The translations under genes were made by a program, and so were the position numbers. The notes below the pieces were generated by a model. That model was not told where the DNA came from. It did not search any database and worked only from the letters and a program-made list of their open reading frames with translations. Of a stretch of 64,000 bases of DNA, positions 1-64,000 are shown in pieces. The DNA lies in assembly GCF_036971445.1 (NCBI RefSeq), contig NC_091474.1:77748001-77812000 (forward strand), written 5' to 3'. The DNA comes from Narcine bancroftii. Taxonomy: Eukaryota. Within the stretch, counting starts at the first letter, position 1. Every line of letters starts with the position of its first letter.

Positions 1-2651
1 CCTGGTCATGACCGCTGGCGCTGTAACAGCGTTGAACTAACCACTACACCAACTGTGTGCTATCTAATAAAAAGAACATTAAAAAGTGAAGCACAAGTGG
101 ATCATTCACTACCCCCACCCCACTCCCTCCCCCCAAAACCTCCTGTATCCTGACATGTTATTCAAAAGATCATGGCTTATCTTTTACTTCAGTGTTACTT
201 TCCTGCCCTGACTCTAGGTCACTTAATCTATAAAAATCTCCTTCAAGCCAATTTTATTGTCATCTGATTGCACAAGTACAACCCGACGAAACAAAGTTCT
301 CCGGTCCACGGTGCAAAACACGCAGACACGCAATCAGACATTACCCATACACAGACAAGCAATACATATGCAGGACAAGTATTCATCTAAATAAATAAAT
401 ATTGTTTCATGAATATGAGAGTCTTGGAAGGTGAGTGTGAGCAGTTCCTTTGGTCGTTCAACCTTCTCACTGCCCGTGGGAAGAAGCTGTTCCCCAGCCT
501 GGTGGGGCTGGCTCTGATCCTCATATATCTTGTCCTTGATGGGAACAGCTGAAGGATGCTCCATGAGGGGGTGTGAAGGTCCTCAATGATTTTGCATGGC
601 CGCTTCAACTGAAACCTTGCATTAATAGCACTCCTGTAAAGTATCAGAGGACCACAATCCAAAACTGGAGGGAACTGAAATGATGTTACCTTCCCTCTGT
701 CTTGGACACATGTTGAATGGAGTTTTTTTTAATATACATGCCCACTGTTTCAAACTTACCTCACAATGGGCTGTCCTGATGTTGATGGAACAATGGATTT
801 TTTTTTTGCAGAGGTTCTTAATCATTGTCCAATGACTTGGTGACTTGACCAATAATTTAAGGAAACCCATCCATTCTACGTTGAGGTGCAAGGGTGAAGG
901 TGCTCAAGAAATAAGTTGGGAAAGTGAGAATCTTGTACTCAAAGTGTGAAAATTGAATGAGAGATTTTAAATATTCTATATGATGGGAAACAATCAATCC
1001 AGTGGTGAATATCACATCGAACTCAAAGACCTAATTGACACTGTATAAGTGAGTAAAATGGATTATATGACCATAATTAGAAACAAAATGCCTCTGATGT
1101 AAAACAAAATCTTCCAAGGTGTTCCTATGTGAGGATCACTGTGTTCTTTAGTTTTATTGCTGCTTTATTGACATTTCAGCGATAGATTAGTTCAGGAGTG
1201 CTTCAACTAGTGGCCAAATTCTTCTCCTCCCAAGAAATTAGACAAGTATTTATCTGAAATTCAGTATTCTTACAGCGATAAAGTTGAGAATATAGAAACT
1301 TTAAGATCTAAATTCCATTGTTTACTAGTTAGTGTATGTCATCCCAGCAGTAAGGTTTCTGCTAACTGCTGGTAGAAATGGAGCAGAAACCTTACTGTAA
1401 AATGGTGGGTTATGATAAAATGTTTATTATATTGTAATCTGTTGATAAAATGACACCAGTCATAATCATTAGGGAAAATGAATACCATATATGTCAGTGT
1501 ACAAGACGACTGGCGGAGAAGATGACCCACAGAATTTCCATATAAAATGTAGGTTTTGAGCGATCCTCGCTGTATAAGACTACCCCAAGTCTGGCACTTG
1601 CTGCTGAGTGCTTACTTCCACAAAAGTCCTTTACCAACCATCTTACTGACCAGTGGAGTGATGCTGTCACAAAATTTTAAAAGTAAATTATCCAGTAAAG
1701 GTTTAAATTTCAGGAGTATATTTTAAAATAAACCACCGTCAGCTCCTTTAACTGACCATTTGAAGCCTGTACAGAGCTAATGGAGGTCAGGCTGGGTGGA
1801 CGGACCCCGTGGGGGAGTGCTGAGACTTCACTGTACATCAGCTATTGTAAATGGTGGCTGGTGTAGCTTTATTTACTGTGCTGCTATTTTAAGATATGTT
1901 AGACACATTTTATTGTTTTAATAGGACATTACTATTAATCCAGCTTCCCAAATTAAGTTTCAGTTGAAAAAATATTTAGTGGTAGGACCGTCGGAGTTAT
2001 GCGAGTGCTTTATGCTGAGGAGAGCACTCTAAAACACAAGATATTAAGATTCGTTTTTTTCACTTAGTGTATAAGAAACCTGGTTCTGGGCGACATTTTT
2101 AAAGTTCAAATAACATCGTATATGCCAACATATACAGTAATTAAGTTTTTTTTTCATATTAAAAAATAACTCACCACATCCATAGTTGTGATATTAGGTG
2201 CCTTTTGCAAATATGAGATTAATCTGGGGTCAGTCCAGTTTAACCAAGCAACAAATACTTTATCGCAATATGAATGGGTGGAATGAAAGCAAGTGGTATG
2301 ATCTGTTTTTAACAAATTTCAGCTTGGAGATTAGCCATAGATGGGTGTGCTTTTGATCATGTAATGTGATTAAAATTCCATTCTTGCAGTTTAATGACGG
2401 TGTGAATAGTGATGGGGAATGCTTCACATGTAATTGATGTCGATGCAGCTGTTCTGTATGAAATACAGCAGCCATTTTGTGAATAGTAAACTGTCAAAAT
2501 GGGAACTTTGTGCAAATTGGCTGATACACCATAGTTTGGTCCTGCACAGGTCCAAAGTGTTGCTGCAGTCACACTTGTCCGGGCAAGTTGAGAGTATTCA
2601 TGTCTTCCCACAGATGCGGAGAGGGTGGCTGATGATCACATCTTCTCGACT

Positions 2652-2890
2652 TGGGGCGGCACGATTAGCGCAACGCTGTTACAGCACGACGGGACCGGGG
2701 TTTGAATCCCACGCTGTTTGTAAGGACATTTTCCCCAAGTCTGCGTGGGTTTACCCCGGGAGCTCTGGTTTCCACCCACCCTTCAGAATATACGGGGCAT
2801 ATAGGTAAATTTGGCTGTAATTGGGCGAAGTGGGCTCGTGAGTCAAAAGAGCCTGTTAACGTGCTGTATGTCAAAATGGTAATTAAAAAA
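2652..2890 (+). mobile_element. tRNA-derived SINE (V-SINE/HE1-like), representative copy
   Basis: ggggcggcacg..ttagcgcaacgctgttacagc..gggtttgaatccc head, V-domain-like gtctgcgtgggtttaccccggg...ctctggtttcc. Other copies near 8254, 8640(-), 12745, 15760(-), 16985, 30700(-), 35790(-), 57230(-), 58150. Confidence 0.75.
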
Positions 2891-4115
2891 AACAAGCCAG
2901 CAATTGAAGCCATCTCCGACAGCAAGCAGCAAGACCTAGATGACATTCATTCATGGGATGGCAAATAAGATGTCAAGAAATATCAAGCACTGATTCAACA
3001 AAAGACAATCTACCCATCAACCAGCATTGAGTGCTCACCATTGACATTCAGATATTCTACATTGACAGTAACTCAACTGCACAGCCACATAAATACGAGG
3101 GCCAGAAAAGTAGGATAAAACAAGAAATGCTTTAAGAACTCAACCATTCAAGCAGCATCAATGGATTTCGAAACCGGTCAATGTTTCAGAACAGCGATCC
3201 TTATTCAGCCTGTAGCGTTGACGGCTTTTTCTTTGCACAGTTGTTGCTTGAGTAGCTGAATTCTTCCATCATTTCTGGTTTTCTTGCATCTGCAGTTTTA
3301 TTACTTTCCCAGAGGTTCATTAACGTGTATTGGGTGATCCACTTACTTAGATGAGTGTAGTTCCAACCACACTTACAAAGCTTGAATAAACCGGGACAAA
3401 ATGAAGGCATCACAGAGAGTTATGGGTGCCTGGAATATACGGTGGTGGAGGCTGGAACATTTAAGAGTCTCTTAGACAGGCACATAGATGTAAGGAAAAT
3501 AGATGGTTATAGGGTAGGGAGAGGTTTTTTTTTTGTAGGTATATGTGGGTCAGCACAGCATCCTGGGCTGAAGGACCTGTAATGTTCTATGTTCTATCAA
3601 AGAAGTCCACTTGATTGATAACCCAGCACCGGAGATATTCAGTGAAACTCAAAAGTCTGTGATTGCTGTTAAAAAAAAAACAGAAATGCTGGAAGAACTC
3701 AACAGGTCTTGCAGCATCCATAGGAAATAAAGATATACCATAGATGTTTTGGGCCTGCTTTTCACTCACACCTTGCAGAATGGCCCTGGCCCGAAATGTC
3801 GGTTATATATCTTTACCTACTATGGACGCTGCAAGATCTGCTGAGTTCCTCCAGCACTTCAGTGCTTTTACCTAAGATATTCCTCCCCTCTTTGTCTGGC
3901 ACATCGTATTTGGACCATGTATCATCCGCAGTTATTCTGTTAGGCTTCTCTCGTGATACCTCTTGAACCCACAACTTCTATAATTATAAAAGGACAAGAG
4001 CTTCAAGTCAAATTTAAATTATATTTTTTTTAATTTAGATATACAGCACGGTAACAGGCCCTTCTGGCCCACAAGTCCATGCAGCCCAAATACACCAATT
4101 AACCCACAAACCCCC

Positions 4116-4305
4116 TGCACTGAACTGGGATTCACTGGTCGTGTGTTATGATGGCTGGCTCCACCCCATCTGCTCACATAAAACCCTGATTTCCCGCCGA
4201 AACCCAGAACCCTTCCGAAAACTACCGTGAGACCCAACCCTGAGTTATAAGCTAATAAAAGTGTTTGTCCTCCCTCCAGTTGTGAGAGCTTTTATTCATG
4301 CTACC
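4116..4305 (+). mobile_element. Solo-LTR-like insertion interrupting a SINE
   Basis: Splits the two halves of a - strand SINE (about 4020-4115 and 4310-4450); contains TATA-like cataaaa and AATAAA. Confidence 0.4.
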
Positions 4306-4718
4306 CCTGATCGGTGGGAGCAAACTGGAGCACCCGAAGGAAACCCACACATCACAGGGAGAATGTTCAAACTCCTTACAGACAGTACCGCATTGGAACC
4401 CAGGTCTCTGGCACTGTAGTAATATTGGGCTAACCATTATGCTAATCATCCTGCCATAGAAACGAATCTGTTTTCTCTCTGAAGGATATTCAACCTGAAA
4501 CGTTAACTAACTCTGTTTCTCTTTCCACAGATGCTTCTTGACCCAAGCGTTTGCAGCATTTCCTGTATTCACTTGACTGCCCCCTTTCATCTGTTACTAT
4601 TCAAACGGCTCCAAATTGTTTGCAAACGATTGAGGCTGTGAAAAAAAATTCTGTATAAATGCAGCCCTTTGATTTCTAATTTAAATCTTCCACTTTCTCT
4701 CATTTGCACAGAGGCGGA

Positions 4719-4893
4719 ATGGGAGGGAAACTCTCCGTCAGTTCCAACAACCATGTCGTCATAGTTGGTGGGGGCTTTGGAGGGATCGCAGCCGCCAAAC
4801 AATTGTCCAACCACAGGATCCCTTACACACTGATTGACATAAAATACGCCTTCCACCACAACATGGGGGCTCTAAGAGCATCGGTACAGGAAG
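4719..4893 (+). CDS. AIFM2: AIFM2 paralog A coding exon 1 (MGGKLSV...RASVQEG)
   Basis: Acceptor cacag ends 4711, ATG 4719, FAD-binding [10 protein letters not shown], donor G|gtaaat. Confidence 0.95.
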
Positions 4894-7800
4894 GTAAATT
4901 GGAGGAAAATAAGGGGCTCTGCAATCTCTACCTTAATTACAGTAAAACCCCTGGTATCTGGAATCCATATATTAGACTTACCCAGGTTTGTCCAGTCTCT
5001 TCCTGTATCACATATCCTCTAATCCAGACAACATCTTGCTAAATCTCCTCTGTACCCTTTTCAAAGCCTCCACATCCTTTCGGTAATGAGGCCACCAGAA
5101 TTCCACACAACTTTAAGTAAAGCCTAACTCAAGTTTTACATAACTGAAACATGACTTCCTTCTACAGCGCTGCTCCCAATGAAGGCAGACATACCATTTA
5201 TCTTTACCACTTGATGTACTTGTGTGGCCACTTTCAAAGATCTATGGATCATAACTCCCAGATCCCTCTGCAGGTTAATGCTTTCCCCCTACATTTCATT
5301 TCTCAGATTACAACCACTTACACTTGTCCAGATCAAACCCACATGACATTCCTTTGCCCAGATCTGTTACTGTTCCATATCTTGTTATATTGTTTGAACA
5401 GGATTGTTCACACCTCCATCAATCCTTGTATCATCTGCAAAATGATGAACTGTTCAAGTTTTACCATTCACAGCTCTCCAGTGTAATGAATTCCAAAGAT
5501 TCATTAACCTTTGGGTGAAGACATTTCTCCTCATTTCACTCCAAAATGGCCTACCTCTTATTTTCAGACTGCAACCCCTAGTTCTCGATACATCCGCTGG
5601 GAGCAAACACACTCTCCAAATCTATTCTATCAATGTGTTTGTCTGTTTCAGTGATGTCTCCTCATAGTCTACCAAACTTGAGAACGGGAGCTGAGACACT
5701 TGTCTCATAAAGCAGACCTGCTATCCCGGGGACTAGTGCAGAAAAATGATTGCATTCCATTGAGAGCAAGTATGTGTTTCTTTAGGTGAAAAGAGCAAAG
5801 TCCTGTATTCAAAGTGTGGACTCACCAAGGCCCTTTGTATTGTGCTAAGTCTTAAACAATACTCAAACATGGATTATTAAATGAAAAGTAATGTTCACAT
5901 CACATGATGCCAGGCAATGACAATCTCTAAAATAAGTCCAACTACCCATCCATTACATTCATTGACTTTGCTAATCATAAATTGTATTGTTGAAGGAGGA
6001 ACTTTAGAAGTTGTACATCTTGCCTCACTGTACATTATGTTCCTAATATTTTCATACCATCTATGGAGAGGGTGCGGAGGAGATTTACCAGGATGTTCCT
6101 GGATTAGAAAATAGGTCTTCTGAGGCAAGGTTAGAAAGGAGAGATTAATTAATAGACGTCTACAGCATTATGAGAGACACGGATAAGGTAGATAACCAGC
6201 ATCTTTTCCCAGGGTGGGAGTAGCAAACACCAGAGGACATCTGTACAAAGAGAAGGGAGGGAAGTTTAGGGAAGACATCAGGGGAAAGGGTGCCTGGAAT
6301 GCCTTGCCAGGGGCAGAGGTGGAGGCTGGAACAATAGGGGCATTTAAGAGACTCTTAGACAGGCACATGGATGAAAAAAATGGAAGGTTATGAGGTAGAG
6401 AGGGTTTCATTTTTTTTTGATAAGTACATACAAGTTGGCACAACATTGTGGGCCGAAGGGCCTGTTCTATGTTCTATCAACTGTAATGCATATTTTAAAT
6501 TAGGGTTTGCAAAGAAAACATTCATATCGTATGACCTGACTTTCAAAGAGAACTTCAAACAAGGCAAAGTAAGGGATATTGATTTGGAAGACCAAGGTGT
6601 CATTATGGAGAATGGAGAGGTAAAAAAAAAGAATATTTCTTATGATTTAATAAGTTGGATTTTAAGATAGTTCTCAAGTGTTTCAACTCCAACAAATACA
6701 GTGCTTTAATTGTGTTTTAAAGGTCATACATTACTCGCACCTTATTCTGGCAACTGGAAGCACAGGCCCTTTTCCTGGAAAATTAATTGAACCAGTTAGT
6801 AGAGAAACTGCCATCGAGATGTATGAAGATTTAGTAAAGGAGGTAATATTTCAGATTCCAGATTTTAGATTTATTGTCAGTGTACATACATGACATCACA
6901 TCCCTGAGATTCTTTTTCCTGTGGGTGAGGCAGAATTACCACTTATTGGTAGTACATACAAAATAAAACTGATTCCACTTACACATGCAAACAAAGAAAT
7001 AAAAGCAAACTGACTGTGCAACACAGAGAGGAAAAAAAAACCAATAAAGTAAGAGTCCTTAAATGAGTCCCTGAGGTCTGATGGTGGAGGGGTAGTAGCT
7101 GTTCCTGAACCTGGCAATGTAAGCCTTGTGGGACCTATACCTCTTTCCTGATGGTAGCAGCGGGAACAGAGCGTGTGCTAGGCGATGTGGATCCTTGACG
7201 ATTGCTCTCCGAAGGCAGGGCTCCCTGTAGATGTTCTCGATGGTGGGAAGGGTTTTACCCGTGATGTCCTGGGTAGGCCAGCTAGCTTGTCTCACATGCA
7301 GTTTCTATCCATTTTGCTGTCATTCCACAAGAAAGGATGGTCAATATCTATAAGATCATGAATCCCGTTTCTTCTCTAGATTCCTTATACAGGCCAGATT
7401 CTCTGTTCTCACTAAATCTAATGCCATTATCACTAATTAGCTGCCAGTGAAAACTGTAGAAGCAGACACAACAACAGCAGCATTCAAAATAGATTTGGAC
7501 CGGTTTATGGATAAGAGGGGATTAGACTAAGTGGGATTAGACCATATTGGTTGGCATGGACAAGTTGGGGCGAAAGGCTTGTTCTAGCCTCAATGACTCT
7601 GAGGACTCTATCCATTGTTATACCACTCAGACACTTCGAGGACTATTTGCAACTGCCAACCGTCTTTTCCTGCCTGATTATTGGTGGACGTGGTGGTCAC
7701 ATCACTGATGCTCATTGTTACCTGAAGCCTGTCTGACACATTTGAGTCCAGAATTTTGCTTAGGGCCTTAAACTCCAAGCTATTGAGCTCACCTGTGTTT

Positions 7801-10800
7801 AAAGTAAATTGATTTTTTTCCCCCCTCTAACATTCATGTATTTTCATTGCCAAATTCTCCAATAATTTTGCAGAATTAATTTGGTTACGTTTGAGTCAAT
7901 TACTTGAATTTTGCTGAAAGCAGAAGTAATTAATCGGGCCAAGTTTTGATAGAAATCTTTTTTAAGAAATGTATAATAATTGGGGCTCTGATTTAAATGA
8001 CATTGCATGATATATAGAATAAAATGTTCCTTCTTCTAAAGATGCACAAAGCTAACATTTCCTGCTTAATTTGTGCCATCTTGTGGAATTGAAATCCACT
8101 AAAAATATACATTTCTGACTGGTGGGGTGGCAGGTTTAAATTCAACTTATACCAAGGTGATATATTCAAATCACGAATGTGAAATGAACGTCATATATTC
8201 CTGGTGTGTTTGGCTCACGGAGTGGTTTAGTTTCATTTAATCAGGGCAACACAGTTAGCACAATGCTGTTACAGTGCCAGCAACCGGGGTTCGAATCCGG
8301 CGTTGTCCGTGAGGAGTTCTTCCTGTGTCTGCGTGTATTTCCTCTGGGCACTCTGGTTTTCTGCCACCTTTAAAAATGTATGGGGGTTGTAGGTTAATTG
8401 GGCAACATGGGGTCATGAGCCAAAAGGGCCCGTTACCGTGCTGTATGTCGAAAAAAAAAATGTCGAAGCTTCTTCCATTTTCTTGGCCAAATTTTATCAA
8501 AGGAACAGCAGCAGTTTGTTGGTCCCTGAACCGACATCAGTGAAAAAAAAGACGTCATCTATTCTTTATCACATTAATGTTTGTGGGATTTGGCAATGCA
8601 GATTTAAGATTTGGCAATTGAAGATTTAAGATAGAAGCTGTACTGAAATTTTAAATTTAAATTTAGAGAAACAGCACATTAACAGGCCCTGCCAGCCCAC
8701 GATCATCTGCTGCCCAAATACCCCAATTCTCCTACAAATCCCCGAACATTTTGAAAGGTGAGAGGAAAGCAGAGCACTTGGGGGAAACCCATGCAGATAC
8801 GGAGAAAACATACAAACTCCTTACAGATTCGAGCCCAGGTCACTGGCGCTGCAATAGCATTGTGCTAACCGCTATGCAAACCGTGCAGTTATCCACAGAT
8901 CACATTGGGATAACAGAGAACGTGAAAGGTTCTAGCTTAATTCATCCCTTTCTTTTTCTTCTGCCATATAGATTCAGGAAGCTGAAACAATTGTTGTAGT
9001 TGGAGGTGGGCTTGCTGGTGTTGAGTTAGTAGCAGAGATCAAAACTGATTACCCCACCAAAAAGGTAACTTGGTCCCTATAAAGTTTCAGATAAACTTTC
9101 TGTTTTATGTCTGGCTACCCGGTAGCAGTGGCAAGTGCTCATGAATGCCTGGAAATTGATATATTTGCATATCTTAGAGAAGGTGCTACTTTTACCGTTT
9201 CATGAGCCCAGTGATGTTTATATTTCAGATCTATTGCATGGAACCATAGAACATTTCAGCACAGAAATAGACCACTTTGGCCCTTCTAGTCAGTGCTGAA
9301 CCATTTTTTTTTTGCTTACACCCACTGACCTGTACCCTGACCATAGCCCTCCATACCTCTCCCATCCATGAACCTGTCCAAATTCCTCTTAAATGGTACA
9401 ATTGAGTCCACATTCACCGCTTCAGCTGGAAGTTCATTCCGTACTTCCTCCGCTCTCTGTGTTAAAAAAATCACCCTCATGTTCCCCCCAAACTTTTCCC
9501 CTTTTACTCTAAACCCATGACCTCTGGTTTATATCCACCTACCCTCAGTGGAAAAAGCCTATTTACATTTACTCGGTCTATCCCCCTCATAATTTTAAAT
9601 ACCCCTATCAAATCACCCCTCATTCTTCTATGGTCCATGAAATAAAGTGTTAACTTGTTTAACCTTTCCCTGTAACTCAGTTCCTGAAGTCCATGCAACA
9701 TCCTAGTAAATCTCTGCATTCTTCCTATCTTAACTGATTTATTTCCTGTAGTTAAGTGACCAAAACTCCAAATTTGGTCTCAGCCCAAGGTTCAGACCTA
9801 TCCTTCTCCATAATTAATTAAACTGATTCTTTTCTCTTGCTGTTACCTCCATTCTCCAAGTCGACAAATGAAGCCTTAATGAGTTCTGATGGATGATCAT
9901 TATCTTTGTCCACAAATGCTTCCAAGTCTTTCCATCATTTTATGGATTTATCTCAGCCCTCAGTGTCAGTCATACTTAAACCTGATCCATGCTTATGTAA
10001 TGCAGTGGTCACAGGTGACCAATGTTTCCTTCTCATTCCCTGCGTTTCACAAATCTAAGATAGAAGCTTCCTTCTTTAATTCCAAATGAACCAGGAAAAA
10101 TACCTTGGAAAAGAGTTCAGTCATGAAATTATGGATGTCGCGAGACCAGCTGAGTTCTTCCAGCATTTCCGTAATTTTATTACAACCACAGCGACTGCAG
10201 ATTTTCGTGTTTCAGAAAATATATTGGTTTTGAAATCAGAATGCTTCTATTTTTTTTTCAGCCCCTTAATTACTTCACAAAGTGGAACATGATTACAACT
10301 GCTTCCGGCTGAAATGGCTCCACTCTGCCAATTTGACTGAACACATCTGGGCATGATTCGCTCTTGAATAATTTATATGGTTTCCACTTTAGTCATATGG
10401 GAGAGGACATCATTTTCCATTCAATTTTCTTTTTGAAACATTGCAGGTTAATTGGATCTAGTTGGCCTGTGAGTGAGAGAGTTAGACTCTCCATGGACAA
10501 CTCAGTCTTGCACATTGATCTTGATCCTTTGGAGAGGTCTGCACATGACAATACCCAACCCCTGCCCTTTGAATCACCCCTGCCCTTTGAATCACCCCTT
10601 CCCCCCGAGGCAATTATACAAGGCTCACTACTAATGCCAAACCCTACCCCAACATTCTTGGCTCCAACCCTCTGATCTCACTGACTTCCACACCCCCACC
10701 CATATCTCCACCACCACCCAGAAACCTAACCTTAGTTATGAGGAGATATTGGACTTTTGTGACATTCAAAAATATCCACAAGTGAAAAACTTTAAAAAAC

Positions 10801-13800
10801 AAGGAATAAAACATGTGATAATAGCTTCAAGCTAACACTTTTGTGAGAATGCCCTGTACAATCAGGCTCAAGGTTTCAATCAAACAATTTACTGTAAAAT
10901 GATTTTATGCTTCACTCACATTCTACAGATTCCTTACAGTAGTTTTAATCAGTTCATCCTAGCTTTAATATTAAGATTTGCAATCACATCCATTTGGAGT
11001 TGTTCTGTTCTGGTACTGAGTCTCTGGCACCATGTTGTTGAGTTCAAGCGATCACTCAATAAGCCTGATGCAGACAACAGCAACACTGGTGAATTTCAAA
11101 GCTGCCAAATGAAAATATTTTTGGCCTTTTCACAAGCAGTGAACCACTTTGATCTCAGATTACACTCTGCCATATGCTCCACATTACAACTTTACAAGGC
11201 TGGGTTTATTCTGTGCCATGATTAGCCACTGTTTCTTCAGAAGCTGCCTACTGTTTCAGGTGATTAATTCTGTTTTCCATCTGGTTCTCCTCACAATCTC
11301 TTGTAGACGTTAAGGAACAGACCGAGGTCCTGCTGGGGTAGCTTCGTCTTGTCTTGGCAAAATCTAACCTTTAATCTTTTGCAATTACAGAGAGATTTTG
11401 AACTTCGGGTTATTATTAATTATTCAGGTTTAAGTTTTAACCTGAGAGAACTCCACTTCTTCAGCATCCATAAGACTTCTGAGACACGATTCTGATGGCC
11501 AATATGAGGGAAAGGTTATAGCACAAACGAAGCCTTTTGGCCCATCCAGTCTATGGTGGTTTTAACTTACTCTCCTTCCTCTCTCTTCAGCATTGCAATT
11601 ATTCTTTTCTGTTAAAGACTTATCTTGCTCCTTCATGAATGTCACAATTGAATCTGCCTTCCTTGCAGATTCTAGTCACTGTATAGCAAACTTTACCTCA
11701 TTAGAAGATCGAGGAACTTTCCAGAATTTTATTTTGGATTTTAAGAATTGGAAAATGTTATTTCAAGTTCCAACACAATTAAACTGTGAAACTCACCTAG
11801 TTGACTGGTGCCACAGCAACAACCTTGCACTCAGTTTTATCAAAACTAAAGAGTTGATTGTGGAAATCAGGAGAACATGAACTAGTCCTCATCGAGGGGT
11901 CAGCATTGGAGAGGGTTAAGAACTTCAAATGCCTGGGTATACCGTGGAGAGCATTCTGGCTGGTTGGATCACTGAATGGAATGGAAGTGCCAATGCTCAG
12001 GACAAAACTACAGAGAGTTGTGAACTTGGCCAGTGGCGTCATGGTCATCAGTCTTCACTCTATTGAGGACATGTCTTGAGAAAGTAGCCTCTTTCCTCCA
12101 AGTCCCCCATCACCCTCTTCACACTGCTACTGTCAGGAAGGAGGTACAAGAGCCTGAAGACAAACATCCAGAGGGACAAGGACAGCTTCTTCCCCTCCGC
12201 CATCATATTTCTGAATGGACAATGAACCACAGACACTACCTCACTTTCTCTTGCACTCATTTATTTAGTTTTAAATGTAATTTATAGCAAAGCAATATTT
12301 GCACCTGTAATGCTGCCACAAAACAGCGATGTTCATGACAATAAATTCTGATTTTTTTTTCTCTCTCTTTCCAGGTAACACTAATTCATTCCACTTATAT
12401 TCTGGGTGATTCTGAGGTTTTACCCAGTGTTAGGAGAGGAGTGAAAGAAATTCTTGTGAATAAAGGGGCCCACCTTCTGCTAGGTAATAAAATATAAATC
12501 AATGTTACATTGTAGGATTAAAACTGCTATTGATTAGATCAATTAATGTAATGACATTTACATGTACAGTTACAATAGAAATATCTATTCCAATTGTTGA
12601 TTTCATGAAACTATGAAACACTTTTGAGAAACGATGTTATTACTTTTATCTCACATATTTTATCTTATTTATAAAGTTAATTCCTATTTCAAGTTCATCT
12701 TATAAACAGTGAAATATTATCACTATCCTGTGAGAGGAAGGACATGGGGCACCACAGTTGGCATATTGGTTAGCACAACGTCTTTACAGCACCAACCATC
12801 AGGATTGGGTTTGAATCCCGCGCTGTCTGTACACTTTCCCCGTGTCTGTGTGGGTTTTCCTCGGGGGCTCTGATTTCCTCCCACCATTCGAAATGTACCA
12901 TGGGTTGGAGGTCCATTGGGTGTAAATTGGGCACCACGGACTCTTGGGCCGAAATGGCTGCATGTCTAAATATTTAAAATTTTTAATTTAACAATGTAAA
13001 TGGTTTTGAACCTGATTTAATGAAATATAATACATTATATTTTATTCCTTCATTTTTTGGGTGTGTATTTTGAATGTTGGTGAGGAAATGATGCATATTC
13101 AGGCAGGAGAAGAATGCTGTGACTTACTTATGGAGAGGAGGGTGGCAATAAATCTATGTTTAAAGAAATCTATTTTCAATGTTGCCCTGTAACTTATAAA
13201 TCACAACTAATTCTCTGTAACCAAAGCTTATGCTTGTGCATGATCCAATTAGATCTATTGCAAACCCCATTCTATCCACAATGCCTTGAAAATGATGTCC
13301 TTTTATCAGAAGTTTTGCTCCATTTGGGTTTGACTGAACCATGTCACATTCCTCATCCAAGAAGGAGAGGAAAGTGGCTGCCACTGTACATCTCCCAATT
13401 GTTGCTACTTGGTAGTTGATAACAAGAAGGAGATCTCTACCACAAGTTTTCCTTCCCTTCGTTGGGGAAAATACTGGGTTTCACTCTATGTTCATGCAGT
13501 AACATTTTTAAGATTGGAATTCAAATTGACATAAAATTATGCCCATGAACCTGGTTCAAGTCACTCAATGGCACAGAGACACATGCAATCCCAACAATAA
13601 CACTGAACAACTATTTTTTCCAAATGATTTGCTTCCTAAAATAAATGGGGATTATGATGGACAACTTTAAGATTAACACAAATATAAATTCTGATTTGCT
13701 GTATCATGTCGGAGAAACATTAAATTAACTTGTATTGAATTTAGTTTGTTTAATCACAATTTTAATTATGTTGATGCATTGTGTTAGTTCAACTGTCCTA

Positions 13801-16800
13801 AAAATGTTTTGCCGCTGATTTTCCTTTGTACTCAGCATCTGATGCCTCTCGTGTCAGTGTCCAACAATAGTCAGCCAGCATTGATGGATTCCAGAGCCCT
13901 TGATACCGCTTTTCCATGGTGGCAATGTCCTAGTGAAACCTTTCACCGTGTTCGTCATTGACTGCTCCAGGATCAGCAGGGAAGAAGGACAAATGCAGAA
14001 AATTAATTTTCAATGACATGTTGAACTTCATGGTTTTGTATGCTTGAAGCAGACTTAAAATATGACAGGAAATCACAAAAAATGGTTATATCTACAATAA
14101 ATTTTAGGTGATTTTTGTGATCAGAAATCCAAGATCCATAAAATGCACCTAAAAGTGTTCAGGAAGCAAGTTGTTCATTGTCCAGTGTAACCTCCATCTT
14201 TATTGGTTCCGCTAAATGGCAATTGGCTTCAAGGAGCCCAATTGTCTCACAATCCGAATCACAGCATATTTTGCATTTTCTTCTTTCCAAAAGGACATAA
14301 AGTCAATAACCTGACAGAACTTGTTCTGAATAAGGCACAGAAAGACCTGAGAGTGCTGACAAACAAAGGGCAGGAGATCATAACAGATATGGTTATCTGT
14401 TGTACTGGATTAAAGATTAATTCTTCAGCGTACGCCAATGCCCTTCGTAAGTTCTAATTCCAATGTGTAATCATTTGTATAAGATCTGATAATGTCTCTG
14501 TAGCACAGTCTGTCTTGATCTCTGTTTTGTGGTGATGCAAACATCCCTTTCATTTGCAAAGCTTTGGCTGTCTAATACTGTTTGACTAAAGAATCTTAGC
14601 TCCAAAACACGTGAGGAATTGCTCCATCAAAATCTCTGCAGCTCTGAAGTATGAAAAGTAACTTTGCGAAATATTCATGATTTATCTCCAGAACAATTTC
14701 ATCTGTGTATATTTTCTGTGTTTAAAATAAAAATTTACACGGGTGATATGGAAAACACGTGATTTGTGGGCCAACAAACAGGTGGAAATGTCAACTATTA
14801 CACGAGTATATATGGTACTGTCTTACTGCAAGTGTTTTTATGAATGGTACAGCTGTGGGGGTCATTTGAATTTGACTGCTCTTTGGTCTGTTAACCCACA
14901 GCTTTCCTGAACCATCAAGTAACTTTTCCCATTGCTGCCCAGAGGATTTGACACAAGGTACAGCCATTGAGGACAGGCACCAACTCCCTGAAGAGCTGGG
15001 AAGTTCTCCAGGGTGCAGGCCAACACAGAACTCAACCAACATCATGAACAGAGATTAAATGGCGATTACTCTCTCTGCTTGACCATTGTGCTTTCCTGTA
15101 CTTTTCTAACTCTTCAATAGTGTTCCATTGGTTTAAATATCATAAGGGCAATAGCATATCTAATGTTAGTGTCTCTTAGACAACATCCTGAATAACCTAG
15201 GTAAAAACCAAACAACTGTCACTGAACATCAAAAAATGACTTTCCTGGGTCACACCTAAATTACTCAAAAAACAAAATAGATACTAACTGTGTCTCAAAC
15301 AAATTAAACCGTACACATTGAGTCATTAGAATAGAACAGGGTTGAAGAAGAGTACATTGTGTGACCTCTTTCTTTTTAACAGAAAGTACCCTCACCGAAC
15401 ATGATGAAATAATAGTCGACGAACATCTGAACGTCAGGGGAATGAAGGCTGTTTTCGCGATCGGAGACTGCGCACATGTGAACGAACATAAATCAGCTTA
15501 CACTGCTGAGTTCCAAGCAATGACATGTGTGAAAAATATCATCCACAGCCTTAAACATGAACCTATGGAACTATACAAACCAGGTAGATATGCTGGAAAC
15601 TCACTCCAGAAGGTCAAGGTCATCTGTCATTTATGCTGCCTCAGTCACATGATATTTCAAAGGGCTATCAATGGGGAACTGAAAGTTATTCTGAACCTGC
15701 ATTGAACCTTAGACAATGCTTGGGTGAATGCATAAAATTCTAGTTGTCATATTAAATTTAATTTAGACAAACCGCACAGTATCAAGCCCATGTCGCCTGA
15801 TTACACCAAATTGTCCAACTCCCCTGATTAGTTTTTTTTTTGGAAGGGTGGAGCAAACAGGAGCACCCTGGAGAAAACCCATACAGACATGGGGAGAATG
15901 AACAAATTCCTTACAGACAGCGCCGGATTCGAACCTTAGGTCACTGACGCTGCAACAGCGTTGCGCTAACCACTACACTTATCATGCCACTCTTTATTGT
16001 TCAATGTGGGGAGCATTTGGGGACTGAGAAAACGAGAGAAGATTTAAAGAATGCATCTGAAATGCAAGGGAATATAGGTCAGGAATGGATGAACAGTGAG
16101 CTCGTAGAGTAAAAGAAGGCAGAGGATCTTTAAATTGAAGAAGGGTTTTGACAGAGTAGATACAAGCAGGAATGAGCATAATTCAAGATTAGAGTCTCCA
16201 CCAAATACACTGGAACAATTTCAGAATGAAATGATTAATTTTAGGGTGACAAGGTTAGCATAACACTGTTACAGGACCAGCGACCATGTCCATATGGCTT
16301 TCCTTCGGGTGTTCTCGTTTCTTCCCATCTTCAAAAAGAAACTAATCAGGGGAGTCGAACAATTTGGTGTAATCAGGTGACATGGGCCTTGTGGGCATGA
16401 TACTGTGCGGTATGTCTAAATTTTAATTTAGAATGGGGTCACAGAGCTACAGTTCTTAGAGTCATTGCCTCAAAGTGCTAGTGACTTGATTTACTCCTGA
16501 CCTCAGATGCTGTCTGGGTGAGTTTGGATGTTCTCTTTGTGTTGCCTCCTGGCACGACAGTTCCCTCCCCCACTCCAAAGATGTGTGGGTTGTTCAGTGA
16601 ATTGGCTGCTGTATGTTGGCTCCAACATATATATTGAATTTGCAGGGCGTTGATGAGAACATGCAGAGAATTAAAATAATAAAATTAAGGTAAGATTTGT
16701 GCAAATTGGAGTTGATAGTAAACAACAAGGAGGATGTAGTTTGACAGAAGGATAACAATCAACATTTTCATTTCCAAACAAGCACCCCTCCCAAGACAAT

Positions 16801-18469
16801 TAGATATCTTATCATACGTTCTGTGATAAAGAATATTAAAGTATTAAGTTCCAAAAGAATACATTTGAATAGACATTGGACTTAATCCAACTCAATCATT
16901 GTGCATACCTCCTGTACTTTTTACATATCAATGACACGTGTTCCATCATGACCTCTGCGGAATTTATGAGTTCTGCCTTCAAGCACAATGCCTTTACAGC
17001 ACCAGTGATCGGCACCGGAACCAGGTTCGAACCCCGCGCTGTTTGTAACGAGTTTGTACGTTCTCCCCGTGTCTGCGCGGATTTTCTCCGGGGGTTCTGG
17101 TCTCCTCCCACCCTTCAAAAACCTGTAGGTTAATGGGGTGTAATTTGGGAGCCACAGACTGATTGGGCTAAAATGGCCTTATTACAGTGCTGTACATTCT
17201 AATTTTAAAATTTAAACAATCTTCCCAAATTTCAGTGACATGCAGGTGGATTAATTAGCTACTGCAAACTGCCCCCAGTGTAAGTGAGTGGCAGGGAGAG
17301 TTGATGTGCTCAGAAACATTCACAGGAAATAAGTGGAAAAATGAAATCATTCCAAAACCCTGAGAGCTGGCAGAGAGGATGGACCAAATGTTCTGTTGTT
17401 ACATCACATGAAAATGTCCGGCAGGGCTGGCCAAATCTTTTTGGTTGTGGCCTACACACAGTAAAATGTAAGGAGTCGCAGGCCAAACAATATTAAGACC
17501 GGCAGTTTTCAACCAGTTACACTGCAAGAAAAAGTGTTTTGAAACCAGTAAACTCCTGTGCCATGGAAAATTAATTTTCCATCAAAATAATTATACAAGT
17601 CCACTGAACAGTTTAACTGTTGACATTGATGTGCTCACATATTACAGGAGGCATTTCTGTATCTGCTGCTCTTAAATTTAATTTAGACTACAATAAAACT
17701 CTTTAAAAAAAAATCTCCAGTGAATACAGTTCATGGCCCAAGAGTCCACCTTAAGGATTATGATGCAATGAGTAAATTTGTTGATATTAAAGATAAGCAA
17801 TTAAAGTTAACAGATTCCTTGCAAATCAAACAAACTCACTTCCCTTTGACTTCTATGAAAAAGTATTCCACCTTGCTATTTCACGTCTTTTTTGTTCAAC
17901 TGAGGTAAACGTTTCATCAATAAGTAACATTGCAATGGTTGGTGTTGCACCTGTATTGTTCAAAATGGCAGTGGCATCTAGTGTTGAAACTAAGAAGTGC
18001 AATGTTAGAGACTATGCTCCAAAGAGGCAGCTTCCATTTTATTTTTTAAAACTCACCCTTAGGCCACTTACAAATGGGCAACGGGCCATAGTTGGCCCAG
18101 GAGCCTTAGTTTGACCTTCCCTGATGTAGGGCATCCAGTACAGTTTATCCCATTTAAACTTTCTGCATCGAAACCCCTGCACTTCATCTTCCATCCATGA
18201 TTTTGCTCAAGTCCTAGCTACCTGTGGATATAGAACACTAAAAAGAATTGGACTGATCTAAGTCACTCATTTCCTGATCTTGTTGACTGATGTTGTGCAC
18301 TGCTCTGATTGTAGGTGCTCCTTACATGATGGTGACAATGGGCCGGAATGACGGGGTTGGTCAGATGTGTGGATGCAATGTTGGGAAGTTCATTGTGACT
18401 TACGTCAAGAGCAAGGACCTCCTGGTTAAGACAAGCTGGAAAAAAATGGGCCAAAGGATGCCAAACTGA
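4719..18469 (+). CDS. AIFM2: AIFM2/FSP1-like NAD(P)H:quinone oxidoreductase, divergent tandem paralog A (8 coding exons, 373 aa)
   Basis: Exons 4719-4893, 6504-6619, 6723-6842, 8972-9064, 12375-12483, 14294-14446, 15383-15583, 18315-18469; all GT-AG; total 1122 nt in frame with no internal stop. Motifs: MGGKLS myristoylation start, [34 protein letters not shown]. Confidence 0.95.
6504..6619 (+). CDS. AIFM2: AIFM2 paralog A coding exon 2 (FAKKTFISY...ENGE)
   Basis: ttag|GG...GAG|gtaa, 116 nt. Confidence 0.95.
6723..6842 (+). CDS. AIFM2: AIFM2 paralog A coding exon 3 ([20 protein letters not shown]...)
   Basis: aag|GTC...GAG|gtaat, 120 nt. Confidence 0.95.
8972..9064 (+). CDS. AIFM2: AIFM2 paralog A coding exon 4 ([31 protein letters not shown])
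   Basis: tag|ATT...AAG|gtaac, 93 nt, NAD(P)H-binding GxGxxG. Confidence 0.95.
9235..9790 (-). mobile_element. CR1-clade LINE 3' fragment
   Basis: [18 protein letters not shown]...[19 protein letters not shown] is the CR1 ORF2 C-terminus. Related pieces at about 3420-3590, 5060-5480, 6060-6480, 19160-19510, 25630-25910 (QGSVLGP), 44460-44810. Confidence 0.85.
11790..12350 (+). mobile_element. Rex1/Babar-like LINE 3' fragment
   Basis: [36 protein letters not shown]; tail caataaattctgatt. Confidence 0.75.
12375..12483 (+). CDS. AIFM2: AIFM2 paralog A coding exon 5 ([20 protein letters not shown]...)
   Basis: ccag|GTA...CTAG|gtaat, 109 nt. Confidence 0.95.
13601..14187 (-). mobile_element. Internally deleted DNA transposon, probably CMC-Chapaev3 type
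   Basis: TIRs cactgaacaa / ttgtccagtg, TAA TSD; - strand remnant [43 protein letters not shown]. Confidence 0.7.
14294..14446 (+). CDS. AIFM2: AIFM2 paralog A coding exon 6 (HKVNNL...[17 protein letters not shown])
   Basis: aag|GA...C|gtaagt, 153 nt. Confidence 0.95.
15383..15583 (+). CDS. AIFM2: AIFM2 paralog A coding exon 7 (STLTEHD...FAIGDCA...YKPG)
   Basis: acag|AA...CAG|gtaga, 201 nt. Confidence 0.95.
17422..18123. mobile_element. hAT-Charlie-like non-autonomous element
   Basis: Ends cagggctggccaaa / tttgaccttccctg; degenerate 8-bp TSD atgtccgg / atgtaggg. Confidence 0.6.
18315..18469 (+). CDS. AIFM2: AIFM2 paralog A last coding exon ([16 protein letters not shown]...MGQRMPN*)
   Basis: gtag|GT, TGA at 18467-18469; AATAAA at 18596. 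Confidence 0.93.
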
Positions 18470-19519
18470 TGAAGTTCAATTCCTACATTATATAAATATA
18501 TTTCCCCTTTCTTGGGAGAACCAGTACCTCATGTTTATATACCTTTTCTCCCCCCTAAATCCTTCTAATTACTATATATAAAGTTTGTGTTGTATAATAA
18601 AGGCCAAGGATATTTGGGCCAGAGCGTGCAGACATAAATCCATGCTTAATTAAAAACTTTTGATCTTGTCCGACTTTTAGATTTTATATGTTCTATAATT
18701 TAAATCACTTTGGAAGGCAGAATGGAGTTGGTTGGAGCAGAAGAATTTGTTCACACAGATTGAAAGCAGATGCTCAACACTGACGCTGCTGGGCTTTGTA
18801 TTTTAAGTGTGGACACTTAATTGGATTACAGGAGAAATGGCAAAAGGAGATCACATGAATAAAGATGTTGTGGACAAGAAATGCATCGAGGTTTGACTTT
18901 TTCTTTAATGTAGCATTATAGATGGAAACGCAGCAACGTGCACTGGAGACATATTTATTCCACTGACATCCCTTTCACAATGTCTCATAATACATGCAGC
19001 CACTAACATCAGTATTGTAGAGGAGGAAATTCATCAGCTAATCTGCGCACAGTAAGTTCCCTCAAACAGCAATGTGCTACAACCAAATCTGATACTGGAA
19101 TGTCAAAAGGGGGTTATTGTTACAAGGAGACTGAGTTTGCTTCCTGGTTCTGAGAACTTAGAATCAAAAAAAATTACAGGAGAGAAAAGAGGCCTTTTGA
19201 CCCTTCTAATCTGGCCAAACTATTATTTTGCCTAGTCCCACTGACTTGCACTCAGTCCATAGCCCTCGACACTTCTCCCATCCATGCACCTCACCACTCT
19301 CTGTGTGAAGAAGATTCCCCCAATGTTTCCCCTTAAACTTCTCCCCTTTCACTCTTAATGCCATGTCCTCTGGTTTGTATCTCACCAACCCTTAGTGGAA
19401 AAAAGCCTACTTGCATTTACTCTGTCTATACCCATCATAATTTTGTAAACCTCCATCAAACCTCCCCTCATTCTTTTAAGCTCTTGGAAATAAAGTCCTA
19501 ACCGGTATAACCGTTTAAC

Positions 19520-20000
19520 TGGAGATCGCTTTCTTGAGCACCTCCGCTCTGTCTGCTGCAATAGCGTGGCCACCCATTTTAATTCTCCATCTCATTCCCT
19601 TGTCGACATGTCTGACCATGGTCTCAGCTTCAGCCAGACTGAGACCACCTGTCAATTAGAGGAACAACATCTTGTCTTCTGACTGGGCATCCTCCAACCA
19701 GATAGCATTAATATCGACTGCTCTGGTTTTCATTAAAAAAAAATTCCCAACCCCTTGCTTCCCCCATTGTCTGTCTCCTTTCACACAGACATGATAAATT
19801 CCATCTAGTCCCTTATCACATCCAATTAACACCTTTTGTTGGTCTGGATTCCTCCCCTATCGATTGACTCTCCTGGTTCTGCCTTTTCTGATTTTTCCTT
19901 GAAGAAGGGCTCAGGCCTGAAACGTCAACAATGTATGTTTGTCTCCTATAGATGTAGAATAGACCAGCTGAGGTCCTCCAGCATTTCGGAGTTTTTAATA
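19520..20000 (+). mobile_element. Penelope-like retroelement 3' end (GIY-YIG C-terminal region and pLTR)
   Basis: GDRFLEHLRSV...VATHFNSPSHS...LEEQHLVF.LG.LQPD.INID, followed by ttgaagaagggctcaggcctgaaacgtc; similar copy at about 59135-59530. Confidence 0.7.
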
Positions 20001-23000
20001 ACTTTACCCAGTAACTCAGTTCTTCAATATCGTAGTAAATCATCTCTGTATTGTTTCACTGTTGTTGATAGCCTTCCTGTAGTTTGGTGACCTAAACAGT
20101 ACACAATGCTCAAAATATGGGCTCACCAATGTTCTTCTATGAGATAGTTCCTTGGGATCTTTTACCTTGATAGGTGAGAGTAGGTGGGCACGAAATGTAC
20201 GATGTGACCCTGGTGTAATAGAAACCTACTATAAAATATTTAGGTTTGAATTTGGTTGGGACCAGATTAGCTTAGTATTTTACCTATGGCATTATGTGCC
20301 TCATTTGGGGTACAAATCAAACCCAACGAAACAGAGTTCTCCGGTCCTCAATGCAAAACACACAGGCACACAACCAGACGCAACACACACACAGACAAAC
20401 AACACACACGAAAGACAAAGTATTCATTTCTATAAATTAATATTGTTTCATGAATATGAGAGTCTCAGATGGTTAACATTTGGTCATTCAGCATTCTCAT
20501 TGCCCGGGGGAAGAAGCCGTTCCTCAGCCTGGATGTGCTGTCTCTAATACTCCTTTATCTCTTCCCCAACAGGAGCAGTTGAAAGATGCTGTGCGCAGGG
20601 TGGAAGGGGTCCTCGATGATCTAGACAACGATCCTGGGAGATCACGTCGATAGGGGAGGGGGAGTGGAGAAGCGGAGGGAGACTCCAGTGATCCTCTCTG
20701 CCACTCTTCTGGTCCTGTAGATTGACCTCCATTCCATTTCTCTGCACATTGTGATGCAGCCGGCCAGGACGCTCTCTCTCTCGAGAGAGCTCCTGGAGAA
20801 GGTTGACATAATGGTAGCCAGTAGCCTTGCCCACTTCAGTCTTCTCAGGAAGTGCAGTCGCAATTGCACCTTCCTGACAAGTGAGGAGATGCTGTGTCCA
20901 TGATAAGTCACTAATTAAGTGAACTTCAAGGGGCATGGTGCTCTCCACTGCCTCCTCTACAGTTGTAGATGTGTAGTGGAGGGTGATCATTCCTGATCCA
21001 CTTGGTCCATGATCATCTACTTTGTCTTGGCCTCGTTGAGACCAGGTTGTTACCCTTGCACCATTTCATGAGACCTTCCACCTCTTCTCTCCCCCCAGTA
21101 AATTCTCTACCCTTGTCCTGTAATTATCTGTCTATAGTGGCTCATCCCTGCCTCCCATTTTCTTGAATAAATAAACCACATTTGTTGCTCTCCAGTTTTC
21201 TAACACTTTACTAGTGACCAATGAAAATATAAAACTCCCCCTCAGGGCTCAGCTATCTCCCCTCTTGCTTCCCGTACCAGTCTGGGTGACATCTCATCAG
21301 TCTCTGGGGATTACTTTTTTGTCTGCTCATTCTAGTGTGGAGGGTCATGTGGCCTCTCTGGAACCGAGTTGAAAGTCACCTCACCCCAATCAAGGTCAAT
21401 CCCCATCCACAGCCCTGGTGACTGGCCCCTTTAATTACCTCATCAGTACCTGGGCTGGGCTCTCCAGCTGATGGCATTATCAAGCCCACCATGTGTAAAC
21501 CATCTGACTTTTTTCTCTTCTGGGATGAACCCTAGCTCTACTCCAGGTTGTGAACCATGGATGATACTAGAGTCATCGGTAAGGTATGTGCTTAAGGGTT
21601 GGAAGCTGTGTATTGTGTGTCTAGTTTAGAGTGGTTAAGAGCTGTGCCTGCAGTATATCAAGGGGTGTTGGGCATTGCATATTGTAACTTGATTATAAAG
21701 CTTTATCTCGGAGTGGTTGTGGGTGTGTCATATAATCTGGTAAGTGTATGCATCTACTGAGACTCCCCTGCATACAAGTCTCATCTCTCCTGGGGCTTGT
21801 TGAACGTGTTTCTTCACACAATACACATCTACCGCCTCCACCATCTCAAAATGTTCTGTTTCTGCTACATCTTGCACAGATTTCAAATAGCTTTCTGGGT
21901 CCCAAAGCACAACAATTCAATGTGAAGGAGAAGCCTGGGAGATGACCCTCCAGGACGGTGTCCACAGCAGCAGACAGCTCAGTGGCTGAGGGACCCACGC
22001 AGGCTGTAGATGACTGGTGGTCGAAGGTTGTGGGACTGTTGGGAGACTGGCTCATAGGAACCAGGTATCAGAAAGGATGCTGAGAGCAAGAAGGGTTCCC
22101 TTGCAGAAGCACTGGAAGTAAATCTACAGATACTTAGTGACTCTGAAGGGACTCTCTGCTTTTGTTTTTCTTATTGTTGGGGGCGGCACGCTATGCTTGC
22201 AGTGATTCTTTGTCTGCCCTATGGCAGACAAAGGTTGAAATATGTCATGTATAATACATTTTTGATGTGACAAAAAAAATAATGGCCCTATCTCTCAGAT
22301 AAGCCTATTCCCTTTCTTGGTTCAGTCATAAGGTCTCTGAAAACAAACATCCCTGCTTGAGGTCCACCAGTTAAGTCCCATGACATACCAGTGCCCATTC
22401 TCCACACCCAGAAACACCTGAATTCCATTGTAGGATTAGCACACCTTTAGCTCTTGAATTCGCGGCAGCCTCTAAGGCGGATCCAGCGTTGCCTTTACGG
22501 AGAGCAGAGTTGGGAGCCGGCTTCCAGAGCTGAGGGAGGCGGGGTGAGTGGTGCCGTCCGTGCTGCCTGTCGTTGTGACATCAAACGTGCGTGGTGGGAA
22601 ATGAAAAATTAATAGAGACATTCCCTCCCGCCCAAAAGAACAAAGAAACTTTAGCCATCACTCAAAAGATCCTTTCGAGACAAATCGGTCACTATTGCCC
22701 TGCATCTGAACACAATGAGCGACCATGTCATCGCGCCCTCCCCTTTGCAAGCGCTTTCATTGGTATTCATTGAACGGAGGGGGTGGAGTGACCCCCCCCC
22801 CCCCTTCCCTTGATAAAGGGCTCAAGCCCGAAACGTTGGTGACGCATCTTCACCTTTGCTACATCAAGGCACTGTTTGACCTGCTGAGTTTCTCCAGCAT
22901 TTGTAGTTTTTGACTCCACCTTTAAGTGACCCCCCACCCACCCAGGCGGATGGAAGCTGGAGCGTATTCCAGCAGTCTGTCCGCCTTCGGACCTTTTATG

Positions 23001-23309
23001 GAGGGAAGTACAGCGATGGAGAATCAGTGTTTACATTCCCCATTAAAAAGGCCTGCAGAGAGCCATTTGGCCCATCATGTTTATGCTGTCTCTGAGAGCA
23101 CCCCCATCAATCCATTTCCCCAGCTTATTTGCCAGTTCTCTCTGATCTTAAATGAGGCTCTACTTCTCGTAATGATGAATACATGGTGGAGGAACTCAGC
23201 GGGTTTCACCCGAGTTTCTTCAGCACTGGGGGTTTTTTTAAACTTCAATCACAGTGTCTGCATTTTCTGATGAATAAATGACGCTGACTGTCTTGGTTAA
23301 AGGCAATTT

Positions 23310-23690
23310 GTAGCGATAATGAGCGGGCTTCGAAGAAGAAGTGCTGAAGTGAGCGCAGCCGCTGGCTGGGGGGAAGTGAGCGCAGCCGCTGGCTGGGGGG
23401 GGGGGAGACTGGGTTTCGACAGATGACGGTACCTTGGGGCGGGAGGAGGGGTTGGCGAAGCGCAGGGCGGTCGTGGCTCCGGGGCTGCTTTCCCTTCGCG
23501 TGTCAGGGTCCAGTTCGGCTTTCGGGCCGGGCCAGCAGCAGGGCTGTGTCTCCTCCACGGCGAGAGGCGGCAGGGGGCCCGGCTTCGTCCTGCAGCCGCC
23601 GGCGCGGAAACGAGTTGCGAGCGGGGCTGAGGGAGCTGCCGTCCGGCACGGTGAGTACAGGCTTCCACGGCACAAAAGGAAACAACGAGC
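23310..23690 (+). promoter_or_regulatory. CpG island / probable promoter and non-coding first exon of AIFM2 paralog B
   Basis: Dense CpG and GC content in an otherwise CpG-depleted window; consensus donor ACG|GTGAGT at 23650/23651; the first coding exon has an acceptor 7 nt before its ATG, which requires an upstream 5'UTR exon. Confidence 0.75.
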
Positions 23691-23743
23691 AGCTTTGGAA
23701 ATGCAGTCTTAAACACGGATTATTTTCATTCGCAACATACTTT

Positions 23744-24320
23744 GTGGCGGGGTGTGGGGTGGCGGGGTGTGGGGTGGTGGGGGTGTGGGGTGGTGGGGGT
23801 GTGGGGTGGTGGGGGTGTGGGGTGGTGGGGGTGTGGGGTGGTGGGGGTGTGGGGTGGTGGGGGTGTGGGGTGGTGGGGGTGTGGGGTGGTGGGGGTGTGG
23901 GGTGGTGGGGGTGTGGGGTGGTGGGGGTGTGGGGTGGTGGGGGTGTGGGGTGGTGGGGGTGTGGGGTGGTGGGGGTGTGGGGTGGTGGGGGTGTGGGGTG
24001 GTGGGGGTGTGGGGTGGTGGGGGTGTGGGGTGGTGGGGGTGTGGGGTGGTGGGGGTGTGGGGTGGTGGGGGGGTGGGGGGGTGGGGGGGTGGGGGGGTGG
24101 GGGGGTGGGGGTGTGGGGGGGTGGGGGTGTGGGGTGGTGGGGGTGTGGGGTGGTGGGGGTGTGGGGTGGTGGGGGTGTGGGGTGGTGGGGGTGTGGGGTG
24201 GTGGGGGTGTGGGGTGGTGGGGGTGTGGGGTGGTGGGGGTGTGGGGTGGTGGGGGTGTGGGGTGGTGGGGGTGTGGGGTGGTGGGGGTGGTGGGTGGTGG
24301 GGGTGGTGGGGGGGGGTGGA
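23744..24320. repeat. G-rich 16-bp minisatellite (GTGGGGTGGTGGGGGT)n, about 35 copies
   Basis: Directly visible tandem array. Confidence 0.95.
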
Positions 24321-26279
24321 GAGAGAACCAAACTCAGTAACTACTGTACCCAGCCACGGGACCCTGCAATTGTGTCCATGCCAGACAGGGAGAGTGGGTT
24401 CTTTTTCATTTCTAACATGGTAGAACTGGTTCCGGCCAATCTCTCCCAACTGACCGACAACCCCTCTCTGTCGCTCTCTCCTTCTCTTCCCCCCCCCCCC
24501 CCCCCCACGTTTTGAACGCTGGGAGGAAACCCACGCACAAACTCCTTGCAGACTGCACAGGATTCGAACCCGGGTCACTGGCGCTGGAACAGTGACATGT
24601 AAAACGGGGTCACAGGTTGTCAGGGAACCCAGTAAAACTTAGCCGGGCGTCCTGCTCCAGCGGTTTGAAAGGGGAACTGACTGACCTGATTACTCTAGTG
24701 ACATCAGCGCTTGCATCATAGGGAAACCCCCTGGCTGAAACCCCGCTATGGGGGGGGTTAAGAGAAGAGGTTGCTTCCAGAGGGGGTGCCATGATCAGGG
24801 GGAGAGAGGACGCTGCCATGGGAAGGAGGTGGAGGGGGGGGGTTAGAGGGGGCTTCTGTAGAAGGGATAGAGAATGGTGACTGATTGAGAGGGTGGCAAT
24901 TGACGGTGGGGGGAGAGACAGATTGCCAATAGTTCCTGTGAGCGTGTGACGCATCACTTACCACGTCATCGCAGGGGGCGGGATGCCCTTAAATCGCTGG
25001 GTTGGTGATTTAATGGATAGATTCCTCCTGCAATTTGAAAGGTGCTTTCAAAACCTTTGACCCAGTGGTTGCTCCTGGGTCCCAGGAGGGCTACCCAGAG
25101 GCTGCAGTTTAATCATTCTTAGTACAATAGCATGAGCTGGTTGGGTGGAATGGCTGCACATGGAAACAGGCCCTTCAGCCCCTCAAGTTGGTTGTGCTTC
25201 CCTGAGCTGGTACTGTTTGGTTTGATTCCCTTTGAACTGTTGCCATTCATTTACCTGTTAAAATGTTGTGATTATTCCTGAGTCCACCAGTTCCTCTTGC
25301 AGGTTGTTCTACCATCCTCTGAAGGAGGAAAAGTTGTCCCCTGGGTCCCCTTTAAATTTCTCCCTCATTGTAAACTAAAGCCCTCGAGTTTTACACCCTA
25401 CTCGTATCCCTGGCATCAGTTGACGTCGGCGTGCTGATAAAACTAGTGCAAAGGAACAGCAGAAATTCACCTGTTTCCAATTGAAGGTAGAACACTCTGA
25501 TCCCTGGGGATGAGTTGTGTCCCGGTTAAGGGTGGCCCAGTGGAAATGGCACAAAGAGCTTCTTATCCTGGGACACACACAACCAATTAACTGGGATGCC
25601 AGTGGAAAAGGGGCTCATGTTGTACAATGTTTGCAGGTATCTTGCATTTAATGCAAGTCCTGCCTAGTTGACCATCTCAAAATGCAACACCTCACACTTG
25701 CCTGAGTTAAGTTCTATCTACTATCTCTTGGCCCACTTCTCCAGTGGATCCAGATCTGATTTCATCTCCGACAACCTTCCTCACTTTCCTCCAAACTGCA
25801 ATTTGGATGCAATTGGCAAGCTTGCCAACCATGTCCTTGTCCAAATAGTCAATGAGATGATGAAGAATGGTGGACCCAGCACTGAGCCCTGAAAAAACCA
25901 CTGGCCCAATCTGAAATGCAACCTCTTGAAAATTGGAGGATTTCTTCCAGCTGCTAAAGGTGGTGTAATTAATTTGAGTTGATTTATCATGGTTCCAAGC
26001 TTCCAACATAAAATTGTGATTTAATCAACCTCATTTAAAAGTCACCCTGTGGAGAATGGGTCTGCTAAACATTTGTTTGGCTGAACAGCAGAATTTTGCC
26101 TGCAGCCAAGGTCGGAACCATTCCTGCAACATTCATGTAATTTAAGTGATTGAATAAAGACAGGTTTCTCTACTTTCTGGTGATGTGCTGATAGTTCCCA
26201 ATGGTTTATCTTCAAAACTAATCTTGTAACTAGTTAATGTTTCTATTTTTGACAACTCTAATCTCCTGCAGGAGACACT

Positions 26280-26646
26280 AGCCTCTGTTCCACTGGCACC
26301 CTGTCCCAGGAATTGACTGGGAATTTACTAGGACAGGGTCCAGTCGAAAAGGAACACTGTCTGAACGCTGGCATTCATATGGACATTATTTCACGCCTCG
26401 ACCCCTACTCATATCCCTGGTGTTTGCTGACACCAGGGTGCTTAAAAAAAAACAGTGAAAAATAGACAGCAGAAAGTCACCTGTTTCCAGTTGAAGGTAG
26501 AACACTCTGATCCCCAGGGATGAGTTTGTGGAGTGGAAAAGCAATTAGTGTCCCAGTTAAGGGTGGGCCAGTGGAAATGGCACAAAGAGCTTCCTATCCC
26601 AGGATGCTGCATAGCCAATTAACTGGGATACCAGTGGTAAAGGGGT
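26280..26646. mobile_element. Non-autonomous DNA element (Harbinger-like TIRs); partial second copy at about 25395-25616
   Basis: Ends gcctctgttccactggca / taccagtggtaaaggggt; about 230 bp shared between the two copies. Confidence 0.45.
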
Positions 26647-26934
26647 GATTTGCTTTAGATGCAATATTTAAAGTGCTTCTGGAGAGTAAGTTTCTTCCAT
26701 TGAGTCAGTGAGCTGTATGGACACTCTCTGCCCACCTCATCCGTGATACTGATCTACACTAATCCCATTGGCCCATCTCAACCATGATGTCTATCTACAC
26801 TAATCCCAGCAGGCCCAAATCCCTGTGCAAAATTGAACTTTAGCATTTCTGAGTTTAAACAATCACTTAAAGACATTGCTGACATTGGCGGACTCTCCTC
26901 TGTCAGTTCCCGGTGCACAATGTATTTGTGGTTA

Positions 26935-28700
26935 CATTCAGAAATTGATTTATTGTCAAGAACACATGGCATGAAATTTGTTGTTGTTGTGCAGCATTAC
27001 AATAAATTGCTTATAAATTACATTTCTGTAAATTCGTGATGTAAAAATGAGTACAAAAGAAGAGAGAGGTCATGTCTGTGGTTCATTGTCCATTTAGAAA
27101 TCTGATGGCGGAGGGGAAGAAGTTGTTTTTGTACTGTTGGGTGTTTGTTTTCGGGCTCCTGTACCTTTTACACCGACGGTAGCAGAGTGAAGAGGGCAAG
27201 GCCTTGGTGGTGAGGCTCCTTGAGGATACAGGTTGCTTTCTTGATTTGAGACACTGCTTCTCAAAGAAGTCCTTAATAGAGTGAAGACTAATGTCCACGG
27301 TGGCACCGGCTGAGTTTACAACCCTCTGTAGCCTTTCCCTGATGTGTCCATTGGATCTCCATATCAGAGAGTGATGCAACCAGTCAGAATGCTCTCTATG
27401 GTATACCTGTAGAAATTTGCAAGAGTCTTTGGTGATGTACCGAATCTCCTCAAACACCTAACAGAATATAGCTGCTAGTGAGGCTTCTTTGTGATTTCAT
27501 TGACATGATGATCCCAGATCTTTAGAGATGTTGACACCCAGGAATTTGAAGTTCTTTTCCTCCTTCACTGCTGACCCCTCAGTGATGATTGGTTTGTAGT
27601 CTCCTGGTTTCCCTTCCTGAAGTCCACAATCAGTTCCTTGGTTTTGCTAAAGTTGAATTGTCTAAGGTTGTTGCTGTGACATGGCTCAACGAGCTGATCT
27701 ATCTCACTCCTGTACGCTTCCTCATTGCTGTCTGTGATTCTGCTGACAACCATGGGTGCCATCGGCAAATTTGAAGATGTCATTTGAGTTGTGGGTGTAG
27801 AGACAGTAGAGCAGTGGGCTAAGCTGGTATCCTTGAGGTGTGTCTGTTACTTATTTGCACTGTTGCAAAGGCTTGTAAGGCTGGTGATCCAGACCTCGAC
27901 AAGAAGTCCAGGTACAACCTGTAGATGGCTATCTCAGCAACAAAGCCCCCATTCTGGAGGAAGCTAGAGACAGATGCTCGCCAGTTGTCAGGAATTGCAG
28001 GCCAATACATCCTACAAAGTGAGGTTGAAAACCATAAATGGCTGTGATGCTTCACTTCCTGATGAGCTGAACACCATCTATGCTTGCTTTAAGAAGGAGA
28101 ACTCAACTATGCATTTGAGAATCCCTGCAAGGGCTGAGGACCCTGTGATATCTGCCTCGGAGGCTGACATCAGAACATCATTCAGGATGCAAGGCATCAG
28201 GCCCTGATGACATACCTGGCAACCTACTGGAAATCTGTGCCAGCCAACTAGTCGGGGTGTGCACGGACACTTGTACAGAGGTGCCTACGCTCAGGACAAG
28301 AAAAAGCTCCAGAGGGTTGTTAACTCAGCCTGTGACATCACGGCTACTGTATTCACTCCTTGGAGAAACTCTATAAGAGATGGTGTCTTTATTTATTTAT
28401 ATATATATATATTTATTAAAAAACACAACCTCTATCCTCAAAGACCCCCAGCACCCAGGCCACATCCTCTTCACTCTGCTACCATCAGGAAAAAGATACC
28501 AGAGCAATCAGCGGCATAAGGACAGCTTCTTCACTGCCATCAGTTTCCTGAATGAACAGTGACCTAGAACACTGCCGTACTGTGTCTTTTTCTTGCACTA
28601 TTTTTATTTAATTTTTAAAGTGATTTATATAAATATCTACACTGAGATGCTGCCATAAAATGATGGATTTTGTGAAGTTTTCATGATGATATATTCTAAA
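26935..28700. mobile_element. Rex1/Babar-like LINE fragments in opposite orientations (- about 26935-27850, + about 27860-28700)
   Basis: [40 protein letters not shown] motifs. Confidence 0.7.
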
Positions 28701-29169
28701 TGTGGTCTTCCAATGAACAAGTTGAGGATTCACTTCTCTAATAGTGTGAGTGTGTACCCTGATGTGTGAAGGATCGATATAAACCATGGTATCCCTTTTC
28801 CCTATGTGTTTTTCGTTGACTGAGAATGCCACTGGCCAGACCAATATTTAATATCCATTCTGAATTCTCCCCCAAAAAATGGATTTCAAAAAGAATTGTT
28901 GCTTTGGGTCTGGAGTTGGTGGAAATTTGGTTTCTGCCAGATCAATTGCCCAAGCCAATTAACTATTATGCTACTGTACCCTTTGAATACATGATTGAAA
29001 TATTGTACTTTTGTACTTAACTACAAATCTATTGGAATTGTTGGTCCTAGTCATTTAGTAATGCGTCTGCTATTGTTAGGATCAACTAATGTCAGTGTTC
29101 TCGTAACATTCATTAAAAGACTCACCCCCACTCCCATGTTTTCTTTTACCCTCCCCCTGCAGAAACGAT

Positions 29170-29344
29170 ATGGGAGGGGCAGTGTCCGTGGATGAGGGGG
29201 TCCACGTTGTGGTGGTCGGTGGAGGTTTTGGAGGGATTGCAGCAGGAAGCCAGCTGAAATCCTGCGCGATTCCGTTCACGTTGATCGACGTAAAAGATGC
29301 ATTGCATCACAATCCTGGAGCCCTCCGAGCATCAGTGGAAAGTG
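29170..29344 (+). CDS. AIFM2: AIFM2 paralog B coding exon 1
   Basis: Acceptor ctgcag ends 29162; MGGAVSV...GGGFGG...RASVESG; G|gtgcgg. Confidence 0.95.
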
Positions 29345-32300
29345 GTGCGGTTATGGGAAGAGTTGATTATGGGTCTGAATTCCATGTGTTGCTTTTCGTT
29401 CCTTTCTCTCTCCCATAACTGCCCCGCAATGGCGAATGTGTGAAAATAATGCTTCTCCTGAGGTTTTCTTTTTACAAAAGAAAGTCATCCTTGTTGCATT
29501 AAATTGTACTGCAACTTTGAAGCAGTAATTTTGGGAGAAGGGTATTGATAGTGTTTTATTAACTCTGAAGGGATGAACTCTGAAGATTGAGTGTGCTCTC
29601 CCACCCAATCATCTGGAAGGAACTGCAGGACGGTTGTTAGTTTTATGAAGTTGGAAGACATTTTAATGTAAATAAAAGTCCTAAAATTCCAACTGCTCGG
29701 GGATTGGGTGGGTTTGGATTTTCTGGATTCTTGGGTGGTACCTTTAAAATTCACATTTAAGGAGAATAAAGAAGAGGTGAACAGTTAAATTTTGATAGTT
29801 TATTAACAAAACATTTTTTCATATAAAATACAAAAAAGCTAAATCAATATTTATTTGTTCATTTCTGCATCTGGGGGCGCTTACGCATACACACAAAAGC
29901 CCATTAAATTTAAGATGTTTGAGTTTTTGAGAAGTCTGGGTTGTCAGGTGGTCCAGATTTCTGGACTTTTACTGTAGTTTCATTGCAGATCTAGAGTTGT
30001 CATGAGGATATGTGATTACTTTCTCCCAATGCCCTTTCAGTTCTCCCCACTTTAAGTCGTCTGAATAATCTGCTGGCCTGATTTGGATCTATTGTTGAAG
30101 GTTTGGTACAAATAACAATGTGATGTTCAGGTTTTTTTATCTGAGCAGTTTTCTGTAACCATTGGCATTGCAAGTATGAGCTCAAAGTCTGAAGATGGGA
30201 GAATCTTAAACCAAAACCCTTGGTTGAAGCTCTGTTTTATTAGTCTCCCAACTTGGTGGACCAAGTAGAATTGGCAACTTGCAATCTTATAAGAGATCAG
30301 AGCACTTTGCATGTCATTTGATGTTAGTAACCTAAAAATCTATTGGTCACATCGGTAAACGTAACCACCAATAAAACATCCACAACCTTCTGATGAAAAG
30401 AATTCTAAACCTCACACAGTCCAGAAATTAAAGCAGCTGTTCTTAACAGGGACTGTACAGATCGTGTGGGTGTGTGTGGTGGGGGGGGGGGGGGGGCGGG
30501 GGGGAAGGAGAGGGGAGAGGAGAGAACAGCACATTTAAAGGGGGGGGCTGTGATTGAAACCGATAATTAGGGGGTCCAACATATTCAGGGTAGAAATATG
30601 GAAGAAACTTTACTGCTTCACAGGGAAGGGGTCCTAATATACTTTGAGCAGAGACCTGAGGGGACCATAGCTGAGAAAAGATTGAGAATTTTAAATTACA
30701 TTTTCAGCTTAGACATGCAGCACGGTAACAGGCCCTTTTGGCCCACAGGCCTGTACTGCCCAATGACAGATAACCCTGGTTTGTTTTTGAATGGTGGAGG
30801 AAACTGAGCACCCAGAAGCAACCCATGCAGATGCAGGGAGAACGTACAAACTCCTTATGGACAGCGCTGGATTTGAACCTGGGTTGCTAATTCTGTAACA
30901 GTGTTGCACTGGCTGATCTGAGCCATTATCCCAGCTGATGCTTTTTCTTGTAAAATGCGACCATTGTTGAGATTTTTTGACTGTCTGATAACTAGAAATG
31001 TAGCCAGGTTTTCAAAATAGAATTTTTTTTTTAGTTTTACTTTTTTATTTTATTAGGATTTGCAAAGAAAACATTTATTTCATTCAAAGAGACATTTGCA
31101 GAGAACTTCAAGCAAGGCAATGTCATTGATATTGATTTGGAAAACCAAGCAGTCATTTTGGAGAGCGGGGAGGTAGGCAAATGGGATAAATTGAATGCTT
31201 TAGAATTCCTCTGGTCCCCTACATCCCTCCCTGTCTCTGTGACCCCCCTCTGGTCCCCTACACCCCTCCCTGTCTCTGTGACCACCCCCACTCTGGTCCC
31301 CTACACCCCTCCCTGTCTCTGTGACCCCCCCCACTCTGGTCCCCTACACCCCTCCCTGTCTCTTGTGACCCCCCTCCTCTGGTCCCCTACACCCCTCCCT
31401 GTCTCTGTGACCCCCCCCACCTGGTCCCCTACACCCCTCCCTGTCTCTGTGACCCCCCCCCGGTCCCCTACACCCCTCCCTGTGACCCTCTCCGGACCCC
31501 TACACCCCTCACTATCTCTGTAACCTCAACAAAACTCTTAACTCAATATGCAAGAACACAATTTTAACTGGTTGTTCTGTTTTGAAGGTTGTGCATTATT
31601 CTCACCTCATTTTGGGAACTGGCAGCTCTGGCCCATTCCCTGGAAAATTCAATAAACCAGTTGAAATGCAGAATGCCATCCAGATGTATGAAGATCTTGT
31701 TAAACAGGTATTGTTGTGTTGCAGACTGAATCCAATTTAGTTTTATAATCTGTTGGTACTTGTAAAATAAATAAATAAATAATTTTTTTTCTTCAAATTT
31801 TTTTTGTCTGTTCACAGGTTCAGTCAGCTCCAAGAATTGTTGTGGTTGGAGGTGGATCAGCTGGTGTGGAAATGGCAGCAGAGGTCAAAACTGAATTTCC
31901 GGACAAAGAGGCATGTCGCGTTGTCAGTCTGGATACAAGATGGTGGGTGGTGGGAGGTTAACAGTGGTGCAGTCAGTCAAGTTGTTGCCTTGTCACTCCA
32001 GAAATTCTCCTTTCACCCTCTACTCAATGCAGTTTTTTTTTTGAGTTTGTATATTCTCCTTGTCATCATGTGGGTTTCTTTTGGGTATTCTGATTTCTTC
32101 CCTTGTCCCAAAGATATGTGGGTTGGTATGTACATTGGCTGTTTTGAATTGTGTCTAGCTTTTCTGAGTGGTAGAATCTTGGGGTTGGAAGAGGAAGTTA
32201 AACAAAAGAAAAATCTCCTTTCCATTGCTGGGTCAAGCATGACCTGTTCTCATGGAGCACCTACCCTTCCTGCTTGATCTGTTGTATCCATCTTTATACT

Positions 32301-35300
32301 TTAATGCCTAAATTTAGGGTTAGGGTTATTGCCTCGTGCATTGACATGTGTGCAAGTGTGTGGTCAGAACCTTCAAGTTCCTGAAAATTGATATTTCAGA
32401 AGACTTCTCCTGGAGCCAGCACATTTGAGGCAATTGTGAAGAATGCATGCCTTTTTAACAAGACTTGAGGAGATTTTGCCTGCTGTCAAATATTCCATCA
32501 AACTTCTACAGGTGCACTGCGGAAAGTATCCTGAGTTACAGGCATTACAGCCTGGTTTTGTAATTCCAATGCCCAGGAACGCAGAAAGCAACAAACCAAG
32601 GCAGCTCCATCACAGACTCTGACCTTCCATCCATTGCTGACATCTGTGAGGCACTGCATCAAGAAGGCAGCCAATGTCCTAAAGGACCCAACTCCCTCCA
32701 CCTCCCACCACCCTGCTTGAAATCTCTTTTCTTTGCTACCTTCAGGCAGAAGGTACAGAATCTGGAAAACCAGCACCTCCAAGTTCAACAACAGTTTCTT
32801 TCCAACAGTGATCAGACTCTCCAATCTCCCCTCATTACACCAATGATGGATGGCCTGCTCTGACAGCAGAAAAAGACTGCACTACTTTTTGCACAAGGAT
32901 TGCTGTGAATATTTATCATCCATCGATTTTGTATTTATTGTCTTTAATTCAATTAAGTTTTTTTTACAAATACTCATTCAGCTGCAGCAAGAATTTCCAT
33001 GCTGTCAATGTATATGATGAATTTATTATTACTAGCAGGATACCCGGCGTTGCCTGGGAAATAACACTCAGTTGTTGACTACATGGTTGAAACAGAATAT
33101 CCAAAAAACATCATGGTAATCTGCATAAACTGCCCCTTACCTGTCTGGAGGCCCAAGCACTGAGACAGGCATATCTCTGCTGTTCGGTTTCCTGCTGCCT
33201 GCTCCTTGCATGTCTGGAAGCATCAACAGTGAGCCAAGATGGCTGTTGCTCTGCTTTCTCCTTTGTCTAACTCTACAGGCTTGTGAAGAGCTTCTGCCAA
33301 TGTTGCTTTGCTTTTTGGGGCCCATATTGAACTGGTTTTGGCCACTTGTTTTTATTCTGAATGCACATTGATGCACAGCCCTGTAACTAATTGAGGTGAT
33401 CCTGGTGCAAGTTTAATTTTATTTTGAACTTCATATGACCTAAAAGGATAATCAATGTGGTCATGACATTCAGCATCAAATGTTACCCCTACTGAACCTC
33501 CTTGGACATTTCTAGAGTACTCCATATTGATTTGCATGGAGGACAGACAAACAAACATGCACAAATATATATTAGATAATTGAAGGAAGTTTGTAAGGAT
33601 GAATTCAAAGCATGTTGCTTTGAATTGAGAAAATTGAGATGGAATAAATGGATCATCTACAACTGGAAGGATGAAACTAATGGAGTGCCTGGGGGGGGGA
33701 TCGCAATTGGCTCTCATTTGTTTTCTATTTGTACATGAGCTGGAGGATGGAACAAAATGCAAGGTTGCCAAAATTGTGTGGAAGGGTGAGTTGTGATGAG
33801 GATGTTGATTTTGCAGTGGGTTGTAGATTGAGTGGAAAAACTTGTGAATATGTTTAATGTATGCACTTCAGTGAGAAGTCATATTCCTGTCCCTATTTTC
33901 ATGCGTTTTCCCCCCTGCCCTCCACAATACTAATAATTTCTCTTTTTTTTTAGGTGACCTTAATTCATTCCAAGATTCCTCTGGCTGATGATCAGCTCTT
34001 GCCAAGTGTCAGGCAAGGGTTGAAAGAAATCCTGTTGCAGAAAGGGGTTCAGCTGCAGTTAGGTACATTAGCAAAAGATACAGCAAAACAAAATTGGAAG
34101 GGTGAAGCAATTTCATTGGCCAGTGCCTTTATTTTGAGGAGGGGGTGATTTTACTGTTCCTTCAGTGGCTTGCTAACTTTTGTAAAGTCATCATTATTTT
34201 AATCTATGCAAACAAAAATCATTTGTATTTGGGGTTGGATGTCAGCATAATTATTCCTCATCAAAAATTTGGCCAAGATTTTCAGTTCCAAATCACACTT
34301 TGTGCATCCATGCAATTCCATCATTTGAGTGTTGCATGGGAAGCTGGAGTTTCTTGTTTGGAGATGTGCCTGTTCATCACCTGCAACAAATGCAGGTTTT
34401 AACAGCCTTTCTGCAGGAGGCATCTCTGAACTGGTCCAGACTGGAATCTGACTCTGGTTGCCTTTTTTGTTATAACAGTAAAGTCCCTAGTATCCAACAC
34501 CTATGAAGATTGGTAGATGGTGGATAAGTGTATTTTCCATTTGCTTGAGACTGACTCTTGCAATGCCTACACATACACTGGCATTAAGAATAGTTTAAAA
34601 AGAGAAAACTGCTTCACTGTACAAACACTGAACAAACTTCACTTGTATGAACATATAAAGATTTCCCACTTTTTTACAACATAGTAGGAGTCCGTTCAGC
34701 ACATTGAGTGTATGCCAGCTCCAGGAAAAATCCACTTTCCCTTTGTATTCCTTTCCCTCTCACATCAATCAATGCTTCCTGAATCTCCTACCATCCACCT
34801 ACACAAGGAACAATTTTTAGTGGCCACTGAACCTACGGCACTTCTAGGATGCAGCAGTAACTGGAGCATCCAGCAGAAACCGTGTGACTCCACACATTTC
34901 ACATTGGAGGTCAGGAGGGAACTCTGATTGCTGGAGCTGTTCGTTCTGCAAATCAGTGAGCTTACAAGTCCTGATCCCCCCAGTGGCTAAGCTGAGAATT
35001 CTGTTGAGGAGCACAGAGAATGACCCTTTTGCCTATTGCAGTGGTTCTCAACCTTTCTTTCCACTTGCATGTCTCCTATGCCAGAGGTGCTCTGTGGTTA
35101 GTAAGAGATTGCTTAAGGTGGTATATGAGTGGAGGAAAAAATAGGTTGAGAATCACTGTTCACGAGTCCATACAGAGCACCAACGAGTAGTCCTACGTTA
35201 ATTCTTTTTTTTCATTCCCATCACTAATACTCTCATGAGAGCATTTTGCAGCAGCCGCTTAAGCCCATTGATGAGCACATCTCTGGGATGGGAGTGGAAT

Positions 35301-38300
35301 CTGGAGGAAACCCCCATGTGTCTTGAGGACACCCTGCTAACTTCACGCAGGCAGCAAGGCCATCCCTTGACATTTCTATTTGATTGCAGTTGTGCATTGA
35401 GAAGAACGTGAACTCTTGCCTCTCTGCTGTTTTCCACTAGGGCAGAAAGTCACCAACTTGAATGACTTGGTGATGAATGAAATAAACCCTGATATGAAAA
35501 TATTGACAGACAAGGGTATGGAAATCATTGCAGACATGGTCATCTGCTGTACTGGAATAAAGATCAACTCTTCAGCGTACTCAAAGGCTTTTTGTAAGTT
35601 TAATTCTCTCTTCATTCTGGTGGACTATACTTTCTTTTCTCCTTCCCCCTCACTTCTTTACACTATCTCCCCTTGAAACTCAAGTCCTGATGCAGGCTCT
35701 TGACCTGAAACGTCAACTATCCCTTTGCCTCCACAGATGCTGCCTGACCTGCTGAGTTTAAAATTTTTGCATTACATTTTTTTTTAAATGTTATGTTTAT
35801 ACATGCAACATGGTAACAGTCCCTTCTGGTCCATGAGTCTGTGCTGCCCAATTGCACCTAATTCACCTACAATGTTCATTCGTTTTGAAGGATGTTGGTG
35901 GGAGGAAACCAGAATACCCAGAGGAAACCCATGCTACACAGGGTGAATGCACAAACTGCTTAAAGACAGTGCATGATCTGAATTTGGATTGCTGGCACTG
36001 TAACAACATTGTGCTGACTGCTACGCTAACCATGCTGCCCTGGTATTATGACTGATTCATAACTTTTTGTTATCCTACTGCATTCGACAGTAGTTTATGA
36101 AAATTGGAACTATTCAACTGGAGTGCATGGATTTTATCAGTTTGTTCAAGTGGTGTCCTTTGACAATGATAATTGATGCAGATCAGGATGTGATTGGATG
36201 GGTGTTTGCTGCTTCCTTCAGTTTATTTGAATCAGGGGATCTCTCCATCCTTTGAACAATGTTCACCAGTTAGAAACCACCTTTTTGTCTTTTACCTTTT
36301 GGGTCTTTCCTCTCTCGCCATAGCTAAAAGTACTGTAGAAACGCGTGTAATAGTCTAATTTTTGTGGACCAATTTTTAGGGTAAAATTTAATACTTTAGA
36401 CTGCGGCATGTACCTTCATTGTTTGAGGTATCTGGAGCTCTGGTAAATGGCTGGAGACGAGGCAAGAGTTTGTGGTTGGGGCATCTGGAGCTCTGGTGGG
36501 TGGGTGGACATGGCCTGGGTGAGAGTCCATGGTTGGGGCAAAAATAGGGGGATTGACTTTTACATGGTATTAACTATTACATGGGTATACAGGGTATTTT
36601 TTCCTCCCTTTTATTGATTTTTGTCTGATCTACGAGACCTGGCCATTTCCCCAAAATCAACATGACAGTGTGACTGAGGGGAAGTCACGTGATGGAGTAG
36701 TGGCTGGTCGGGTGGAACCAGCCCTCTCCAGAGAAAAGAAAAAGTGTGAAAAAACAGAGCTCAATAAACATAAAATACAGGAAGAGAAAGATGAAGTTAC
36801 AGAGAAGAGACAGAAGATGGCACCCAAAAGAGAAAAAATAAGAATAACAGAGAAAAGAGAAGAAAAATCACTGGAGAAGAAGGAAGAAGGCCTGATATGC
36901 AAGTCAGAGCAGAGAACCACCGTGGAGAGGAGCGGCCGATCTCTGATGTTGGTGAGTCTCCAGAGGAGTGGTGTCCTCCTAACCAGCAGATTTCAAAAAT
37001 GGCTCTCAGAGCCAAGAGGAGGTGCACAATTGCGCATGCGTGAAATTGCGCATGGGCAGTGTGCAAGTAAAAAAAGGTTAATGCCGGCGGGAGGGGGATT
37101 CAGCTGTGGAGCAGCCAGCTGAGAGACGCCCAGTATCGGGGTGTTCGGCTGGGGGAAGAAAGCTAGAAAGAAGAAAAGAAGAGTGGTGAGAAAGAAAATG
37201 AAGGGCTGGAAGAGGGTGAATGGCAACGGAGTGACTGGCAGCGGGTTGCGGGTCGGCCCCGCGGCGGGTCGGCGGCTCACTAGAGAAGGATGAAGATACA
37301 AAGATGCAGAGAAGATGACACAGACATAGATACAGACACAGAAGAAGAGGAGGAAGACGACTAAGAATTTCAAAGGAAAGAAGGTAAAATAGAAGGACAA
37401 AATTCAGATGAAGCCTTTTTCGAAGAACAAATGAGGTCATTAAAAGAATGGCTATTATTAGAAATTAGTTCAATCAAAAGAAAAATAAGAGCTGAAGACA
37501 GAATGCAAAGCTTAGAGTTGGTCATGACTGAAATAGGGAAAAGAGTAGAAAATGTGGAGGAACAATAAGCTGCTGTAGAATTGGAGATAAATGATTTGAG
37601 GCAAGTTGGAAGAGAGCAAAAAAAATTTGGAGACACAAAATTTATCGTCACAAAAAATTGACATATTGGAAAACTACAGTAGGCGAAACAACATAAAAAT
37701 AGTGGGCCTGAAAGAAGGCAAAGGGTGCTGGGAACGACAGATTCACATGAAGAAATAGAAATCGAAAGGGCACATTGAGCGCTAGTACCGAAACCGCCAC
37801 CACATCAAAAACAGAGATCCATAGTGGTAAAACTCCTAAGACAGGGGTGTCAAACTCAAATTCACGGAGGGCCAAAATTAAAAACTTGGACTAAGTCGAG
37901 GGCCGAACTAAATATTTATTGAAAATTTTCAACAACATCTGCATGTTTTCTCTTCTTTCAACATATGTAATGTTAAACTTTAGGATATAACTTTAGGAGG
38001 ATAATGTTACCGGTCAGGAGTAGGTAGCTCAAGTTCACCCTTTGCTTGACCTGAGGAAAACATTTGGTCCCTGTGGAGATGTAGTCAGCATTAACAGGCT
38101 GTGTCCATTTTGGCCTGCATCAGGACTCAGCATTTCCTGCTCACTCCTCAGACTCTTGGCCTCTATTCACCCTCGACCCACCATCCCTCTACCTGACCAG
38201 TCCTTTACCCAACCTCTACTCACCCCTCACTCCACTCGCTCTGCCTCTACCCACCCTATCCTATACACGCCTCTCTACTGCCTCTCCCCTCAACCTGTTC

Positions 38301-41300
38301 CTCCCTCTACCCGTCTCTCACCCTCTAATCATCCCTCCCCTACTCACCCTGCCCCTCCCCTTTTACCTCTTCCCTATCCACCCCTCCTTCTACTCATCCC
38401 TCCCTCTAACTGCCCCTCGCACCACTATAACTTCCCCTGCCCATTACTCCTCACTCCCACCCACTCAGGCCCAGCGCACTGCCGATCAGCCTTTGCGGAC
38501 AGCCACCATCTCTCTCTTCACGTGCAGGGCCGAACCAGCTATCCCTGGGGTCCGCGCGGGTGCAAGTGCTGAAGGCCGTGGCGATCGGGTGAAGTGTGCT
38601 CACGCTGTGGAAGGGCCGTCCGGTGCCAGTCGTGCGGGGCTCGCGCTGCCTGGGGGCCGTGCGCAGCCTGCCATGTCCGTCGCGCCGACAGGAAATCACA
38701 GGTGCTCGCCCATCCGCCGCACCGCTCGACAGGTGGGAGAAGTGACTGGCTGTGCGGGGAGCCTTCCAACTGGCTTGCGGGCTGATGACATCGACAGACT
38801 TCTCGTGTTACAATTTCTCGTGTTACAATGGGGAAGGATGTGCAATAAAGGGGGAGGATGGTGGGGATGACATTATCAAAAACAGCATCGGCTCTCGCTG
38901 CAGGGCGGGCCACCTCTAATACATTTTTGAAATGATCTTGCGGGCCAAATATAATTATATCGCGGGCCAAATTTGGCCCGCGGGCCAGAGTTTGACATGT
39001 GTGTCCTAAGAAATATGACAAAATATACTGGAGCAGGCAAGAAATAAGGTTAGAGAAGACAATAAGCCGTTGGAATATAAGGGACAAAAAATATTTTTTT
39101 ACACGGACATAAGCTTCGAACTTTTAAAGAAGAGGAAGGAATTCAACACGGCGAAAACAATCTTGTGGAAGAAAGGGTATAACTTTATATTGAGGCATCC
39201 AGAAGTACTCATAGTATTTATTTCTGGGGAACAGAATAGACTGTTCTTGGACCCAAAGAAAGCCCAAGAATTTGCTGAACATTTGCAGGACAGGAGAAGA
39301 GAGGAGGAGGAGGAGTGACAAGAAAATATATAAAAATATAGTAAAGATAATGTGTATATATAAATATAAAGATTTAAAGATGGATAAGAGAAAGGGAAGA
39401 AGGAAAAAAGAGAGAGCTTTGTTATATGTATAGGAAAATAGTGTTCTCTGGGGGTGGGAGGATGACGGTCACTGTGAAATCGGTTGACCCTTGCGAGTAA
39501 GTTCGCAAACCGAATGGAAAAGGGAGTTGTGGTTGCCGTCAAGGGACAAGGGGCAATCCAAGGAGGGGAGGTTCATTTGGGGTTAAAGGGTTATTGCTTG
39601 TGGGGATTGTTGGGGTATTTCATGTCTTAAGTGCATTGACATATATTGAGATTAAAAAGGAACACTTAAAAAAAACAGTAATGGGAAAAAAAGGATGGAG
39701 GTGGTGAAGAGGCAGAAAAGAAGTTAAAATAAAGATAAAAGATGGCCACGTTGGACCAAATGACTATAAACATTAATGGAATATTTAACCAAGTTTAAGT
39801 ATCTCCCATTGGAAAACACATAATTTAAAAGACAGTTAATGTTTGAAAAAACCTGGGAACCATATATGGAACATAACAGAAAGAGCAGGCCTCGGACCAC
39901 CACCACCTAAAATAAGATAAATACGAACAGATTTAATATGAATAATCAGATACGTGTTCTTTGTTTCTATTCCTTTTGTATAAAGATATTGTTTTATTGT
40001 ATTTTATATATTCAATATTTACTGTTTTTGGAGGGGGGGTGAAGGGAGGGATGGGTGAAAAAAGAGAAAATGTCACTGTGAATATTTAGAGATGCATCTG
40101 TAAATATATTGGTTGATGAGGTTCATAGTGCGATAAATAAAGAATTAGAAAAAAAAAACATGACAGTGTGACTTGTGATCTGTTTCCACAGATGATCGGG
40201 TGGCTGAGAATGGTGCATTACTCGTCAATGAGCATCTGCAAGTCAGTGGGATGGAAAATATTTATGCAATAGGTGATTGTGCTGATATCAAAGAGCCTAA
40301 AATGGCCTATCATGCTGGATTACATGCGGATGTTGCTGTGGATAATATTGTCAGAAGTCTGACCAAAAAGCCTCTGAAACATTACAAACCAGGTATGGCC
40401 CGCTGAGATCTTTAGCAAAATTATTTTGCATATTAGTGAGGAAACTGAATTTATTGGACATACACTTACAGCATGGTGAAAGCCCTTTCAGACTACAAGC
40501 CCATGCTGCCCCAATTATACCCAATTGAACTACAACCCCTGGTGTTGGGAAACCCATGCAGACACAGGAAAAAGGACTCCTTAAAGGCAGCACCAGAATT
40601 GAACCCCAGTCACTGGCGCTGAAATAATGTGCTAACTGCAATGTTGATGGCTTGGGACATATTTTGGAGGTTCAGTTAGCTATCGATGCCTGTGCCTGTT
40701 GGTATGGGTACACAGTGTTCTTTTTTTAAAAGGAGGTAACTACTCTTACCTTGCCACTCTGAGAGATACATGTAGCCCTCAACTTACGATGGGGTTGTTT
40801 TCCTGCACTCCAATTTTAAGTCAAAAAATCATTCTCGAAAAAGAGCAACGGGATCAGTGTGAGGACTAATACAGGGCTATAGGGGGACACTGAACATCAC
40901 TGCCTAGCCAAAACTCACAGTACAGATTCTGCCATCATAACTTTGAAAAATCGTAAGTCGAACCATCGTAAATTGAGGACGATCTGTAGTAGACAGAAGC
41001 AAAAGCTTACCTGAAGATGGAGAAGATTTATTGAGGCAATGCATCTTTTCCGCTGCATACCTTAAGATTGGAATGCAAGCTATTGTGAGAGGATTGAATA
41101 GCCTTTGCATTTAAAGTGGAATTGGCCAGATGAATCCATTATCTTGATATCAAATTTTGTTCGACAACTTTCAACCCTCTCCAATAAACTCTAATTCCTG
41201 CACAAGATTCATGGACGATACCACAGCAGTGGGTTGTGTAAAATGGGGCAATGAGTCAGCATACAGGAGGAAGATTGAAAACTTGGCTAAATGGTGCACT

Positions 41301-42409
41301 CATAGCAACCTCATACTCTTGTCATCAAAAGGAAAAACCAGAGCTGTACAATCCAGTGATCATTGGGGGATCAGAGGTGGAGAGGGTGAGCAAATTTAAG
41401 TTTTTGGGAGTCACTATCTTGCAGGATCTTTCCTGAACCCAAGATGCTAATGACATCGTAACAAAGCACATCAGGGCCTCTACTTCCTCGGGAGTTGGTT
41501 GCAGAAAATGAGTAGGGAATGGGATTGCTCAGAGCTAGCACAGGCTTGATGGGCAGCATGGCCACGTGAGAATTTTTCAGCAATGTCCTTGGGATGCTGC
41601 TTTAGTATCGCATTGATGTGACTCATTCATTAGCCCCAGAGCATGCACAGATGTGTGCAGTAGCTTTGGCCTCACTGAGATGAGGAAAGTTGTTGGCTGT
41701 GCTAAGTTTTGGTGCCAGTGAATCGCTGCACGAATTTGGTTCCAGCCCAAAAGGTGTAGACAATACCGATTTTGGTGTGTAGGGGTTGCATAGGTCCAAA
41801 TCCACCCTCTCGACATCTCCTCCTGGATCCAGCGGCATGGTGCAATCCAAGGTGGCTAGGGAAAGTTCTGTCGTGAATGGCCAGGCCAAGCTTCAATGCA
41901 AGGGATTCCCTTTCTGTGCCTCATGGCACGTGTTTGCTAGATGACCATTGACCCCATGAGAGAGTGTATCCGCCCTTTGGCATGTCTTGTTTTTCATCCT
42001 ACAGGGTGTCTAGCACCAGGCAAGCTTGCTGGAGCCAGTTTAGTTGCTGACTACCCAACCAGGTGACAGGAAACACTGGGCTACATGGCACTCAGACAAA
42101 TGATCTGACGGGAAACTAATAAGTTAACCACTTCCTAAGTTAACTAATTCTTAAGGGTCTGTCTTGATCTACCCTGCTTCTGAGAGGATGGAGACAGAGG
42201 TTCAGGGTTTTGTGTTGCGGCCCTTTCACCTCTTGTACCTCTCTCTGTTCCTAGGTTCACTCAGCATGCTATTGTCAATGGGCCGGAATGATGGGATTGG
42301 TCAGCTGTTCGGATTCCACATTGGAAAATTTGTGGTTGTGCCGCTGAAAAGTAAAGATCTGATGGTTTGGAAAAGCTGGAAAGGAATGGGCCAGACAGCA
42401 CCTTCATGA
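29170..42409 (+). CDS. AIFM2: AIFM2/FSP1 ferroptosis suppressor protein 1, canonical-like paralog B (8 coding exons, 373 aa)
   Basis: Exons 29170-29344, 31057-31172, 31588-31707, 31818-31910, 33954-34062, 35441-35593, 40192-40392, 42255-42409; same exon sizes and phases as paralog A. Motifs [32 protein letters not shown]; AATAAA at 42609. Confidence 0.96.
31057..31172 (+). CDS. AIFM2: AIFM2 paralog B coding exon 2
   Basis: [13 protein letters not shown]...ESGE; ag/gt boundaries, 116 nt. Confidence 0.95.
31208..31521. repeat. C-rich minisatellite, unit about 40 bp (ctctggtcccctacacccctccctgtctctgtgaccccc), 7-8 copies
   Basis: Visible tandem array in a paralog B intron. Confidence 0.9.
31588..31707 (+). 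CDS. AIFM2: AIFM2 paralog B coding exon 3
   Basis: [22 protein letters not shown]...; 120 nt. Confidence 0.95.
31818..31910 (+). CDS. AIFM2: AIFM2 paralog B coding exon 4 (ends at a GC donor)
   Basis: [31 protein letters not shown], 93 nt, followed by GAG|gcatgt. Confidence 0.9.
33954..34062 (+). CDS. AIFM2: AIFM2 paralog B coding exon 5
   Basis: [21 protein letters not shown]...; 109 nt. Confidence 0.95.
35039..35158. mobile_element. Short hAT-Charlie MITE
   Basis: TIRs cagtggttctcaacct / aggttgagaatcactg. Confidence 0.7.
35441..35593 (+). CDS. AIFM2: AIFM2 paralog B coding exon 6
   Basis: QKVTNL...[16 protein letters not shown]; 153 nt; T|gtaagt. Confidence 0.95.
36676..40158 (+). mobile_element. 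L1-clade LINE, degenerate ORF1, ORF2 almost wholly deleted, with polyA tail and TSD
   Basis: TSD catgacagtgtgact at 36661-36675 and 40159-40173; AATAAA plus A-tail at about 40136-40158; ORF1 motifs [40 protein letters not shown]; ORF2 start [14 protein letters not shown] at 39742 fused to a C-terminal WEPYMEH segment. Confidence 0.88.
37842..39003. mobile_element. Non-autonomous hAT (Charlie-like) DNA transposon nested in L1 ORF1
   Basis: Perfect 8-bp TSD tcctaaga (37834-37841, 39004-39011); TIRs caggggtgtcaaactc / gagtttgacatgtgtg; subterminal gcgggcc motifs. Confidence 0.9.
40192..40392 (+). CDS. AIFM2: AIFM2 paralog B coding exon 7
   Basis: [17 protein letters not shown]...[22 protein letters not shown]...YKPG; 201 nt. 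Confidence 0.95.
42255..42409 (+). CDS. AIFM2: AIFM2 paralog B last coding exon
   Basis: [16 protein letters not shown]...[20 protein letters not shown]. Confidence 0.95.
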
Positions 42410-43284
42410 ATCCCAAATTCTTCGTCACCTTTCTCCCATGCACAGCTGCACCTTAGTTCCCTTTCGTCTGTGATTTCATCGAATTGCTAAATACTTAATT
42501 GCAACATAATCGTGCCATAAAATTATGCAAAACCATTCCAAAATGTGGTATTTTGTGGAGAAAAACCAAATCCTTGTTTATTGTCAATTAAACTTGAAAA
42601 CATTAACCAATAAATAAGATTTTGAAATGCATTGTGTTGTATGTCGAAGGATATTTGTTGAACATTTTTAATTATTCATTTTAATCAAAATGAGATGGGG
42701 TTACCTTTAGTCATAGAATTGTTTCAGCCATTTGTGAGGGGTAATTTGGACCACTGAGTCTGTGGTGGTACCTGGTAGATTAGTCTCATCAGGCCTTTAC
42801 CCCTGTTCTATCCCCTTTTTGTACAGTGACCTCCATAAAGATACCAAAATGACTGTCTATAAAATCTTTGTTCCAGAAGAAATGTATTATTTTTTTAAAA
42901 AATATCCCTATAGTTAAACAAAAACATTTTTTGTCAGCCCATCTTAAATGTATCAATAGACCTACAAGGCTCAAGCTCGGTGCTAATTTACGTTTTGAAT
43001 CTTCTAATGCTCTCCGGTCAGAGGTGTCATTATTACCCATGTACAATGACACTTCTAATCATGTTGTTTCATCTGCACACGCCACAAGCACAAGCTGTTG
43101 TTTTCGTTACTGCTGGTGTTTTTAAAGTCACTGCTTTTGTCAAATTTTCAGCTGCTTTAGCTACAATATTGTGGTAGTTAGTATTTGTGATTCACGATTA
43201 ACATTAGTACAAAAAAAACATTACTGAGGATTTTGTATGGTCTGGTACAGGAGGAGGTTCATGGGGGCATGGTGGGGTGGAGGG

Positions 43285-43892
43285 GTGGCACCATGAGTTA
43301 CCGCACCAGGTTCAGGAGGGGTGGCCCCATGAATTACTGCACCAGGTGCAGGAGGGGTGGCCCCATGAGTTACCGCACCAGGTGCAGGAGGGGTGGCCCC
43401 ATGAGTTACCGCACCAGGTGCAGGAGGGGTGGCCCCATGAGTTACCGCACCAGGTGCAGGAGGGGTGGCCCCATGAGTTACCGCACCAGGTGCAGGAGGG
43501 GTGGCCCCATGAGTTACCGCACCAGGTGCAGGAGGGGTGGCCCCATGAGTTACCGCACCAGGTGCAGGAGGGGTGGCCCCATGAGTTACCGCACCAGGTG
43601 CAGGAGGGGTGGCCCCATGAGTTACCGCACCAGGTGCAGGAGGGGTGGCCCCATGAGTTACCGCACCAGGTGCAGGAGGGGTGGCCCCATGAGTTACCGC
43701 ACCAGGTGCAGGAGGGGTGGCCCCATGAGTTACCGCACCAGGTGCAGGAGGGGTGGCCCCATGAGTTACCGCACCAGGTGCAGGAGGGGTGGCCCCATGA
43801 GTTACCGCACCAGGTGCAGGAGGGGTGGCCCCATGAGTTACCGCACCAGGTTCAGGAGGGGTGGCCCCATGAGTTACCGCACCAGGTGCAGG
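43285..43892. repeat. 36-bp minisatellite (GTGGCCCCATGAGTTACCGCACCAGGTGCAGGAGGG)n, about 17 copies
   Basis: Head-to-tail near-identical units with no spacers. Confidence 0.95.
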
Positions 43893-46800
43893 AGCCTGCC
43901 CACATTGTGCCCATACCTTGATGAAGGGCTCAAGCCCAAAATGTTGGTTATGTATGTTTGCTACATAAAGGACACTGTTTGACCAACTGAGTTTCTCCAA
44001 CATTGTGCGGTCACTAATCTGAGCCACAGTGGGAGTATATTTCGCCTAATTATATGGGTGTAGTTCAGCTGCTAACAGGTTATAAGAAATAAAAGCGGGA
44101 GCAGGCTTATCATCCCTCCCTCTTAATGAGATGGAGGATGATCTGCACTAGTTTTCTGCTGATTTTTCCCTCCCGCTGAAGGTCTATTGATGTCATTCAG
44201 TAGCTCCGGCATTTCAGCATTTACGTTTGTTCCAAAAATAATGTCCTTATGATCTTTAATGGGTGACACTATCTTAAAATTATGCCCTCTTTGCAGTTTC
44301 ATCTACTAGAGCCAATATCTTCTTGGAATCCTGTATTTCAACGAGATTTGCCTCTGTTTTTATTCAAAACTCGAGTTTAAGCAGGTCTGAGACATGAGTG
44401 ATTTGCAATACTGACAATGGGTGTATTAATGTGCTTGAGATTCTGGTCAATCCCTGGAGCATCGAAGAATGAGGGAGAGTTGATTAGGTATACAAAATTA
44501 TGAGGCGTGTAGACAGAGTAAATGCAGGTAGGCTTTTTCCACCGAGGATAGGTGATGCACAAACCAGAGGATGTGGGTTAAGGGTGAAAGGGGTAAAGCT
44601 TAGGGGAACATTAGGGAAAACTTCACACAGTGGTGGAAGTGTGGAACAAGCTTGCCAGATGAAGTAGCAAATGCAGGCTCATTTTTCACATCTAATAAAC
44701 ATTTGGACAGGATGGGAGGGGTATGGACAGGGAGCAGGTTAGTGGGACTAGGTAGTAGACTAGAAGGGCCGAAGGGTCTGTTTATTTTGTGTGCTGTGTT
44801 CAATGATTCCAATGTCCTTGACAAGAAAGTGTTACATGATGTTTTGAGTTACATAACACCAAGGTTGTTGACTGCTGCTGTTCTTCCAAGCAGCACATTT
44901 GAAGATCTGTGTTGCCGTCAGTGTTTGAAAAAAAAACAGGGCACAAGACAGGCATTTCAAAAGCATCTGGATGAGCCCTTGCAGCTGCAGGGCTCAGTGT
45001 CTCGTGGTGAGAAATGACTTTAATGAAATGTGTCGTTTTTGCCTGTACAATGGGTGGTAAATTCTGCTGCTAAGCATTCTAGATATTCAACACACTAAAC
45101 CAAGAAAATCAAAAATACTTTCTCCCTAAGATGAAGCACGATAAAGAAATTGTTTAAATTTTTAATGAATACATTGACAATGAACTTGGCATTTTTTAAA
45201 CACAAATGCATACAGAATGTGTATGTACAGAAGATTTGGTACATTATAATACATTTGGACATTGTTGAAAAGCAGACTTAAGGGAAACAAAAAGACGTGG
45301 GTGCTTTGGACAAGATGGCACCATGATATCTGTTGGATCAGCTTCTTTCCAGTCAGTTCTGACACGAGGATAGGCAATTCACAATGAAATGACTGTTAAA
45401 ACAATCACTTCGTATGGCTTTGTGGACTGCCAAATGGATGTTGGAGAAAGGGGGCTTTATTTCTGAGTATCTCCCACCTATTGGTGCCAGTTTCTGCTCC
45501 CCGTTGTTAAGGCACTGCACTGGACAAGAGACTGAAATGGTTTCCATAAGCAGGCAGTCATATCGATTGCAGTGTGGGCATGACAAGTAATAATTACAAA
45601 TGTCAGGATTTCCTTATGATTGACGGATGCTTATTCACCACATTATGGTTTGTCACAAGGAACCTCAGCTGGATCAGAAGATGGATTTGTTTGGAATATT
45701 TATGTTAGACCCAGGCTCTGAAGTCCAGCAACACCTTAGAAGTCCGTGGAAAGCATAATTGTGAAGTTGCAATGTGACACTGCTATTTTTGTATTCAGTT
45801 TCTTTTGGCACATACAAAGTACAGGTAGTAGCAACACCACTAGAGGGTAAATCTGTGATTTATCTCCCAACTCCCACTACTCAAGTGGCTAACACTGGTG
45901 GCCAGTGAGTGATGCAAGGATGAGATGGAATTAAAGTAACAGTGCAACATGGAGCCTGCAGTCAGGAGTATCTTTGGTTTGCATTTAAAAATCTTGGCTT
46001 TTTTTTAAAAAAGGTCAAGTAGAGACATGGCTGGGATTTAGGTCTGGATTCTTTTCTCCACAGTTGGTCTTTCTGCAGATTCCTCGATATGGGAACATGG
46101 TACGGAATAAACACACGAGTGAAACATGAATGTCTGCAGACACTTTGATTGTAGTAAAAAAAACACTCTGAAATGTTGGAGGAACTCGGCTGGTCTTTCA
46201 GTGTTCATTGGAGACAAAGATATATTGCCGACGTTTCGGACCTGAGTCATTCAATGCAGATGGGTTCAGGCCTGAAACGTCGGCAATATATCTTTGCTTC
46301 CTATGGATGCAGAGAGACCGGCTGAGTTCCTACAGCATTTTGGTGTGTTCTTACATGTTCAGAAACTTCTGATCAACTGACTCAGAAACAGATTAATTTC
46401 TGTTTACCAGAGCATTTGTAATCATTTGGCTCTTCTTTGAAATACTGTGGAAGATGCATTGGAAAGAATAGGCTTGGCTAGAAGTGAGTGAAACCAACAT
46501 TATCCTTAATCTGGACTTAGCTACTCATCCAAGCCTGACGGCATCCAATTATGCTGTATCCTGATTGGCCAGGTATACATTCTGATTTTCATAGACTGTG
46601 ATGGGCCAGCTCGGTAATTCATTCAGATCAAAATACAGTAAAACCCCCAGCATTTATAGGGTTTGGTAGATGCCATATAAATGAATTTTTTTTCGTTACT
46701 TGAGATTGCATGTTGTGTAGATTGGCAAATTGATTGCTAGGGGGTGTCAACTTTAAACTTTCGTATTTTTAATCATTTTTTTTCCACAACTTTTTTTGTC

Positions 46801-47247
46801 AGTTGCTTAAATTCTGGATAATGGGTATTTTACTGCATTTAGCTCTGCATTACTGCACACATCCCTGTTCTTGATTAATATTTGGTATTTTTCCTCACAC
46901 AAGTTAACAACATGTATGATACTGTTATATGCCCAACACTGGTCAATTGGTAAGCTAGGGAAGAACACATAGCTCGTGGGCTTGGATTGCCCATGGTCAA
47001 GTCAGGTTTATTTTACACCTGAATGCACTTCTATTTCAATGTATTCTTTCAGTTATTTTTGAAAATCTACTTCAAATCCTACCTGTTTTTCAATTGGCCA
47101 GATTCCTGTTCAACATCACCCTTAAGCAGATCCTGCTCAGAAATCAGAAAATCACCATCCTTGGTGGACAAGCTAGTGCATCGACATCACTGGCGGAAAT
47201 GGCGAGTCAGAATAAAGATAAAAGTCCACAGATATTTTAATTGAACA

Positions 47248-48967
47248 AACCAGATTGGTAAGTCTGGAGTGACATATAATCCAGACCAGTCTGATTTCTT
47301 ACCCTGATGGACATGCAGTTGTGTGGTCACCATTATGAATGTCTAGAGTTTTAATTTCCAGATTATTAAAGACTGCCATTAGTGAGATTGATTGAACTAC
47401 AAGTCTAGTACTTTATGCACCTGCTGTGAGACATTAGAGGTTTAAAATTGGGTTAGAGAAGGAAGACTGAGAAGGTGCCTCCATTTGCAGGTTATGTCAG
47501 AGCTAGGAATGAAATGTCTTAAATGTATGAGAGTAATAATTTAACTAGAGAGGAGGCCTTTTATCCACAGGGAGGATTACACTGTGAACCTTACCAACAC
47601 AAGGAGTGAAGCTTTAAGGAAGAAGACAAACTTGTGATACAGCAGGGAAGAGGCTAGTGTTGCGTGAAAAGCGGCAGAACAAATGTGTGGACAAACACCA
47701 GCATTGACCAGTTAAGCCCTCCTGCCATTTAAATAAAGAGGAAGTAACTGGCAGGTAAATGGGTATGTATTATCATTTGAACTAGTCACCAATTTCTGCT
47801 GTGCAGAATTTTGCTGTTTTCTCCTTTGTAAATTATGAAAATAAACAGTTACTCTACTGTTAAGTAATTTGAGGAGAGTTGTTTTTTCTCTCTCATGCTA
47901 AAGTTTTAAAATCTCATTTCCTCTCAACAAATTAAAAATTCTCATCCCTTCCCTGACTATGTGAGATATTTATGGTTTTTACACAGCTGCTGTGCAATGG
48001 GAAATTTTCGTAAAATTCCTGCAATGCAGACCACGTAAAAAGTTTGGAACAGAAATAAGCGACTCACTCCCATTCCAATTTTTTTTCTGTGGCAGCCCTA
48101 GATAATCTTTGCAGAGTTTCTGCAGTCTAAACTGAATTGTAGGCAGTCCGCAACTATGGGTTAATGAATAGCGCACCTATTTGCAAGTTTCGCCTCTTTA
48201 CTTACTGCACTTCCAGTATTCAGTGTAAAATCGCGCAAGGGACCGGAGATTTTGAGTTTTGGTCTTTCATGTGTAAGCAGCTGTAACAGAAGGTAAGAAA
48301 AAAATTTGAACAAAAATAAAATGTTAGTTCTATGTATAAAACAAAATATAGATGTGAGTGAAATATATTTAATTTGGTTCATTAAGTAGGCATTACTTTG
48401 GGTGTGGTTTTTCACTTCCTAAAGTGACTTTAAAGATTAATATTTTGACCAAAGGTTTACCTGCCAGTTACTTCCTCTTTATTTAAATGGCAGGAGGGCT
48501 TAACTGGTCAATGCTGGTGTTTGTCCACACATTTGTTCTGCCGCTTTTCACGCAACACTAGCCTCTTCCCTGCTGTATCACAAGTTTGTCTTCTTCCTTA
48601 AAGCTTCACTCCTTGTGTTGGTAAGGTTCACAGTGTAATCCTCCCTGTGGATAAAAGGCCTCCTCTCTAGTTAAATTATTACTCTCATACATTTAAGACA
48701 TTTCATTCCTAGCTCTGACATAACCTGCAAATGGAGGCACCTTCTCAGTCTTCCTTCTCTAACCCAATTTTAAACCTCTAATGTCTCACAGCAGGTGCAT
48801 AAAGTACTAGACTTGTAGTTCAATCAATCTCACTAATGGCAGTCTTTAATAATCTGGAAATTAAAACTCTAGACATTCATAATGGTGACCACACAACTGC
48901 ATGTCCATCAGGGTAAGAAATCAGACTGGTCTGGATTATATGTCACTCCAGACTTACCAATCTGGTT
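47248..48967. repeat. Long inverted repeat: 512-bp arms (47248-47759 and 48456-48967) with a 696-bp spacer
   Basis: Arms are reverse complements of equal length; no mismatch in the segments compared by eye. Confidence 0.95.
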
Positions 48968-51900
48968 CACTCTTAAATGCCCCCTTAAATGGACAAGCAA
49001 GCTATTGAGTTCATGGTTAGTTAGGGATAGACCTAAAAATTCCTGTTCCTGATATCAATGTCCAGTTCTTGAAAAATAAGTCTACTTCATGACTTGTAAC
49101 TAATAAAAATACACACTAAGTAAAGCTGGATTATTTTATGGCTTTCTTATTCCAAAGATAACAAACTCAAGTATAAATTCAGAATTGGCTAAAAGCCCAT
49201 GAAAGAAAATACTTGGAATATTGTAGTCAGCCATAAATGCAATCAAACAATGAAAATATGGGGTTGAGATCTGCTTGCATAGTGCAGTTATGCCTGCATT
49301 GTGCTCTGCTTCCAAAGATGAGATGTGTTGACTTCAGTGGAGCAAATCTTTGGAAGCAGAAGATAACACATCGGCACATCAAACCTGTATATATGATGCC
49401 AGCATCAGGATTAGTTTCTGCCCCATATTTATTTTATAGAGTTAAACAAAATGTGCAACTTGGCATGAAATGATTGCAGATGGTTTTTGGAAATAATGGT
49501 TTCCAATTGCATTTCATTGAGAGCTTCTGTTTGATCCAAGAAATTCCTCTTTATCTGTTCCATCACCCTGAGCCATGCATTCACATTGTTAATATCTGCC
49601 AGCTGGCAATTAAGTCATTTTAGTTCAGAAGATCTCTCCAGACACCAACCTTATGCTAGTCAAAATGGAGCCTTGCTGTGCCCCTGGGGTTCAGAGTAGC
49701 TCAGAAAATTCCACGCAGCTCACACACATGAACAGCCCCTCTTACTGCAGGCCCAGGTAGCACTGAGATTATTTAGTAGACTTAGAGCAGTGGTTCTCAA
49801 CCTTTTTTTCCACAATACCAATTTGTGATCCCTTATTAACCATAGAGCACCTATGGCATCCTATATTTGTACTTTAGGCCATGCCCCCTTATGCAACTAA
49901 AGCAGTCTAAATGTTACTGCCAGTAATAAGGATTGTGTAACTACACACCTTCAATACTCAGCAGGGCAGACAACCAGCCAAACAAAACACAGGACACTCT
50001 TCACTGCAGTCCATATGCATCCCCCTCCTTCTCTGGTGCAAACCCTCCCTACAGCGCACGTGCACTCTCACGCTTTTGTTTCAACAAATATGCCATGTTC
50101 TTACTGTACAAACATTCAGGAGTTTGGGCTATTTATGCAGTTACCCAAGGACTAATACTGACTGAAACAATTGTTTGTTCCTTGTGATGTTTAAACAACT
50201 TATAGTCCATGTTGTAATAGGGTTGCACGGGCTCATTGGCTGAAAGGGCCTGTTATTGTGCTACCTCGAAATGTAAATATAAAAAAATGTAAATGTTGAC
50301 ACTGAGTGCTACCTTACAATACTGACTTCAAAACTATCTTGTGCAAATCTTAACCAAGGTGTATTTAATGCATTTATATCAAGTAGTTACTGGAATTTCC
50401 AGAAACATTTCAAATAAGAGTCCTCCCATAAAATGACAGATATTCAAAAATATGCAATCTTGTGCATTAAAGCTGATACAATTGAGTAGTAATGAGGCCA
50501 CAGGAAAAAAGCCATTCTAGTTATATTACTATTCAACATGAATCTAGTAACTGAATTCATTTCTAAGTTCTGCAGAGTCTATGAAATATATTGAATAAAA
50601 CATTTCAATATACACAAGTGATGGAGGCCATGAGACTTAGCCAGTTTATCTTCTCATTAATGAAGCTAAAATACCTTCCCTCTCAACATCCAAATACATT
50701 CTGAAAGATAGAGGATTTGGCCTCCACTATTCAACAATAAAGTTATTCATGATGTTAATCATTTGTATGAAGTTGACTTCATGTCTTTATCTTATTTTTG
50801 TGATTCAACTTGAAACAATGTGTTGGAGGAAAATATCCTTCTCCACACCAGAAAATGAAATCAACCATCATTTGAGAAGGAGAAGCAGAGGAGATGACCC
50901 ATGGGATGGTGACCACAGTGGCAGACCAGCAAGGGGCTCTGTGGCTAAAGAACACACAGATGGAAGGCTGTTGGTGACTCAAGGCAAGGAACCCTTGCAG
51001 GCTGCAGGTGACTTAGTTCAAGGGATTCATACTAGGCTGCGGACTGCTGGAGAATGGATCAAGACTGGTTGAAGGGATACCAGGTATCAGAACTGGGATG
51101 AGAGACGGTTCACTGAAGGGTTCCTGATTGTGTCAGAGGTTCAGATCTGGAGCTCGGGCGGCTGATGGTTTTAACTGGACTCTGTGTGGCTGGGGGTGGG
51201 GGGGGGATGCAGAACACTGGAGGAATGAACGCACGGTGACTCTGAGCGGAATCTCTTTTGCTTCTCTTTCTCTAACTGCAAGAGGCGCTTCAGGCAATTT
51301 ATGCTGATGGCAAATCTGTCTGCCTTACAGCAGACAAAAGCAAATTCTGTGTAATATTGCATTGTCTTTATGCCATGAATCTTGAATCTTTGAAGGGCCC
51401 CCTTTCATTTGCCTCTGGTGGCACTAAACATGCAACTAGAGGTTCTGACTACTGATCTGTACACATGATTTCAAATTCTACCATGGCAGGCATAGAACAC
51501 AGTTATCGTATATACTCGTGTAAAGGTCAAGTTTTGCAGACCATTTTTTAATGTTAAATTTTATGCTGTCGACTATTACAAGGATACTTGCACCTGTGGT
51601 GAATATCTGCTTCATTCGAGGCATCAGGAGTTCCAATGGGCAGGTGACTGGGACTGGGTGATATGTCTGCATTCAAGGTGGTGGGGGTTCTGATGGATGG
51701 GCAGCGGGGCCACAAAGAGGGGGTGACCTGACTTTTACACATGATATATAGAAAATACCAGATTTTTGATCCAAAAAATAGAGGGTCGACTTTTACATCC
51801 TATCTTTTACACGAATATATATGATAATTAACAACATCTTCAATATAAAGTTGGCATCAGTAACAGTGACCTTGAAAAGTACCAGATTGTCCTAAAAATC

Positions 51901-53100
51901 CATCTGTTTGTTGATCTAATTTGGTGAAGAAAAACTATTGTCCATGCCCAGTTTAGCTTATACTTAACTCCAAACCCATCAATGTAGTTGACTATTGAGA
52001 CTATTGAGACCACAGTCCAAAGAACCAGATGGATGAGGGATCGATCTGGAATGGATAATAAATGTTGGCCTAACCTATCACAACCACATCTCATGAACGA
52101 ACATATTAACAAAAGGTGTTCTGCACTTCAAACCACCTATCTTGAGTTAAATTAATTGCCTTAAAAAAAGCACCTGTGTTCTCTCTGCTCAACACTCTAC
52201 TTCACCACGTTCAGTTAACTGCAAAATACTAATGTCCCAAGACAATAATTAGAGCTGATGTTACAGAAATTCACATCAGATGAGAAAAAATAATTAAACT
52301 AATGCCTTTCATTTTTTTTTAAAAAAAGCACCCTATTGAATAGTGCGTAATGAGATGGGAGAACCACATGCTCAGGTTGTATTCTCAAGCTGCCCTTTAA
52401 TAAGTGCAAAATAAAATCTGGCAGCTCTGCATCAAAGCATTTTCTCTTTTTTTTTAAAGTTTTCTTATATTTTTATGTAAAAATAAACAGATTTTTAAAG
52501 CTCTTTTTACTTAACATAAAGAAATACTGCCCAAAAAAATGGAACCCAAACTATCTATAAATATTAAATGATATGCCTGTATCAGAGCAAAAACTGCAGT
52601 TGCTGGAAATTTAGAACAGGAACAGAAAAATGCCAGAAACGTTTCAGTGACCCAGGTAGCATCAGGAGGGAAAAACAAGGGCAAATGCTCCAGATCAATG
52701 ACCCTTGATCAGAACTGTTACCTGGGGGGTCATTCACCCACAGCATTGAATGATACTCACTCCACAGATGCGGCCTGTTTTACTGAGCATTTCTGGCATT
52801 TTCTGTTTCTGTTCACACTTTCTCAGTCTGTTTAATGCCCCTACAATTATTCAACGGGAAAGCAGCTATTAAAAAATGTTCTAAAATGTGCAAGTCCCTT
52901 GCACCCTCGCAAGCACTGTGAGCCTAAGCCCATTTCAGATGCAAACATGTGTGGCCTTTATTTTCATTGATGAATTATTCTACGTTCTCTATGTTTATAT
53001 ACTCTTAATTCCCTCACCTTTGTCTGAGAAGATAAATTCCTTCATCTTTTCTCACAGACCCTCAAGCACCTATGTCCTATGTCTTACAACAATTTCAAGT

Positions 53101-53310
53101 ACAGTAAAACCCCTGGTATCCAGCACCTACAGAAATTGGTAGATGCCAGATAAGCATGTTTTCCGGTTGCTTGAGACTGCGCATTGCTTGAATGGAGAAT
53201 TAATGGTGAGGCGCACCAATTGTAAACTTTGAAATTTTTTTTAAACCCATTTATTTTCCACGATTTTTCTTTGCCAGTTGCTTGAATTCTGGATGACAGG
53301 GATTTTGCTG
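53101..53310. mobile_element. TcMar-Tigger-like MITE
   Basis: ta|cagtaaaacccctggtatcc ... ggatgacagggattttgctg. Related copies at about 46635-46836 and 34475, partial copies at 4939 and 60180. Confidence 0.65.
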
Positions 53311-55365
53311 TGCGTCGATTGTCATTGTACCATTCTTTACATTAAATGTAATTAATTTCTCGATTAAAATTAAGAATAAATACAACCACATTCTCCAGTG
53401 GTGGATTCAAAGGATGCTAGAAAGCCACCCAACTACCTGCTTATCCACAAACTTAAACGATAGGTCTTTTCTCTATTTATCGAGTCCTGACTGAGGCAAC
53501 AGTTGTGATTACTACTACTGCTCTTTCACATTTACTGAGTGCACAAAGGACAGGTTTCCAGTAAATTCCAGAAGGAATGAGTGTGCTATTTTCAGGATTC
53601 GGTCTCGCTGGTTTTCTGTTCAATGCTGCAGTAACGTCTTTGCTTGAACCTGGTCTTCTGAAATCCTCTGAAAGGGTAAAATTGAGCTAACAGATACAGA
53701 GCCCAACAGGGCTGGGTCCTCCTTCAGTGGCCCTTGGACTGGGTGGCCATGTCAGGGCATCAAAGGTCATGCAATGATCCATTCGTGGACAACACCAATG
53801 GGAATAAAGACATCTTTTGCATCTTCTCTGATTATTCACCAATTGAAGCCCATACACCTTGTGTTTAATAAACACACCACAAGTTCTCTACTGCATGGAC
53901 TGAAATGAGAACACTAGACATGGTTAACGAACTTGTCATGAGAGGCCAGGTCTAAGGACTGGTCCTCACAGTGAAGGATTCTGTGTGGTGATTAACATTA
54001 AGATCAATAATCTGAGAAAGGCTTTGGCAAACTAATGATTTTTTTTATATACTGAAGGATATAAATCGAAATGTTGCCTTTCCAACAATCTACATATTAT
54101 TGTTGATGATAACCACTGACTCAGAGCTTTCGGATGATCTTCTTTCTTGCTATTTTATTATTATTATCAACTTTACTCTCATTCGGTTGTACAAGATGAT
54201 AATGATAATAATAATCTCCATTCTGATGGAAATTTGCTTATTTATTTCAAATTGGATAACTTTCCCAAAATGGAAGATGCACAAAAGAATGTGCTAAGGA
54301 TTTTTGTCCGAAAACTGCTAACCACGATTGCCAGCAGAAATTTCATAGCTATATATATTGAGATAGAATAAATCTAGCTATTAAAAGTCACAAAACTACC
54401 AACTGCTTCCTGTTCCACTGCCACCCTTGTTACTTTTTAAAAACTCATTACTTAATATTCAAGGTGCAGCTTTATTAAGTGAGATTTGGTTTCTTGAAAA
54501 TATATATTAAAATCCTATTCATTTTGAGGTAACAATATACAATGCAAAGGAAGAACAACCTTGTATACCTTTGCATTTATAAATAGAATACCACCAAAAC
54601 TTGGTTCTCCAGCTTCTGGTAGAATGATAAACTCACCAAGCACTAACTTTATTACCTCCTGTCGATATGTGCAGTTAATAGGACAAACACAAGTGTTAAA
54701 TCCAGACACAAAGTGTCTCAAGTACAGGGAATTTTAGGTTTATTGTGGGAGAGGTGTAATATCCCTCAAAGCCTGTTCCACACACTATTCAGCAATTTTT
54801 GCATCAGTTGGACTGTCAGGAAACAAAGCCTCTAAAGCTCTCAAAAATAAATTTCCTTTAAATCAGTATTAAGTTTGAAAGACTTCCAATAGTCTGTCCT
54901 TTTTCCTTGTGTTCTGGCTTCAGGATAATGCAGGGAGAGGCTCAGGGAGAACACTGAAGCAGGAACAACTATGACCCTTCCATAATCTCCAGCCACAGCA
55001 AAGCTCTTTGGCGTGCTCTGCTGGCATGGTCCCAGTCCTGTCTACCACGTCTGCACACTCTCGATTCTGGTTCAAGGTCACATGACTTATTGAACACAAG
55101 GAAAGGACAGGGTTCTGGTTCAAACATTATGGGATCAGCCTGTGATGGCACTGTGATGCCATCAGAGTTTCCAGGAGCAGATGGGTGCTAGTCAACACCA
55201 TCTGATGGAGAGAGCAGTGGGGAACATGAACATGGAAGAGTGTGATCCTATCAAAGTCTACGTCAGTCCACAATTGGTGTCAAGTAACCCTGAACCATTT
55301 TGATGAAAATCTGAACACCATCCATGCCTGACACTTTTCCATTTAATCCATTCCTGGCACTGAAC

Positions 55366-55787
55366 TTACTCAGCCTTCAAACCCTTCTTTCTGCTCAAGT
55401 AGGTTTCATAGAAGAAGCAGCAAAAGAGAAGGAAATAGCTAAAATACATGATGGAAGACAGGATAATATTTTCGAAGAAAGAAGGGCAAAGACCCTCCTC
55501 CATCCACATGTAAATCAGCACATTTACCAGCATTCCCATGACCATCTGCATTATCTGGGTAAGGGTAATAAGCATGGCAAACCGACGGGGCACATGGAAG
55601 CCCGCTGCCCGAAGGGTGTAGTATGAGTACATGAAGGCATGGACACCATAATTCATTGTCATGAACCAGCCACCACCTGCGACCATATCTTTATAGGAAT
55701 ACCAGGAGTAGAGCAACACTGTGATGTGATGATACCAGTGCAGGAATATCAGCTTCTGCTTCCGTAGGACGATGAATACTGTGTCAC
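55366..55787 (-). CDS. ELOVL6: ELOVL last coding exon ([20 protein letters not shown]...KAE*)
   Basis: gcag|GT; TAA at 55368-55366; candidate AATAAA on the - strand at 54471-54476. Confidence 0.95.
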
Positions 55788-58700
55788 CTGCAATAGAAGG
55801 TACCAGATGTTCAGGTAAATCTCAGCAGAGGGAAGCCGAAAGCACATCTTGCTCATTGCCTGGCATGTGTTCTCCACGATTTATTGCCCCAATCCAATTT
55901 GATCGGCAGTAATAACACTGGACAACAATATTTTTCTAAAACGTTCACTTCCTTAAAAGAAATTGGGGATTATGATAGACAACTTCAAACTGAACACAAA
56001 GATAATTTCAGATTTATTGCATCATGAAGGAATTTGGAGAAACATTAAATTAACTTTTATTGAATTTAGCAGGTTTAGTCGCATAATGATGCTGACACAT
56101 TGCATTAGCACAACTGACCTAAAAATGTTTTGCCGCTGATTTTTGTTTGGACTCAGCATCTGATGCCCTTTGTGTCAATGCCCAACAATTTTTGGCCATC
56201 GTTGATGGATTCCAGTTGCACTAGTATCCTTTTTCCATGGTCACAATGTCCTGGTGAAACCTTTCACCATGTTCGTCACTGACTGCACCAAGGTCAGCAG
56301 AGAAGAAGTCCAAGTGCAAATGCAGAAAATAAATTTTCAATGACGTTACACTTCATGGTGTTGTATGCTTGAAGTAGACTTAAAATATGACAGGAAATCA
56401 CAAAAATAGTTAATATCTAAGAAATGGTATGTGATAGAAAATTTTTAAGTTGACTTTCATGCGGTAAACCTCTGTTGTATGTATTTGACTGGTCGGGCAC
56501 ACCTATTGGCTGGCTGTACCTATGGCCTCTCCCACAGGCTTCTCCTCAATGCAGGACAGTCGAGTAGTATGGGTGTGGCTCGTTCTTTAGAGACTAAAAG
56601 CCTAATGGTTTCGCAACCTCAGTCTTTGAGTAATTGATAGTGCATCACAGATCAAAGTACACCCAAAAGTGTCCAGGAAGCAAACTCTTTGTTGTCCAGA
56701 GTATTTAGTAGCATGTGCGTTTACAAAGCCAGTATTAGCTACTTTAGAGAGCAAATAAATCAACAAGAAAGTCAGGGACTTGCTGAGTTTATACCTTGAA
56801 ATAAACATCGCCATGAAGTAACCCTCTGCAAGTGCCTGCTGCAAATTCTGCTCTTACCTCAAGTGGATTTCCCAGCAAGACGCTGGATCTGATCTGATCA
56901 GTTGTGCAGTGCAGGGCCTGTGGAAATGCTTATAGACCCTTGGACTGAGCTGTCCACCAGCCTGAGAGTTTTTGACATTCACAAACATTAAAAACTAGCA
57001 AAAATTGAACGTTGCTTTTTTACTCAACATTGGTTATGAGAAAACTTTTTGAAACAAACAAATATATTTATAGTAATACAAATAAATGGAAAATGAACAG
57101 ATTTTCTGGGAAGTAAAACATGAAAGTCCATGGTTGCAGTAAAAACACAATGCTGGAGAAACTCAGCTGGTTTAACAGTGTACTTTATATGACAAAGATA
57201 AAGATGCATAACTAACATTTCTTTTGTAATTAAATTTAGACATATAGCATGGTAACAGACCATTTCAGCTCACGAGTCCATGCTGCACAATTTACAGCCC
57301 ATTTACCGACACCGCCAGTATATTTTTGAATGGTGGGAGGAAACCAGACCCCCAGAAAAACCACACAGACATGGGGAGAACGTACAGATACCTTACAGTT
57401 AGAGCAGTATTCAACCCCGGGTCCGGTCCCAATTGCTGGCGCTGTAAAGGCAACTGTGCTGTTTCGTGTGAGGCTATGGAAGAAGAGTTTGGCATCATGA
57501 GGTGTGTGGAATTCATTAAGGTGTGGGTGGAGGTGGATGAAGGTAAGGCCCCTCTACAGAGGACTGAGCTCTCTGTCTCAGAGAGGGAAAGTTCAGACCA
57601 AGCGGTGATCTATGGAAACAGATGGAGCAGCAGAATCTGCTGCCGGTTCAGCGGTCAAGATTCCCAGAAAGGCTGCTCATAGTTCCTACTCTGCTGCTGG
57701 CCCTTCTGAGGAATCCAGTGTCAGGACTTAGCTGCATTCCGTGAGAAAGATCTGAACCTCTTCTCGCTTTGTGGATCTCTACTTTGGAAATTTCAGACTG
57801 TCCACACAGTCATTGAAAACGAAAGTTGTGTGATGTTGCTAATCCAATGACATGTCACCCTTGAAATAAATAATCAAATACAGATAATTTCTGGGGGAAA
57901 TTAAGTGTTGTGGGGAACAGCCAGGTAAGTGGAGCTGAGTCCGCACTCTGATTACCCATGATCTTATTGAATGGAGGAGCAGGCTTGATGGGCTAGATGA
58001 CTGACTCCTGCTCCTATTTCTTATGTGTGTGGTTTATCTCCTTATTTCTAATGGACAGCATCTCTCAAGCAGTAGATTGAGGGGTAAAACTTTTACTCCA
58101 TAAAAATCAAGTTTGCTTTGAAAGAGGAAGGCCAGTTGAAAGGAATAGTTAGGCATGTTTAGCATACCAGTTGGCGTAATGCCAATACAACAGCAGCGAC
58201 CCGGGTTCGAATCTGGCGCCGTCTGTAAGGAGTTTATATATTTTTTCTGTGTCTGCGTGGGTTTCCTCTGGGTGCACCAGTTTCCTGCCACCCTTCAAAA
58301 AAATTACGGAGCTGTAGGTTATTTGGGAGGCATGGGCTTGTGGGCCAGAAGGGCCTGTAAAATTTACTTAAAATTTATTTAGTTATTGACTACAACCTGA
58401 GCCCAAAGGTATCTAATCAAATTTTGCTCATTTTATTTCCTAAAGGGGGAGGTTTGAATGGTACAAAACAGAAGGATAATTCTGACAGGTCACAAATTTC
58501 TTAATCAGAAGAAATGGGTTGCAACTGAAATAGTTCAGTAAAAATGTTCCTCATCTTACCTAGTTCTGGGGCTTTGCTCAAGACAAAAGCATATGCCCAA
58601 AATTTGCTCACAGGTCCATTGTAGAAGCTCTGGTCACACACAGATTGCTTGAAGCCACTCGTATAAAGTACATGCCACATGTACCATCCTGTTCTGAAAG

Positions 58701-61700
58701 CACCAAGTATACTATGGGGAAGAAAAAAAAATTATCATAATTTTCACAGTATTTCAATTTGTATGTCTATTCCCCAGTTCTTCTATCAATCCAGTAATGG
58801 GATAAATTAGTGTGCTAATAAATAACAATCTTTCTGGAATATGATATCATCTCCTTTCAAAAGTATCAAATGACACGAGGGAAAACCGTATTTTTCTAAT
58901 GATGCATCAGAAAACACACAAAGACACTGCTGCATTTTAATTGAGTTCAGTAAAGAAACAGCAGATCAATTAGTTCTATCTTTGAGCTCCCACTGAGATG
59001 TTGTACACGTTTCAGGAATGCATGCTGCTTGGAGTACTTTGAGTAATTAATTTTAAATTTGATCTTGTATAGAAGATCTCTGCAATTTTACAGTTTTATT
59101 CCCCAAAAAACTAAGTTAATTAATAAGCCAACTAATTTAATTCCACACCCCATTCTGATATGTCTGTCCATGGCCTCATGCCCTACCAAATCAAGGCTAC
59201 CCACAAATTGGAGGAGCAACACCTAATATTCTGTTTGGGAACTCTACAACCAGATGGCATTAACTAACATCGACTTCTCCAGTTTCTGTTAGGACCCTGC
59301 CCGTCTCTCTCTTTTTCCCCTTTCGTTATTCTGCCCTCCCACCCATGACCTCTTGCCTTTTGACCTGTGCTCCCTCCCACTGCCTTCTCCTTTCCTCGCC
59401 CCAATCTTTTTATTCCAGCGCCTGCCTGCTTTTTGCTCATACCTGTTGGGGAGCTGAAGCCCAAAACGTTGGTACCCTTTGCTTGCTATAGATGCTGTGT
59501 GACCTGCTGAGTTTCTCTTGCACTTTTGTGTACTGCTGTAGAAGTTCATTTTTCCCTTACTTTGCACAGTGCATTTTGCTGCTGGCTTAGCCATTTCTCC
59601 CACCTCACCACCAAAAGGATCAGCCAAAAGAATATAAGAAATACGGTCAGGAGTTGGCTATTCAGCCCCCCACCTGTTCTTCAATTCAAAGGGATCATGG
59701 CTGATCTGATCTTGGCCTCAGCTCCTTTCTCCTGCATGTTCCCTTTAACACTGTGGCCTATCGCATCTGTGCTGATCATCACCACATTTACACTAATCAA
59801 CCTTAATCCCATATTTTCTATTCTCACGAAAATTCCAACACTCACCAACTCACTGGGTCAACTTACATACGCCAATAAACCAACTAACTTGCACACATTT
59901 GGGATGTGGGAGGAAAACTGCATGGCCACAAGAAAATGCAAACTCCATCAGACATCACTGGAGTAGTGTCTGTGGTAGTCTGTGTAGTCTGTGTGCGGTC
60001 AGAATTATTTCTGGGGTAGGCGTTCGGAAAACTGAAGCCATCAGCTGCATGTCCTCCTTCATCCCAATTCTATGCCACTTGGCAGAACTTCTGCACTGGT
60101 GAAGGTGAATGTCATTCATTCATGATTTATTAGAACTTAGGCTGACAAAGGGACAGGACACAGAACAGAATTCAATAGTATAGTTAAAACCCAGGTATCT
60201 GGCACCAATGGGGATTGGTAGATGATGGACAAGTGAATTATCTGGTTGCTTGAGATCTTTCTTGGAACCAAGACACTAATGGCATTGTGAAGAAAACACG
60301 TTAGTGCCTCTACTTCCTCAGGAGTTTGCAGAGATTTGGTATGACGTCAGAAACCCTGGCAAATTTCTACAGGTGGAAAGACTGTTGACTGGCTGCATCA
60401 CAGTCTTGTATAGGACACCAATACCCCAAAACATAGAGCCCTGCAAAAGGTATTATACACAGCCCAGGACATCACAGGCAAAATCCTCCCACCATCAAGA
60501 ACATCTACAGGGAACTCTATCTTCTGAGAGCAGCAGCAATCATCAAGGATCCATACCATCCGGCACGCGCTCTGTTCCCATGCTACCATCAGGAAAGAGG
60601 TATAGATGCCACTAGACTTGCACCACCAAGTTCAGGAACAACTGCTACCACTCCACCATCAGACTCCTCAACTCATTTAAGGACTCTTACTTTTGCACTT
60701 TATAGTTTTTTCTCTCTGTATTGCACAGTCAGTTGGTTTACATTTCTTTATTTGTTTACATGTGTATGTTTGTGTATTTTTTTTGCACTACCAATAAGTG
60801 ATAATTCTGCCTCGCCCATAGGAAAAAGAATCTCAGGGTTATCTGTGACATCATGAATGTACTCTGACAATAAATCTGAAATCTTAAGTGTCCAACAGGT
60901 AGCTTAGTCATTACTTGGCACGGCCTACTAGGCTATTAAAGAATGAGAAGTGAAAGTCTCCAATTTTACTCAAATGTCACCACATTAACTGGGAAGTGTG
61001 AGGTTAGACAAAGACGTGGATATATGTGTGAAGAAAAGTCAAGTTCCGGTATTGGCCAAACGGTCAGCACAGAATTTACTGAAGTATTGTGCTTATGTTT
61101 AGCCTCTGAGCAGATTTGTCAGAAGCATCACTCTGTCAGTCGATAGAAGTTGGCAATAACTCCAATATTTAATTCTTTTCAGTGTCTTATTATGTATAAT
61201 GACACACAAATCAAAGTATAATCTTCTTTCTGTGTTTGAAACAGTGTAAAATTACACATATCTGCTGTGCAAAGGGAGGAGTAACATTAATATCACAAAG
61301 CATTTAGCAAGCTTCACAGATTTCACACAAGCAAATGTGTCCACTTCCAAGATTACAGTCCAAACATTGTGAAATATTCTTATCGAATACTCTACCTTGT
61401 GTCTTCTTTGGGCCATTTCCAGTATTTCCCAATTGTTATTCCCCCATGCTTTGCAATGACATACCACTTTGAGATCATTCCTTCTCCATTTTCAATTGGT
61501 GCATGCGTTTTGCAAGCTGTGAACAATCCTCTTTACCAACACTATCCATCAGCCTAGATGCTCGCAATAATGATAATGAATTTGCAGAAGACAAATAAAC
61601 ATCAGCTCTAGGGCCTTGGCTTATTACAGTCTAAGTCCACAATCTGCATTTATGGGAACGCTGCTTGTGAAAGAACCCATGCCAAAGAACTTTAACCAGT

Positions 61701-63658
61701 CATTTAAGGGGAACTGTAAACAGAGTGACAAAAATAATGCTTGCAGACCCATAGAAGTGCCTTGTTTAACAGTCACCACAGTTGTCAGTAAATCACAAAT
61801 GGCAATGAGGAAGCGTACAGGAGGGGGATAGATCAGCTAGTTGAATGGTGTCAGATCAACAATCTTGCACCAAAACGAAGGAGATGATTGTGAACTTCAG
61901 AAGTCAGGAAAACATGAACCAGTCCTCATTGAGAGCTCAGTAGTGGAGAAGGTCAAAAACTTCAAATTCCTGGTGTCAACACCTCCGAGGTTCCATCCTG
62001 GAGCCTTCATGTCGATGCAATCGTGAAGAAGGATCAAGGGCTACACTTTGTGAGGAGTTTGATGAGATTTGCTCTGCCACCGTAGACTCTTAAAAACCTC
62101 TACTGGTGGACTGTGGACTAGCAATGCTCAGGACAAGAAAAAAACTCCAGAGGGTGGTTACTTTGGCCTGTGGCATCATGGGCACCAGACTTCACTCCAC
62201 CAAGGACATCTACAAGAGGGGGTGTATTCAGAAAGCAGCCTCTATCCTCAAGGACCCCCCCCCCCACCTCTCAGGCCACGCCCTCTTCACTCTGCAACCA
62301 TCGGGAAAAAGGTACAGGAGGCTGAAGATGAGCATTCGGTGGCAGCTTCTTCCCCTCTGCCATCAGATTCCTGAATGCAGAAATGCAGTGCTAAATGATG
62401 AGGAGCTCATAAAAAACAGCAACAAGTGGGTGCCTGGGGCGACACTCCGGTGAGCTCCAGCAGCACTGCACCCCTGTCTGAATGAACAATGAACCACAGA
62501 CACTACCTTTCTTTGACTTGACTTTTTCTTGCACTAATTGTTTTTGTAAGGTGGTTTATATAAATATTTTGCTCTATAATGTTGCTGCAAAACAACAAAT
62601 TTTGTGACATGTTCATGACAATAAATTCTGATTCTGATTCTGGTGTTCCAGATTCCAATCACAATACTTAGCAGGTAAGGCACCATCGGCAGAGGGAGAA
62701 ACAGAGTTAATGGTTGAGGTCTGTGACCTTTCAACAGAACGAGCAGTGACTTCCGATTAAAGGCTACAAACCTGACATGATAATGCCGACTTTCTCCCCA
62801 CAGATGCTGTATATGCTCTGAGAAATTTCTGTTGATCTGACAGAGGATAGTCATTCTCAATTGAGGGAAAAATTAACACCAAAAACAATGACAGATGAAC
62901 AGTGGAATATTTCACAAGCTTAGCTGCACGGCAGGAGAAATGGGGCCAGCTTCCCAAATGCATAAACTGTCTTCCTTCAGCCCTCACATTGTTCACCAAG
63001 AAAGCTTGCTGGCTGAACAGTGGTTTATATCGGAGCCAGGGGGCTATGATAGTCCAGGAAACCATGCCTTGCCTAAAATTAATCTGTAATTATCGGTGAC
63101 TTGTGAGGTAGAAACCATAGCTTGAGGATGGCTTCATGTCAATAATTTAATGCCTGGTTCAAATGTCAGCCTGAAATTCTTGAGTTGCTTTATTCTTTGT
63201 TGTGTACTTATTACAAATATTAAAAGGGATTGCACTTGCATGTCGAAGCATTGGCAGCAGTAAGAACTTCAGAGTTGATGAAATTCGATCTTTTAAGACT
63301 ATTTTTAAATTTGTCAGCTCAGATACCCCCCAAAAGATGAACATCTAGGTCTCATTTTCTTTAATTTCTCATTTAAATTTGTCTCCAAACCCTCATTTAT
63401 GCTCTGTATTTCTGAAATTGAGAGATCAGTGAAAAAGATGTCCAAACCTTCACTCTTCTCCATTCGCAGGCTGTGCCAGCCTATCAATTAAAAATTATAA
63501 GCTGCCATGAAATATCAGTCACTCACCTGAATAAAGCAAGGCTCAGCGACCACAAGACTAATGGCTTTCGAAGCTCAAACTTCCTTCTCTCTCTCATGTA
63601 ATATTGCCCTGCAAAGATCAACGCAGCGTAAACTGCAGAAAACAGGAACGACTTGCTC
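55366..63658 (-). CDS. ELOVL6: Very-long-chain fatty acid elongase, ELOVL6/ELOVL3 subfamily (5'-partial; first coding exon lies beyond the window end)
   Basis: Exons 63658-63527, 58711-58560, 55787-55366 join in frame; motifs KAPELGDT, HWYHH histidine box, TMNYGVH, C-terminal KKGLKAE; symbol uncertain (could be the ELOVL3-side ohnolog). Confidence 0.9.
55916..56420 (-). mobile_element. Second copy of the Chapaev3-like element, in an ELOVL intron
   Basis: Begins taa|cactggacaa and is colinear with 13601-14100. Confidence 0.7.
58560..58711 (-). CDS. ELOVL6: ELOVL exon ([11 protein letters not shown]...[17 protein letters not shown])
   Basis: atag|T...CTAG|gtaaga, 152 nt. Confidence 0.93.
61770..62640 (+). 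mobile_element. Rex1/Babar-like LINE 3' fragment
   Basis: [30 protein letters not shown]. Further copies at about 240-620(-), 6860-7270(-), 20310-21090(-), 32410-33030, 41160-41490, 60270-60880. Confidence 0.75.
63527..63658 (-). CDS. ELOVL6: ELOVL exon ([15 protein letters not shown]...[10 protein letters not shown])
   Basis: ttag|G...AG|gtgagt, 132 nt. Confidence 0.93.
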
Positions 63659-64000
63659 CTAATGAGAAAGGGGGAGAGACAATCATTAATGCCATTTAAC
63701 TTACACAAAAAATTCTGGAGAAACTTGTGAAAACTACAATCACAGCATCTGCAGATTTTTTTGTTTAACAATCATAAATGCCAGATTTCTATATTTTACA
63801 CATTGTATATACACAGAGACTAGGCTTTCATCTGATGGAGTTTAGAGGAATTTGATTGAAATGGAAATTATCCTAAGGGATCTTGGCTGGTTGGAAGTGG
63901 AAAGAAGGTTTTCACTAATGGGAGAACCTAGAATTAAGGTTCACTGCTTAAAAATATGGGGTTGCCCACAAAAAGAAAGAAAGTGATTTAAAAAAAATTC

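What the first reader, a model, noticed from the sequence alone, without database searches (positions are those of the whole stretch)
15383..18469. Upstream FSP1 paralog has a remodelled cofactor/substrate pocket but keeps the catalytic residues
Seen: coding exon 7 is only 29/67 identical between the paralogs (hand count), against 39/59 in exon 1. Copy B reads [12 protein letters not shown], close to human TPKMAYLAGLHA; copy A reads [12 protein letters not shown]. Copy A also has [10 protein letters not shown] (human GALTFLLSMG) and a new Cys pair, QMCGCNVG. Using human numbering recalled from memory, E156, D285, K293, Y296 and K355 are retained, while P292, M294, G299, H301, T327, F328 and F360 change; several of these line the NAD(P)H/quinone and inhibitor pocket. 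Inference: an active enzyme with altered substrate or cofactor preference.
Basis: partly seen in the sequence, partly recalled or inferred. Interest (0 to 1): 0.75.

Follow-up and report, generated by a model that had tools for sequence, protein, structure and literature searches.

The report
Second FSP1 gene of cartilaginous fishes
Sharks, rays and a chimaera carry a second, intact copy of the gene for the anti-ferroptosis enzyme FSP1 that keeps the catalytic residues but has fixed changes around the flavin and the quinone entrance, so it is likely a working reductase with a shifted substrate preference, which is untested.

Summary
Copy A (8 exons, 4719-18469, 373 aa, intact) is identical to a RefSeq 'FSP1-like' model and has orthologs in 23 cartilaginous fish species, a chimaera among them. 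It is an ancient tandem paralog, not a recent decaying copy. After duplication it changed fast, mostly in exons 7-8 (stem 0.49 against 0.02 for copy B), then froze. All residues known to be essential (D41, E156, E160, G244, D285, K293, K355) are kept in 23 of 23. Corrections: F328M and F360L are shared with copy B, and G299E occurs in active chicken FSP1. Missed changes: V50M, S152L, K176T and A305C. A-private residues are enriched at published pocket positions (14 of 76 against 17 of 286, p=0.002), but a stricter test shows no enrichment (p=1). A switch between NADH and NADPH is not supported. Best reading (0.55): an active membrane quinone reductase with a changed acceptor channel. Near-equal chemistry with different expression is a serious rival (0.3). 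No paper on it was found. Interest 0.45.

The parts
4719..4893 (+). Copy A coding exon 1: myristoylation motif (G2, S6), FAD-binding GxGxxG, V50M
   Evidence: protein identical to P0002
6504..6619 (+). Copy A coding exon 2
6723..6842 (+). Copy A coding exon 3 (an alternative acceptor 21 nt upstream gives RefSeq isoform X1)
8972..9064 (+). Copy A coding exon 4: GxGxxGxE motif with S152L; E156 and E160 kept
12375..12483 (+). Copy A coding exon 5: H174, S175 and D181 kept; K176T, I/V177Y, A180G
14294..14446 (+). Copy A coding exon 6: K208 and G244 kept
15383..15583 (+). Copy A coding exon 7: GD motif D285/C286, K293, A295, Y296 kept; P292H, M294S, H297T, G299E, L300F, H301Q and A305C changed on helix alpha10
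18315..18469 (+). Copy A coding exon 8 (C-terminal domain): L326P, T327Y, L330V, S331T, I/L341M, Cys-Gly-Cys at human 342-344; K355 and S364 kept; stop TGA
29170..42409 (+). Copy B, the conventional FSP1 (exons 29170-29344, 31057-31172, 31588-31707, 31818-31910, 33954-34062, 35441-35593, 40192-40392, 42255-42409); comparator and tandem partner
   Evidence: identical to P0134

Best explanation
Copy A is an intact, ancient tandem paralog of AIFM2/FSP1 kept across sharks, rays and a chimaera; it is likely a myristoylated, membrane-bound flavoenzyme that still passes hydride from NAD(P)H to FAD and on to a lipophilic quinone-type acceptor, and is predicted to differ from copy B in acceptor preference or membrane docking rather than in NADH/NADPH choice. 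Shown: intact gene, separate clade, a burst of change in exons 7-8 followed by fixation, retention of the FAD anchors and the E156/E160/K355 proton relay, and the FSP1 fold. Inferred: catalytic activity; repacking of the flavin seat (V50M, M294S, S152L, the last predicting plain FAD rather than 6-hydroxy-FAD); a reshaped tail channel (L326P, T327Y, L330V, S331T, I341M); and a regulatory or membrane-anchoring role for the Cys-Gly-Cys hairpin tip.
For: Intact 373-aa ORF with GT-AG introns. 23 orthologs from 9 batoid, 13 shark and 1 chimaera species, forming one clade with support 1.00 and stem 0.23 against 0.056 for B; exon 7-8 stem 0.485 against 0.022. Fixed changes at sites conserved in B and bony vertebrates: 18 of 178 in A against 3 of 156 in B (p=0.0015). 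A-private residues: 8 of 42 paper-named contact residues against 23 of 320 others (p=0.017), and 14 of 76 broad pocket positions against 17 of 286 (p=0.0018); B shows no such enrichment. G2, D41, N49, R54, K118, E156, E160, H174, G244, D285, C286, K293, Y296 and K355 are kept in 23 of 23; loss of several of these inactivates FSP1 (PMC10643123, PMC10516921, PMC11333494). AlphaFold2 model pLDDT 94.7, rmsd 0.9-1.2 A to human and ancestral FSP1. S294 and L152 each occur in 1 of 101 distant representatives; the Cys pair in 0 of 125 non-A rows. Human M294I/V, T327K/R and F328S remain functional but change inhibitor binding (PMC10643123), so these sites can reshape the pocket without killing the enzyme. 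Skate A-type proteins lie on intronless contigs of 1.4-1.5 kb, which fits spliced mRNA.
Against: No activity data. With the stricter definition (same residue in at least 85% of B and of bony vertebrates), A's changes are not enriched in the pocket (5 of 48 against 13 of 130, p=1.0), and 0 fall among the 25 FAD-contact positions of that list. Direct CoQ1 contacts change only mildly (L330V, I/L341M). Many A states are common in distant homologs (Q301 56 of 101, V330 54, T331 25, E299 11). V50M and M294S both line the flavin seat and may simply compensate. The S152 rule for 6-hydroxy-FAD is not firm: the tetrapod-ancestor enzyme has S152 and showed no 6-hydroxyflavin (PMC13041786). Model coordinates could not be inspected, so pocket assignments rest on alignment to published residue lists.
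Confidence: 0.55

Rival explanations
1. Subfunctionalisation: A does essentially the same CoQ/vitamin K reduction as B. The fixed changes are compensatory repacking from a period of relaxed selection, and the copy is kept for a different tissue, stage or compartment.
For: All essential residues and the quinone clamp (Y296, L360 as in B and mouse) are kept. No pocket enrichment in the strict test. Several A residues are seen in working or distant family members. Skate cluster sizes hint at narrower expression of A: 2 Logan members of 8, against a 52-member B cluster in which 37 of the 40 read carry no name (weak, indirect).
Against: Strong asymmetry between the copies and near-total fixation of the new residues (human 293-302 identical in 23 of 23; exon 8 A-A identity 0.92 against B-B 0.83); three new invariant cysteines; relaxed-definition pocket enrichment.
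Confidence: 0.3
2. A has gained thiol chemistry. The Cys-Gly-Cys hairpin (human 342-344) and C305 act as a redox relay or redox gate, so the enzyme reduces a disulfide or persulfide acceptor, or is switched by thiol oxidation.
For: C305, C342 and C344 are invariant in 23 of 23 A proteins; the pair occurs in 0 of 125 other rows. Position 344 is chicken Y343, which stacks on the partner subunit's flavin in the chicken dimer and matters for rate (Y343A 53%, Y343F 14%; PMC10516921). The fold is shared with sulfide:quinone reductases.
Against: Cys at 344 alone occurs in 3 of 31 bony vertebrates and 1 of 15 B proteins. The model takes the human non-swapped conformation (rmsd 0.9-1.2 against 3.4 A to chicken), where the hairpin borders the tail channel (PMC12146761). 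In the chicken dimer Y343 is on the nicotinamide side. The quinone-reduction residues are all kept. Distances could not be measured.
Confidence: 0.08
3. A is a low-activity or non-catalytic partner, for instance a regulator of B or an NAD(P)H oxidase that makes H2O2.
For: Chicken K292A/M293A/Y295A is dead while Y295A alone is fully active, and G150L keeps 16% (PMC10516921 supplement), so M294S and a Leu next to that glycine could slow turnover. FSP1 makes H2O2 when quinone reduction is impaired.
Against: Pseudo-enzymes usually lose catalytic residues; here every one is invariant over the whole clade.
Confidence: 0.07

Closest known systems
Vertebrate AIFM2/FSP1 (human PDB 8WIK/8JSC/8YO8, chicken 7XPI, tetrapod ancestor 9IFT)
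   Same: 373 aa, fold (TM 0.95-0.96 to human and ancestor), myristoylation motif, FAD and NAD(P)H motifs, E156/E160/K355, K293/Y296; 55-62% identity over the structural alignment.
   Different: Fixed V50M, S152L, K176T, A180G, P292H, M294S, H301Q, A305C, L326P, T327Y and Cys-Gly-Cys at 342-344. No A-type protein was found in bony vertebrates (word-limited searches).
Copy B, the conventional chondrichthyan FSP1 (RefSeq XP_069741548)
   Same: Adjacent gene, identical exon lengths, 225/373 identical; shares G51, M328 and, in most species, L360.
   Different: B keeps the vertebrate helix alpha10 sequence (exon 7 69% identical to bony vertebrates against 44% for A); B has its own V50P.
RefSeq 'ferroptosis suppressor protein 1-like' models (XP_069741546 and orthologs)
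   Same: P0002 is 373/373 identical to copy A: the gene model is already annotated.
   Different: The automatic name does not separate the two clades; no description as a distinct paralog was found in the searches listed.
[quoted passage not shown]
   Same: Fold (TM about 0.74-0.77) and, for NDH-2, the Glu/Lys proton path (PMC10643123).
   Different: About 17-20% identity and a different C-terminal domain; NDH-2 has an acidic residue selecting NADH where A keeps H174 (PMC10516921).

Membership tests
AIFM2/FSP1 | Glutathione-reductase-like fold with FAD, NAD(P)H and FSP1-type C-terminal domains | tested here: met
   AF2 pLDDT 94.7; the top six Foldseek hits are FSP1, rmsd 0.9-1.2 A to human and ancestor; Pfam Pyr_redox_2
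AIFM2/FSP1 | N-myristoylation motif MGxxxS/T | tested here: met
   G2 in 23/23; S6 in 16 and T6 in 7; sequence motif only, modification not shown
AIFM2/FSP1 | FAD anchors (D41, N49, K118, GD motif D285, C286) | tested here: met
   23/23 each
AIFM2/FSP1 | NAD(P)H motifs GxGxxGxE, H174/S175, G244, K293 | tested here: met
   23/23 each, with Leu at the variable position 152
AIFM2/FSP1 | Proton relay E156, E160, K355 | tested here: met
   23/23 each
AIFM2/FSP1 | Nests within vertebrate AIFM2 in a tree | tested here: met
   A, B and bony vertebrate proteins group apart from invertebrate outgroups (support 0.88); the branching order among the three is unresolved
AIFM2/FSP1 | NAD(P)H-dependent reduction of CoQ/vitamin K and suppression of ferroptosis | not testable with these tools
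   needs enzyme and cell assays
6-hydroxy-FAD-binding (mammalian-type) FSP1 | S152 hydrogen-bonded to D181 (PMC11333494) | tested here: not met
   L152 in 23/23 A; S in 13/15 B. Chicken FSP1 also lacks S152 and is active, so this does not bear on family membership.
Flavoprotein disulfide reductases / SQR-type thiol enzymes | Redox-active cysteine(s) in reach of the flavin | tested here: inconclusive

The most novel reading that the evidence does not exclude
Cartilaginous fishes have a dedicated second FSP1 that was rebuilt once, before chimaeras and sharks split, into an enzyme for a different acceptor or with a thiol switch: the flavin-capping aromatic residue of the C-terminal hairpin became part of an invariant Cys-Gly-Cys that couples NAD(P)H-flavin chemistry to disulfides/persulfides or gates it by oxidation or acylation. 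It would be a natural respecified FSP1 and a second ferroptosis-defence or vitamin K route in a vertebrate lineage.
Probability: 0.15. Interest if true: 0.75.

Novelty: new variant of a known kind. Interest (0 to 1): 0.45.

Why it matters
FSP1 is a drug target whose substrate range (CoQ, vitamin K, oxygen), cofactor form (FAD or 6-hydroxy-FAD) and oligomer state are debated. A natural paralog, frozen across a whole vertebrate class, with substitutions at the residues those debates turn on (S152, V50, M294, T327, the 340-350 hairpin) gives a ready A-versus-B comparison in one species. It also shows that annotation hides two distinct clades under one name. Divergence after duplication is common, though, and no functional difference is shown, which caps the score.

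Tried and rejected
Pseudogene or assembly artefact: rejected (intact ORF, 23 orthologs, pN 0.25 against pS 0.59 between the copies). Species-specific recent duplication: rejected (chimaera has both types). Third copy in this genome: none found, 2 matches of 3 candidates scored with exon 7 of B and with exon 1 of A. NADH/NADPH switch: not supported (H174, S175, D181, K208 kept; no acidic residue; only K176T differs, and human has Q there). F328M, F360L and G299E as paralog markers: rejected. Positive selection: not testable, as synonymous sites between the copies are near saturation (dS about 1.2) and no coding DNA of other species was held. Dating against the bony/cartilaginous split: undecided (FastTree joins A+B at 0.96, but AU tests on fixed trees keep both (A,B) and A outside: p 0.49/0.53 whole with too few replicates, 0.69/0.38 exons 1-6, 0.27/0.77 exons 7-8). 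The first structure prediction on 10 sequences failed (pLDDT 40); a full IQ-TREE bootstrap run timed out. Expression in this species: no RNA holder listed (3 runs, none on record as RNA), and no reads were laid, so it stays open. Dimer prediction: no result obtained. Catshark expression supplement (PMC11979771) could not be read and may bear on tissue expression. The NADP+ structure paper PMC10709417 was not held; its S175/Q176/R208 result is cited through PMC10896247. Earlier scan findings: none returned.
Full report
OBSERVATION. The window holds two AIFM2/FSP1 genes in tandem on the + strand. Copy A spans 4719-18469 and copy B 29170-42409. Each has 8 coding exons of identical length (175, 116, 120, 93, 109, 153, 201, 155 nt) and encodes 373 residues without stop or frameshift; the two align without gaps at 225/373. 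Per exon: 38/58, 29/39, 28/40, 19/31, 22/36, 32/51, 29/67, 28/51. Exon 7 is lower than the rest (Fisher p=0.0023, exon picked after the fact; heterogeneity over 8 exons p=0.046). Human FSP1 from PDB chain 8wik_A confirms the recalled motifs and numbering (human = A + 1 from residue 11). Human numbers are used below. Searches of the own genome with exon 7 of B and exon 1 of A each gave only these two loci (2 matches of 3 candidates scored).

WHAT IT IS. Copy A is 373/373 identical to database protein P0002 and copy B to P0134, both RefSeq 'FSP1-like' models of Narcine bancroftii. A search with exon 7 of A returned 14 proteins of 33 candidates, all from cartilaginous fishes. A search with residues 280-373 returned 15 of 17: the same 14 and one lizard protein at 52%. 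These searches depend on shared words, so absence from bony vertebrates is likely, not proven. With cluster members I kept one full-length protein per species: 23 A-type (9 batoids, 13 sharks, the chimaera Callorhinchus), 15 B-type and 31 from bony vertebrates, 69 of the 176 proteins then held (partials, isoforms, unnamed contigs and further redundant tetrapods left out; two more dropped for an aberrant end or long gaps). A and B each form a clade containing a chimaera sequence (support 1.00 and 0.95), so the duplication predates the chimaera-elasmobranch split (about 400 million years, date recalled). Tandem order seems conserved: A and B share contig lengths and near-adjacent accessions in several species, and a catshark gene model fuses the end of A to B (P0001). 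Whether the duplication is older than the bony/cartilaginous split is undecided.

ASYMMETRY. The A stem is 0.23 substitutions per site against 0.056 for B; for exons 7-8, 0.485 against 0.022; for exons 1-6, 0.141 against 0.060. In exon 7, B is 69% identical to bony vertebrates and A 44%, yet A proteins are as alike among themselves as B proteins (0.81 each; exon 8: 0.92 against 0.83). At sites conserved in B and bony vertebrates, A has 18 fixed changes of 178; the reverse count for B is 3 of 156 (p=0.0015). Ten of the 18 fall among 24 conserved sites in residues 290-331, against 8 of 154 elsewhere (p=7e-6, window chosen after the fact). This is a burst of change followed by fixation, not decay.

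WHAT IS KEPT. G2, F21, G22, D41, H48, N49, R54, V82, K118, G151, A153, E156, E160, H174, S175, D181, V209, G244, D285, C286, K293, A295, Y296, K355 and S364 are present in 23 of 23 A proteins. These include the residues whose loss inactivates human or chicken FSP1 (PMC10643123 results parts 1-2, section 10 and extended legends read; PMC10516921 results parts 1-3 of 4 and supplement part 2 read; PMC11333494 parts 1-2 of 3 read). An AlphaFold2 model on 140 sequences has pLDDT 94.7 and matches human and ancestral FSP1 at rmsd 0.9-1.2 A and the chicken chain at 3.4 A.

WHAT IS CHANGED, CORRECTED. F328M is in all A and all B and in coelacanth, tarpon, cod and frog, so it is ancestral. F360L is in 13 of 15 B and, by PMC10643123, in mouse, rat and zebrafish. 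E299 is fixed in A but also occurs in coelacanth and in the crystallised chicken enzyme. By the papers, V50, A153, M294 and F360 form the seat of the flavin ring, M294 moves when NAD(P)+ binds, and S152 positions helix 6 for 6-hydroxy-FAD (PMC11333494). S175, Q176 and R208 bind the NADPH phosphate (PMC10896247, part 2 and passages read, citing a paper not held). T327, L329, I341, M350 and T354 line the inhibitor-tail channel (PMC12146761, parts 1-2 of 5 read).

IS THE POCKET TARGETED? Two tests disagree, and both are reported. Residues fixed in A and seen in at most 1 of 44 other vertebrate proteins number 31 (6 for B). They hit 8 of 42 paper-named contacts against 23 of 320 other sites (p=0.017), and 14 of 76 broad pocket positions against 17 of 286 (p=0.0018); B shows no enrichment. 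Restricted to sites with one residue in at least 85% of B and of bony vertebrates, the figures are 5 of 48 against 13 of 130 (p=1.0), with none among 25 FAD contacts. The second test was run first; it excludes V50, S152, K176 and T327 because these vary a little elsewhere. Among 101 distant family representatives (counts), Q301 (56), V330 (54), T331 (25) and E299 (11) are ordinary, while S294 (1), L152 (1), Y177 (1), M50 (4) and G180 (4) are rare. The changes thus spare the chemical core and fall on the second shell, the flavin seat and the entrance.

CYSTEINES. A has three invariant new cysteines, at 305, 342 and 344 (23 of 23). The 342/344 pair is in 0 of 125 non-A rows; Cys 344 alone is in 3 of 31 bony vertebrates and 1 of 15 B. 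In the model, 342-343 form the turn of the C-terminal hairpin. Position 344 is chicken Y343, which in the chicken dimer stacks on the partner's flavin and must move for NADH (PMC10516921); human FSP1 was reported as a monomer without this arrangement (PMC10896247). I could not measure distances. A regulatory disulfide, acylation or metal site is inference; thiol catalysis is possible but unlikely.

MECHANISM. Most likely (0.55): a myristoylated enzyme that takes hydride from NADH or NADPH onto FAD and reduces a membrane quinone through the kept E156/E160/K355 relay, with a repacked flavin seat and a reshaped tail channel that shift acceptor preference or docking. S152L predicts plain FAD, although the tetrapod-ancestor enzyme has S152 and showed no 6-hydroxyflavin (PMC13041786, passages read), so that rule is soft. 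A cofactor switch is not supported, since H174, S175, D181 and K208 stay. Human M294I/V, T327K/R and F328S stay functional with altered inhibitor binding, which fits both this reading and the main rival: the same chemistry with compensatory repacking and divided expression (0.3). Thiol chemistry (0.08) and a weak or non-catalytic protein (0.07) remain. Expression: two skate A-type proteins (367 and 368 of 369 residues identical to little skate A) come from intronless contigs of 1,438 and 1,517 bases, which fits spliced mRNA; expression in this species is untested.

NOVELTY. The gene is annotated automatically, but I found no paper that treats it as a distinct paralog: 0 papers for AIFM2 + shark + duplication, for 'ferroptosis suppressor protein' + paralog + cartilaginous and for aifm2 + Callorhinchus; none of the 20 listed of 418 contains 'aifm2'; the 3 look unrelated by title and abstract start. 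The library lacks most subscription journals, and unread supplements may bear on this. Verdict: a new variant of a known kind, real and clade-wide, with function inferred only. Interest 0.45.

Noticed in passing
window 31911-31916: Intron 4 of copy B starts with GC, not GT (GC-AG intron). The RefSeq protein P0134 uses this boundary, and a shorter B isoform (P0015, 340 aa) exists.
   Followed up: partly
window 29170-29344 (copy B exon 1): Copy B has its own fixed change at the flavin-stacking residue, V50P in 15 of 15, against V in 31 of 31 bony vertebrates and M in 23 of 23 A; so both copies changed this site, in different ways.
   Followed up: partly
window 6702-6722 and 8972-9064: RefSeq isoforms of copy A: X1 uses an acceptor 21 nt upstream of exon 3 and adds 7 residues with two more cysteines; X3 also skips exon 4 and so loses the NAD(P)H motif and E156.
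   Followed up: partly
window 55366-55821, 58501-58731, 63523-63771 (- strand): Exons of a fatty-acid elongase gene (Pfam ELO/GNS1-SUR4, for the first stretch; looks ELOVL6-like by recall) lie tail to tail with the FSP1 pair.
   Followed up: partly
window 4719-4736: A proteins carry K/R at position 4 of the myristoylated end in 23 of 23, whereas 14 of 15 B proteins have A/T; this may affect membrane binding.
   Followed up: no
window about 23720-24330, 31200-31520, 43250-43870: G/T-rich and other tandem repeat arrays between or inside the genes.
   Followed up: no
window about 36700-39400: LINE-like retroelement remains in intron 6 of copy B (ORF1-like fragments; label recalled, not tested); many short repeats in the other introns.
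   Followed up: no
P0014 (chimaera A-type): The chimaera A protein has the new helix-alpha10 residues and the cysteines but a B-like start of exon 7, so remodelling went on in the shark-ray stem (stem 0.25 for exons 7-8).
   Followed up: partly
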